From Octopus sinensis (lineage: Eukaryota), in NCBI RefSeq assembly GCF_006345805.1, contig NC_043000.1:75516001-75580000 (forward strand): a stretch of DNA of 64,000 nucleotides, in the 5' to 3' direction. The translations under genes were made by a program, and so were the position numbers. Below are positions 1 through 64,000 of this stretch, piece after piece. The notes beneath the pieces are model-generated. The model was not told the DNA's origin and did no database searches. It worked only from the letters and a program-made list of their open reading frames with translations. Positions within the stretch are counted from its first letter, which is position 1. Every line of letters starts with the position of its first letter.

Positions 1-2662
1 TTGGTGCATGAGAGAGTTTGATGCAGCTGCCCTCATCATCACCTCCTGCCGCGAAGTTGGTTCATCTGGGACACCTGACAGGAAGAGGTTCAGCTTTATT
101 TTGAAGACACCTACATCCACCCCATGCAGGTCTCTCAGGTCCTTCAGGAGGATATTGAAGGGCTGTGGACCTCTGAAGCCCAGGCTATTGCAGTATCTTG
201 TCCTACATCTTGATGGCAAATTTGGAGTCCTTGGCACTATGCAGTGGTGCCCAGTTCTAGTATTTGTGTAACTCTCAATGCCAAAGTTTGGGACAAGTCC
301 TTCCAGGATCTTCCAGATGTATATTATGGCATATCTTTCTCGCCTATGCTCTAAGGAATAGAGTCTTAATCTCTTGAGTCTTTCCCAATAGCTTAAATGC
401 TGCACAGAGGCTATCTTCTTCATGTAGCTTTGTTGGATTGCCTCAAGTTCTGAGAATAATTTAACACTGGTTGGTGACCATAGCTGAGAGCAATAGTCAA
501 AGTGGCTTAGGATAAGTTTCCTCCAGAGGACCATCATGGTTTTCTAGTCTCTTGTTCTAAAAGTTCTAAGAATCCATCCGGTCAGCTGCCTACATTTCAT
601 TGCCAATTTAGCAACATGCACATGAAAGGTTGCATCATTACTCATGAAAATACCCAGGTCTCGCACTGATTGTGCCTCTGGGATTGCAATCCCTCTAGGT
701 CCAGTGTATTTATTAGGTATTGCATTTAGTTTTGCATGCTGATAGCACAAAGCTTGAAACTTTTCAGCATTGAATTGCATGCTAATCTTTTCAGCCCACT
801 TGTGTATTTCATCCAGCTCACATTGCAGGTGCATAGTGTCTTCAGGGTTCTGTATTATCTGTGAAACTTTTGTATCATCTGCATAACTTGTGATCATGGC
901 TCTCAGTGTGGCTGAGGGTATGTCTGAGAGGGCCATTATGAACAGTAGTAGTCCCAAAACAGTACCATGCGGAACACCACTCACTATTTGCGTGTCATTG
1001 GATTGGCCCCATTGGCTACTACCACCTGACTTCTATCCTTCAGAAAGTCATGAAGCCATTCTCCCAATTCTCCAACTATGCCAAGATCACGCAGTTTGAC
1101 ATAGCATTCCATGATCGACTTTATCAAAAGCCTTTTCAAAGTTGAGATATATCACTTCCACATTTGAGTGGTTGAATAATTGTATCAGCACCCAGTCATA
1201 GTGTTGTAAGAGCTGAGTTAGGCAGCTTCTTTCTGGTCGGAAACCATGTTGGGTGTCAGGAAGCGAGTCATTTTCTTCAAGGAAGGCGATTAGTTTTCTT
1301 CTGACTATTCATTCCATGACCTTGCTGATGTGTGAGGTTTATAGTTCTTGGCTTCCGCTCTGCTACCTCCTTTATGAATAGGGCATATTTTACCCTCCTT
1401 CAGTTTTCTTGGAAATTTGCCAGTTGCAAGGAAGCTCTGAAAGAGGAGCTGCAGTGGTCTTGCTAGGACTTGCTTACATACTTTTAGAAGGATTGCTGGG
1501 AATCAATCAGGGCCAGTAGCTGAGTTTGTTTTCATTTCATCTATAGCCCTTATTACATCGTCTTCCTTTATATTGATGTAATCAATCATCATTACCTCAG
1601 TTTTTATATCTGCAGTGGTAAAGAAGTCAGTTGGATTGCTGACTTGAAAGTGCCCTAGGGGTGGAGTGAAAATACTTTTGAACTGCTCATTTATTATTTC
1701 ACTTACCCTCAGTGGATTTCCTGTGAGTGTATCATCTTTTTCAAGGAGTGGCCCTATCCTTCAGTGCACCGAATCTGTTTCTTTGGCAAACTTGTAGAAA
1801 GTTCTGGGGTTAGATTTTATATTGTCTATAGCCCACGCTTCTTTGTCTGCACTTCCTTTTTTATGGGAGAGTTGCAGACTTTTTTCAATTTCCAGCAGTT
1901 GTATTTTCAGGTGGGACTTTTCACTGCTTCCAGTTTGTTTGTTTAGGCGAATTGAAACTTTTGTACACCATCTCAAGAATTTTCCTCTCCCTGGCGATTT
2001 TGTTCATGTGTACAGTTGCCTTTCTCTCTAGGACACATTTGTAGCATATGGCTTACATTACAGACATGAATTGTTGAAGTTTCATGTCGATGTCTGGTGA
2101 GGAGAGACATTTAGGCCAGTTTTGTTTGAGGATCTCTTTCTCAATTTGTTTCCAGTTTGCCTTATGGAAGTTCAAGCTGGAAAGATTCTGAGAGTTTCTT
2201 GTAGGCTGCATGTCCATGCTTTCCTTTGGCCTGTACATGGTCAGCTCTACCATTTTGTGATCCGAGAGTTGCGTCGGTGTCACTTTCACATTATGGATGA
2301 GATCCATATTATTTGTGAAGCAGAGATCCAGTATGTTACCTGCCCTGGTTGGTTGGAGTACTATTTGTTCCATGTGCAAAGTGTTGATGAAGTTCAGGAG
2401 GGACTTCACCTGTCCTTGTTCACATCGTGTCATTCCTGTGTTGTTCTAATGTGACTAGAACTTCTTCTATTTTTGTAAGGCAGTCTTCAAACTTGCCTAC
2501 ATGACTTAGAGCATCTGGAGGGTGATATGTAGCACATATAACTACACCGAGTTGTCTTATATGTACAATTAGTGTGTCACATACTGAATTTGAGTGTGAC
2601 AAAAGGACCTGGGGTGTGAGGTCTTCGCGGATGTACATAGCAACTCCACCATGACTCCACAT
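1..2662 (-). mobile_element. Degenerate CR1/Jockey-group LINE (AP endonuclease, RT and C-terminus), 5'-truncated, with frameshifts and stops
   Basis: ORF 544-984 has the RT motifs VPHGTVLGLLLF and YADDTK. ORFs 2053-2662 have APE motifs GGVAMYIRE and PTRAGNILDLCFTNN. The element runs off the left edge of the window. Confidence 0.85.
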
Positions 2663-2673
2663 ATATATACATA

Positions 2674-3194
2674 CTGTAAATCCTCAAGTATAATCTGCAT
2701 TTTTTCCCAAAATTTAAAGGTCAAATTCCCTAGTGCTTACTATATACGAGGTTAAAAATGAAAAATATTTTCTAAGCAATATCTGAGTCTCTGTTTGCTG
2801 TCCGGCAATGTTTATTCAGACGCATTTTGTGATGTTGGGCATGAAAATACCTTAAGCTAAGCCTGAAAGCAATGTAGTCTTAAAAGAATCACCCATAACT
2901 TGCAGTAAGCAACATTTATTAAAATAAAAGTATTCAGAACACTGAATAACATATAACAAAAACAATTTGCAAACATATTTACATTCCCATATAACAGTTA
3001 AAAACATCACCATTATTGTATTACGCATGCGTGGAAGTGTTTGTTTGACTAGGTGCTGCTGGCTTAATTACGCACAACTCAAGTTAGAGAAGGAGTGTGT
3101 ATTATACACAAGGTTTAGGCTTTTCAGAGGTACAGCCCCCTAAAAATCCTCTGCATATTATACCCAAGGGTGGGCTATACTCAAGGATTTACGG
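2674..3194. mobile_element. Non-autonomous Tc1/mariner-superfamily (Tc2/pogo-like) MITE
   Basis: Imperfect terminal inverted repeats of about 22 bp (ctgtaaatcctcaagtataatc / ggctatactcaaggatttacgg), each flanked by TA. Confidence 0.65.
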
Positions 3195-3272
3195 TATCAT
3201 CATGCATATATATATATATACATATACATACACACACACACATACATATATACACCCATGGACATATACATA

Positions 3273-3645
3273 TTCTTTTACTCTTTTACTTGTTTCAGTC
3301 ATTTGACTGTGGCCATGCTGGAGCACTGCCTTTAGTCAAACAAATCGACCCCAGGATTTATTCTTTGTAAGCCTAGTACTTATTATATTGGTCTCTTTTG
3401 CCGAACTGCTAAGTTACGGGAATGTAAACACACCACCATCGTTTGTCAAGCGATGTTGGGGGGACAAACACAGACACACAAACATATACACGCACATACA
3501 CACACACATATATATATATACATATATACGACGGGCTTCTTTCAGTTTCCGTCTACCAAATCCACTCACAAGGTGCCACGCAGTGGGACTGAACCCGGAA
3601 CTATGTGGTTCATAAGCAAGCTACTTACCAGTCACTCCTATGCCT
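3273..3645 (-). mobile_element. tRNA-derived SINE (octopus OR-type) with an internal (CA/TA)n tract
   Basis: Minus strand has a tRNA-like head with B box GGTTCAGTCC and a 3' tail ...TGACTGAAACAAGTAAAAGAGTAAAAGA. The same family recurs at 23677, 52588 and 57350. Confidence 0.8.
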
Positions 3646-3781
3646 AAATGTCTACATATACACATCCACATCCACACACACATACATATATCCACACACA
3701 CACACACACATATATGAAAAAATTAAATATACATATATACACAATCATCCCCACACATATGCATACAAACATTCACACATA

Positions 3782-3815
<34 letters not shown>

Positions 3816-3874
3816 TAGATAGATAGATAGATAAATAAATGGAGTTAAATGCAGGTGTTATTGAAATCTTTACA

Positions 3875-3963
3875 CTTCCGACATTATGTTTCGAAGAAAA
3901 CATTGGTATCATTCCAGAAGGAATAAAATGAAGTAAAACAATGCAATCTTCTCATCAGGCAAA
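3875..3963 (-). ncRNA. Type-I hammerhead ribozyme motif (PLE-type)
   Basis: Minus strand reads CTGATGA, then stem II (GAAGA..CATTG / CAATG..TCTTC), then GAA, stem III ACA-TAA-TGT, and C17 followed by GGAAG. The catalytic core is intact; stem I has a G-G mismatch. Confidence 0.65.
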
Positions 3964-4026
3964 ATAAGAGAAAGAAAACGCATCATTTTTGGTTAAGATA
4001 TCTTATTGATGCATTTTGTTCCTCTT

Positions 4027-4112
4027 TTTTCCCTGCTGAAAATATTGCATTGTTTTACATAATTTTATTCCTTCTGGAATAATACCAATGTTTTTTTGAA
4101 ATGTGTCGGAAG
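4027..4112 (+). ncRNA. Degenerate hammerhead ribozyme motif (mirror copy)
   Basis: ttcc-CTGCTGA-...-GAAATGTGTC-ggaa. Stem I (ttcc/ggaa) is intact, but the core has A6>C and stem III is mutated. Confidence 0.5.
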
Positions 4113-4559
4113 ATTTGAATAACACCTGTGTTTAACTCCATTTATTTATTTATCTATGTTTAACTAAAACATTTCACCAAAACCTGGAGTTTCTACATTT
4201 ATATGTAGGCTGTAAATTTTTGCTACCCTGGTAACTATTTATTTATTTTTTCCGTGTTATTTGTAGACATTGAAAAAATACACATACATTTATATATATA
4301 CACACACACATCAATAAGTTCCTATTTATATGCTCACATCTTTAGAATGGGGAAATATTAATTAAGTTCTATTTATAATTTTAATTATAATTATAAGTGT
4401 TATTAATTTACTTTACAATAGTTAAAGATATCTATTACGAGATATCGATATGACAGCCTATTAATTATAACTATAATGAAAAAAATCATTTATATCTAGT
4501 AAATACATATTTGTTTTTATGTAGGCAAGAAATATTTTTTTCATCTCTTGGAAATAATT

Positions 4560-5450
4560 TCTCATTCAAACAAAAAGGCACTTCTTATTACTTATATGTA
4601 ATTAGATGCAGTCACCAAGACATCCCATTTGAAATTAAAATTAATTTTTTTATCTTTAAGTTACCAAATGAATTTACTTAGACCCGTTGAATTCCGTCTT
4701 TTCCTATTCCGAAATGTAAATAAATGTTTTGAAAGATGCTTCTTCATTTCATTTTTAGGTGATCCAATATAAATATATTTATCATTAATTTCTGTGGTAA
4801 CTTTACATTGATATACTACATTTTTTAATTTACATAAATTTTTAACCATACAGCTATCTATATTTTTATAATCACATGTTTTATAAGAATAATTATTTAT
4901 ATATGTTGAGGAAGAGGCTTTAGATGTAACTGGTTTCTGATCATTCTTATTAATATTATGTTTATTAATGAAATACCTAGTAGTATTACTACTAATATCT
5001 TCTACATTGGCCCTGGCAATGGGAGTTATTATTAACACAATCTCTAATCAAATAAATCTAATTTTTCATTATTTATAGAAGCTATAATAGTTACTAAGTT
5101 ATGAGTTAAACTATATCCTATCTTTATTCTTTTATTGTAATTAATTTCATAATACTTATTATTTATATTGAAATGCTTATTAATTAGCCTATAAATGCAT
5201 TTCCCCAAATTAGTTTTATTTCCATGGCATATGGGATTATAAGCCAAAATACCTTATTAGTATCTACTTTATTATTGTTGAAACTACTAAAATTATTTTT
5301 ATTCATTAAGTAGACATTATTTTTAATTCTATTCAGTTTCTTTATATATCTATGATTTTTATTATTATCATTAGTTTTTATATTATTATTCCTATTATCA
5401 AATTTACTGATTTTATTTCTGTGTGTGTCTCTCTCTCTTTCGATTACCAT
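4560..5450 (-). mobile_element. Penelope-like element remnant: post-RT linker and C-terminal GIY-YIG endonuclease
   Basis: CMVKNLCKLKNVVYQC...YIYIGS...STGLSKFIW (ORF 4661-5038). The upstream fragments VFWLIIPY and LINKHF...IKIGYS resemble the PLE linker. Confidence 0.75.
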
Positions 5451-6435
5451 TCACCTCGCCAAAACTTCCTCCACCACCACCACCACCACCACCACTCTAT
5501 ATAAACTAGCGCACACACTCTGACTCCCCTACTTGATTTCAATACCTCGGCCGAAGAATACCAATCCCAGAAGATGCTCAGATAAGAAGTTTTGTCTTTT
5601 CAACCTTGTTCATCTACTCTTCTATTTCTGCGCAGATCATAAACCCCTTATTAGTTCTTTTCATTATTCTGTCTATTTCATTACCATGTCACCATGTAAA
5701 TATAGTTTCAATAGTTTCATCTTCCTTGTTGTTGCCTTAAGAGAACCTTAGTTCACACATTTTCTTAATCACAATATATTCATTCATTCATCTATTAAAG
5801 TTTATCACACAGTCACTTATTTCTCTAATTTTGTCTTATATTGGCTCTCAGATTTTTCAATTCTATTTTACTATTATCAACATTTGCTGTCTCATTAAAT
5901 TAATTATGCTGCACAAATCCCAAAAGAATATTTTTCTCCCCCTGTGTTTCTGTTCACTACCCGCCTCTCTCTGTTTGTCTGTCTCTCTCTTGGCCTCACT
6001 CTGTCTGTTTGTCTCTCTCTTTCGATTACCACTCGCCTCGCCAAGACTTCCTCCACCACCATCACCACCACTCTATATAAACTAGTGCATGCACTCTGAC
6101 TCCCCTACTTGATTTCAATACCTCGGCCGAAGAATACCAATCCCAGAAGATGCTCAGATAAGAAGATTTGTCTTTTCAACCTCGTTCATCTACTCTTCTA
6201 TTTCTGCGCAGATCATAAACCCCTTATTAGTTCTTTTCATTATTCTGTCTATTTCAGAACCCTGCCATCATGTAAATATAGTTTCAATAGTTTCATCTTC
6301 CTTGTTGTTGCCTTAAGATAACCTTAGTTCCACTACCACCACCACCACCCTATATAAACTAGCGCATGTACATGGATTCCCCTACTCAATTTTTAATACC
6401 TTGCTGAAAGAATACGTATCCAGAAGATGCTCTTG
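5420..6435. repeat. Direct repeat: two copies of a unit of about 350 bp (about 5420-5770 and 6000-6330) plus a partial third copy
   Basis: ORFs 5533-5751 and 6109-6321 are nearly identical. The (CCA)n-tatataaactagc motif occurs three times. Confidence 0.85.
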
Positions 6436-6559
6436 TCTAAATTTGTTAGTTCGCAGTACGCTCTCCCTCCCACCCATCCACCTGAACCGGAAGTCCCTAT
6501 CCTTTGTCATCCTTTGGTTGTCTCCCATGAACACTTCTAAAGGCTTTACACCATCCCCA

Positions 6560-9500
6560 CCCCTACTTAGGGTTTATCTACTATGTAAGATAGTGACAAT
6601 ATAGTGCAAAAATATGAAAGGGTAGTGTTATGCAGGTTGAACTTAAGGCTATTGTTTGTTTTATGAATTCTGCCAAATGCGAGCTCTCTTTTCAGGTACA
6701 TGATGCTGCTGGCTCCTGTCCCAGGGTCTCAAGGGCCCATACCTCCCACACCCTCATGGTTGGCACTCTTAACGTCAGCACACTGAAAGGTAGGTCTGGT
6801 GAGATTGTTGAAATGCTTGAACGGGGTTGTGTCGATATGTACTGCATCCAAGAAGGTGGAGAGGAGGTTCTGCTAGGTTCCTCACAGGCAAAGAACACTG
6901 ATGGGGTTGGGGGCGTGGGTATACTTCTTGCGGAGAAATGGGTCGATAAGGTAATCAAGGTAGTCAGAGTATGCGACAGAATACTTATGATTAGATTAGT
7001 ACTTCATCATGGATTAGTTACCATTATCTCGGCAACAAGGAAGAAACCAGGCTGCTGGAGTTCTGCAATGCAAATGATCTTATGGTTTGCAACACTAACT
7101 TCAGAAAACATGCCAGTCACCTAGTCACCTACCGTTCTGGCAGACACACTAACCAAATTGACTACATCCTCACCAGAAAAAGGGAAAGATGGCTGCTTAT
7201 AAATGCCAAAACCTTCCCAGGCGAACAATGTACCCCACAACATAGACTGGTAGTTAGTGATTTCAGGATCAGGGCTAAGTGGATGCCCAGAAGATGACCA
7301 GCATGAAGGAGAAGGGTCTGGAAGCTTAAAGATCCTGCGAATGGACAGAGATTTAGCGACATATTACTTGAAGCCTTTGATGAAATAGAAGGGGATATAG
7401 CTTCACACGATGTAAGACAACTGGAGGTTTCTATGGGACAATCTGCTGAGGGCCACTGACCAGATCTGTGGATGGTACAAAGTCCCCTCTTGACCCAAAA
7501 TAATGTGGTGGTGGAACAATGTTGTTGACAGGGCTATCAGAGAAAAGAAACAGGCTTGAAAGGACTGGAAGAACGGTGGTAGCAAGGAATTGTATCAGAC
7601 TGCCAGAAGGGAAGCTAGGAGACAGGTTTACTTAGCCAGAGGGGAAGCGGATAAGAAAAAATTTGCCAATGTTATGTGCCATGAGGACCAAAGACTTGAG
7701 ATATTTCGTGTTGCAAGACAGTGTGTGAGAGAGAATCATGATGTTGTAGGAGAGAAATGTGTCCGCATGGATGATGGTTCTTTTGCACTAAATGAGGATG
7801 CAAAGAGAGAGGTTTGGAGACGCCACTATGAAAGGTTGCTCAATAAAGAAAAATGAATGGGATAAAGAGAGTCTGTCGAATGTTGTGACCCAACAAGCGG
7901 GACCAGCTATCCGAGTTGACAGTACCTTGGTAGATAAAGCAATCAAGAGTATGAAGACAGGGAAAGCCCTCGGCCCATCAGGAATGACTGCAGAGATGCT
8001 CAAAATATCTAGCAGTGTCGGCTATAGCCTAGTCACCTGTATAGTTAGCCAGGTAATACACGAAGGAATCATACCCAATGACTAGTGTAGCAACATAATA
8101 GTCAACTGCTACAAAGGTAAAGGTGCTGCTTTAGATACAAATAATTACAGAGGTATCAAGTTGTTGGATCAGGTAATGAAGGTCATAGAGAGGTCATAGC
8201 CCAACTAATTAAATAGAGAGTCAGTTTAGATGAGATGCAGTTTGGGTTCATGCCAGGGAAAAGCACCACTGATGCTATATTTCTGGTTAGACAGCTGCAG
8301 GAGAAATACCTAGCCAAAGATAAACCTCTGTGCCTGGCTTTCGTTGACATGGAGAAAGCCTTTGATATGGTCCCCCGATCCCTTATCTGGTGGTCAATGA
8401 GGAAACTAGAGATAGATGAATGGTTAGTAAGGGCTGTGCAAGCCATGTACAGGGACGCTGTCAGTAAGGTGAGGGTTGGCAACGTGTACAGTGAAGAATT
8501 CTGGGTAAATTTAGGGGTCCACCAAGGTTCAGTCCTCGGCCCCCTCCTATTTATCATAGTCCTCCAGGCAATAACAGGAATGCAAGACAGGATGCCCCTG
8601 GGGGTTCCTATATGCTGATGACCTTGCTCTAATTGCTGAGTCACTATCAGAACTAGAGGAGAAGTTTCAGGTATGGAAACAAGGATTAGAATCGAAGGGC
8701 CTAGCTAAAACCAAAGTCCTAATAAGTAGGAAGGCAGGCAAACCACAAATCCCTTCAGGTAGATGGCCTTGCTCGATCTGTAGAAAAGGCGTAGGTACAA
8801 ACTCTATAAGATGTACCCAGTGTAAGCTATGGACACATAAGAGGTGAAGCAATATCAAAGGAAGGCTAACTGGGAAGATAGATTTTGTATGTGGTAGATG
8901 CTCTGGAGCAACAAACACTGAAAATGTGCAGAAAACAACTTCCACCACATTCCAGGGAGAAAAATTAGAAGTAGTTGATAACTTCCATTACCTAGGTGAC
9001 CAAGTCAGTAGCCGGGGAGGGTGCGCTGAAAGTGTAGCTGCTAGAATAAGAATAACCCGGGTAAAGTTCAGAGAGTTCTTACCTCTGCTGATGACAAAGG
9101 GCCTCTAGTTCAGAGTAAAAGGCAGACTGTATGACGCATGTGTGCGAAGAGCCATGATACATAGCAGTTAAACATGACCGTGACTGCTGAGGATATGAGG
9201 ATATGTGTAAGCTCGCAAGAAATGAAGCCAGTATGCTCTGATGGATGTGTAATGTCAGTGTGCATACTCGACAGAGTGTAAGTACCTTGAGAGAAAAGTT
9301 GGACCTAAGAAGCATCAGATGTGGTGTGCAAGAGAAACGACTGCACTGGTATGGGCATGTGACGAGAATGGATGGGGATAGCTGTGTGAAAATGTGTCAC
9401 ACCCTAGCGGTTGAGGGAACCTGTGGATGAAGTAGACCCAGGAAAACCTGGGATGAGGTGGTGTAACATGACCTTCGAACATTAGGCCTCACGAAGGCAA

Positions 9501-9762
9501 TGACTAGTGATTGAGATTTTTGGAAATATTCTGTGCTTGAGAAGACCCAGCAAGCCAAGTGAGACCATAACTTTGTGGCCTATGCCAGGGGTGTAACCAG
9601 TCCACTTATGTGTACTTTTTCTTCATTGGACACTAAACTCTGCTTGCAAAGACCTGTTGAGGTAAGTGAAATTAAAAATTGAAATTGAAATCAAATTCGA
9701 TGAATGGCATCCGTGCTAGTGGAGTGCTAAAAGCATGATTCAAGTGTGATCATTGCCAGAGA
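6560..9762 (+). mobile_element. Degenerate RTE-clade LINE with a truncated 3' tail
   Basis: APE motifs GTLNVSTLKGR and NQIDYILT; RT motifs QFGFMPGKSTTDAIF, GVHQGSVLGPLLF and tatgctgatgac (YADD). Multiple frameshifts. Confidence 0.9.
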
Positions 9763-9764
9763 TT

Positions 9765-10420
9765 TATTAGGACAGAGTAATCTAACCTTTGTATCTATAT
9801 GAAAATTCTCCTTATGCTCCTTAATTGCAATCAGTGGTCTACTGGGTAATAATGGTTCTGTTTTATCATTTATATTATAATTTTCCATAATTTTTTTAGC
9901 CTCTATGTTAATCTGTCAAAGGGTACTATTAGGAACTACCTTGTATTTTTTTGTAATTTCTTTGTACAATAATTTATGGTATAAATTAATATCCATGTTA
10001 TATAAATTCCTTGTTTTATCTGAATTAACAATAACTCCTTTTATATTTTTCAGTTCATGTGTTAACTTTTTTAGCTTCCTTTGGTGTCGGTTGTTCTGCA
10101 ATGGGTGTTTCTTAAATGTTCCTAGGGGGTTATTATGTAATGGCGTCTTCCTGGTTTTAAATATTCAAGCGGTAAATTCCATGTTAATATCCTTATTGCT
10201 ATTAGTGGTATCAATTTGGTCTTTATCATAATAAAAAGTTCTCCATCTTAGTCTATGTGTGAAGTCTGTTATTTTGGCAATCAGCTCTTTCATATAAACG
10301 TTTTTTGGTGGTATTGGTATGTCTTTCAGATGTGTCAAGTGTTATGTTTTCCATTATCCAGTATTATTCCATTTAAGAAAGATATATTTATAATTGTTCA
10401 ATTTATTGTTTTGTTTTTCC
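9765..10420 (-). mobile_element. Penelope-like element remnant: N-terminus and start of the RT
   Basis: ORF 9916-10101 contains VIVNSDKTRNLYNMD...YHKLLYKEITKKYK. Downstream IAIKEHKENF...VRLLCP matches the PLE motif TLKDHKENF..RLINP. Confidence 0.7.
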
Positions 10421-10565
10421 ATTTCTGATTTATATTTATGCATTAATAAACTGTATATTTTTATTTACCTATTGGAGTGACACTGTTACTGATATAGGTA
10501 ATATAAACCAGTAAATTCTTCAGATATTTAATATCCCTTAGGTGTATTTTACACCTAAACTGTGT

Positions 10566-10596
<31 letters not shown>

Positions 10597-10649
10597 ATTT
10601 AATAAAAAATAAAGTAAAATGTATGGTTACTCACCAATAATGAATGATA

Positions 10650-12480
10650 TTGATTTAAAATGATGATGATGAAACTAACGAAGGTAATGATTGCACAGCA
10701 AAGAAGGTTTAAAGCTCTTTAGATGACACATCTTCTTCAGGTGTTTTAGGGGATGTTGTATCTTTGTGCAAGGCTTTCTTGGTGGGCTTGAGGAACATTG
10801 TGATGGGAAGTTGCTTCATGGTGGTGTGGAGAGTTTGATATGTCTGCATGGCAGCATTGATAGCGTTTTTAAATTGGAGAGACTGAACCATATAGGGATC
10901 CTATGCTTCTACCTTCCCTTGCAATTCCTTTGCTATCCTTAAAAGGTCAGACAGACATTCGATTGCCAGGCCCACTCATCCTCCTCTTCTTCTGGATCTG
11001 GCACTCCTTCCTCCTCTTCACTGGCGAGCTTTGTCAACTCCAACAAATCTTCATCTATCAGGGTTTCAGAGTGGGCATTGATGAGGTCATTGACCTCATC
11101 TTGGGTGTAGTTGTCAAAACCTTTGACCTTTGCCACCAAGTACCTTTGCCAGTTTCACCACATTGTTGACAGCCTTGTGCTGAATATCTTCAAGTGAGAA
11201 GCCCTCATAGTCCTGGACACACTCTGGCCATATCTTCTTCCAGCATGTGATGAAGGTTTCTTTTTAAGAGCAATGTGGATGATTGACAGGCACATTGAGA
11301 TTGTGAAGTTATGCCAGTACTCCTTTAACTTGAAATTTTCATCTGAATTCATTGCGTCCACAAGGTGTTGGAGAGTTCTGAGTGTAAAGTGCCTTGAAAG
11401 CATGGATCACACCTTGATCTATAGGCTGGAACTCAACTTGGACTCCGTTGTGATTGAATCCAAAGAGTGACTACCAATATTATCCATAACAAGTATCACC
11501 TTGAATTCCACGCATATGTTTTGGCTTGAGGGATGAAGCATTGGTGGAACCAAATCAAAGTTAGACTTTTGGTAATCCAGGCCTTGGGGTTGTGCACCCA
11601 GTGGAGAGACAGCTGGTTTTTATTCTTATTTTCAAAGGCCTTCAGGTTTGCGGACTTGTAGATAAATCTTGGTTTCATCATAAAGCCAGCAGCATTACCA
11701 CACATAATTAGCATTACTCTGTCCTTCTGTGCCTTAAATCATGGGGCTCTGGCTTTGTATTTCATGGTGTACATTCTGGAAGGCATCTTCTTCCAGAAGA
11801 AGCCAGTCTTGTCCATATTGAAAACCTGTTCTGGCTTGTTTCCCTTGTCCTTGATGATCTTCCTGAAGGTTTCGTGGTACTTCTCAGTGGCATCTTTGTT
11901 GGCTGCTGCTGTCTCTCCATGCAAGAAAACACTTCATTTTAAACTGTTTCTAGAAATGGTCAAACCATCACTTGCTGGCTTGAAAATCTTCAGGCTCCCG
12001 TGCTGTCAATGGTCTTGGATGTGGTTTTTAGTCAGTGCCTTCTGCTCTGTCTCCTCTGTTGAACTGCTGGTATAATTTCAATTCTTTCTTGCAAATGATG
12101 ATACCACTCAAGGGAATGTTTTACTTCTTGCAGTCGCCGATCCACAATGCCAAATCAGATTCCATCCTGTCGAAGTGCTTATTTCTCACTATCATTATCT
12201 TTCTGGCTCTTTCACAGAAACTTACTGCTACAGTAGTCCTGATCGCCACCTCATTCTTCTTCATATAGTGTATGGTGCTTTTGTTGATAACATAATAGGA
12301 ACCTACTGTAGCATAACTTTCATCTTCCCGGAACATATCTAGCAGTTGTACCTTCTCATGGAGCATCATAATCTTTTTCTGGCACTTGGATTCACCGCCA
12401 GAAGCCTTAGATGTTAGGGGGTTGGGGCAGCATCTTATGGCTTTAATAACATGCTGTGAAAAACACAGCACTCAAAAAAA
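10650..12480 (-). mobile_element. Degenerate Tigger/pogo-family transposon (HTH_psq, CENP-B HTH, DDE_1)
   Basis: KKIMMLHEKVQLLDM; GETAAANKDATEKY...QVFNMDKTGFFWKKMPSR; MCGNAAGFMMKP. Confidence 0.85.
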
Positions 12481-12692
12481 TACTTGGGGTTGTGCATCCA
12501 GTGGACAGGCAGCTGGTTTTTATTCTTGTTTTCAAAGGCCCTTGGGTTCGCAGACTTGTAGATAAATCCTGGTTTCATAATGAAGCCAGCAGCATTACTA
12601 CACATAATTAGCGTTACTCTGTCCTTCTGTGCCTTAAATCGTGGGGCTCTGGCTTTGTCCTTCATGGTGTACATTCTGGAATGTACACCATG
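12480..12692 (-). repeat. Duplicated fragment of the Tigger DDE region, lying upstream of the transposase start
   Basis: Near-identical to about 11585-11785 (KARAP..KAQKDRVTLIMC.NAAGF.MKP). Confidence 0.85.
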
Positions 12693-13089
12693 GTGTGCAT
12701 TCAGTAGCTACATGGTGTAGCTACTGGATGCAGTTTTTTCCCCAAAAAACCTACAAAATCTTCCTTTCGTCTAATATGTGCATACCACCAACGGGAGATT
12801 GAGCAGAGATTAAAAATAATCATGATTTTGAAAAATTTAGTTTGTATTACCACTAGATATAGTAATCAATACTATAATAATAAGAAAGAAAGAGAGAGAG
12901 AGAGAGAGGGGGGGGACCAGCAAGTAACTTAATTTCACGACCTTAAAAATTATCCTGTTGAAATAAACAATGTGTATGATAAAATGTAGCGATGATTTTT
13001 AAAAAAGTGCTGGTATAAAATTAACATTCAGTCTCGTTGCTACTTTGTGGTTCAGCTATCGTAGATTCATGACTTTGTGGATTTTTAAA

Positions 13090-14173
13090 ATATATATATA
13101 TATGAACACCTAAAATTTTTCATTAAATCCATAAAAATATGTTCTGGCAAACCTGGTTGCTGCTATAGATGCTGCCCAAGAAGACGAAAATGAAAATTTT
13201 AACTTGAAGGCATGCTGGCAGCAGTACACAATTGCTACGTGCCTCCAAAATATGCAGAAGGCATTGCAAGAAATGAGGCCTACCACCATTAACACGAGCT
13301 TCAAAAATTTGTGGCCCGAGATTATTTATGACGACAAGGGACTTACACCTGCCGAAATCCAACACTCTGCAGTACAGAAAGCTTTGCAGACATGACCATG
13401 GGAGACATCGATGCATTATTAGACTGCCACTTCCAGCCGTTAACCGACACAGACCTTGAAGACTTGATGAAGTCGGCCAGCAAAGAGGAGGAGGAGGAGG
13501 AGGAGAAGGAGAAGAAGAAGAAGAAGAAGAAGAAGAAGAAGAAATGCAGCAAAAAACGGAAGTTGTCGACTAAACTGGCTTGACTTTGGAACGGCTAGCC
13601 AAGCTCTGCAACCTAGCTAAAGAATTGAAAGAGGGGGCACAGGAATGGGGCGACGATATGATTCGTTCTGTGCAATTTTGCAACAAGGTCAAGGAAGTCA
13701 TGAATCCCTACAAGATGCTCTTTGAATGGAAAAAGCAGTACCAGCAACTTCCTTTCACAATGGTTTTGCAGCCTTGCAAAAAAGAGCCAGTTCCTGCTGC
13801 TACTACTATGGTTGCACATTCAGAAGTGGAAGAGGTGTCCCAGGAAAGGGCACTGCCGTCAGCTTCATCATCAGCATTTTTACTGTGCAGCAAATTCATC
13901 GCTATTCGCATTCAAATTTTACATCAACTTCTTTCGTGTTGAGTACAGTAAGAATCTTTTATTTTTTATAAATCTAAAGTGTTATTGCTTAACAGTTGCC
14001 CTTGTTATTAATAGACTATTGTAATGGGTGGGTTGTTAACAGTACAGGGATGATTTTAACAGTCCAAATACACGTTAAATAAATACTGTAAATATGGTGT
14101 CCCTACTTCGCGGAAATTCAGTTATCGTGGCTGGTCTTGGAACCAATCTACCGCAATAAACGAGGGATCACTG
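13090..14173 (+). mobile_element. 3' part of a second Tigger-like element, ending in a TIR followed by TA; includes an expanded (GAG)n(AAG)n tract at about 13487-13543
   Basis: NLKACWQQYTIATCLQNMQKALQEM...SFKNLWPE; terminus ...cgcaataaacgagggatcactg|ta. Confidence 0.75.
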
Positions 14174-14559
14174 TATATATCTTTGATCTGTCATCAATAG
14201 TCCAAGTAATATTGATGTGATACACTGTATATATATATATTTTTTCACTATAACAAAAGGCTTTTGTTGAGAGACAAATACAGCAAGAGAGAGTGTGTAT
14301 GTGTGAAATATAGATAGATGTCACTATATTAATTAGCAAGCTTTGATTGAAAGCAGGAATAAGAGATACAATCAAGCGATGTGATATGCGGCTATTCTAA
14401 TCAGAGGGAGCTTCAACTGCAAAGGGGCATCTAGTAAGCTGGCAAATATGGTATATTGTTATTAATAATTTAGCCTTAGAAAGTGTGAAAAAATATATAT
14501 TGCCATGGAAAAAGCCATAAAAAATTGCAGACGATATTTACAATTCCACAAATAGGCAG

Positions 14560-14619
14560 TGGTTTCTGCAATTATTAGTTTCACGAATGCCAAACCGCAA
14601 ATTAGTGAGGGGTACACTG
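14560..14619. mobile_element. Additional Tigger-like TIR end
   Basis: ccgcaaattagtgaggggtacactg|ta resembles the 14173 terminus. Confidence 0.45.
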
Positions 14620-14895
14620 TATATACCTATACCCCTCAGAAAAAATTATATATGACACTGCTACACTTACCACACACCTCATCCCCACAGAAGCACCACA
14701 TTTATAATACACACTTTCCCCACTTCAACATAACTTGCTCACTTCACAGCATACCCAACCAAGGGACATAACTCTTAAACTAATCCCCTAGCTTCTTTTA
14801 CATTTCACCACCTTCTTCACAGGAGCCACTGACCGGTTGTACTAATCCACCTCAGACAATAGAAAGCAGTCACTATATTCCCTTCCATATTGGCT

Positions 14896-14975
14896 AATTC
14901 TGATGAGCGTAAAGTTATATAATCGGTTTGTTACATAACACTCCTATGTATTCTTTATGTGAAACTGATTGGTAT
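14896..14975 (+). ncRNA. Candidate degenerate hammerhead ribozyme
   Basis: CTGATGA-GCGTAAAG...CTTTATGT-GAAAC, with an 8-bp stem II containing two G.U pairs. Stems I and III are poorly preserved. Confidence 0.35.
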
Positions 14976-15492
14976 GACCAACAATGATGGATATTTAATA
15001 CTACACATTTCGCATAATATATATTTATATAGCAGGAGTTACATATAATTTTTAATAACAGTTTGACTCAGTTCCATATGACTAAAAGTTTTGCAGACAA
15101 AACATTAAGTTATAAGGAGCTGAGTCAAATTGCTATTAAAAATTATATATCTATGTACACATACACACTTGCACATATGTGTATATGTACCTGACAACAG
15201 AAGTGGGTTTGCAGATGAATGAGCTGAGATATGTAAGTATGGATATGCATAGGTGTGTGTGTGTGTAATTATATATATAAACAGAAAGAGAGAATAATAG
15301 ATAGATAGATAGAGCCATGGGGTTATATTTTTGTATTTTTTATTTATGAATTGTAGCACAGATATGAGTATACATGTGTGTTTTTATACAAAGACATACA
15401 GCTATGTGTCAGTATGCATACATGTTGCTATATCTATTTTTGTTATTCATTGTGTATATCTTCTTACAGACAGATATACCTATATAAAACTA

Positions 15493-15866
15493 CTAGCAGT
15501 ATCACCCGGTGTTGCTTGGGTTTGTTTCGACCCTTTAGAATTGGAAAATTTTGCATTATGCAATTTGTTATTCTCTTCAAGTGAACATTTTTCCAGTTGA
15601 AATACACTGAAAAATGGTGACACAGCAGTCAAAAATCGTAAAAAATAGGGATTTTCATAGAAAAAAAGCACCTTTTTGATGTAAATAATTTTTGGTGTTA
15701 ACATGGTCCGATTTGAATTTTATCTTCTACAGAATGAAGAGCAAGCCTTCTTCTATAATACTCTCAATTTTGGTCAACTTGCACTGCAGGGTCTTGAAGG
15801 AGATAGCGTTAGTTGAAGGTTACCAAACCTGCCACACACAGACAACTTCAGCTTTATATATATAGA
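15493..15866 (-). mobile_element. Non-autonomous Helitron
   Basis: Minus strand: 5' A|TCTATATATATAAAG; 3' hairpin ACCCAAGCAACACCGGGT followed by GATACTG-CTAG|T. Confidence 0.8.
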
Positions 15867-15899
15867 TTTGCTACACACTACTTTCCATCCTTAATAATG

Positions 15900-16574
15900 A
15901 AACTTGGTAGATCCAAAAGTTAAACACACAGATACACACACAGACATACAAGTTGATTTTTATATATATAGATTTCTCAACGGGGATTTCAGGGGAGAGT
16001 TTCAGGGAGTTGCTGGTGATGTATCGTGATGATCAAAAATCCGGCCTGCTAAAATTTGGTTAAAGTGATTCAAACTGCAGACTTAATGCAAAATGGTCAC
16101 ATTTAATTCAAAGCGTTAAAAATGTTATGAAAACAATTGGTATGTGTTCACAAAGTCCAAACGATTAATACGAAAAAACCCTCCAGGCTACATCCCGAAA
16201 ATTCATTTCTTTGCCGAATTTCTACAATGTTTACGGCAATTCGTTTTTATATCTTGATCTTTTATTTTTCATGCAATTTACGCATGCTTGCATGCATGGT
16301 GAACACAGTTCACGTCAAACAGCTGACTGAGTAAAGTTCACTATTCAATGCATGGGATAAGGCCTAAACAAACACATTATCGATTTTTGCACTTGCGAGA
16401 TGAATTTCGGAACAGAAATAGCGCAGTTCAATTTTCATTCGCCTAGACTTTAAGTGACCCATTTTTGTGGTTCTACGATTTCTTGGCTAGGAGGAAATGT
16501 GCTGGGAAGTTAAACACACAGACACACACACAGATACACACACAGACACACAAGTTGAGTTTTATATATATAGA
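15900..16574 (-). mobile_element. Two further Helitron 5' fragments (TC ends at 15972 and 16574)
   Basis: A|TCTATATATATAAAA followed by (TGTGTC)-like microsatellites in both fragments. Confidence 0.55.
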
Positions 16575-17232
16575 TATCTTCATACATTCATATGGATGTA
16601 AAAGTAACATCATGAACTTATGTGTATGCATATGTCTGCCATTATACACAATAGCCATGCTAAAATGAGACTAGAAAGCCCAAATGATAATTATTTTAGT
16701 AACATAGCCTTCTCAATCCTAACCTTCCCAATACACCCAGTTTAAAATTTCTTCTTAGAAATTTAATATCACCAGCACCAATTCAATATCTGTGTGACCT
16801 ATGATGTGTGACCAGCTAATTTAACAGGCTTTCTTTTATGAACCCTGTAACAGAGCAAAACCAACTTTCTATAGAAAGAGTATTGTGACCTGCACCTTTG
16901 ACACCTTTACTTCCATACTGGAATGAACTTTATACAATAAGAAAATTCCTGCATAAAACCAAAATATATCTCCACATCATAACTTTCTGTTAATCTACTC
17001 CTTACAAACACATACTTTGTTCCTTCCTGCCTTTATCTTCCCTTCTTACATAACTACTACTTCCTCTGTACACTTAATTATCACTCACATAGCTTCAACT
17101 ACCCAAGAAAAATGCCAAAGACTATTTAAAGCCAAGAAGAACCTAAGTAAAGCAGTCTGATGAAGGTGAGCAAGCCAAATTTTTGAAGTCATTGTCAACC
17201 TTTTCCTTGTGTTTAGAATTTTCATGAGTAAA

Positions 17233-18094
17233 TCTCTATATTATAATTCTGAAATGCAAAAAGTTTGTTTGTCTGGTTTTGGCATTAGAACGGGTTAAAG
17301 GGCACTAGATCCCATCGGATTGACTCCAAAATTTACAGAGACATGTAAAATGTGGTGAGGATGTCAGTGAGCTAGCTTAGAAATTCCTATCTTAAAAGGT
17401 ATGGTGACTAGGGCGAAAAACGCACACTTTGACAAGTCTACTCTCATTTTTTTATCTGTCTGTCTTCCTCCATCTCTCTCTCTTTCCTCCCTTCCTTTCA
17501 CATTCTCTCTATAACGTCGTTTGATAGCGTCTACTATCTTTCCTCCGCCGCCTTCAATATTTTTACGCTTTTTAAACCCTTCGTCGTTATTCTCATTCAC
17601 TTATTATTACTTTCTCTCTCCCCACTCTATCTATATATAGAGAGAAAGATTCTCATGATTGTGTGGTGGTGGCGATGATAATTCTCTCTATGAATGCAGA
17701 CAGACATAGAGAGAAAGAGAGAGTGACAGCGCTGGCGAAGGCAGTGGAGGAAAGATAGTAGACGCTATCATACAACGTTATAGAGAGAAAGTGAAAGGGA
17801 GGGAGCAAGTAATAATGAGTGAATGAGAATAATGACGAAGGGTTTAAAAAGCGTAAAAATATTTTCTTTCTCCACTTAATCAAGATCTTTTGTTGTTTAT
17901 AAATGGGAAAGAGATAGAGAGTAAGAGAAAGTGAGGGAAAGTCCGAGAGAAATGAAGAGTAAGAGAGTGGGAAAGTGAGAGAGAAAGGAGAGAGAAACAA
18001 AGAGGGAGAATGTGGCGATAAGAAACAGAAAGGAAGCAACAGAAAGTAACAACCACAACCTCACCCGCGCGTAAAGTGGGTCACCTTAAGCTAG
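17233..18094 (+). mobile_element. Non-autonomous Helitron (second family) with an internal inversion
   Basis: 5' A|TCTCTATATTATAA; 3' hairpin CCCGCGCGTAAAGTGGG followed by TCACCTTAAG-CTAG. Confidence 0.8.
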
Positions 18095-18510
18095 TCTCTA
18101 TATTATAATTCTGAAATGCAAAAAGTTTGTTTGTCTGGTTTTGGCATTAGAACAGGTTAAAGGGCACCAGATCCCATCGGATTGACTCCAAAATTTACAA
18201 GTATATGTAAAATGAGGTGAGGATGTGAGTGGGCTAGGTTAGAAATCCCTATCTTAAAAGGTGTGGTTACTAGGGAAAAAAACGCACACTTTGACAAGTC
18301 TACTCTCATCTGCCTGTCTTCCTCCATCTCTCTTTCCTCCCTTCCTTTCACATTCTCTCTATAACGTCGTTTGACAGCATCTACTGTCTTTCCCCCGCCG
18401 CCTTCGCCAGCGGTGTCACTATTTCTCCCACACACCCCCTCTCTCTCTCTACGTCTGTCTGCATTCATAGAAAGAATTATCATCACCACCACCACAACAC
18501 AATCATGAGA
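18095..18510 (+). mobile_element. Head-to-tail second copy of the same Helitron, 3'-truncated
   Basis: The junction is CTAG|TCTCTATATTATAATTCTGAAATGC, with no intervening bases. Confidence 0.8.
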
Positions 18511-19941
18511 ACAAATATTATGAATCAGATATTTATTGGGTTAATTTATATATGTGTATGTGTGTGTTCTATATATTAATATGTATATATATACAAAGTG
18601 TATATATCTGTATTTATATATATATATATATGCATATATATATATATAATTTGTATATATAATACGTACACACACACACACACATATATATAATGCGTAC
18701 ATATGTACATGTATATATTTAATGCGTATATAATCCTTTAATTTTTTTAACCCCCCCCCCCCCCCGGTATGAAGTTAATTCGTTCGTTTACCGTCCCCAA
18801 TCAAAATCTTCGCCATTACTGTTCTCAATCAAAACTTCTGTCTTTCCAACTCACTTCTTCCGGTCAGTCTATTTAAATTTTACCTCGTGCTCCTCTTCTA
18901 CTCATTCTTTCTTCGACCACAGCGATGTCCAAAGCAAGCTAAAAATTCTCATTTCATTTCTTCCGATCCCCGTACTGCATACATACATTTGCCGCTAATG
19001 CTTAAATGTTTGAATCTATTCGCTAATCTGCTTGTTCTTTTCTCCACGAAATATAATCCTTTAATTCTTTTAACCCCCCCCCCCCCGGTACGAAGTTAAT
19101 TCGTTCATTTACCGTCCCTAATCAAAATCTTCGCCATTACTGTCCTCAATTGCTTAATTCTTCTCACTACTGTCCCCAATCCAAATCTTCGCCATTCGCG
19201 GTGCGCCTGCCCTTTCCCACGCCCACCACCAATACTGGAGAATATTCTGTTTACACCATCTACACCAGATATCCCCTCTCCCACCACCATTACGTGTGTC
19301 TATTCCTCCTACCCCTCCTCCTCAATATGCTTTTGCACTATGTATTAACCCAAGACAGAAGCAGCTAGCGCCGCAGCTCATCAACCGTCCCACTTAACCA
19401 GTTATCTTACGTTTCCTCCTGTTTTGAAATCTGTCACTGCCTCAACCAGCTATCTCCTCCCAGTCCCCTCCCCCATTCGTGATATGCTACGTTTTATTCT
19501 GTCTAGAACCTGCCACCAACCCTACCTGTCATCGTTTCTCCTTACCCCAATCCTCCCCACCGGTGCTCCCCTATATTACCTGCACCCCCCCACTTTCTCT
19601 CTCTCTCCCTCTCTTCTCTCTGCTGGAACCCTTCCCCGCCGCAATGCAACCAAAAATTTTTTCTCAGCTGGAACCCGCCCCCCAACCCAACACTAGAATA
19701 TCCATGTTTCTGCTACGCTGCTTAAACCACGTTACTCAGTGACCATAATGTTTGCTGAGAATGCTACTAACACCTAGAATTTCAGTATTTTTGCCACAGA
19801 GCTTACATCTACATCATCAATGACCTTAGTGTTTATGCTTACAACGCTGCTAACACCAGCTCCTACCTACGACAGGGGCCACAACCTTAACATGCCTAAA
19901 TGCTTGAATGTTGTCAGGTTGGAAGAGAGATCAGATGAAAA

Positions 19942-20889
19942 ATGCCTAAAAAACGATCACCACCACAACAACCCTCCTCTTCTTTTCAGGCGCTGAATTG
20001 CTCCCCTCCTCCCCACATCTCCTTCCCAGTTTTCAGAGTTGGCACTGTCAATGTTGGTACATTGAAAGGCAGGTCTAGTGAGATTGTAGAGATGCTTGAG
20101 AGAAGACGGGTTGATGCATGCTGCATACAAGAGGTAAGATGGAGAGGTGCTTCAGCTAGGGTCCTCACAGGCAAGGCACATAGGTATAAAGTCTTCTGGC
20201 AAGGTAACATGGATGGTGTAGGGGGTGTAGGCATTCTCCTTGCAGAGAAATGGGTGGATAAGATTGTCAGGGTTTGCGATAGAGTGCTTAAGCTCAGGTT
20301 AGTCCTACAGAGTGGCACAGCTATGATTATCTCCGCCTATGCCCCACAAGCGGGACTATCAAATGATCAGAAGGACCACTTTTATGATACCCTTCTACAG
20401 GCTACCTCAAAGACTAGTGGCAAGGACCTCATCTTTGTGGGTGGAGACTTTAATGGGCATGTTGGGCGGGAATTGGGTATCTTCACTGGGGTACACGGTG
20501 GCCATGGTATTGGCACCAGAAATGATAAGGGAACTAGATTACTGGAATTCTGTGATGCATGTAACCTTGTAATCTGCAACACTAACTTCAGGAAGCCTGA
20601 CTGCCACCTTATAACCTATCAGTCAGGAGACTCCGCTAGACAAATAGACTTCATCCTCACAAGACAGCGGAATGCAGGGTCGCTCTTAAATATAAAGACC
20701 CTCCCGGGTGAAGAATGTATCCCTCAGCATAGGCTAATCATCAGTGACTTTAAGCTTGAGGCCAGAAGGACTCCAAGAAACAAACCAATCCAGAAAAGAA
20801 GGATTTGGAAGCTAAAGAACCCTTCACATGGTCAGAGATTTAGGGACATCCTCATCAAGAAATTTGATGAGAGGGAGGAGGAGCTTTAG
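19942..20889 (+). pseudogene. RTE AP-endonuclease fragment
   Basis: 315-aa ORF with canonical APE motifs, ending at a premature stop. Confidence 0.85.
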
Positions 20890-21623
20890 ACGTCGGACAT
20901 AGAAGGTAGCTGGGAATTCCTACGGGACAGCTTGCTGAGTGCCACAGACCAAGTCTGTGGATGGTGCAAAGTCCCTTCCAGACCTAGAGTTACGTGGTGG
21001 TGGAATAGTGTAGTAGACAAAGCCATTAGTGCAAAGAGACAGGCCTGGAAAGCCTGGAGGGATGGGGGTAGCAGGGAACTGTACCAGGTAGCCAAAAGGG
21101 AGGCTGGGCGGCAGGTATACATAGCCAAAGATGTAGCAGAAAAGAAGAAGTTTGCCAATGTCCAGCGACGTGAGGACCAAGGAGCTGAGGTATTTCGGCT
21201 TGCCAGACAGTGTGTGAGAGAAAACAGTGATGTTGCAGGAGAGAAATGTGTCCGCATGGATGATGTGGCACTTGCTTTTAATGTTGGTGAAAAGAAAGAG
21301 GCTTGGTGAAGCCATTACGAAAGACTGCTGAATGAGGAGAATGAATGGGAGGAGGAGAGCCAGCCAAATGTTGACCCAGTAGAGAGACTAGCTATCTGAA
21401 TAGACAGCTCCCTTGTAGTTAAGGCAATTAAGGACATGAAACCAGGAATCACTGCTGAGATGCTTAAAACAGCTGGCTATGTGGGCTATGGCCTAGTCAC
21501 CCGCATTGTAAGCCAGGTAGTTCATAATGGAGTCATACCCAATGACTGGCGTAGCAGCACCATAGTCAACTGCTACAAGGGTAAGGGTGATGCTCTAGAT
21601 AAAAATAACTACAGGATCAGGAG

Positions 21624-22433
21624 ATGAAGGTCACAGAGAGGGTCATAACCCATCTCATTAGGGGGAGAATTTGCTTAGATGAGAAGCAGTTCGGTTTTGT
21701 GCCGGGTAGAAGCACCACTGATGCTATACTCCTGGTCCGACAACTGCAGGAGAAGTACCTAGCTAAAGATAAACCCCTCTACATAGCTTTTGTGGACTTG
21801 GAGAAAGCCTTTGACAAGGTTCCCCGATCCCTTATCTGGTGGTCGATGCAGAAACTGGAGATTGACGATTGGCTAATAAGGGCTGTACAGGCTCTATACA
21901 GAGAGGCTGTCAGCAAGGTTAGGATTGGCAACGAATATAGTGAAGAATTCCGGGTAGAAGTAGGTGTACACCAAGGCTCAGCCCTCAGTCTCCTTTTATT
22001 CATCATAGTCCTCCAGGCAATAACAGAGGAATTCAAAACAGGATGCCCCTGGGAGCTCCACTATGTTGATGACCTGGCTCTCATAGCAGAATCACTACCG
22101 GAACTAGAAAAGAAATTTCGGGTGTGGAAGCAAGGGTTAGAATCAAAGGGCCTTAGAGTAAATGTAGCAAAGACCAAAGTTATAGTAAGCAGAAAGGCGA
22201 ACTCAGCACACACCCCCTCAGGCAGGTGGCCCTGCTCGATCTGTAGGAAAGGTGTAGGTAGAAACTCCATAAGATGCACCCAATGTAAGCTATGGACGCA
22301 TAAGAGGTGCAGCAACATCAAAGGGAAATTAACTGATAAGATAGCTCTCATGTGCGGCAGATGCACAGGGACAATAGACACCACAGACACTCAGAAAACA
22401 GATTCCATCACACTCCAGGGGGAGAAACTATAA
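21624..22433 (+). pseudogene. RTE reverse-transcriptase fragment with a C4HC3 (PHD-like) finger
   Basis: QFGFVPGRSTTDAI, AFVDLEKAFD, GVHQGS, YVDD; CSIC-x10-CTQC-x4-H-x2-C-x14-CGRC. Confidence 0.85.
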
Positions 22434-23120
22434 GTAGTTGATAGTTTCCACTACCTGGGTGACCAAGTTAGTCAGAGAGTATCACCACTAGAATACGAAT
22501 AGCCTGGGCAAAGTTCAGAAAGCTCCTACCCCTACTGGCGACAAAGGGTCTCTCGCTCAGAGTGAAAGGTAGATTGTATGATGCATGTGTGCGAACTGGC
22601 ATGCTTCACGGTAGTGAAACATGGGCTGTGACTGCAGAGGACATGCGTAGACTTGAAAGAAATTAAGCTAGCATGATCCGCTGGATGTGTAATGTCAGTG
22701 TGCACGCACGACAGAGTGTAAGCACCCTGAGAGAAATGCTGGACATAAGAAGCATCAGATGTGGTGTGCAAGAGCGACGCTTGCGATGGTATGGTCATGT
22801 ACTGCGGATGGATGAGGAGAGATGTGTGAAGAAGTGCCACTCCCAAACAGTTGAAGGTACCAGGAAGACATGGGATGAGGTAGTCAAGCATGACCTCAGA
22901 GCGTTGGGCCTCACTGAGGCAATGGTGAAGGACCGAGATCTCTGGAGATATGCTGTGACTGCAAAGACCCGGGCTGCTTCCTGCACCAGTTCCGCATAGC
23001 CCCTGCCCATTCAAAGTACCCTGGATCCCAGAACGTCCCACTGTGCTTGAGGAGACCTGTTGAGTCAAGTACATCAACATAAACATCGAAATAAATATCA
23101 ATGGAAATAGTAGTTGTGAT

Positions 23121-23482
23121 ACCTGTGCCGGTGGCACATAAAAAGCACCATCCGTACGTGGCCGTTGCCAGCGCCGCCTCGACTGGCTTCTGTGCCAGTA
23201 GCACATAAAAAGCACCATCCGAACGTGGCCGATGCCAGCAACGCCCTGACTGGCTTCTGTGCCGATGGCACATAAAAAGCACCGTCCGAACGTGGCCGAT
23301 GCCAGAGCTGCCTCGACTGGCTCCAGTGCCGGTGGCACATAAAAAAGCACCATCCGAATGTGACTGTTGCCAGCACCGCCTTGGCTGGCTTCCGTGCCGG
23401 TGGCACGTTAAAAGCTCCAACCGATCGTGGCCGATGCCGGACCCCCCTGGCACCTGTGCAAGTGGCACGTAAAAAGCACCCA
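23121..23482 (+). repeat. Tandem array of about 5.5 units of about 67 bp in the RTE 3' UTR
   Basis: Unit approx. gtgccggtggcacataaaaagcaccatccgaacgtggccgatgccagc...gactggctt. Confidence 0.9.
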
Positions 23483-23676
23483 CTACACTCGCGGAGTGGT
23501 TGGCGTTAGGAAGGGCATCCAGCTGTAGAAACTCTGTCAGATCAGCCTGGAGCCTGGTGCAGCCCCTGGCTTCCCAGACCCCGGTCGAACTGTCCAACCC
23601 GTGCTGGGGCGGAAAACGGACGTTAAACGATGATGATGATATATATATATATATATATACCTATATATATATATAT

Positions 23677-23850
23677 AGGCGCAGGAGTGGCTGTGTGGTA
23701 AGTAGCTTGCTAACCAACCACATGGATCCGGGTTCAGTCCCACTGCGTGGCATCTTGGGCAAGTGTCTTCTGCTATAGCCCTGGGCCGACCAATGCCTTG
23801 TGAGTGGATTTGGTAGACGGAAACTGAAAGAAGCCTGTCGTATATATGTA
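23677..23850 (+). mobile_element. tRNA-derived SINE, 5' half, with a CORE-like segment
   Basis: A-box-like TGGCTGTGTGG, B box GGTTCAGTCC, and the CORE/MIR-like motif CTTGGGCAAGT. Confidence 0.8.
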
Positions 23851-24484
23851 TATATATATATAATGTGTGCATTGTGGTAGGTTGAGCTGAAAATATGCAC
23901 ACCTATGTTAAAAGTGCTGGTGAGTTTGCATGGCAACTATTTTTTTCCTCAAATGAAAGGTGAGACCTCTAGGACAAAATTCCTCATCTTATAAAATGTG
24001 GCCTGAGTAGACTTGAATGAAATCTGGTTATATTAACCAAAATGTGAAAAGGTGTCTAAATGGGGCTGGAAGGGGATTAATATTTACAGGAGCGGGTGTT
24101 TAGGAATTCTCTGTTACATCAAGCTAAAAAATTTATGCCAGCCTTTAAATCGTCAATGTGTTGCCATCCATGATGAAGAAGTTTTGAATGCTTGCCATGG
24201 TGAGTCTATTGTCATGAGAAAGAATCACTTCAAAACTTGGTGTTTAGGAATTTTCTTTTACATCAAGATCAAAATTTTACGCCAGCCGTTAAACTGCCAC
24301 TACGTTGCTGTCCGTCGTTAAGAAATGCCAGCCATGGTGACTCTACTATCCTCAGACTTTGGTTCCCAATATTTTTTAATTTTTATTCAGCTCACAAGTT
24401 CATCTGTCCCTTTTAAATGTTAGTGTTTTGCTGTCTGCCTTGAAGCAGACCTTTCCGTTGTCACTGCCCGATATTTATGATTGA

Positions 24485-24725
24485 TCTTTTAAAATATTTT
24501 CTTTCTCAACTTACTCAAGAACTTTTGTTGTTTATAAATGGGAGACAGATAGATAAAGATAGAAAGTAAGAAAAAGCGAAGAAGAGTCCAAGAGAAAGGA
24601 AGAGTAAGAGAGTGGGAAAGTGAGAGAGAAAGGAGGGAGAATGTGGTGATAAAAAACAGAATGGAAGCAACAGAAAGTAACAACCACACTCTTACCCACG
24701 CGTAGAGCAGGTCACCTTAAGCTAG
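24485..24725 (+). mobile_element. 3' fragment of the 17233 Helitron family
   Basis: Matches about 17855-18094 and ends gtcaccttaagCTAG|T. Confidence 0.75.
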
Positions 24726-24909
24726 TTTATATTAAAAACAAAAAGGAGAAAATGCTTTGAGAATAAAAAGAAAAGATTTACATTTTTACCAAAATATGCT
24801 ACCAGTTTCAATTGCTGTAAGAGAAGGGAAAATAAATTGAAATGAATTAATATTTCATGACATTAGTTTTGGAACTCCATGTATACTTACTAAAATTAAC
24901 ACCTGAGTT

Positions 24910-25680
24910 CCATGCTGGGACCCAACAGATCCAAAGACTGCATTGTACTCCAGTGTCTGCTTTTGCATGGTTTCTATAGCTGGATGCCCTTCCAAATGCT
25001 AACCATTTTATAGAGTGTACTGGGCACTTTTTTTTTCATGACACCAGCTCTAGTAAAGTTGACATTGCAGCTTGCAACTGAGTGGTGCTATAGTTGAGAA
25101 GAAGGAAGCACTATGCTAGGAAATGAGAGAAAGGGTCAGAATAGAATAGATCTTTTGCTATAGGGGTGTTATATGGCTATCTACATTATAAAGCAGAGGA
25201 TAGGAGTGACCAGTGTAGAGCTGGGAAAAGATAAAAGTGATGAAGTTTCAAAGTGAACCCTCAATGTATGAGGCAAGTAGAAGTGGGGACAGGAGAACGG
25301 GGAAGGCAGATGGGTAGACAACATAAGGGTGTATGACAGAATGAGAGATGAAAAATGAGTTAGGGGCAAATATCATGAAGAGCAATGTTGGTGGGTGCAT
25401 AGGGAATGTATTGGAAAGTGACAACTTTAGAAATTAGTAGGGTTAAGGAGTGGATGATGGATAAGAGATGAGTGATGAATGATACATGAGTAGGGGGAAG
25501 GTGGAGAAAAAAGAGGGGTGAAGAGTTACAGTATTGTAATAATTGTACAGTAGACAAGTGAAGGATGATGGAGAGAGGGAGAGATGACACATGGTTGAGG
25601 GTGATCAAAAGTATGGGTGGAGAGAACAGTATTAAGAATGAAGGATAAATAACAAATGGAAATGGTTCCAGGTAACAAGT
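24910..25680 (-). mobile_element. Non-autonomous element carrying an RTE-type 3' tail
   Basis: Minus strand aagggcatccagctatagaaaccatgcaaaagcagacactggag matches the RTE tail at about 23510. The pyrimidine-rich body is similar to 56560-57175. Confidence 0.5.
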
Positions 25681-25770
25681 ATGGTAATTGGTATCAAATA
25701 AAATCTAGTGAAATATGCAGTTCTACTCATATTTAATTATAGCAGCAAAATATTGCAGTTAGAGAGATGA

Positions 25771-25980
25771 TTCTTTCTACAATAGACACAAGGTCTGAAA
25801 TTTTCGGGGAGGGGATTAGTTGATTACATCGACCCAAGTGTTTCACTAGTACTTAATTTATTGATCCCGAAAGAATGAAAGGCAAAGCTGACCTCGGTGG
25901 AATTTGAACTCAGAACATAGTGGCAGACAAATACCGCTAAGCATTTCACCCGACATGCTAACGATTCTGCCAGCTTGCCG
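25771..25980 (-). mobile_element. tRNA-derived SINE (second family)
   Basis: Minus strand ctggcagaatcgttagc...gagttcaaattcc (B box)...gcctttcattctttcggg...tgtagaaagaa. A degenerate relative lies at about 56100-56225. Confidence 0.7.
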
Positions 25981-26169
25981 ACTTTTCTACTAGCTCACTG
26001 CCTTTAAAGAGATAATGGATGATGGGAATCACAAAAGTGGGCAGGTGGCCCACCTTCATATATACACACATTGTGATCTCATTATCTTAGTTTCAATGAT
26101 TTGGGTGGATCTTCTTGAGATGTGCATATTACTAGTCATCTTGGCTGCTTCTCATTTCGAAGATCAGCC

Positions 26170-27527
26170 TTCAGCACTTTGTTCCATGTTTTCCTAGGTC
26201 TTCCTCTTCTGCAAAGTTCCATCCACCTTTAGTAATCAGCTTCTATCATCCATATACATCACATATCCATACCGTCTTTCTTGCATAGTACATCTGCCCA
26301 GTTTTTCTCTCAGCACATTTGTACTTTGTTACTCATACACACTTACATTGACCATCCAACAGAGTATGCTAGCGTAATTTTTACCCAGTCTTCTTAAGTC
26401 CTTTGCATTCAAGGTTCATGTTTTACCACCATGCAGCATCACAGTTCTAACATAAGTGTCATACAATTTGCTGAGAGGAAAGTGCTTTGTTGCTAGCAGT
26501 GGCAGAAGCTCCCTGAACCTTTTCCAACCTCTTCTTACTTGGCTTCTAAACTTTTGGAGTGACCACCTTCTATATTAATTACATTTCCTAGGTGATAAAA
26601 ACTATTGGCTACTTCTAGCAGGTCATTCAAAGAATCTATTCCTGGTTTGTTTATTGGACATACTGATTGAGTACATCTATAACATATGAAGCTTTTCTGT
26701 TAGTCTATCTGTAATTCCATAACATCTTATGTGTCCATAGTTTACATTAAGAACGGCATATGAAAATTACACCTACTTTCTTACATACTGAACCAGGTCA
26801 TTTCTCTGAAGAGTCCTGTTTTCTTTCCTTCTCATTAAAATCTTAGTCTTTGCTTAGGTTTACTTTGAGGCCTCTCAACTCTAGGTTTGGAATTTCCTGA
26901 TTCTACTCTAGATTCAGCTATGAGAATTAGATCATCAGTGGATAGGAGTTCCATGGACAGCTAATCTTAAACTATAGCCTGCAGGACTATGATGAATAGT
27001 AGAGGATTGGAGATTGAAACTTGATAGACTCCTAGCTTCATTACTGAAATAATTTTTGACTCTTACTTCATTTACTGCATCTTTGTACATATCTTGTACA
27101 GCCCTCACAAGCCATTTATCCACATGTAATTACCATAATAACTACTGAATTATTGTGGTACCCAGTCATATGCCTTCTCCAAGTCAACAAATACCAGGCA
27201 TAGTGGTTTGCTCTATTTCTCTTGCAGTTACCTCACTAAGAAAATTGCATTTATGGTACCTCTTCCAAGCAGGAAACCAAACTGCATCTCATTTAAGTCT
27301 ATTTTGTCATTGATCAGATATGCCATAACTTTCTCCATGACCTTCATAACTTGATCCAGTAGTTTGATTCCTTAATAGCTTCCTTTCTCTAAGGCATCTC
27401 CTTTGCCTTCATAACAGTTTACAATGGTACTATTATGCCAGTTATTGGGTACAATACTTTCCTGTATAACTTCATTTATTCTAATCCTTTATTCTGCCTC
27501 ACTAGATATTTTTAACATCTCTGCAGC
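26170..27527 (-). mobile_element. Old, highly degenerate RTE LINE (RT to C-terminus)
   Basis: ORF 26935-27123 MDKWLVRAVQDMYKDAVNEVRV; recognisable nucleotide similarity to the other RTE copies. Confidence 0.75.
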
Positions 27528-27530
27528 TTT

Positions 27531-28436
27531 CGTTGGTACTCAAGTTTCAAGCATGATGCTAGTCGTGAGCCATTTTGAATTTGAATGACAAGTTGATTGT
27601 TATTACCATAAGGTGGGCTGCTATTGGTTGAGAAAGGTTACATGGTGTCGTGGTTTGATGTTGGTATATAGGTAACAGCTAGTTGGAAAATACGGCATTG
27701 TAAACAGGAAGTTGACAATGTGAAGAACAGGAAATAGACCACATGGTTGATGGGGGGAGTAGGAAGGGGTGGCATGTGCAAGTATATAGTTCTATATGTG
27801 GGTGTGTAGACACAATCATGGTATTGTGTGCATGTTTGTATTGATGTAAACCTCTGACTGCCGACAACCCAGATATACCATCTTAGCACCACTACCAACC
27901 AACCCCATGAGCAGGACTGCCACTTACCAACGCTCAATGCATACTAATCCCCAATACTTATCAATTCCCAATGCTTACCAATCCCCAACGCTTGTTTTGT
28001 GCATATACTCATGTATGCATGCAAATGCACATGTGCATACTGGTGTGCATATGTGTATGCACGTTCGTCCAAGTGTGTGCAGACATGTGCACCCATGAAC
28101 AGATGCACATGGTTACATCAATACACACATGTACACAAAACCATATGAGCATGTCTACACAACCATATATAGAACTATAGACTTGCACATGCTTCCCCTT
28201 CCTATTTCCCCACCAACAACCTGACTGATTTCCTAATTGCCATGTGGTCAATTTCCTGTTCACTATGTGGTACTTTCCAACTAACTGTTACTCATATACC
28301 AACATGAAACCACGACACTGTGTGACCTTCCTCAACCAACAGCAGCCTACCTTATGGCAATAACAATCAACTTCTGTCATTCAAATTCAAAATGGCTGAT
28401 GACTAGCATCACACTTGAAACACAAGAGTACCAACA
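27531..28436. repeat. Long inverted repeat, foldback/MITE-like (arms about 320 bp, spacer about 260 bp)
   Basis: 27531-27852 is the reverse complement of 28111-28436, e.g. gccattttgaatttgaatgac / gtcattcaaattcaaaatggc. Confidence 0.85.
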
Positions 28437-29009
28437 AATTTGAATCAAACTGTTTTGATCCATGTATGTAACTCCCAATAAATTTGTTGAGTGCCCTTTT
28501 ATTGTTTGTTCACTCACTTGCATATTTGAAGGTATTTCATATATATATATATATGAAATACCATCAAATATTTATTTATAAACAAAAATGCCGTTTGACA
28601 TCTTAATGTTATATTAATTTTGCATTTGAGGATGTAGAATTGTAATAAAATTAGAAAATAATTTGATATGATTCCTTAATAAAGCCTTTTATTTTAAGAA
28701 ACTAATTTGTCATAATAGAAAATGCTGTTTTCTACTGGCAGTGGTTGACGTGTTGACTGCAACATTACATATAACAGCATATAAGTCAACCAACTTCAGA
28801 AACAAGGCATCAGTCAAAACTGAAGCAGTTTGATGAATGGACATCTTATTACAATGTTTATGGATTGACATATGAATATGAAATTAATGATAAACTCTTA
28901 TCTTAAAGGATGACAGAAAAGCTGAAGTGTTGCAGTATATGCTATTATACACATTGGTAGGTATTCACAATTCAGTCTCTGAGTAGTTACAATATTGTTT
29001 TACTTTGAC

Positions 29010-32000
29010 TCAAGTAGCTGTTTGGATGAGGTGTAATCTCTCATGACGATTCTTGTTACTATTCTGAGAGAATGCTTTGTCACAGAACTTACATTTATAA
29101 GGTGTTTCCCCTGTATGAGTCCTCATGTGAACATCTAAGTGAGCAGATTGTTTGAAGCTACGTTCACAGTAGCTACATTTATATGGAGTTTCCCCTGTGT
29201 GTACTCGTCTGTGTGTAAGCAGTGAAGAAAAACTCTTGCAATCTTTGTTACAGTATTCGCATACATGTTTTTGCAAACCATTGTCAAAGTTAGCAGAGAC
29301 AGACTTCTGGCTGCCTATTATTTTTGAATTGCAATCATCAATGTCTTGGTTACTAGCTGATGTTATATGCTCAGAGAATTTGTGTTCTACTAGAGCATCA
29401 TTTGTTTGAAATATTTTGTCACACATTTCACACTGGTGGCAAGAAATATTTTCACCAAAGTTATCATATGTCATACTTTGGTCGTCAAGTCTATTTTGAT
29501 TAAAAACTTCTGGCTTTAACTCTTGTTCATTGGCAAGAAATCCTTTGACTTCCATAATACATCTTTTCTTTGTGTCACTCAGTCTCTTAGATTTTCCATG
29601 TGGGACTTGGTTTTGGTTAGATTCAGCATTTTCACCTTGATGGTGCCTTTTATTTGAATTTTGATTCAAATCTAAAAGTGTAGTCCCAAGATCATAGCTT
29701 GTATCTTGATGTGTTTGGGTGTGTTCATTTAGGTCATTTTCTGTAGAAAACATAGCAAAACAAATGTCACAGCAGTAACTTTGACATGGTTTTTCAGAAG
29801 TAGTTACTGCTGAATTAACAGAATTTTTAGAAAATATTTGACTACTACTGAGTTCAAGTTGTGCTGCAGTTTCACTGCTCAGGTGAACTTTCTCATGCCT
29901 ATTCTTGTTACTGTTCTGTGTGAATGATTTGTCACAAAACTGGCATTTAAAAGGAGTTTCTCCAGTGTGTGTTCTTAAATGGACATCAAGGTGTGCAATC
30001 TGTTTAAATTGTCGTTTACAATAAGGACACTTAAATGGTGTCTCCCCAGTGTGTACACGTCGATGAATAAGCAAAGATGATAAACTTTTGAATGTCTTGT
30101 TGCAGAACTCACACACACTCAGTCCACTGTTATTTCCATTCTGTTCTGAAAACCCAGAAACTTCAGTTTCTCGTGAAAGGTCTTGATCAAGTAGAGTTGT
30201 GGTAAATATTTCGTCATCATTACAGGAGTTCTCAAAACTTTTAGAGTCATGTTCTTCATATCTTTCCTTATTGCCAGAGTCAAAAGTAGAGGAGCAAGAG
30301 TGAGAATAGAAATCTTCTTTATTATAAAATTCTTTTTTACACTGCTCACATAAATAGCAGACTTCTCTAATATGGTCAACAGGAACATCGTCAGTAGAGG
30401 TGTATGAACTTGCTTCCTGATCACATGGTGTCTCGGAGATATGCTGAAATACATGTTCAGTGTATTGTGTTTTATCTGTAAAATTTTGCTGGCAAATCTC
30501 ACATAAATAAAATGCCTTTTCAGTAACAGATGTTGCATCTTTCTCTGAAGTGGTGTTTAAAGTGTGTGACTGCTTATGTCTTTCAAAATATCCTTTGTTA
30601 ATGTAGTTTTTACCACATATATTGCACGAGTAAGGTATGCTTGAAAGCACATTATCAGTGTTGCCTCCTGCTTCTTCAAGTGAAATTACCTTAGAACATT
30701 TATGCTTGCTTAAAGCACTGGCATTAGCAAACCGACCATCACAGATGGTACACAGGTGAACTGTTTTAGCAGCAGCTTTAGCTCTAGCTTTCATCCTCTT
30801 TTTCCAAGCCACATGAATACGATGATGACGATCACAATTACTTTTCTGACTGAAAGATCGTCGACAGTAGTTACATTTGAATGGAGTTTCCCCTGTGTGT
30901 ATTCTAGAATGAGTTTCTAAGTGAGCAACTTGCTTGAAGCTTTTCAAGCAGTATGTACATTGGTAAGGTTTCTCTCCTGTGTGTACTCGCCGATGTATGA
31001 TAAGTGCAGATTTACTACGAAACTGTCGTGAGCAGAAATCACATCTAAAGTGTGAATTTCTTAAGTAGTACTTAGAGTCTTTAGGGAAGGACAAGTTCAC
31101 TTCACTTTGGGAGCCTTCCTTGTCAGCTGGTTGTTTGTTGTTAGTATTCACAGGTAGCTTCTTATCGTCACCAGCATCTATTTCCTCTTTTAAAACACTC
31201 ATTTGCTGAGAGTCTCCCATGTAAATGGAACCAGTCAAGTCACTATTATTGACTTCTATTTTAGGCTCATTTGGGGGATGATACTCTAGAGGAATGATGT
31301 TAAGAACAGATGATTTCCTTTCCTTTTCAAAAAGTTGGTTATAATATAAAGGCTTTTTATCTTTCCATTGCTGTTCACTATTAGTCATAAGCTCATGGTC
31401 ATCTGAAGAATCTCTGTTTCTAGAATCAGAGTTTGGTTCAAGTGACACATTATTTTCAGATGGAGTAATATTGTCCACAACAGCTGAACTATCCACTGTG
31501 GTAATATCAGCTAGATGCATACGTTGATGACGAATTCGGTTACTGTTTTGTGTAAATTTTTTGTCACAAAATTGACAGTGATAAGGAGTTTCTCCTGTAT
31601 GCGTTCGCAAATGGACATTGAGATGAATATTCTGTTTAAATCTCCGATTGCAGAGGTGGCATTTGTAGGGAGATTCCCCAGTGTGAATTCTACGATGAAC
31701 ATGCAGTGCAGAGCTACTGTTGAATCCTTTCTCACAAAATTCACATATATGTTGGTCAAGAAGCAGGTTTCCATCCCCCCGATTACATAGTGTAGATAAT
31801 AGCTCTGCACCAGTCACAACTTCATAATTTTCTTTAGCTTCCTCATGAACAGATATCCTGTGTTGATGTAGTTTTTCTTCATTAGTAAACTCTATGTTAC
31901 ATTGATGACAAAAGTATCCTGTTCGATCTGCATCAGGCAAGCAAGTTGATGTTGTTTCCATAGCAGTATCAATACCACAAGGATTTTCTGTGTCTTTAGA

Positions 32001-35000
32001 ACTGTCTTTTGTAATAAAAGTTTTTTTTAGTTGATGTAAAGGGTTTTCATAATCTTCAAGAAGAATTTCTTTTTTTATCAAATTTTCAAAATCTAATATT
32101 TGTGAATTCTTCTTATACTTAAAGTGAGTTTGTTTTGAACTGTCTTTTTGCTCTTCATCATTGTCTTCCCTCTCTGCAACATTGTCACTGTCTTCCCCAT
32201 TCTCCAGATGACCACTACAGTCAGGTTGAGGAGTAGCAAGACCTTCATCTTCAGAACAATTCCCAAATTCTTCAACAGTCATATGCAAAGAAGGTTCTTC
32301 AAGGTTTATTGAAAGTGCTCTTGGTTTATTTTGCTTAGTAACATGATCAGTAAATTCTTTTTGCTCTGAATGTGTAGCCATGTGACAATTAAGATGTATG
32401 GCAAGAGTAAATTCTTCACCACAAATGTTGCATGGAAACAGATCTACTGTTGCATCATGTTGCTTAGCTTTTGATGGTTCAACATTATTTTTTAATGTAA
32501 AATGTGAAGATCCATCTTCAGACATGACAGTAGTAATTAGGCCAATATCATCTGTTGCTACAGGAACCAGTCTTGAAGAACCTTTACACAACTTCTGATG
32601 TTTATTTAAAACAGACTCAGTTCTGAATTTAATTCCACAAAAATGACAACTGAAAAATATTTCACTTGGTTGACTTACATTTTTATCTGAGTAACTAGAC
32701 TTGTCTGCTTCTTTAAGACTGTAGTTATTGTCTGAAGATAAACTTGGTATGTGCTGCAAGTCATCATTAGGGAAAGAATCTGTTTCTAATACTAGACTTA
32801 CAGAACAATTTGGTACATCTACATCATTATGTGCAAGTTTATCATTAGCTGCGAAACAAATTGTTTGGTGATCAGTGAGGTCCAAACCATTTTCAAACAG
32901 TGCTCCACATACTGGACAAGTAAAACATAATGCACCATTTTGCTCAGCTGATGAACCAGTTGCCCCATTGCTGTCATTCTGGAGCTCAGCCCTTGGAGAA
33001 TTTTCATTGGATTGTGTAGTAGTATTGTTGTCTAACTGATGAGTTTTTTCATGCCGAAGTCTGTTGTTGTTCTGAGAAAAACTTCTGTCACAATACTGGC
33101 ACTTGTATGGTGTCTCACCCGTATGTATTCTCATATGAACATCTCTGTGTGCTGCTTGTTTAAAGCTTTTTTGACAAAAACTACACTTGTAAGGAGTCTC
33201 TCCTGTATGTACACGTCGATGTGTAATGAGAGCTGAAGTACTATTGAATGTCTTCTGGCAAAACTCACAACTCTTCTCAGATGGGCCTTGACCAGCAGAA
33301 TCTTTCAATAAATTCATGCTGGACTGACAGTGGGTAGAATTTCTATTGCTAAACATTGTTGAAGGCTGGTCCATATGATGAGACACTTGGTGTACATTAA
33401 GTTCATCTTTATTCACAAACTGTACACTACATAACTCACATTCATTATTCCCAATAACTTTCAGACTATTCTGGCAGTTTTTCACAAAGTAACCACCATT
33501 ATTTTCACAATCTGATACACTACACCCATTTAAAGGGGTCTTGTCACAATTACTTCCCATCTGTAGGTTACACTCACCAGCATTTACTGAATGTGGATTA
33601 CACTGTTTACATTTATTATTAGATCCAGTCAAACCTCTCTCACAACAGTTCCAATCTTCAGGAGTTCCATTTTCAGAATAGAAACTCTGTGAAACAGACT
33701 GCAATTTTCGTTTTTTCTTATATTCTTCTGGTTGTCCATCTTGTAAGCAAGGAGTGTTGTGGCAGTTAAGATGATCTAAAAACTCTTCATAGTTGCTGAA
33801 CTTTGAAATACAAAATTCACAATTGTATATATGATCTCCAGCCTGGTGGCTAGCTGACTGCTCATAACTACCATCTAAATTTTGTGGTTGCAGGTGAATC
33901 TTCTGGTGTCTTATTCGGTTGCAGTTTTGACTGAACTTCTTACTACAAAATGCACATTTATAAGGTGTCTCCCCAGTGTGTATACGTAAATGTACATCAA
34001 GGTGAGCAACTTGCCTAAAACCACGATGACAGTATTCACATTGGAATGGCATTTCTCCTGTGTGTATTCGTCGATGGATCACCAAGGCAGAGTGGTTACG
34101 GAAATCTTTCTTACAAAATTCACATATGTTTGAATTGGTGGAAACCAAAGGAGAATCTGATTTATTCATTTGGTCAGCCACTGCAGCACATGTATTTGAT
34201 GGAGTTAAAGCTGCAGTCATATCCTGATTACACTTTACTGAATGATTAGTTGAAACAGTGTGACACAATTTATGTTTAATCAAGTCTTGCCGGGAATTAA
34301 AATGGAAGTTACATGTTTTACAACTGAAAAGTTTGTTGTTAATACCTGCCAAATCTTCTTTATTACTTGAAGTTATGTTGGTGCTTCCTGTTATTAAATG
34401 TCCTTTGTTGCTGGGACTAGATGTGAAGGAGTTATCTCTTTCTTCAAAATCACCATTCTCAAGTTGATGACAAGATCTAGGTTGATTAAAATTATTCCTG
34501 GCAATAACCTCTTGTGAATGTTTGACCTGTTGATGATAATGGAGGCTCGCAATGTCAGGAAAAAACTTCCCACAAAGCTCACATTTGAAAACACCTCTGT
34601 CAGAGAAGTTGCTATTATTATGAATAAATTCATCAGAAGCTGATTGAGATTTTCTCATCATCTCTATACAGTTATTATGAGAGTTTTGGTGATCCATAAA
34701 ACTTGTATAATTAGTAAACTTTGAATTACAGATCTGACAGTCATGAGTTCCAAGTCTTTCAACAGGGGTATAGCTCATATCACTGGAAACAAAATTTGTT
34801 GAAATACTATGCTCACTGGTTTTTAAGCTTGCTGCTTCAATCCAATTATTTGTTTTGGATTCTTTGTTTTGAGAATTTTCTATGTAACCAGCTTCATAAA
34901 GCAATTCCCCAGATTGTGACCTTGACTGAACTTCAATGTTGCAATTGTTTGGTTGGAAACTTTTGGAACTTTCATTTCCTAAATGGCCTAATGTACTCAT

Positions 35001-37352
35001 ATTGTTATTCAAAACTACAAGAGAATTATTAGCTGATGAAGATATGTAAGGGATTTCACCTGGTATTAAGCCCAAAGGTCTCTCCTGTATTTTATTTGCT
35101 TCAGTTTCACAATTATCTTTGGAGACAGGGAATGAGTTTTTTCTATGAGATGAAGCTATATGTTGGTCTAAGCCAGCCTGATCTGTAAATGTCTCATTAC
35201 AAACTCTACACTGACTGTCTTTAATACTAGCTGTCCCAGAATTATTGCAGTTTATTTCAGGTGTGTGATTATTATGACTATTGCTTTGACTTAATAAATC
35301 AGGTAGATTGTCATGTGATAATATATGTGTTATGAAACTATTAGGTTCTGAAAATTCATTCCCACATGTACATTCAGTTAGAGACTGAAGTTTTTCAACC
35401 TGGTTGCCAGAATATACCTCATTCTTGTCACACTTATCCTTTGATTCAGTAGCAGCTTCATTCATATGTGTATTCATATGCCGGTTTCTGTTGCATTTCT
35501 GACTGAATTTTTTGTCACAATAGAGGCACTGAAATGGCATTTCTCCTGTATGAGTTCTCATATGGACATCAAGATGAGGTACTTGTTTAAAGCTTTTGTT
35601 ACAGTAGTCACATTTATAAGGCATCTCTCCAGTATGAACCCGTCTGTGGACAGCTAATGATGAGCTGCTTTTAAAATCTTTATGACAGAATTCACAAACA
35701 GTAACTCCCTTATGACACTGCATGTGCCTTTGAAGTTCAATGTTAGTGACAAACTCTTTTGTGCACATTTTGCAAATAAATGATGAATGGTTCCTTGATG
35801 AAGTATTGGAATTTAACAATTCACTTGAAGCTGACATGCATGTGTTGTCATTACATATTGTTTGGGCTGAGAGTTTACTTCTGGAGTTGTTATACTTCTG
35901 AATATTTGTTGCCTCCGCTGTTTGATTCTCTACAGCCTCTCTACTGGTGTTATCACTTAAAACAAACTGTTCTGTAGTCTTCTGAAAAGGATATGGTTCT
36001 GTATTTTGCCGGAATGAGGAAGAGTGAGTAGCTGCACAAGTACAATCTTTGATGGGGCTCTGGCAAAACTCACAAATAGCTAGATTACTTTTATCACTAT
36101 AAACATTGTCTGCATCAATATTAACAAACTGTTTGTAGTTTATATTAATTCTGACTCCCTCATGATCAAGCAAAGTTTCAAATTCACAACCAATAATACT
36201 GTTTGTGTGACATACTTCTCTGGTTGATGGCAGTAGTGTATTTACTTTACCAGTATCTCCTTCTTTGTTTAAAAAGTGAGTACGCTCATGGCGATTTTTG
36301 TTGCCTTTCTGTGAGAATCCTTTATCACAGTATTGACACTTAAAAGGAGTTTCCTTACTATGCACCCTTAAATGGGCATCCAAATGGGCACTCTGTTTGA
36401 ACCTTTGGTTACAGATATGACAGATATATGGGCTTTCTCCTGTATGTGTTCTGTAGTGCACTTGTAATGCTGATTTGCTGTTAAGAGTTTTGTTGCATAA
36501 GTGACATATATGAGATGTTTGTGGTGTCCGTTGTACAATCAAATCATTAGATCTGCTTTGATCTGTTGAAATGGAAGGTGTCAAAGAAGATTCTTTCACA
36601 TCAGAAACAGTGAAACTCTGAGATGTGTTAGGAACACTGGAAGTATGAATTGGGGATGTGGCTGCGTTTGGGTCAAAGTTTATTCCAGATATAGTAGGAT
36701 TTTGTTCTATGTTACCGTTTAAGTGGATTAACTCATGTCTGTTTCTGTTGTTCTTCTGGTTAAAAGATTTATTACAATAATTACATTTAAATGGTGTTTC
36801 TCCAGTATGAATTCTCATATGGACATCTAAGTGTGCAGTCTGCCGAAAGTTCTTGCCACAAAACTCACAGGAATAAGGAGATTCACCAGTGTGACTGCGG
36901 TTATGAATCAGCAAAGCTGAGTTTGTTTTAAATGTTTTGTGACAGAATTCGCAGGTAAAATTCTGTGACATCTTTACAGTATTTATATTAGAATTATCTG
37001 TCAGTGATTGATAAATCTTTTGAGGAAAACCTGTGTCTAATATGGCTTGTGAAGTAGTATTAGTTAAATGGGTACACCTGTGTTGCATGAGGCTGCTCTT
37101 TTGTGAAAAATTGGTACTACAGAATTCACATAAAAACACTCCATTTGTAGAATGATGAACAGAAAACATGTGTTGTTCCAAGGAAGAATTGCTGTCAAAG
37201 ATTTTGCTACAGATCTCACATTTGAAAATATTTTGTGAATTGTGACGTGACCTAAGGCTGTAACATCCCTTGTCAGATATCTGATTGACATTAAGCGAAC
37301 CATTATTACCAGATAATGGCAGCTGGTTCTCTTTGGAACTGGAGAACATCAT
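29010..37352 (-). CDS. Giant C2H2 zinc-finger protein, 2,780 aa, about 47 fingers in clusters and singletons, CDS in one exon
   Basis: Uninterrupted 8.3-kb ORF in a background of decayed repeats. Repeated CxxC-x12-HxxxH with TGE(T/S/M/K)P(Y/F) linkers. An in-frame TAA lies shortly upstream of the ATG (5 intervening codons). Confidence 0.97.
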   Translation of the reverse strand: MMFSSSKENQLPLSGNNGSLNVNQISDKGCYSLRSRHNSQNIFKCEICSKIFDSNSSLEQHMFSVHHSTNGVFLCEFCSTNFSQKSSLMQHRCTHLTNTTSQAILDTGFPQKIYQSLTDNSNINTVKMSQNFTCEFCHKTFKTNSALLIHNRSHTGESPYSCEFCGKNFRQTAHLDVHMRIHTGETPFKCNYCNKSFNQKNNRNRHELIHLNGNIEQNPTISGINFDPNAATSPIHTSSVPNTSQSFTVSDVKESSLTPSISTDQSRSNDLIVQRTPQTSHICHLCNKTLNSKSALQVHYRTHTGESPYICHICNQRFKQSAHLDAHLRVHSKETPFKCQYCDKGFSQKGNKNRHERTHFLNKEGDTGKVNTLLPSTREVCHTNSIIGCEFETLLDHEGVRININYKQFVNIDADNVYSDKSNLAICEFCQSPIKDCTCAATHSSSFRQNTEPYPFQKTTEQFVLSDNTSREAVENQTAEATNIQKYNNSRSKLSAQTICNDNTCMSASSELLNSNTSSRNHSSFICKMCTKEFVTNIELQRHMQCHKGVTVCEFCHKDFKSSSSLAVHRRVHTGEMPYKCDYCNKSFKQVPHLDVHMRTHTGEMPFQCLYCDKKFSQKCNRNRHMNTHMNEAATESKDKCDKNEVYSGNQVEKLQSLTECTCGNEFSEPNSFITHILSHDNLPDLLSQSNSHNNHTPEINCNNSGTASIKDSQCRVCNETFTDQAGLDQHIASSHRKNSFPVSKDNCETEANKIQERPLGLIPGEIPYISSSANNSLVVLNNNMSTLGHLGNESSKSFQPNNCNIEVQSRSQSGELLYEAGYIENSQNKESKTNNWIEAASLKTSEHSISTNFVSSDMSYTPVERLGTHDCQICNSKFTNYTSFMDHQNSHNNCIEMMRKSQSASDEFIHNNSNFSDRGVFKCELCGKFFPDIASLHYHQQVKHSQEVIARNNFNQPRSCHQLENGDFEERDNSFTSSPSNKGHLITGSTNITSSNKEDLAGINNKLFSCKTCNFHFNSRQDLIKHKLCHTVSTNHSVKCNQDMTAALTPSNTCAAVADQMNKSDSPLVSTNSNICEFCKKDFRNHSALVIHRRIHTGEMPFQCEYCHRGFRQVAHLDVHLRIHTGETPYKCAFCSKKFSQNCNRIRHQKIHLQPQNLDGSYEQSASHQAGDHIYNCEFCISKFSNYEEFLDHLNCHNTPCLQDGQPEEYKKKRKLQSVSQSFYSENGTPEDWNCCERGLTGSNNKCKQCNPHSVNAGECNLQMGSNCDKTPLNGCSVSDCENNGGYFVKNCQNSLKVIGNNECELCSVQFVNKDELNVHQVSHHMDQPSTMFSNRNSTHCQSSMNLLKDSAGQGPSEKSCEFCQKTFNSTSALITHRRVHTGETPYKCSFCQKSFKQAAHRDVHMRIHTGETPYKCQYCDRSFSQNNNRLRHEKTHQLDNNTTTQSNENSPRAELQNDSNGATGSSAEQNGALCFTCPVCGALFENGLDLTDHQTICFAANDKLAHNDVDVPNCSVSLVLETDSFPNDDLQHIPSLSSDNNYSLKEADKSSYSDKNVSQPSEIFFSCHFCGIKFRTESVLNKHQKLCKGSSRLVPVATDDIGLITTVMSEDGSSHFTLKNNVEPSKAKQHDATVDLFPCNICGEEFTLAIHLNCHMATHSEQKEFTDHVTKQNKPRALSINLEEPSLHMTVEEFGNCSEDEGLATPQPDCSGHLENGEDSDNVAEREDNDEEQKDSSKQTHFKYKKNSQILDFENLIKKEILLEDYENPLHQLKKTFITKDSSKDTENPCGIDTAMETTSTCLPDADRTGYFCHQCNIEFTNEEKLHQHRISVHEEAKENYEVVTGAELLSTLCNRGDGNLLLDQHICEFCEKGFNSSSALHVHRRIHTGESPYKCHLCNRRFKQNIHLNVHLRTHTGETPYHCQFCDKKFTQNSNRIRHQRMHLADITTVDSSAVVDNITPSENNVSLEPNSDSRNRDSSDDHELMTNSEQQWKDKKPLYYNQLFEKERKSSVLNIIPLEYHPPNEPKIEVNNSDLTGSIYMGDSQQMSVLKEEIDAGDDKKLPVNTNNKQPADKEGSQSEVNLSFPKDSKYYLRNSHFRCDFCSRQFRSKSALIIHRRVHTGEKPYQCTYCLKSFKQVAHLETHSRIHTGETPFKCNYCRRSFSQKSNCDRHHRIHVAWKKRMKARAKAAAKTVHLCTICDGRFANASALSKHKCSKVISLEEAGGNTDNVLSSIPYSCNICGKNYINKGYFERHKQSHTLNTTSEKDATSVTEKAFYLCEICQQNFTDKTQYTEHVFQHISETPCDQEASSYTSTDDVPVDHIREVCYLCEQCKKEFYNKEDFYSHSCSSTFDSGNKERYEEHDSKSFENSCNDDEIFTTTLLDQDLSRETEVSGFSEQNGNNSGLSVCEFCNKTFKSLSSLLIHRRVHTGETPFKCPYCKRQFKQIAHLDVHLRTHTGETPFKCQFCDKSFTQNSNKNRHEKVHLSSETAAQLELSSSQIFSKNSVNSAVTTSEKPCQSYCCDICFAMFSTENDLNEHTQTHQDTSYDLGTTLLDLNQNSNKRHHQGENAESNQNQVPHGKSKRLSDTKKRCIMEVKGFLANEQELKPEVFNQNRLDDQSMTYDNFGENISCHQCEMCDKIFQTNDALVEHKFSEHITSASNQDIDDCNSKIIGSQKSVSANFDNGLQKHVCEYCNKDCKSFSSLLTHRRVHTGETPYKCSYCERSFKQSAHLDVHMRTHTGETPYKCKFCDKAFSQNSNKNRHERLHLIQTAT

Positions 37353-37435
37353 CTTATCAGAAGAAGCTTAGTTAAGCTTGCAACAAAATCCTGAGCTGCA
37401 AGTAACATACATGGACACTTCACTATTGGTGCCAT
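37349..37435 (-). promoter_or_regulatory. 28-codon upstream ORF whose TGA overlaps the main ATG
   Basis: ATG GCA CCA ... ATA AGA TGA (MAPIVKCPCMLLAAQDFVASLTKLLLIR*); junction ...ataagATGAtg. Confidence 0.5.
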
Positions 37436-37521
37436 GTATATTTCTGTAAAGTATAACATCCAATCAGAATGAGTCCAACTCAGGTAAAGTACAACAGGAA
37501 TGGTCAAATTTGCAGGAAAAT

Positions 37522-37550
37522 CTGTAAAATAACAGGAAATAAAATCAATA
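37522..37550 (-). promoter_or_regulatory. Probable splice acceptor of the zinc-finger exon (alternative AG at 37444-37445)
   Basis: Minus strand ttttatttcctgttattttacAG, a pyrimidine tract followed by CAG. Confidence 0.5.
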
Positions 37551-38399
37551 ACTTAAAAAGTAAGATTTCAATTTCAGTTCTTTTCATTTTTTAAAATATT
37601 TTTTTACAATGGTGGTGATTTTAATTACAGTTAGAATATCTTTCATCATAGATCTCAATCAGAGCTGACCTGGGATTAAATAATAACAATATAGTAAAAG
37701 GGTCATAGACATCCCCTACTGAACAAACTGTACTTTACATATACCACTGATTGTCCAGTGGAACCCAGAATAAATTGGAGCATAAAATAATACGATAGAG
37801 TTGTAGGTTCTCTTGAGCATTTTCAAATTTCTACATCCATACTAATCTGCTTGTTTTATGTTGGCAACTTCTTTATACACACCCCAAAGGTCCCAAACAA
37901 TGGCATAAAAACATGACAAAACTTAAGTACATGTTCATTAGATGCACAAATTTAAATGGTAAACTATTTCTCAGAAATCTCTGCTCACCTCCATTGAAGT
38001 ACCTCTTCATTTTGAATATGACCTTTTTAGGTAATGACCATCACTTTTCTCTGTTAAATATACATAGTGTTTGAGAATTCCCAGTCCAAATCTTGAACTC
38101 TGTCAGTCAAACTGAAAAGAACTGCTCTCACTCTGTAATTGAGTGGTTACAGATGGGAGAAAGGATTTACTTATAAATCAAAAGTACTCCTCCAATATAT
38201 GATTGCAACCCTAACATGTCTTACATAGAAAACATCTGCAAATAAACATCAAGCCATGCAGTGTTATATGTTTTAATTTCTAGATTATTATAGAATTTCT
38301 AGATTATTATAGAATTACAACCAGTTAGGTTAATTACTGGTAGAATGATTAATTATGTGTGGTTTTTAATGACATAAAAAGGTGGTGACCTTTTCCAGA

Positions 38400-39660
38400 G
38401 CCACCAACATGTCATGTCCAGTTCATCACCAACTGTCCCTTATTTGCAAAGAACCATAATACAAGGTCTACAAAATCCCTCCAATGAGTTACAGCATATT
38501 CAGCAGCATTAATTCTAAGTTCCCATAGAAATAAGTTACATGCATTCATTCACCACAATGCAGTTTCAGAGTCTCTTCAAATACTCTTTACATGATAATT
38601 CAAGTTGTGCAATAGGATTTCCAAGTACTATACATGAACTTCCTGAAGCAAACTCAGAACACCCAACATCATACCCAGTCATCACTACATCAGTACATTT
38701 TTACATCTCTGGCTTCAAATAAACATGAATTGAAATAAGTGTTAAAATTTCCAATTTCACAGATACCAATTTGAATTTTTTATTGTATTTCTCTTTCATA
38801 TATAAAATGTGTTTTTAATAAATTTTGTAAGGCTAAGACTGTGTTAATACAAGGCATGAGAAGTATGTGAAGACATTTTTGGTAATTTGATAAAACAACT
38901 CTAATCTAGTACAAATCAAATGTATTTCGAAAAAATTTATGCACAAGTTCTCAACAAGCTTTTTCATAAGATTATTCTATGAATCCACCTTCAACTTCAA
39001 TGACTGCTTCAATGAAGGATTAGAATTGTTGATATGTCTGCACCAAACGGTCCTAATTCATTTTGGACATCAGCTGGACAATGCTAGTATTCAATGAAGT
39101 ATTGTGAAGATGTTGATTAGTTTCCCATTCAAAAATACTCCAAATGCAGTAGTCTATGGAAATGAAATCTGGTGAGTTTGGAGGCTACAAAATCATAAAT
39201 GTTGTCTGACATCCATTCTTGGGTTATGCAGGTATTGTGAAAAGGCACCGAGTCTTGTTGAAACACATATGGCCTTCCACTGTGTACTTCATCCATCTTG
39301 GTCTTAACAACTGTCTCAAGCACCTCAGCATATTCAGCAGCATTAATTTTAAGACCCTGGAAACTAAGTGCGCATCACACTGGGGATATCAGAATGATCT
39401 GCATATAACCATCTGTTATTTTAGTTAGACATATGGTCTTGGTCAAAGTATGCCATGTCTGTGATAGCTTTTAACTTTCTTAAGTAAGTACTTAGCATAG
39501 GTCAAACGGTTTCCCTGTGACTTTGCAAACATGAATTGGCCTTTCCTCAGTACATGACTTATATTGAATGTCCTTGTGCACCACACTTTTGATAGTTCAC
39601 TCCAAAGTTTTTTGGCAATGGCCCTCATTGATTTTCCAGAGTCATCTATACTATAATGGA
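38400..39660 (-). mobile_element. Degenerate mariner/maT-like transposase, central and C-terminal part
   Basis: IDDSGKSMRAIAKKL; LETVVKTKMDEVHSGRPYVFQQDSVPFHN. Confidence 0.7.
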
Positions 39661-40224
39661 GAAAGCTGCTTATTAATCAGGTATGTAAAAATTACTAAAA
39701 GAAAGCAATTATTAAAGAGTTGACTGCCTGGAAATATTTTTATAAATTCATGTTCTAAAAAATTTCCTATGATTTTGATTTCTCAAGTTCATCGAATTTT
39801 TTAAACACCAATTTCTTGCAAATTTAAATATTTACTGCGTCCAATTCTTCATGAATTTAAATATTCATTCCATTCACTGCAGAGTATTCCATTTTTATTT
39901 GCTAAGTCTCACTTTCTCTTTTAAGTTTTAATTCGCTATTAATGTATATGTAATGTAAAAACATTATTTATTGAATGACAATTTTTAAAAATACCTGTAT
40001 AATTTTTGAACACCAGATAGCTGTGAGAAGAGCCTAGAATGTTGGGTAATTACTATTAGAAGACAAGGAAAAAAAACAAAGAGTTACTGACAAGCACTCG
40101 AAACTTGCACCTTATTCACAGTTTCCAAACACAACTTCAACAGTGACACACACACCAATACACACTCAAGCACACATTTAGATACACATACACACAAATG
40201 AAAGGTAATGTGTGTGTGTGTGTG

Positions 40225-40282
40225 CTGTTCACTGACAAAACTTTGTGCTGCATCACTTTTGTGAAGTTTTGTCAGTGAACAG
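40225..40282. other. Hairpin with a perfect 19-bp stem and 20-nt loop
   Basis: CTGTTCACTGACAAAACTT / AAGTTTTGTCAGTGAACAG. Confidence 0.85.
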
Positions 40283-41569
40283 GTTGCAGTTTCAAAGCGC
40301 CAAAAATATTTTGACACATATGAAGTTTTAATGTTGAAGTGAAACTAATGGTATTTGTGTTCTTGAATGGTTTACAAACATCTTCCATGCTGCAATTGTT
40401 TTTGTTTCAGCACTTGATCTCAGATCAAATCACTTGCTATGCAGGTACATCTCTGTAATTTTTTTATATCACTGTTGATAAATGCCAGCAATGACCTCAA
40501 GCTCTCCAATATTTTAATTTTTAAACAGAAACAATCAGGGGCAGGGATTGAGGTTGTAAAAAATTCATAATTTCTCAAATTTTCTTTTTTATACCATGTA
40601 AATATATTTATGGGGAAAAAATATTGAAAAACATCAGTACATGTGAGAGTGATAAAGAAATGAGGAGAGTTGTCTTTGGATGTGCTACAAACAACAGCCA
40701 AATTACCCTTAAATCACTTTTCCCTCTGAAAATATTAAAAAATTTTTAATACTGAAAATGCTTTTCCCATAGTTTTGAAGTGAAAAAAAAATTGGCCAAA
40801 ATAGGTCTGGACTGAGATGATGAGGGAGGGGGAGTGTAAAAAAAAAGAGTTTTCAAAACATTTTCATACAAAGATGCCCCCCCCCCCACACACACACAAC
40901 CCCATCATTTTGAAGGCTGGGGAAAATCCCTGAAAAACTTTTCCCCACAAATTTCTTTATAATCATAATCTATGCCGTTTGAAAGGGATTTGTATAAATT
41001 TTCATTAAAAGATATGCATCTTCCTGAAAGTTATGAGGGGAAAAAATCAGATTGTGTGAATTTTCTGAAACTCCTCTCTCAACCCCCTCGCAAAAATTCT
41101 TTCCATAAATCCCTATATATTCTGAAGCCACAATATCTATGTGGTATTTGTAGAAAATTTTGTTAAAAGTATTCATTTTTCAGGATGTTATGAGGCAATA
41201 AAGTTGGGGACATATACATCTGTAGTAATGCCCTTTTACTTATACAATTTTTTTCATTTCATTGTTTGCAATGTTCTCTCTCTCTCTCACACACATACAC
41301 ACACACACATTGCAAAGCTTACAGACAGGCTGCTGAATTGAAATCTCTATGTTGCTTTGAGGGGAAGGTAAAAACTTGATAAACTGCTTCTCCCTTTGTT
41401 GTAGGACTACCGTGATGTTTGTTTAAAAATGAGAAATTATGACTGTGATAAAATAATGAAAGCAATATTTACTAAGCAAGTGAGCATTATCATACAAAGA
41501 AATAATTAGACGTAAAATATGAAAATTATTAGCAATTGGAATCAAATGTGAAAATATTATCAAGGAGTG

Positions 41570-41830
41570 GTCTTTCTACTAGTCATCAATAATATTTTGA
41601 ACCTGATGGATGAAATGCAGTGTCCTGATAACATACAAATGTTTCTTTTCACTTTAATATACTTGAAACATTCTAGCCAGAAGCTTCCAATTCCACCTGT
41701 ACAATAAAATCTTGCAAAATTTAGAAAGTTGATAATTTCTAAATTGCTCATTCCATACATGGCAGAAATAACTACATGCCTTTTCAGTTCTTGTGTTAGC
41801 ATTTTATCTACCATGGCAGATCAGGAAGAA
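41570..41830 (-). mobile_element. N-terminal part of a mariner/maT-like transposase
   Basis: LTQELKRHVVISAM...SNLEIINFLNFAR; ...HQVQNIIDD. Confidence 0.55.
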
Positions 41831-42619
41831 GAAAGTAATGTACTGATAATTAAGTGTCCCCAAATACCCCTTGCAACTTGTATTAAAAAATTCTTTAATC
41901 TTGAAAAAAGGTTTTATCTACTCAACTAAAATGGACATATTTGGTAGTAGGTAGTGACTTAAATTGTTACTATAGGGTATAATACAGACAAACTTTGACC
42001 AGATTTCTTGAGATGTTGAAGGACAGTTTGAAGCTTCATGAGAGGGTCTGATCATGAGGTCAGCATATCAGGTGCCAATGAAGCATTTCCACAGCCTTAT
42101 GGAACCTGATCAACAAGAGGAAGGAAGTAAAAACCCATAAGGAGAAAGTGATTAATGTGTGCACATGGAAACAAGACAATACATACATAAGTGTGTGATA
42201 AAGAGTTGTAGGTGAAACAAGAAGATATGGTTCAAAGAGAAGGGTGATGAGAAAAAGAGCTGACTGGAATAAATAATTCATGTGGCCAATTAAGGGTAAA
42301 TGTGGTCAAATGGTAGTAATGAGAGGAACAATCAGTCATAATGGTGGAACGTTTTCAAGAAGAGCTGACCTGGTCAAACTCAGTGGACCTGTTCAACTTC
42401 AACAAAGAGAAGCCTTTGGTGGATCATCTGTAGGTGAAGTGACAAATGAGGACATGTCAATAGAGGCTGTTCAAAACCGCTTTACCTGAAGAACAACAAA
42501 GTAGTAGAGCTAGATGAGGTAACAGTGAAACTGCTTAAGCAGAGAGAAAGTGATGGAAGGATGGATGAAGGGAGAGAAGGAAGAAAAACATGGTTGGAAG
42601 GATTGAAGAAAGTGAATGA

Positions 42620-45600
42620 ACAGATGGATAGAGCAATAATAATCAGGGTGTGTGATAGAATAACCAAGTTCAAGTTAGTTATTGACAACAGTATGCACCA
42701 CACTGAGACCTGGCATATAAGCAGAACTATTTCTATGAGGCTATCTCAGTAATGAATGACAGCAACATCACTATTACAGCTGGTGACTTTAATAGACATG
42801 CTGCAATGCAAATGACCTAAGCATTTAGAATATTAACTTCAGAAAACAAGCCAGCCATATGACTGCCTATCAATTAAGTCAGATAGATTTCATTCTCTCC
42901 AATGGAGATAGCTGACTGATGCTGAATCTTTCCTAGGTAAAGAATGTACCAACCAACATGGGTTTATGATAACTGATTTCAGAACTAGAACTAGACAAAC
43001 CCAGACAAATAAGGCAGTTTGGAGAAAAGATATGGAAGTGATGGAAGTGCTTTGCCAAGCATCTGATGAGAAGGAAGAAGAAATAAAAACTCATAGAGAA
43101 AAACTGAGAATTCTATGGGACAACCTGCTGAAAACTACAGACTGGGTATGTGGTTGGAGCATGGCCTCAACCTCAGAAAAAAATGACATGATAGTGGAAT
43201 AATTTGTAGATAAGACTATAGATGATAGGCCTGGGTAAAAGAGAAGAAAGAGGATAGCCAAGAAAAATATCAAATAGCTAGAAGGGAAGCAAGATAACAG
43301 GTACATTTAGCAAGAGGAGAAGCAGAAAGAAGTGTATTCGAAACACAATGACAAGAGAGTGTACTATCTTGTTAACTTGATAAAGAGAAGTGTATATAGG
43401 CTGCTCTTAGTGACAATGAGAAGAAAGAGGCATGGAAGTGCTACTATGAGAGGCTGTTGAATATGGAGAACATGAGAAGAAAGTTTCCTTTGAATAGACC
43501 CAAGTTGACTGCAGTATTGGAGATAGGGTAACTGGCATAGCAGCATAACTTTAAACTGTTACAAAGGTAAAGGAGATGCACCAGAGGGGAGAATCAATAG
43601 AGACATCTAGTTGATAGACCAGGTCATGAAAGTTGCCGAAAAAATAATTGCAAAATTCATTTGGAACAGAAGTTGCCAAGAAGGTACCATGGATGCTGTT
43701 TCTCTAGAAACTGCAGAAGAATAGTTAAGAGTAAGCCTCTAAAGCTAGCATTTGTAAACCTGGAGAAAGCTTTTGACAGAATTTCTCACTCTGTTATCTG
43801 GAGTTCTCTAAGAGAGCTAGAAGTAAATGAATGGTTTGTGTATGCTGTGCAAACTATGTACAGTGATGTAGTAAATAAGGTGAGAATTAACAATGAGCAC
43901 TGTGACAGGTACAGAACCATCAAGGCTCAATCCTGAGCCCTTTCCTGTTTATTATAGCCATCCAAGTCATAACAGAGACTGGCTGTCTGTGGGTACACCT
44001 GTGTATACTGATGAATTTGTTCTTATAATATCAGAATTTATGGAAGACTGGAAGAAATTTTGAACATAAAAGCAAACTGGAATTGAAGGGTGTTAAAGTA
44101 AACTTAACCAATATTAAAGTTATGCAAAGTAGAAAAGGTGCCCTCAAGAAAATGGCCATATTTGGTTTGCAAAACGTGTTGGTAGAAATTCCATACAGTA
44201 CAGTATTGCCGATTTAGTGCTGTTTGCACTAGTTTTAGTGCTTTTTTACTATTTTCAGTGTGAAAATCTGAGTTACATGCTCACACAATTCAATGCTGAA
44301 GTTAGTGCTTTTACATAAAAGCAAAATCAGAATTTAATTTGGAATTTTCTGTTCAAAATTCAGGTAGAAAAATTTTGTTAGAAGAAAAACCATTTTTCTA
44401 CTCTTTTTCAATTAAATTGTTTCTGATGTTGAAAGAGTTAACAAAAGATTTGAAGCAGAAACACAAAACTCTGCTAAATTATTGAATGACCTTCAGCATC
44501 ACATTGATTTACTCAGCTCAATAATTATAACGCTAGGAAAAGAATGCTAAATGAAAATGATTCAGGGCAGGATTATTTAGATCTGAAGTCATATCTTGAT
44601 TCTCAGCTTAAAGAAGAAATCACAGAGTAAATTTACTGAGGAATAAGTAAATGAGATAAGAGGCTGATGTTAAAGTTTTGGAGCAAATTAAACAGCATGT
44701 TCCAGAGAAATTTTGATTTTTACGATCAGTGAGTTATTTTAGTGTAACAGAATGTTTCTAACCAATAAAACCTGGAATTACAAACTGTGCAATGCATGAA
44801 GATTCAGAGATTCTGATAAAATCTGACTTTCAGTGGAAAAATTTGTTTAAATGTATGATGGACACAAGTTTCAGACACAGTTTCTATCTAGATTGAAATA
44901 TCATTGTATAGTGATTCAACTGGGAAAAATCCATTAGAACATTTGTCTAAGTTAGCTTTAACACTTCTTATTTTACCACATATACATACTGATGTGAAAA
45001 GAATATTTAGCCATATGTATTTTATGAAATCAAGAGCATAATTGTCTAGGCATAAAAGCACGAAGAGAAATTTTAGGCATCAAATATGGACTTATACAAA
45101 GTGGTAGATGTTATTATGATTATAATCTACTTAGCAAACTGTTAAAGAAAATTGGATTCATGGATCCTTATTAAATTGTGTGAAACTGCAGCTTGTACAT
45201 CAAAAGAAATTGATAAGGAAAAGTTTGAAAATCTTATGGAGTAAAAATAAAAGTAATTCTAAGTGCAGGCATAACTGCATGGTAAAAAGTTTGCTTCCCC
45301 AGCATGAACACAGTCTAATAACTGAAACAAATAAAAGATAAAAGATGTAATTTCAATATCATTTAAATAACTAAAATTTTTTATACAAAGCTTTTGATAT
45401 TTATACCAATTTGTGGGGCCTTTTGCTTAGGTGTTTGGTACTTTTCACTTGTATTTAGTGCCTCTCAGCTACTGAAATAATGCTTTTAAAATTTTGAATT
45501 GACAACCTTGGTACAGGGTGCCCAGTAGAAGAACTCAAGGTATTGTGAAATCGCAGGTAGTCTAACAAGAAAAATAAAACTTTATATGTGGCAGGTGCTC

Positions 45601-45852
45601 AGAACCATTAAAGACAAAGAACATGCAGAAAATAGGTTCTCTCAACTGCTCAAAAGGCTTCCAAGATGTAGTCAGTAGTTTTTATTTCCTATTTGACCTA
45701 ATTAGTAAAGTGAGTGGATCCCCTGAAAGAATAATAGCCAGAGTAAGAACTGGGTGGTAAAAGTTCAGGAAGTAATAACTACTTCTGTTGACAATGTAGA
45801 GCCTGTCCCTCTCACTGAAGGGCAAATTGTAGGATGCTTGCAGACAGAATAC

Positions 45853-45883
<31 letters not shown>

Positions 45884-46030
45884 AAGACCTATTAAAATCA
45901 TAATTCTAAATCTAATAAAAGAATGATGATATATAGTAGTGTGACTTGGGCCTTGGATGCAGAGAATTTGAGATGGTTAGAAATAAATGAGGCAAGTATG
46001 TCCTGCCAGATGTATGTCAGTTTTGGTTGA
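42620..46030 (+). mobile_element. Very old RTE LINE interrupted by a hAT element
   Basis: IIRVCDRITKFKLV; LAFVNLEKAFDRI. The C-terminal part resumes after 45510. Confidence 0.7.
44201..45510 (+). mobile_element. Internally deleted hAT transposon retaining a C-terminal dimerisation-domain remnant; carries a SINE fragment at about 45260-45325
   Basis: LSKLALTLLILPHIHTDVKRIFSHM resembles the hAT motif LP.SNA..ER.FS. Imperfect TIRs cagtattgccga / ttgacaaccttg. Confidence 0.65.
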
Positions 46031-46099
46031 ATTACAGTGTGTAGCAGAGGAAAGTATTGTGTAACCTTTCCTAATGAGTTATCTAGTGAAGGAAAGGTC

Positions 46100-46348
46100 T
46101 ACTGGTAATTTCAAATCTAGGCTACTTGCACATCTTTATCTAAAATTATTTGGAAATTGAAAAAGGATTTAGTTAACTACAATATCGAATGGTTAATTGC
46201 TCAACATGCAAAACCCTATAGTGATTATAATAATAGGTGTTCATTATGCATTACAGAAATTATGATGATCATGTACAGTGAGGACAACTCTCTTAATAGA
46301 TTTGATGAATTTATGAGATGTAAACATAAATTACACCACAAACCCTAA
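46100..46348 (+). mobile_element. Penelope-like element 3' coding end (GIY-YIG C-terminus)
   Basis: TSLSKIIWKLK...YNIEW....AKPY....RCSLCITE.....LNR..E....CKHK. Confidence 0.7.
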
Positions 46349-47649
46349 TTCCCATTTAACATTACTAGTTAATTCCACCTCATTTGTTGTTAAAAAAATT
46401 CACATTCCTTCTCTAGATAACCTGTGTATGCACAGATTACATAACACTTTCATCTGCTAAAAACCCTTATTCTTGTGAAGCAATTTCTGTCAATTCCTAT
46501 TTACTTGTAGTTACTGAAAATTTTATAAGGAACCTTGCCTCAAGTTCTGTACTTTATCTATTTAACATTATTTAGCATAATTATGTTTCCTGGTAGACTT
46601 TTCATCTAATTTTATTAACTGGTATATTAAATGGATTCTAAATTACCAAGTAGCAATGTTGGGATCTGGCTGAGATTAGTATGCTCCCCACATCTTTTGC
46701 ACCTGATTGCCATGTTACTTTCAAACTCCTACTACCTATATGTTTTCATGTTTTGCTTTTCAACATATCCAACCTTACATATACATATTGTGCATATGAA
46801 TTTATGCGTTTATAACTATCTCATTTTAGATTTTTTGTTGCATAATTTCTCATTTCTGTTGTTACCTTTAATTTACTTCCAGCATATGTCTGTATGTTTG
46901 TGTGTGTTTACATATACACTTGTTATTATACCCTTATTTTAATATTGTACAATTGTATTCGTCCATAGAGATTTACCTATATCTACAGTATATTTTATTC
47001 TTTTATTTTTCCTGCATGTGATGGGCATAAATATACATATTTGTATATTGGGCCATATGTATATAGCTGTATGTATACACACACACACACACACATATAT
47101 ATATGTATATTTGTTTACATGTTTATGTGTGCCCATAATTATAGGTTTATAGTGATATGCTTTGTAAGCGTGTCTATGTAGTTTCTCTTTGTGTGTGTGT
47201 GTGTGCATGGACTAGTGTATCCATGTGTGTACATATAAGTAACTACTCTCAACTACTTTGTCTTTATTCTTTTTTCCCTCTTACCTGTTCCTCCTCCCAC
47301 CACCTGATATGAGCGTTTATGACTCATCTATCCTTAGCAATATATATCCCAGCTTTTGGTGTGCTGACTGCCCATTAATGAGATGCAGTCATTACTGCAG
47401 CCACTACAATAATTTGAGTATGCCGATAATGAAATGAAACTACACCCTATCTCACAAGGTGATTAGTGAATAAGGCACACCATTGGTTCTTTACTAATTC
47501 CAATCTTCACTCCCATTTTTTAAATTCTTTCCAGTAGCCTTGCTTCCTTGAGCATTCTCCATTATCTTCAACTAAACAGTTGTATGTATCTGATGAAAAG
47601 GTACACCGAATAGTTTAATATACATATAAAAAGGGGAGTTGACAATATA

Positions 47650-49053
47650 ATGAAGGTAATGAAGGTTACGGAGAGGGCCATAGCCCAACTAATTAGAGAG
47701 AGAGTTAGTTTAGATGAGATGCAGTTTGGGTTCGTGCCAGGGAAAAGTACCACTGATGCCATATTCCTGGTAAAACAGCTGCAGGAGAAATATCTAGCCA
47801 AAGATAAGCCCCTGTACCTGGCTTTCGTTGACATGGAGAAAGCCTTCGACAGGGTCCCCCGATCCCTTATCTTGTGGTCAATGAGGAAACTAGGGATAGA
47901 TGAATGGTTAGTGAGAGCTGTGCAAGCCATGTACAGGGACAGTGCTAGTAAGGTGAGGGTTGGCAACGAGTACAGTGAACAATTCCGGGTAGAGGTAGGG
48001 GTCCACCAAGGTTCAGTCCTCAGCCCCCTCCTATTTATCATAGTCCTCCAGGCAATAACGGAGGAATTCAAGACAGGATGCTCCTGGGAGCTCCTCTACG
48101 CTGAGGACCTTGCTCTAATTGCTGATTCACTATCAGAACTGGAGGAGAAGTTTCAGGTGTGGAAGCAAGGATTAGAATCGAAGGGCCTTAGAGTCAACCT
48201 AGCTAAAACCAAAGTCCTAATAAGTAGGAAGGTAGACAAGTCACAAAAGCCTTCAGGTAGATGGCCCTGCTCGATCTGTAGAAAAGGCGTAGGTAGAAAC
48301 TCTATAAGATGCACCAAGTGTAAGCTAAGGACACATAAGAGGTGCAGCAATGTCAAAGGAAGGCTAACTAGGAAAATAGTTTTTGTATGTGGCAGATGCT
48401 CAGGAGCAATCAACACTGAAAATGCGCAGAGACCAACTTCCGCCACATTCCAGGGAGAAAAACTAGAAATAGTTGATAGCTTCTGTTACCTAGGTGACCA
48501 AGTCAGTAGCGGGGGCGGGTGTGCTGAAAGTGTAACTGCTAGAGTAAGAATAGCCTGGGCAAAGTTCAGAGAGCTCTTACCTCTGCTAGGGACAAAAGGC
48601 CTCTCGCTCAGAGTAAAAAGCAGACTGTATGACGCATGTGTACAAACAGCCATGCTACATGGCAGTGAAACATGGACCGTGACTGCTGAGGATATGTGTA
48701 AGCTCGCAAGAAATGAAGCCAGTATGCTCCAAGGGATGTGTAATGTCAGTGTTCATACTCAACAGAGTGTAAGTACCTTGAGAGAAAAGTTGGACCTGAG
48801 AAGCATCAGTTGTGGTGTGCAAGAGAGACGTTTGTGCTGGTATGAGCATGTGGCGAGAATGGATGAAGATAGTTGTGTGAAAAAGTGCCACACCCTGGCG
48901 GTTGAGGGAACCTGTGGAAGAGGTAGACCCAGGAAAACCTGGGACAAGGTGGTGAAGCACGACCTTCGAACTTTAGGTCTCACCGAGGAAATGACCAGAG
49001 ACCGAGACCTTTGGAAGTATGCTGTGCATGAGAAGACCCGGCAGGACAAGTGA
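47650..49053 (+). pseudogene. RTE RT, PHD-like finger and C-terminal region; catalytic motif YAED
   Basis: ORF track 47650-49053; WELLYAEDLAL. Confidence 0.85.
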
Positions 49054-49245
49054 GACCATAACCCGTGGCCTCAGTCCACTTATGCATACCTTTCCTTCTT
49101 GGGACACAAAACTCTACTTGTGAAGACCTGTTGAGGCAAGTGAAAATCAAAATCAAAATCGATCAACATCAATGGAAATTGTAGCTGTGATACCAGTGCC
49201 GGTGGCACATGAAAGCACCATCCGATCGTGGCTGTTTGCCAGCCT
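47655..49245 (+). mobile_element. 5'-truncated, relatively young RTE LINE
   Basis: Continuous 467-aa ORF plus a 3' UTR containing one copy of the 67-bp unit. The GAT tail is absent. Confidence 0.9.
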
Positions 49246-49419
49246 CGTCTGGCCAGGATTAAAGGGGCAAAAGAAGGATGGGTGTTATGAAAATGATTTG
49301 TTGGGAAAGCTTGACAGGTGCAAGAGCATAGACGTAAACGATATGCTTTTAGGGCATAATTTTTGCTGAGATAGGTGGGTCTTCTCAAATATGGCAAATC
49401 ACCAATCAAATAGGTCCTT

Positions 49420-50270
49420 TGTCATCCACTCTGTGAGACTGAAGGACAGCCTTCACTATTTTGAGCCATGTCTTCCTGGATCATCCTCTTCTACAAGTAT
49501 CATCATCTATATTTAATGATCAGCACTCCTTTATTCAGCTGTCATCATTCATATACATCACATGACCATACCTGTGCAGTCTTCTTTGTTGAACACTACA
49601 TCTGATAACTCTTATACCCACTTTTTTTCTCAACACATTTGCATGCTGATGAACAACCACACTGATGTTGCACAAGCAGCAGAGTGGCTAGCTTCATTTC
49701 TTTCAAGCCTTCACATGTCTTTTGCATTCACAGCCCACATTTCACTATCATTTAGCATTACTGTTGTACACAAGCGTCATACAGTTTGCCTTTCACTCTG
49801 GGAGTTAAGAACATCCATGCTTTCACAACATCCTCTTCCACTACTAATTAGGTTACCTAGGCAACAGATGCTATCTCCTACCTCAAAGGACCCTCCTGAG
49901 CATATGAGAAAATCTAATTCCTGTATATTCTGTGTTTATTTTTCTTGTAGTTTTGCCCCTCACAAAAACTACTTTCTCTGCTAACCTTCCTGTGTTTCAA
50001 CTGCACTTATGTGTCCACAACCTGCATTGGGTACTCAATATGGAATTTCTACCAACACCTTTCTTATGTATCAAACAGGATCATTTTCCAGAAGGGATTA
50101 GTGGTTTGCTTGCTTTCCTAATTACTGTAACTTTGGTTGTTGCTAAGTTAACTTTAATGCCCTTTGATTTCAGATTTTGTTTCCACACTTGGGATTTCAT
50201 TTGTAATTCTATTACAGATTCATATAAGAACAACATCATTGGTATAGAGGAGCTTCCATAAGTAACCAGT
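49420..50270 (-). mobile_element. Old RTE LINE C-terminal fragment
   Basis: The reverse complement matches the RTE segment from the YADD region through the finger to the C-terminus. Confidence 0.7.
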
Positions 50271-50825
50271 TTTATAGTCCTCGGTTATGGCCTAGAGGAC
50301 TATGCTAAACAGGAGCCATCCAAGCCTGTACATGGCTTGGATGGCTCTCACAATCACTCATTTACTCTTAGCTTCTGCAGTGACCACCAGATGAATGAGC
50401 ACGGGAATATATGTATGTATGTATGCATGTATGCATGCATGCATATATACATACATACATACACCATTCTTTATTCTTTTATTCTTTTACTTGTTTCAGT
50501 CATTTTGACTGCAGCCATGCTGGAGCACCGCCTTTATACACCATATATACTTATGTAAAAGTAGAATGCTTTAGACCATTTTTTCAGGTCAAATTTATGA
50601 GATCGACTATTACATGGATACTACTTTTGAGGGACTGAAATTCAAGCTAGAATCTGAAGTACCATATCAGCAGCAAAAGCCCAACTGATCTCTAAGTGAA
50701 TAAAAACAACAACACAATGAATTACAGTAATATTACCAATTCTATACATCAAAACACGTGTCCTAGCTCTTATGTGCAGTTACCAGTAAATGTTCATAAT
50801 GTGGTGTAGAGTTGTTAATCTGGAG

Positions 50826-50944
50826 CAGGGATTCTCAAAATGTGTTCCGCAAAACCCCAGGGTTCCCTGAAAGTTATTAGGGGTTCCACATTTTAAAAAA
50901 TAATGTCGAAGGATTCTGTGGCAAAAAAAGTTTGGTAACCACTG
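50826..50944. mobile_element. Small hAT-Charlie-type MITE (a second right end at 51142)
   Basis: TIRs cagggattctcaaa / tttggtaaccactg; imperfect 8-bp TSD atctggag / atctagcg, close to the Charlie NTCTAGAN target. Confidence 0.6.
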
Positions 50945-51740
50945 ATCTAGCGATTAACTAAATGTTTTTAAGTTCACGGAAGTCATGTCTCTGTACGAAT
51001 TCATACAGTGGTGCTTGCTGTTGTTCACCGATAGTGCTGTCTGTGAAACACGTTTTTCACCATGTAAACAGATGAGTGTATGATGCATGTGCTTATTGTA
51101 TTTGGAGATGAGGAAAATGTAAAGGTTATGAGGGAACCACTGATCTAGTGATTAATTGAAAGCTTTTAGGCTTACCAAAGTCATGCCTTTGTACAAATTC
51201 AAACAGTGGCATTTGCCAGTGTTTGCCAATAGTGCTGTCTGTGAAACATGTTTCTCACCATGTAAACAACAAGTGTATGGTGCATGTGTTTATTGTGCTT
51301 CAAGATGTATGCAGGCTCGCAGCATATCCTGTGCATACATTTTAGTAATGTAGCACCCATCAACAGATGTGTAGTGCTCACTATTATAAGCACTGAGCAT
51401 TCCATTATAAGCACCAAGCATTCCACCTAAAGATCAGGCTACAACAAGGTAGCCACACAATTTTGTAACAGTGTTATTTCTATGTACAAAATGATATAGT
51501 ACCTTGGCCCACAAATGTTGTCCTGTTCACAAATACTAGGGTTGACTTTTATACAGGGTCTATGGAAAATTTTGCTTTTTGGCCCAAAATAGCGGGTTGA
51601 ACTTTTACATGAGATCAAGTATATACGGTCATCCAAAATTGCGAGGATGATCTGGTTCTTGACTAAAGATTAGAGGCTTCAAATGACCCGTCCGTTTTTT
51701 GAATGTTTTGCGTTCTTGTCCCATTTTGTATTTTTATATA

Positions 51741-51841
<101 letters not shown>

Positions 51842-52065
51842 AAATATGGGAGTTTAGTTCACAGGTGTTCTAAACGACTAGGTATGCTAGGTAAAAGCTG
51901 TAATGGATTACTAGGGCTCCAAGGTTATAGCCAAGGCAGTAGATATGGAGTCATTGCAGATTTCGCATATAGCAGATATATAATTGTTAAAGAGGACAAC
52001 AAGCGTTAAGGCAAGGCAAACATTTCAAGTCATATACATTATTATTATTGGAAAAAAGATTCAAA

Positions 52066-52104
52066 GTCTTGCAGCTGTTCCTGGGCTATTCCATCATCGG
52101 AGAC
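52066..52104 (-). ncRNA. Degenerate minimal hammerhead ribozyme
   Basis: gtct-CCGATGA-tggaatagccca-GGAAC-AGCT-GCA-agac. Stem I is perfect; the core has substitutions. Confidence 0.45.
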
Positions 52105-52435
52105 AGATAGGGAAAATGAGAAGGGTATAGATTAATGAAATGACAACATAGAGGACAGAAGTAAAGGAATAAGATGAAGAAAGAGAAGGAAAAAAAGAAC
52201 CATAAAAGTTCACAGTTAGGCTTTCTGATCTTGTAGAAATAAGCACATTTACACTATCAGGACTTTAACCCACGTGGATTTACGCAGGATTACACCTTTA
52301 TTTCTACAAGTTCGGAAAGTTGAACTGTGAACTTTTGTTTCTTTTTTCTTCTCTTTCTTTCATCTCATTATTCCTTTTCTCCTGTCCTCTATGTCATCAT
52401 TTCATTAATCTATACCCTTCTCATTTTCCCTGTTT

Positions 52436-52474
52436 GTCTCTGATGACGGGATATCCCCAAAACAGCTGTAAGAT
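52436..52474 (+). ncRNA. Degenerate minimal hammerhead ribozyme (mirror copy)
   Basis: gtct-CTGATGA-cggg-atat-cccc-AAAAC-AGCT-GTA-agat. G12>A; palindromic stem-III loop. Confidence 0.55.
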
Positions 52475-52587
52475 TTGAATTTTTTTTCCAATAATAATAA
52501 TAATAATGTATATGACTTGAGATGTTTGCCTTGCCTTAATGTTTGTTGTCCTTTTTAACAATTACACATGTATATATATATGTATAT

Positions 52588-52955
52588 AGGCACAGGCATG
52601 GGTGTGTGGTAAGAAGCTTGCTTCCCAACCACATGGTTCCAGGTTCAGTCCCACTGCATGACACATTGGATAACCAAAACCTTGTGAGTAGACAGAAACA
52701 GAAAGAAGCCCATCATATATGTGTGTATTTGTGTGTTTGAGTTTGTGTCCCCCCCCCCCCCGCCATTGCTTGACAACTGATGCTGGTGTGTTTATGTCCC
52801 CCATAACTTAGCAGTTCAGCAAAAAAGACCAATAGAATAAGTACTATGTTTACAAAGAATAAGTGCTGGGGTTGATTTCTTCAACTAAAACTTATTAAGG
52901 TAGTACTCCAGCATGGCCACAGTGAAATAACTGAAACAAATAAAAGAATAAAAGA
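52588..52955 (+). mobile_element. tRNA-derived SINE (OR-type), nearly full length
   Basis: ggttcagtccc B box, internal microsatellite, tail ctgaaacaaataaaagaataaaaga. Confidence 0.8.
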
Positions 52956-53299
52956 ACATGTACATATTGATTTGTTTTTCTGATCTCTTGAGTTGCTGTA
53001 CCTATTTGCCTTTTGATCAATTTCCTTAGGAATTCCTTTGTACATGTTTTGTTTTTAGCTGCCATATCATAGAATTTTGTTTGTGACTGCTGATGCATGA
53101 TGCTAAGTATGAAAAAAAACCTTTAGCAGTAAAGACTACAAAAATTCAATTCTTGAAATGTCAGACATGGATTTAGGAACACTATCGCTTCAGACAAACC
53201 ATAAAAAGTTAATAAAAAATATGCAAAAACTAAAATAAAAAAGAAATAAACTTGAATATAGTTGGTGTTTTTAATCAATGTGTGTGTGTGCGTACACAC

Positions 53300-55620
53300 A
53301 TTTATGTAAAGACAGAATAGCCATAGCAATTCTTTTCTTAAATTAGAAGTATTTTTAATCCCATATTTTTTATTTAAGAAAAGTAATGCTCTGGCTGGCT
53401 GTTCAGCCTTTACTGTTCTATAAAATATTTGAATGAAAGATCTCCATTTCCAAAAAGCTTCAATGATTGCAAATGCTTTCTTCTTTTCAATTTAGTTAGA
53501 GAGAGAAAGCTGATGATCTATGCTTTTCAGGATCTCTGAAGCAGGTGGAGGAAGAGAGGACATTATAGCCAAAAAGGAGACCTAGCCTGAATGCTTGCAA
53601 CAGGTGAACTTCACTAAAGGCAACCAAGGACTAATTGGGTGTTAAACTGAGTAAGTTTACCACCCATACTTCTAGCTCCTTGGCAGGTTGTTTTCATTCA
53701 GTTTGCAAGAATGCAATTGACTCATATTATGGAGAAAGCAACATACAACTGGCTGTACTAGAAGCATATAACTGAAGAATTAAGTCTTTTATCATTTGGT
53801 GTGGCTAGATATGCTGTGGCAGCATCTGCCTTTAAAATGGAAAATAACTTTTAAGAGCCCTTACATCCAACTGAAATAATTTTTCTTATGAAATCGAGAA
53901 AGGTTGACTTTATACAAGTAATTTTTAGCTCATTTAACATTGTAAGCAAAAAAGATGTCAAAACTGAGGAAATATGGTTGGTATATGAAAATCCATCAAA
54001 TGCCTCAGGGCCAGATTACTTGCTACAATTTTCAATGGTGTGACTTAAGCAAAGCAGTTTCCTTATCACCAATACATGTCATAACTGAATGTAAAATTTC
54101 TTTAGCAACAATTTTAAAAAACAATCAGATTTGAATTATGTTCCTCCTGTATCACATCATCAATTATCTCATTAAGATAAAGAGGTACTTTCTTGATTTA
54201 TACTTCTCAATTTTTGGGACTACATTTGTAACGCCAATGCCCAATCAACAAAATTGGTAAAGATTCTCATAAGCATTAAATGTAGTAAGGACTTTATTTT
54301 CAATTTTGAATTTATATTTGATAACATGTTGATTTCATGTTTATATCATACAAAATATCTTGTGTAATTGTATCCAAAATGTGTGAAATTTGACTGGTGA
54401 CTGCTGTTGCTGCTGCCATCTGCAGTTATTTTCAGCTTAAGAAGCAGAGAAATAGGGTTTACTAAGAAATAGAAGAGGGGAAGAAATTTCCCTCAAGGGG
54501 AGTGAATTGTTGAGAGAGAGATTTTATTTTTATTTTTTATATACTTATTTTATTATGTAAGTAGATATTTCTATACAATTCATTCTTATTTTTTATGTTT
54601 TGGTTGTCCTAGTAGATGCATGTATTAGAAATGTTGATGATATTTGAAGATAGATAGGCATTAAGTTGGGGGGAATCTATTGCCAATTTGGGCATAATCT
54701 ATTGCCAATCATAGTTTGTTAGTTCCTGTGACAAGAACTTGTGCATTTCATGGAAAATGAGAAGGCTCAATTAAACCTTCTTTTATGGAAGATTGACTTC
54801 CATATAGATGATTTCAAAATCTGTTGAAGATAGGTTGCATAATTTAATACACTTTGGTTGATAAGAAAATTAGAAAATATGGAAAGTGGGTCAATCTTCA
54901 TTACTGAAAAAAAGAAAATAGTACAGCATTAATGTGTAAGATATCATAAATAGTAGTTTTGGTCATTCTCTTCTAGGATCCATCTTTATTGGCTGGTAAT
55001 GAGCTAAGAAACTCGTTTTTACAATTAGTTGTGTTTCAGGTACAAACTACCTTCTGTTGTACATTTTAATTTTGACATTGGATTTGTATTCTAATATCAA
55101 TGTAATCATATATAGTAAAAGGAGAATAGTCCTCAAACTCCATAGTAGACTAATGATAAATTACATACAGTTACAATGAAGCAAACAATTCCTTTGCAAT
55201 AAAACTGTTTGTTGATCCAAAATCAGTCAAGGTACAAAGAGAATTTCTATAATTTATTTTGATTGTTTCAGATGCTGATAACGTAGCTGATTGAGAGGCT
55301 GCACAAAATAAAGTCCTTTCATCATCTTGGTTCCGATCCAATGCTGTTTATCTTACAAAGTGAATAAGATTTCCTTGGATGAAGATGAAGACCAAAGACT
55401 TGGCATGGAATTGTATGAGAAATATTTCACTGATCACACCTGAATTGACTTATATCAAAATGTGCTAGTTTCTGGTACCTAAATCTGCCTTACCATTAGA
55501 GTTGGGTTTTGTTGCTGCTAGTGTAGATGAAAATTCATTTAAATAAGATATGAGTAGTAGTAATCAACTGAATTCTTAATGACCCTGGCTAAATAGAGGC
55601 TTCTAAGCAGGTATCACTTA
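53300..55620 (-). mobile_element. Possible highly decayed L1/Tx1-like LINE remnants
   Basis: Faint motifs only: KPNSNGKADLGTRN, and a zf-RVT-like RLCPN...HQHF. Confidence 0.3.
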
Positions 55621-56559
55621 TCCGACTCAAGTGGACATGCTCAAACAACTTCACAAGGTGCATCCTTTATGATACACATGAGCAAGTTGTGGGATTCCAG
55701 TGTGTTTATATTTCTAAATTATTTTGAAACATTTAGAATAATCAACTGTATCATCAGATTTCTGTTTACATGCCTTGCAAAAACAACAGTCTTATAAATT
55801 GAGCCTCCAGAGGAGCTACAGCTCAACAATCTACGCTTTAATTCTAATAAAGGAACAAATAAATCTGAGGCAGCACATATGAGGCCTCCAGCAGTTAGGG
55901 TTGGCAATATGTCTGCACCTATATGTACAGGCCTGGACAAGTTTTTTTATTTCTTTTCTTCTGTGGATGACTCTTAGTTGGCCTTGCATATGACTTTCCC
56001 TCTGGATGCAACCAATGTTGCTCAAGGGAAAGGCCATGATTTTTAAGACCAACACAAATTGAAACTAGTGTCATTGCATCTGACACTCTAATAGGTCCAT
56101 GAATCTACAGCCTTGGATTGGTACCTTTTTACTGACCCACAGAAGAATGAGAGACAAAGTTGACCTTGGAACTTAAAGTGCAGAGAGTCAGAACAAAAAC
56201 TGCAAAGCATTCTATCCAATGACTTTAACAGTATATAACCCAAATCTAGCATGTTTTAGATTAATTTGCTCTTTTGTTCAAATCAAAATATTCTAATTAT
56301 GCACCCCATCTCCATTTTAATACTGAAGCATCCTCTATCAAGTTTTTGGGCTTAAAACATTTTTACAACCATTTCAAAGATTCTAAACAGTTCATTAGGG
56401 GAGATTTAATTGCTGTACTAAGCAGATCAAGAGAATACTGCTATTGTTTAGTATGGAATGATTCCAGAAGCCTCAGCTTTATCGATGCCTTGTGATAGAA
56501 ATTTGGTGAATGGAAATTTTGAAGAAACCCATCATGTATCAATTTAACTTTCTTTCTCT

Positions 56560-57175
56560 CTATACACACACACACATATCCTACTCCCTCACTTCCCCTA
56601 TCTCATGCATCATTGGCCATCAACCATTCACTACATCCATCTTTCAACTCCATACAATCTTCAGAGTGGTTACCTACCTCTCAACACCTCACCTTTATCC
56701 CATCTCTTCCTCTACATGTACTTTCATGCAATCCTCACCTATCCACACTCCTGGTTGCTCTGTCCCATTTCTACTCACCTCACACCTTGGGTGTCCACCC
56801 TGATACCTCATCATTATTATTTACATCCTAATCACTCCAACATTCTCTACCAAAAAGTGAGTAAGCATATAGCCCCTCTGGAGCAAGAAACCTCTTCTGC
56901 TCTTGCCCATTGACTCACTTTTACTCCTTCATCTCCTGGTATAAAACTGCACCTTTAGGATTCATAGTCTTGAAAGCTACATGGCGAGCTCACTAGTGCC
57001 GGTGACTAAAAAAAAGTACCTTGTACACACTGTGAAGTATTAGTATCAGGAATAGTGTCCATCCATAGAAATTATGCCAAAGCAGACACTGGAGTATGAT
57101 AGAGTCCTTGGGAACATCAGATCTCAAACCATCCAACCCATGCCAGTATGGAATATGGATGCTAAATGATGATAT
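56560..57175 (+). mobile_element. Non-autonomous element with an RTE-type 3' tail ending in (GAT)n
   Basis: gccaaagcagacactggag...ccaacccatgccagtatgg...gctaaatgatgat; related to 24910-25680. Confidence 0.55.
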
Positions 57176-57349
57176 ATATATATATGTATATATGTTAATA
57201 TTGAACACTGAGAATGAGAGCAACACCACATTGATGTACAAATATACTTTATTCGTGGGTTAATAGGGCAGCTAACAGTTATATGCAAAGATTTTTTCAT
57301 ATGAAACCACTGGTTGCCTTATTAACCCACAAATAAAGTGTATGTGTGT

Positions 57350-57484
57350 GTGTGTGTGATAAGAAGCTTGCTTCCTAAGATGGTTCTGAGTTCAGTCTCA
57401 CTGTGTGGCACTGTGGGTGTCTTCTACTATAGAATATGTACCAGGCTTAAAAAGGGAATTTAATGACTGAAATAAGTAAAAGAT
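57350..57484 (+). mobile_element. Internally deleted OR-type SINE
   Basis: aagaagcttgcttcc...gagttcagtctcactg...tgactgaaataagtaaaaga. Confidence 0.65.
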
Positions 57485-57654
57485 AGTATATATATATATA
57501 GACAGATTTAGATATACATACATATATATATAGATAGATAGATTTAGATATATATATAAGTGATGCATACATACACACATATATATATATATGGATACAG
57601 ACATATATAAGCGATGCGACTGCGTGTGTATGGTTGGCGATTTTTTTTTCCTAT

Positions 57655-57689
57655 GTTTCCGACGAAGAGCTCTGCTCGAAACGTTAAAC
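57655..57689 (+). ncRNA. Minimal hammerhead ribozyme motif
   Basis: gttt-CCGACGA-A-gagc-tct-gctc-GAAACGT-T-aaac. Stems I and II are perfect; U4>C; palindromic ACGT stem III. Confidence 0.55.
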
Positions 57690-57796
57690 CCTCCTTCTTT
57701 CCTTAGTGTCCAAATATTACTATATTTGTTCCACGTCCTTGTGTTGTTGTGCTTTCATGTTTGGATTAACTTTATATATATATATATATATATGTA

Positions 57797-58124
57797 TGTA
57801 GGATTTCTTCCTCTTTGTTTTAAAAAATGTATATGTAAGGAAACAAGGAAAGCATCCGAATAATATATACAACTCTTTATTCGGGTATATTGTGAAATGT
57901 ACATTTTGGTCAGTCAGCAACCACACAGCAAATCTGGAGTTAATCAAAAACACGTCTACAGTGTTCAACGGCTGCGTCCCGAGTCTCCGCTGCAAGCAAG
58001 GAACACGACAGAACTTTTTCCGTCAGTCTTTTAGTGCATGTGCATGAGGGAACCTTCGCAGGCCTTCTAGAAGATTCCAACCCCGCACGTGCGCACTGAA
58101 AACTGTCAAGATGATGTCACTACA
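57797..58124 (-). repeat. 3' LTR (328 bp)
   Basis: tgtagg...cactaca; direct repeat of 62986-63306. Confidence 0.95.
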
Positions 58125-58127
58125 AGG

Positions 58128-58136
58128 CTCCCCCTC
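58128..58136 (-). promoter_or_regulatory. Polypurine tract
   Basis: GAGGGGGAG, 3 nt upstream of the 3' LTR. Confidence 0.8.
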
Positions 58137-58355
58137 AAGAGTGGAAGCACGAAACAAAACAAAAAAATTGTAGTGGCTCCAGAAAATAAGGTAGCTACCA
58201 AATCACCAAAAACATGTGGCCCACAACATGACAACACAAAATAAAATTTACAACACAAAGAAGCATGCACCAAAGAAAGAGAAAAACTACAAAAAAAAAA
58301 ACAAAACAAAGTTCAATAAGTATTGTAACTGTCACTGGAAACACAATTGAGAATG

Positions 58356-61300
58356 TCAAACATAAATAGTCTTTGAAAGTTTCTTTGGCCAGTGAACAGT
58401 TCTGCCTGACCTTGTAACATAAGGTTTGTTCGAGGCAGGTTGCAACGACGAAGGTGGTGTTGCCAAAGTTGGTGTTGATAAAGGTGCATGTGTAAGTGGT
58501 GGTGTTGTCAAAGGTGCATGTGAAGATTCAAAGGTGGTTGTGGCAGTGGTGTCATCAAAAAATGGGGACACCTCAAAATATGCCCTTTTAAGATGATCTA
58601 CAGAGACGGTCTCCAAACGACCGTTAATGTCAAGTTCGAATATTTTCGGTGTGCTGGAAAGCACACAAAACGGTCCTTTATAAGGAGAAACAAGAGGTCC
58701 TTTGACAGAATCATCTCGAACAAAAACATGTGTCCAAGAGTCAAGATCTGATGGCACATTAGAAGGAGGATTTGGTGTCACGGACCCATAGGAGGAAGGG
58801 CAGAAAAATAACTGCGTAGTTGAGCCACATAAGACTCTAAATTAAGATACTGTGACTTGTCTGGCACCAACATCGTACCAGGCAATGCCAGTGTGGTACC
58901 ATACAAGAGTTCGGCAGAAGAAAAACCAAGGTCTGCTTTAACCGCAGTCCGACATCCAAGCAGGACGATAGGAAGAAATTCAGTCCACAACTGTGGATTT
59001 GACGAGGCATGCAACGCATCCTTAAGTTGCCTGTGGAAACGCTCCACCATCCCATTAGAAGCGGGAGGGTAACTAGTGGTGCGTATATGATGCACCCCCA
59101 GGATTCGTGATAACTCACGAAATAAAACAGCTTCGAATTGTTGACCACGATCTGTGGTTAAACTGGACAGTACACCGAACCTAGCAATCCAGCTAGACAT
59201 AAAGGCTTTCGCAACAGTTTCAGCAGAAATGTCTGCTATAGGAATGGCTTGCGGCCAACGTGAGAAACGATTGATACAAGTTAAAATATATGAGAAACCG
59301 CGACTCACAGGCCATAGTCCAACCAAATCAAGGTGGACATGGCGAAAACAGGCCTCAGGAGAAGAAAACTGTTTCAAGTGGAGCACGAACGTGTCTATGG
59401 ACTTTAGCCCTCTGGCACTTCAAACAAGAGCGTGCCCAAGAGGTAATCGATCGCCACATATTGGGCCAGAAGAACCGAGCAGTAACAAGCTTTACTGTGG
59501 CAGAGATGCCCGGATGAATGAAGGGCATCAAAAACAGAACGTTGATGGTTCTTAGGTACTAACGGCCTAGGAGAACTGGTGGAGATGTCACAAAGAATAG
59601 AGACTTCAGCTGAAGGGTGCGGAAGGTAGGCAAACTTACAATTGATAAACTTGGACGAAGTTAAATCCAACTCCGCTAAAGGTGGTTGATTTGCGAAATA
59701 GCAGTTAAGTCAATTGCTGCAGGAGAGGAAATGGAATTGACAGGGAGCCTAGAGAGAGCATCAGCTGGGACATTCTCCTCCCTGGCACATGTCGAATGTC
59801 ACTTGTAAACTGAGAAATATAGTCCAGGTGACGGAAAGCACGACGGGAGAGTTTGTCCGTTTTGGAAGATGGGTCAAACGTAAGGGGCTTGTGATCAGTA
59901 TAAATCACAAACTCCCATCCCTGGTGCTGAAAATGCCGAACCAACAGATAGATCGCTAGTAACTCCCGATCAAAAGTACTATATCTGTGTTCGGCAGGCT
60001 GCAGTTAGCAAGAAAAGAAAACCAAAGGTTTTGTTTCACCATCTACGGCGTGCAGCACCAACTGCAGAATCTGATGCATCCACAGATAAAGAAAGTGGAG
60101 CATCAGGAGCCGGATGTGCTAGAACAGGAACTGAAACTAGTTCCTTTTTTTACCAACTCAAAGGCAGACAATGCTTCAGCTGAAAGAGTGGGCGTTCTTT
60201 TTAGAATTGCCCGTTAGTAGCTGCGTTAAAGGAAGCAGCTTGTCCGCACACTGGTCTATGAAGCATCGATAGAAATTAACTATACCCAAAAAATGGCGAA
60301 GTTGACGTAAAGAAGAAGGAGGTGCGATGCGCTGAATTGCATCAGCTTTAGACGAGAGAGGTTTGATTCCACTCGAATCAATACAATGACCGAGAAAGTC
60401 AAGAGAAGATTGCCCGAAAACACACTTGTCTGGATTAAAGTGAACACCATAGTCGCGAAGACGTTGAAAAAGCTGAGACAAGTGCTGGAGATGATTTTCA
60501 TGTGTATCACTTGCGGTGAAGATATCATCGACATACGCGAAAACAAAATCAAGTCCACGAACAACTTCATCTATAAAACATTGGAACGTACTAGTAGCGT
60601 TCTGCAAACCAAAACTCATGTATAAAAATTCGAAACAACCAAAAGGAGTGGTAATTGCCGTTTTAGGAACATCAGCTGGGTTGACTGGTATTTATGATAA
60701 GCACGTATGAGGTCAACCTTAGAAAAAATTGTACAGCCATGAAGATTTGCCATTGGATATCTATCAGGAATCGTCACAGAATTTAGATGCCCATAATCTC
60801 CCACTGGGCGAAAATCTGTATCCCCTTTTTGGACTAAATGAAGAGGTGATGCCCATGGGCTGGTGGAGGAGTGTATCAGACCAAGCTGGAGCATATGCTC
60901 AAACTCAGCCCTAGCCGTTTTAAGACAGTCAGGTTCAAGATGCCGTAGGTGCAAAAAAACAGGTGGCCCAGTAGTTGTAATGAAATGGAGTGTTGAGTGT
61001 ACGGGTTTTGCCATTTTAAAAGTAATATCGGCTAGCTCTGGAAAAGAAGTCAAAAGAGAATGAAAAACATCTCCAGATGTAGCAACAAAAAATGTCGGGC
61101 TAATAGCTGAATTGGTAGATCCTCTAGTCGGCGTGGAGAGTGTAGTCGAACTGTCGACTTGCCTCTGATGCCTGACATCTACTAATAGATCAAAGTGATT
61201 TAGAAAATCCGCACCTAAAATAGGATGCGGAATGTCAGCAATGACAAAAACCCATTGAAAATCTCAACGAAGATTTATGTTGAGGCGTAACAAAACCTGC

Positions 61301-61518
61301 TCGAATGTGGCTATTGGTGACAAGTCAATAGCGTGCAAAGTAACATTAGAGCGTTTTGGCCTGTCGTTAGTAAGACGCAGAGGCCAAATACTACCACAAG
61401 AACCAGTGTCTACCATGAAGAATTTCTTCGACACTAGATCTTTTACAAAAAATGTACGATAACCAGAGAACGAAGAGGAGGAAGTTGACGTGTACAACTC
61501 CTCCAAAGCTAGTTTAAA
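58356..61518 (-). pseudogene. pol (protease, RT, RNase H, integrase), frameshifted
   Basis: MVDTGS; MSFGLQNATSTFQ...YVDDIF; YTDHKPL; HVHLDLVG...NGMVERFHRQLK; GPF integrase tail. Confidence 0.9.
61477..61518 (-). promoter_or_regulatory. -1 programmed ribosomal frameshift signal (slippery heptamer, spacer, stem-loop)
   Basis: T TTA AAC in the gag frame directly before TAG, then a 7-nt spacer, then the hairpin GGAGGAGTTG-tacacgt-CAACTTCCTCC. Confidence 0.8.
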
Positions 61519-62239
61519 TGTTTAAAGGTGCATGGCTGTATGCACTTGTGTGCTTTGTCTCCAAATTTGGAGTGGTACCAACACAGTCCGGACTTTGACT
61601 GTGAGGAACGAGATGCAGAACGACTACGAGTACGCGATCTTGAGAAACTCTTGCCATCACAACACATCACGTCCATCCTTTTGGTAAGAATGTAAATTTT
61701 TTTAGAAAGGCCATCAATTGAGTCTGCAGAAGATACCTCGGATCAGACGCAAGCAGCACGTGACAATGGCTGCATGGAGAATTCAACAATTTTATCAGCC
61801 ATGGTGGCTATTTGGTCCACAGTATTTGACTCAAGTGCTGTGGCAAAATTGTTTGTATATTGGAAGGTAATCTTGAAAAGAAAATCTTCCAAAGTAGAGG
61901 AGAGTCAGCGGATTTACCGCTTAACTCTCTCAAACGGCGCAAAAATTGTGACGGCGTTCTATCCCCCAACTCTTCGTCTGCCATTAACTCATTAAATGTA
62001 CTCTCCTCACTTCTGGTATTTCTACATAAAATCTCTGCCTTCACAGATGCATAAGTAGCGTCTGGACTAGGATCTGTAACGAGATCTCTAGCAGTAATTG
62101 CAAGTTGCAGAGGCATACAGCTATAAAGAAGTTGCAATTGTTGCTCAGAAGAAATACTATGAGCTGAAAAATGTGCCTCTAGTTACGCAAACCAAAGTGT
62201 TGCATCTCCAGTAAAAACAGGTAATGATGCAAAAGACAT
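61509..62239 (-). pseudogene. gag with a C-x2-H-x9-C-x3-C knuckle; premature stop and frameshift
   Basis: LGDRTPSQFLRRLREL; CWYHSKFGDKAHKCIQPC at 61530-61583. Confidence 0.85.
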
Positions 62240-62971
62240 TTTGTTTTTAATTTTACCAGATGATCCTGTCAAAGGAAGGGAAAAAATCGAATGAAAGTAG
62301 AAACTGATGAAAAAGGAAAAGAAACAAAAATAAATTGAAATTAAAAAAGAAGAAAACCAGCAATTGAACCAACAAATGTTTGTGTGTGTCCTAGCAGAGT
62401 TGAGTGTGTGAGTGCATGCGACAAGTGTTTGTGTCTATGTGTTCGTGTAAGTGTGTACAAAAGACCAAACAAGGTGTATGCGTGTAAGACAAAATACAGA
62501 GCATAGAAAAAATGTCTCAGCGTAGAGTTAAAGATGGAGTTAGTTTACCAGTTCTTGAGGTACACAATATTAAGAGTTCTATAACAAGATGTTGTGGGTC
62601 ACGTGGCAGAGCCGGTTACTACCCGTGTAGAAGTTGTGGCTATGATGCTGTGCTGAGTCTCTTGATATAGATAGGTAGACTGCAACTGTTTTCCTCTCAG
62701 TGAAAGATTCTCACTCTAACAGCGTGAGTAAAATTGGTCATGTTGGTGAGTACGGGCGACAATAAACTATGATGTCGGTGTTGATGGTGGCGTCAAAGAT
62801 GGCGATGGCAGAGAAAGGCGTCATCGAGATGAAGGCGACAGTAGTGGAACACGTCCTGAGTTGCTGGGGTATGTTGGCGTTGTCGTTGACTGGAGCAGGA
62901 ACATGGCTGGATCACTGGAACTGTGACAGGAACATAGCTGGGTCGCTGGAACTGGCCTAGTGTTCTTGTTT

Positions 62972-62983
62972 TCGGGGTTACCA
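62972..62983 (-). promoter_or_regulatory. Primer-binding site, tRNA-Trp-like
   Basis: TGGTAACCCCGA, 2 nt from the 5' LTR; one mismatch to the tRNA-Trp complement TGGTGACCCCGA. Confidence 0.75.
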
Positions 62984-62985
62984 CT

Positions 62986-63306
62986 TGTAGGATTTCTTCC
63001 TCTTTGTTTTAAAAAATGTATACATAAGGAAACAAGAAAGGCATCCGAACAATATATACAACTCTTTATTCGGGTATATTGTGAAATGTACATTTTGGTC
63101 AGTCAACAACCACACAGCAAATTTGGAGTTAATCAAAAACACGTCTACAGTGTTCAACGGCTGCGTCCCGAGTCTCTGCAAGGAATGCGACAGAACTTTT
63201 TCTGTCAGTCTTTTAGTGTGTGTGCATGAGGGAACCTTTGCAGGCCTTCTAGAAGATTCCAACCCCGCACGCGCACACTGAAAACTGTCAAGATGACTTC
63301 ACTACA
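62986..63306 (-). repeat. 5' LTR (321 bp)
   Basis: Direct repeat of 57797-58124, with about 17 substitutions and about 7 bp of indel by manual count. Confidence 0.95.
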
Positions 63307-63319
63307 TATATATATATAT

Positions 63320-64000
63320 GTGATGCCTTTTAACACTTCTGTCATTCTTTTTCTTCACCTCATCCACATCTGCAAATTTTGTAGCACCAGCTTTTGTCAC
63401 CAGTGATAACCTTTGGAAAAAGGTTTGAATCAATTCCAGCTGCTCTTTCAGTTCACAACATGCATTCAGTTGTGACTGCTTTTGATCTTCCATGAGCAAG
63501 CAAGGCACAAATTTTGCTGCAACTCTTTTCATTTGCAATTTCTTGCTCAGAATTTGTTGGTAGGAGCACCAGAACACACTAGTCATATCAACAAGTAGTA
63601 AATTGTTTGGTGATGTGTCCACTAGGATCAGTTCATGAATTTTCATTCATTCAGAAGGTTGATGGTCACCCTGATCAAGGTTGGTCCTCAAGCGACAATT
63701 CCTAAAGCATGAAAACTACTTCTAAACTTGTGTTTTGTCATGGCAGTGGCATTGTAAGCTCTTTGAAGCATGAGAACTGTTTCGGCAGCTGGTTTCCCCA
63801 GCAAAAAACAGAATTTCATGGAAGCACACTGTTCCTTTGTTTCAGCTATAGCAAAAATCGATGAACAGGGGAGAAGCACTGCAAAACAAAGACACACCAT
63901 GTGACAGTACAATCCCACACAATGACGCCAGTCAGCAGACTGTTCCCTGTAAGTCACATCAAGTGCTTTCTAGTGGCAGAAGCCTGAAATATGATCTTGT
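63320..64000 (-). mobile_element. Degenerate, internally deleted mariner transposon
   Basis: EQCASMKFCFLLGKPAAETVLML; MKRVAAKFVPCLL; FADVDEVKKK. Confidence 0.8.

What the first reader, a model, noticed from the sequence alone, without database searches (positions are those of the whole stretch)
29010..37352. Giant ZNF built from nine copies of one three-finger module with the same DNA-contact code
Seen in sequence: of about 47 fingers, 27 form nine TGExP-linked triads separated by long Ser/Asn-rich spacers. The spacers and singleton fingers are fully diverged. The recognition helices of the triads are largely conserved (positions -1, 2, 3, 6): F1 mostly (S/T/N)-S-(A/S)-(I/V/T); F2 mostly Q-A-H-V; F3 Q-(N/S/G/C)-N-R. 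Established knowledge: Q/N/R at -1/3/6 reads GAA (as in QSSNLVR), and Q/H at -1/3 reads NGA. Inference: every module may bind about the same 9-bp site, 5'-GAA-NGA-N(T)N-3'. That would make the protein a nine-valent binder able to coat or bridge repeats such as satellites, SINEs or microsatellites. This differs from a KRAB-type array that reads one long site. No KRAB, BTB, SCAN, SET or ZAD domain was recognised.
Basis: partly seen in the sequence, partly recalled or inferred. Interest (0 to 1): 0.8.

Follow-up and report, generated by a model that had tools for sequence, protein, structure and literature searches.

The report
Octopus giant zinc-finger protein, repeated triads
A single 2,780-residue octopus gene carries nine ancient, strongly conserved copies of one three-finger DNA-binding module with nearly the same base-contact residues, so it is probably a many-handed binder of one short DNA motif, but what it binds in the cell is untested.

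Summary
Window 29010-37352 (-) is one uninterrupted 2,780-aa ORF: Octopus gene LOC115211127, annotated "uncharacterized". It has 44 strict (46 relaxed) C2H2 fingers, and 27 of them form nine TGExP-linked triads.

The triads are old, not recently converted. Paralogues are 63% identical in protein and 64% in DNA, and synonymous sites are saturated (pS 0.86).

A colinear, distant orthologue (P0002, 35% identity overall) has 10 intact triads plus one decayed. F2 Q(-1)/H(3) and F3 Q(-1)/N(3)/R(6) are invariant in 19 of 19 triads.

In three species pairs, dN/dS is 0.013-0.016 for triads and 0.20-0.27 for spacers.

An AlphaFold model of a triad (pLDDT 89.5) superposes on DNA-bound Zif268 and Aart.

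- The singleton fingers are not fully diverged. They form an acidic class at recurring positions, and several are conserved between orthologues.
- The protein is built from about ten units of roughly 285 aa. Triads have been lost or have decayed in both lineages.

The shared 5'-GAA-nGA-nTn-3' site and the multivalent mechanism remain inference. The idea has precedents (HIVEP1/PRDII-BF1, Sall), and look-alike giant proteins exist in other animals. I rate it a new variant of a known kind, of moderate interest.

The parts
29010..37352 (-). Single-exon CDS of LOC115211127, 2,780 aa plus stop. It holds 44-46 C2H2 fingers.
36723..36953 (-). Triad T1 (aa 134-210). Contact codes TSAI / QAHV / QNNR.
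   Evidence: The codes are identical in the P0002 orthologue at aa 180.
36276..36506 (-). Triad T2 (aa 283-359). Codes SSAV / QAHA / QGNR. This is the most divergent triad, and its second linker is SKETPFK.
35466..35696 (-). Triad T3 (aa 553-629). Codes SSSV / QPHV / QCNR. A singleton finger lies 5 aa upstream.
   Evidence: The QPHV quirk is conserved in P0002.
33894..34124 (-). Triad T4 (aa 1077-1153). Codes NSAI / QAHV / QCNR.
   Evidence: Its P0002 counterpart at aa 1260 has decayed.
33039..33269 (-). Triad T5 (aa 1362-1438). Codes SSAT / QAHV / QNNR.
   Evidence: The codes are identical in P0002 at aa 1548.
32286..32516 (-). Relic of a tenth triad (about aa 1613-1689). Only the middle finger survives (aa 1641-1661, CNICGEEFTLAIHLNCHMATH). 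It aligns to the intact P0002 triad at aa 1842.
31515..31745 (-). Triad T6 (aa 1870-1946). Codes SSAV / QIHV / QSNR.
30813..31043 (-). Triad T7 (aa 2104-2180). Codes SSAI / QAHT / QSNR.
   Evidence: QAHT is conserved in P0002 and P0129.
30237..30800 (-). Block of conserved atypical singleton fingers (aa 2185-2372). It includes two C2HC-like fingers and is 42% identical to P0002 and to P0129.
29883..30113 (-). Triad T8 (aa 2414-2490). Codes SSSI / QAHV / QSNR. This triad was modelled with AlphaFold2.
29031..29261 (-). Triad T9 (aa 2698-2774). Codes SSST / QAHV / QSNR. It ends 6 aa before the stop codon.
33705..33719 (-). KKKRK (aa 1212-1216), the only run of four or more basic residues. It is a candidate nuclear localisation signal; this is inference.

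Best explanation
**What it is.** This is a single-copy gene, found here only in Octopus species and two unnamed Logan assemblies, and conserved among them. It was built by ancient tandem duplication of a unit of about 285 aa. Each unit contains one canonical Zif268-like three-finger DNA-binding module. It also has one or two acidic, probably non-DNA-reading singleton fingers set in a long, low-complexity Ser/Asn-rich linker.

**What is shown.**
- The ancestor had at least 11 such modules. Octopus keeps 9, plus one relic.
- All modules keep essentially the same base-contacting residues under extreme purifying selection.

**What is inferred.**
- Each triad most likely reads about the same short core, 5'-GAA-(n)GA-3', through F3 and F2. 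F1 adds a weakly specified 3' triplet (nTn).
- One triad alone would bind a site of about 6 informative bases, too short to be specific. The protein would therefore gain affinity and selectivity by avidity, engaging many copies of the motif at once.
- Because the flexible 70-450-aa linkers set no fixed spacing, targets could be tandem repeats, homotypic site clusters, or sites on different DNA segments that become bridged.
- Small triad-specific differences, conserved between orthologues, may fine-tune individual modules.
For: - **Architecture:** nine triads in one ORF. Triad start-to-start spacing is 285 +/- 34 aa in P0002, and 234-310 aa in octopus once the lost and relic triads are counted.
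- **Age:** paralogous triads are 63% identical in protein and 64% in DNA, with pS 0.86 (saturated). Triads T1, T3, T7 and T9 are reciprocal best matches of their positional orthologues in P0002. Cross-species identity at contact positions is 0.86 for orthologous triads and 0.70 for non-orthologous ones.
- **Constraint:** dN/dS for triads / singletons / spacers is 0.013 / 0.155 / 0.273 against O. bimaculoides, 0.016 / 0.089 / 0.252 against P0124, and 0.015 / 0.037 / 0.205 for P0129 against P0002. Only 2 of 693 triad residues differ from O. bimaculoides, and neither is a contact residue.
- **Contacts:** F2 Q-1/H3 and F3 Q-1/N3/R6 are invariant in 19 of 19 triads, and F1 S2 in 18 of 19. The four triads of P0129 carry the same codes.
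- **Competence for DNA binding:** TGExP linkers are present. PDB sequence matches are DNA-binding fingers. The AF2 model has pLDDT 89.5, and its inter-finger arrangement matches DNA complexes 2I13, 1ZAA, 1MEY and WT1 at TM about 0.7 and 2.4-2.8 A.
- **Code-to-triplet mapping:** supported by published engineered-module tables.
- **Not part of a ZNF cluster:** the 64-kb window has no other ZNF ORF, and no other protein retrieved carries the signature.
Against: - There are no binding data of any kind.
- F1 contacts are small or hydrophobic and vary between triads. F2 position 6 (V/T/A) and F3 position 2 (S/N/G/C) also vary. These variants are conserved between orthologues, which fits distinct tuned sites as well as it fits one shared site.
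- Triads can be lost or decay: two in octopus and one in P0002. High valency as such is therefore not strictly required.
- F3 has R or K at helix position +4, a core position that is usually Leu. Zif268 finger 3 has the same feature (4x9j sequence), so this does not disqualify the finger.
- The window shows no motif-specific enrichment.
- The taxa of the distant orthologues are unnamed, so the claimed phylogenetic depth rests on sequence divergence alone.
Confidence: 0.55

Rival explanations
1. The protein is a multi-cluster transcription factor with related but distinct sites. Each triad shares the GAA-nGA core but is tuned by F1, by F2 position 6 and by F3 position 2 to a different 9-10-bp site. 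The protein would then read a set of different regulatory elements or composite sites, as classical multi-cluster ZNFs such as ZNF423/OAZ or TFIIIA use finger subsets for different tasks (general knowledge, not tested here).
For: - Triad-specific contact variants are conserved between positional orthologues: T1 TSAI/QNNR, T3 QPHV, T5 SSAT/QNNR, T7 QAHT, T2 QGNR.
- Orthologous triads are more alike than paralogous ones at contact positions, 0.86 against 0.70.
- No homogenisation has occurred over a long time.
Against: - The five residues that carry most of the specificity never vary in 19 of 19 triads.
- The variable positions are small side chains with weak discriminating power.
- Non-orthologous triads still share 70% of contact residues.
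Confidence: 0.25
2. The triads are conserved for a role other than double-stranded DNA binding, such as RNA binding or protein scaffolding. The giant protein would then be an RNA-binding or assembly platform, with the acidic singletons as interaction modules.
For: - The summed Pfam score to the dsRNA-binding zf-C2H2_jaz family has E 3.7e-16, but no single stretch is significant on its own.
- Singleton fingers have acidic helices (mean charge -1.1) that are unlikely to read DNA.
- Single C2H2 fingers can mediate dimerisation (abstract of PMC12774644).
- WT1 fingers also bind RNA (6WLH appears among the fold matches).
Against: - The triads have canonical TGExP linkers.
- Q, H, N and R are conserved exactly at base-contact positions, while the other exposed helix positions +1 and +5 vary freely.
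- The modelled inter-finger geometry is that of DNA complexes.
Confidence: 0.1
3. The gene is an ordinary product of the cephalopod C2H2 expansion or of recent internal duplication and gene conversion. On this reading, the similarity of the triads reflects youth rather than selection.
For: - Cephalopods have large lineage-specific C2H2 expansions (PMC12513265).
- Other giant ZNFs with near-identical repeated triads do look like recent duplications, for example Callorhinchus P0216.
Against: - Synonymous sites between triads are saturated: pS 0.86, and the minimum finite dS is 1.9.
- The triad order is colinear with an orthologue that is only 35% identical.
- Triad dN/dS is 0.013-0.016 in three independent pairs.
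- The 64-kb window holds no neighbouring ZNF genes.
Confidence: 0.03

Closest known systems
HIVEP1 / PRDII-BF1 / MBP-1 and Drosophila Schnurri (ZAS family)
   Same: This is a very large protein with widely separated C2H2 modules joined by long non-finger regions. The separated modules recognise the same DNA sequence (Fan & Maniatis 1990, as cited in PMC3668361 and PMC5892016). It is the conceptual precedent for one protein with several copies of one specificity.
   Different: HIVEP has two finger pairs, not 9-11 triads. Its fingers carry the Sal-box, which is absent here. It reads a kappaB-like site. No sequence orthology was found.
Spalt/Sall family
   Same: Several copies of one type of finger module are spread along a long protein. 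As here, orthologous modules are more similar across species than paralogous modules within one protein, which points to an ancient arrangement (PMC5892016). The F1 motif S-x-S-A-L-x-x-H-x-R-x-H-T-G-E resembles the first finger of Sall pairs; that resemblance is from my own knowledge and was not tested.
   Different: Sall modules are pairs, with four or five per protein. The family is defined by the Sal-box FTTKGNLK, an N-terminal NuRD-binding peptide and a poly-Q tract. None of these is present here.
Zif268/EGR1-type and designed three-finger units (Zif268, Aart, consensus 1MEY)
   Same: Each triad is a canonical three-finger unit. The AF2 model superposes at TM about 0.7 and 2.4-2.8 A. R or K at helix +4 of finger 3 also occurs in Zif268 finger 3 (sequence shown). 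QxAHL and QxxNxxR helices resemble the engineered AGA/TGA and GAA modules.
   Different: EGR proteins have a single triad, C-x4-C spacing in finger 1, and RSDxLxR-type helices that read GCG-TGG-GCG. None of these features is present here.
Multivalent satellite-DNA bundlers: Drosophila D1 and Prod, mouse HMGA1
   Same: This is a functional analogy only. Many copies of one short DNA-binding module on a flexible chain let one protein bind repeated sites and bundle them into chromocenters (PMC5957525).
   Different: D1 and HMGA1 use minor-groove AT-hooks rather than zinc fingers. A satellite target for the octopus protein is hypothetical. Octopus lacks an AT-hook, although P0002 and P0129 have one KRGRPKG motif.
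Other giant ZNFs with repeated three-finger modules: Callorhinchus milii LOC103189828, Protopterus annectens LOC122809357, Patiria miniata LOC119725802
   Same: These also have repeated isolated triads with one shared contact code, separated by long spacers and interspersed with singleton fingers. The architecture is therefore recurrent in animals.
   Different: Their contact codes are different: QSSR-QSDK-QETK, DNGR-DSTR-QxQx and SDLR-TAHE-xSDx. The Callorhinchus copies are nearly identical and so look recent. All three are uncharacterised and could be gene-model concatenations. They are not homologous in code to the octopus protein.

Membership tests
Kruppel-type C2H2 zinc-finger proteins (Pfam zf-C2H2 / zf-H2C2_2) | C-x2-4-C-x12-H-x3-5-H fingers with TGEKP-like H/C links | tested here: met
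   PF00096 E 1.8e-128 and PF13465 E 7.5e-101. The regex scan finds 44 fingers. Seventeen of the 18 intra-triad linkers read TGExP, the exception being SKETPFK in T2.
Kruppel-type C2H2 zinc-finger proteins (Pfam zf-C2H2 / zf-H2C2_2) | beta-beta-alpha fold, with three fingers wrapping DNA as in Zif268 | tested here: met
   AF2 pLDDT is 89.5 with three beta-beta-alpha units. Foldseek top hits are all DNA-bound three-finger structures at TM about 0.7. This is a prediction, not an experiment.
KRAB / SCAN / BTB / ZAD zinc-finger families | An N-terminal effector or oligomerisation domain | tested here: not met
   Pfam reports only C2H2-type families at E <= 0.01.
Spalt/Sall | Sal-box FTTKGNLK in the C-terminal finger of each pair, plus a poly-Q tract and an N-terminal NuRD-binding peptide | tested here: not met
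   There is no Sal-box (strict or loose pattern) and no Q run of five or more. The N-terminus is MMFSSSKENQ.
HIVEP / Schnurri (ZAS) | Two separated finger pairs with a Sal-box-like second finger | tested here: not met
   The modules are triads and have no Sal-box. No HIVEP protein appears among the best homology hits.
EGR / Zif268 | A single triad, C-x4-C in finger 1, and RSDxLxR-type helices | tested here: not met
   There are nine triads. All F1 fingers have C-x2-C. The helices are (S/N/T)xSALxx, QxAHLDV and QxxNRxR.
Lineage-specific cephalopod C2H2 expansion genes | Membership of tandem gene clusters with many close paralogues and rapid turnover | tested here: not met
   There is no other ZNF ORF in the 64-kb window. 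No paralogue carries the signature. The order is colinear with an orthologue at 35% identity, and dN/dS is low.
dsRNA-binding zinc fingers (JAZ / ZFa, PF12171) | U1-like fingers with long helices and H-x5-H spacing that bind A-form RNA | tested here: inconclusive
   The summed E-value is 3.7e-16, but no stretch passes on its own. A few singletons have H-x4-H spacing.
Multivalent same-site DNA binders (functional class) | Every module binds the same DNA motif, and affinity depends on valency | not testable with these tools
   Only the identity of contact residues and the code tables are available. Binding assays are needed.

The most novel reading that the evidence does not exclude
This may be an architectural chromatin protein, so far detected only in cephalopod-type sequences. 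On this reading, its 9-11 equivalent three-finger 'hands' on flexible linkers coat or bundle a short purine-rich tandem repeat. A GAAA-type microsatellite is one candidate, because it reads GAA-AGA in register; a satellite carrying GAAnGA is another. That would make it a zinc-finger counterpart of the AT-hook satellite bundlers D1 and HMGA1. It would also be the first example of a poly-zinc-finger protein whose specificity arises from avidity of repeated identical modules rather than from one long contiguous array.
Probability: 0.2. Interest if true: 0.8.

Novelty: new variant of a known kind. Interest (0 to 1): 0.55.

Why it matters
Poly-zinc-finger proteins are usually thought to gain specificity by reading one long site with a contiguous array.

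A protein that instead keeps 9-11 copies of one short-site module would show a different logic. The copies have been held nearly constant at the base-contacting residues since before two deeply diverged lineages split, while everything between them drifts. Specificity would then come from avidity on repeated or clustered motifs.

This makes a concrete and cheaply testable prediction: one motif, 5'-GAA-nGA-nTn-3', with binding that depends on valency. It concerns an uncharacterised, strongly constrained gene in cephalopods, a group known for an unusual C2H2 repertoire.

Analogous repeated-triad giant proteins in a chimaera, a lungfish and a sea star suggest that the design has arisen more than once.

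Tried and rejected
1. **Recent gene conversion or young duplication.** Rejected. Nucleotide identity is no higher than protein identity, pS is 0.86, and positional orthologues are reciprocal best hits.

2. **Annotation artefact or pseudogene.** Rejected. The ORF is uninterrupted, and intact ORFs occur in three Octopus genomes and on separate Logan contigs. dN/dS for the whole protein is 0.17.

3. **Orthologues outside cephalopods.**
   - Word-indexed searches with the octopus protein and with P0002 found only Octopus species, P0002 and P0129.
   - So did an exhaustive profile search of 1.84 billion representatives, followed by signature and architecture scans.
   - A search with the singleton-only block (A3) returned two weak generic hits. 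It also failed to return the query's own proteins, so that negative is weak.
   - Only the best 120-150 hits of each search can be inspected, so relatives with few triads could be hidden.

4. **Motif enrichment in the window.** GAANGA occurs 202 times against 141 +/- 11 expected. However, it ranks only 10th of 32 purine-only patterns. This is a generic homopurine effect and not evidence.

5. **Literature.**
   - No paper mentions the gene or protein identifiers.
   - The cephalopod C2H2 paper contains none of the six terms searched, including 'triplet', 'linker' and 'recognition'.
   - No usable octopus satellite consensus was found.

6. **Taxon of P0002 (SRR27666080) and P0129 (ERR12370324).** This could not be determined with the tools. 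No named close relatives exist in the databases.

7. **Sall, HIVEP and EGR membership.** Tested and not met.

8. **A second structure prediction.** I considered modelling a singleton-triad-singleton unit and did not run it. Only two or three orthologous sequences were available, so any inter-domain contacts would be unreliable.
Full report
**1. What is there**

Window 29010-37352 (minus strand) is one uninterrupted ORF of 2,780 codons. It is the RefSeq gene LOC115211127, 'uncharacterized protein'.

The encoded protein is identical to cluster member P0121. It differs at 6 residues from the O. vulgaris entry P0001. P0121 lies on the same 164.8-Mb contig as the O. sinensis isoform X2. The window is therefore from the O. 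sinensis/vulgaris complex.

Pfam finds only C2H2-type families.

The rest of the 64-kb window holds LINE and LTR retrotransposon fragments and no other zinc-finger ORF. The gene is therefore not part of a tandem ZNF cluster.

**2. The observation**

A strict pattern scan finds 44 fingers. A relaxed scan adds two C2HC-like ones.

Twenty-seven fingers form nine triads joined by 7-residue TGExPxx links. They start at aa 134, 283, 553, 1077, 1362, 1870, 2104, 2414 and 2698.

- F1: (S/N/T)-S-(A/S)-(I/V/T)
- F2: Q-A-H-V, with a few variants
- F3: Q-x-N-R

Spacers are rich in Ser (13%) and Asn (11%). Disorder-promoting residues make up 65% of them.

**3. Age of the repeats**

The nine triads are 63% identical in protein but only 64% in DNA. 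Nei-Gojobori pS between them averages 0.86, which is saturation. The lowest finite dS is 1.9.

**4. Orthologues**

Close orthologues exist in O. bimaculoides (P0122), in O. vulgaris, and in another octopod sample (P0124, 91% identical).

One distant orthologue is P0002: 3,021 aa, from a Logan assembly of SRR27666080, and 35% identical overall. It is colinear with the octopus protein and has 10 intact triads plus one decayed.

P0129 (ERR12370324) is a C-terminal fragment of a third, P0002-like orthologue with four triads.

The taxa of P0002 and P0129 are not named anywhere I could search. The level of divergence would suit a squid or cuttlefish, but that is a guess.

Octopus triads T1, T3, T7 and T9 are reciprocal best matches of their positional counterparts in P0002. 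The array therefore predates the split and has not been homogenised since.

**5. Constraint**

| Pair | Triads | Singletons | Spacers |
|---|---|---|---|
| Window vs O. bimaculoides (dN/dS) | 0.013 | 0.155 | 0.273 |
| Window vs P0124 (dN/dS) | 0.016 | 0.089 | 0.252 |
| P0129 vs P0002 (dN/dS) | 0.015 | 0.037 | 0.205 |
| Octopus vs P0002 (protein identity) | 69% | 40% | 21% |

Only two of 693 triad residues differ between the window and O. bimaculoides. Neither is a contact residue.

Across 19 triads, F2 Q(-1) and H(3) and F3 Q(-1), N(3) and R(6) never vary. F1 S(2) is present in 18 of 19.

Mean column entropy is 0.75 bits at contact positions. It is 1.63 bits at other non-structural positions, 2.4 bits at helix +1 and 1.8 bits at helix +5.

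**6. Competence for DNA binding**

Sequence searches of the PDB hit canonical DNA-binding fingers: ZFP568, Aart, CTCF, PRDM9, Zif268 and WT1.

An AlphaFold2 model of T8, built on the 19-triad alignment, has pLDDT 89.5 and three beta-beta-alpha units.

Foldseek places the model on DNA-bound three-finger structures 2I13, 1ZAA, 1MEY and WT1, at TM about 0.7 and 2.4-2.8 A. This includes the relative arrangement of the fingers.

F3 has R or K at helix +4, which is usually Leu. Zif268 finger 3 has the same feature (the 4x9j sequence printed).

**7. Predicted site (inference)**

Published engineered-module tables give the following:
- QSSNLVR reads GAA.
- QLAHLRA reads AGA.
- QAGHLAS reads TGA.
- Helices with A or S at +3 (DPGALVR, RSDALTR, TSGSLVR) read GTn.

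Fingers read DNA from 3' to 5'.

As a speculation, GAAA-type tetranucleotide repeats read GAA-AGA in register.

No binding predictor or assay was available.

In the window, GAANGA occurs 202 times against 141 +/- 11 in shuffles. This is not specific, because it ranks 10th of 32 purine-only patterns.

**8.

(a) The singleton fingers are a class of their own.
- Across the 31 singletons of the two species, the consensus is C-[ED]-[ILV]-C-x3-F-x-[NTD]-x-[DE]-x-[LFY]-x-[DEQ]-H.
- Mean helix charge is -1.1, against +2.3 for F3.
- They recur 33-45 aa (octopus; 18-49 aa counting P0002) before a triad or 20-40 aa after one.
- The block at aa 2235-2365 is more than 50% identical to P0002.

(b) Triad starts are spaced 285 +/- 34 aa apart in P0002. 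In octopus the spacing is 234-310 aa once two missing positions are counted. The protein is therefore a tandem array of about ten units of roughly 285 aa.

(c) Valency changes over time:
- The P0002 triad at aa 937 is deleted in octopus, but its downstream singleton is kept.
- The P0002 triad at aa 1842 survives in octopus only as a relic middle finger (aa 1641).
- The P0002 counterpart of octopus T4 has decayed.

(d) Triad-specific contact quirks are conserved between orthologues: T1 TSAI/QNNR, T3 QPHV, T5 SSAT, T7 QAHT. The modules may not be strictly equivalent.

**9. Distribution and comparison**

Three kinds of search returned only Octopus species, P0002 and P0129 as carriers of the triad signature:
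- two word-indexed searches;
- one exhaustive profile search of 1.84 billion representatives;
- signature scans of everything retrieved.

Only the top 120-150 hits of each search can be inspected. The singleton-block search did not return even its own source proteins. 'Cephalopod-restricted' is therefore provisional.

The same design with other contact codes appears in uncharacterised giant proteins of Callorhinchus, Protopterus and Patiria.

Conceptual precedents are two:
- HIVEP1/PRDII-BF1, which has two separated finger pairs that recognise the same sequence.
- Sall, which has four or five separated Sal-box pairs. As here, orthologous modules are more alike than paralogous ones.

The defining Sal-box, poly-Q tract and N-terminal peptide are absent here.

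The functional analogy to the multi-AT-hook satellite bundlers D1 and HMGA1 (PMC5957525) is hypothetical.

**10. Verdict**

The reading 'many equivalent DNA-binding hands' is the best-supported mechanism, at about 0.55. It rests on contact-residue identity and on code tables, not on binding data.

The repeat-coating role is a reasonable but untested extension, at about 0.2.

I classify the finding as a new variant of a known kind. It belongs with multi-module C2H2 proteins that have repeated same-type modules, but it has unusually high valency, three-finger modules and very strong long-term constraint.

Noticed in passing
window 19942-22433 (+), 47650-49053 (+), 544-984 (-), 8235-8618 (+): These are LINE-type retrotransposon fragments. 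They include an endonuclease/exonuclease/phosphatase ORF followed by a reverse-transcriptase ORF, plus further RVT_1 ORFs. One RT ORF carries a weak PHD/C1-like Cys-rich tail.
   Followed up: partly
window 58356-61053 (-): This is an LTR-retrotransposon-like pol fragment. An RVT_1 ORF (60176-60619) lies upstream of an integrase-core ORF (58778-59386), split over several frames.
   Followed up: partly
window 23123-23480: A 67-nt tandem repeat is present in 5.4 copies at 79% match, in a GC-rich stretch that also gives long spurious ORFs on the minus strand.
   Followed up: no
window 17233-17555 and 18095-18405; 18728-18829 and 19051-19150: There are two local direct duplications in a CT-rich region with strong negative GC skew. 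One has spacing of about 860 nt at 89-93% identity. The other has spacing of 321-323 nt at 95-97% identity and includes a C13 tract.
   Followed up: no
window 51735-51831: A (TA)49 microsatellite.
   Followed up: no
window 29010-37352 (protein level): The window protein is identical to P0121. It differs at 6 residues from the O. vulgaris representative P0001: S857N, R1021Q, C1248R, F1571S, T1607S and R1939Q. R1939Q lies at helix +4 of T6 F3. The search tool's '100% identity' is rounded.
   Followed up: yes
window about 34482-34511 (aa 948-957): RefSeq isoform X2 (P0123, 2,770 aa) lacks 10 residues, EVIARNNFNQ, in a spacer. A 30-nt gap is too short for a normal intron, so it may be an indel or a model artefact.
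   Followed up: no
L001 (P0002 aa about 2011-2030) and L003 upstream of nt 288: An AT-hook-like motif, KRGRPKGSRSYFKIERQPSP, is conserved between P0002 and the P0129 contig but absent from the octopus protein. In L003 the reading frame is broken further upstream, so that contig may be genomic with an intron, or misassembled.
   Followed up: partly
proteins P0216, P0125 and P0170 (not in the window): Callorhinchus milii LOC103189828, Protopterus annectens LOC122809357 and Patiria miniata LOC119725802 are uncharacterised giant ZNFs. Each is built from repeated isolated triads that share one contact code, and that code differs from the octopus one.
   Followed up: partly
window 37353-37620 (-): Polypyrimidine-AG motifs (tttacag, cttgcag) lie 40-95 nt upstream of the ATG. 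This suggests that the coding exon is preceded by a spliced 5'UTR. Not verified.
   Followed up: no
tool behaviour: The word-indexed search with the singleton-block alignment A3 did not return the proteins the alignment was made from. Its negative result should be given little weight.
   Followed up: no
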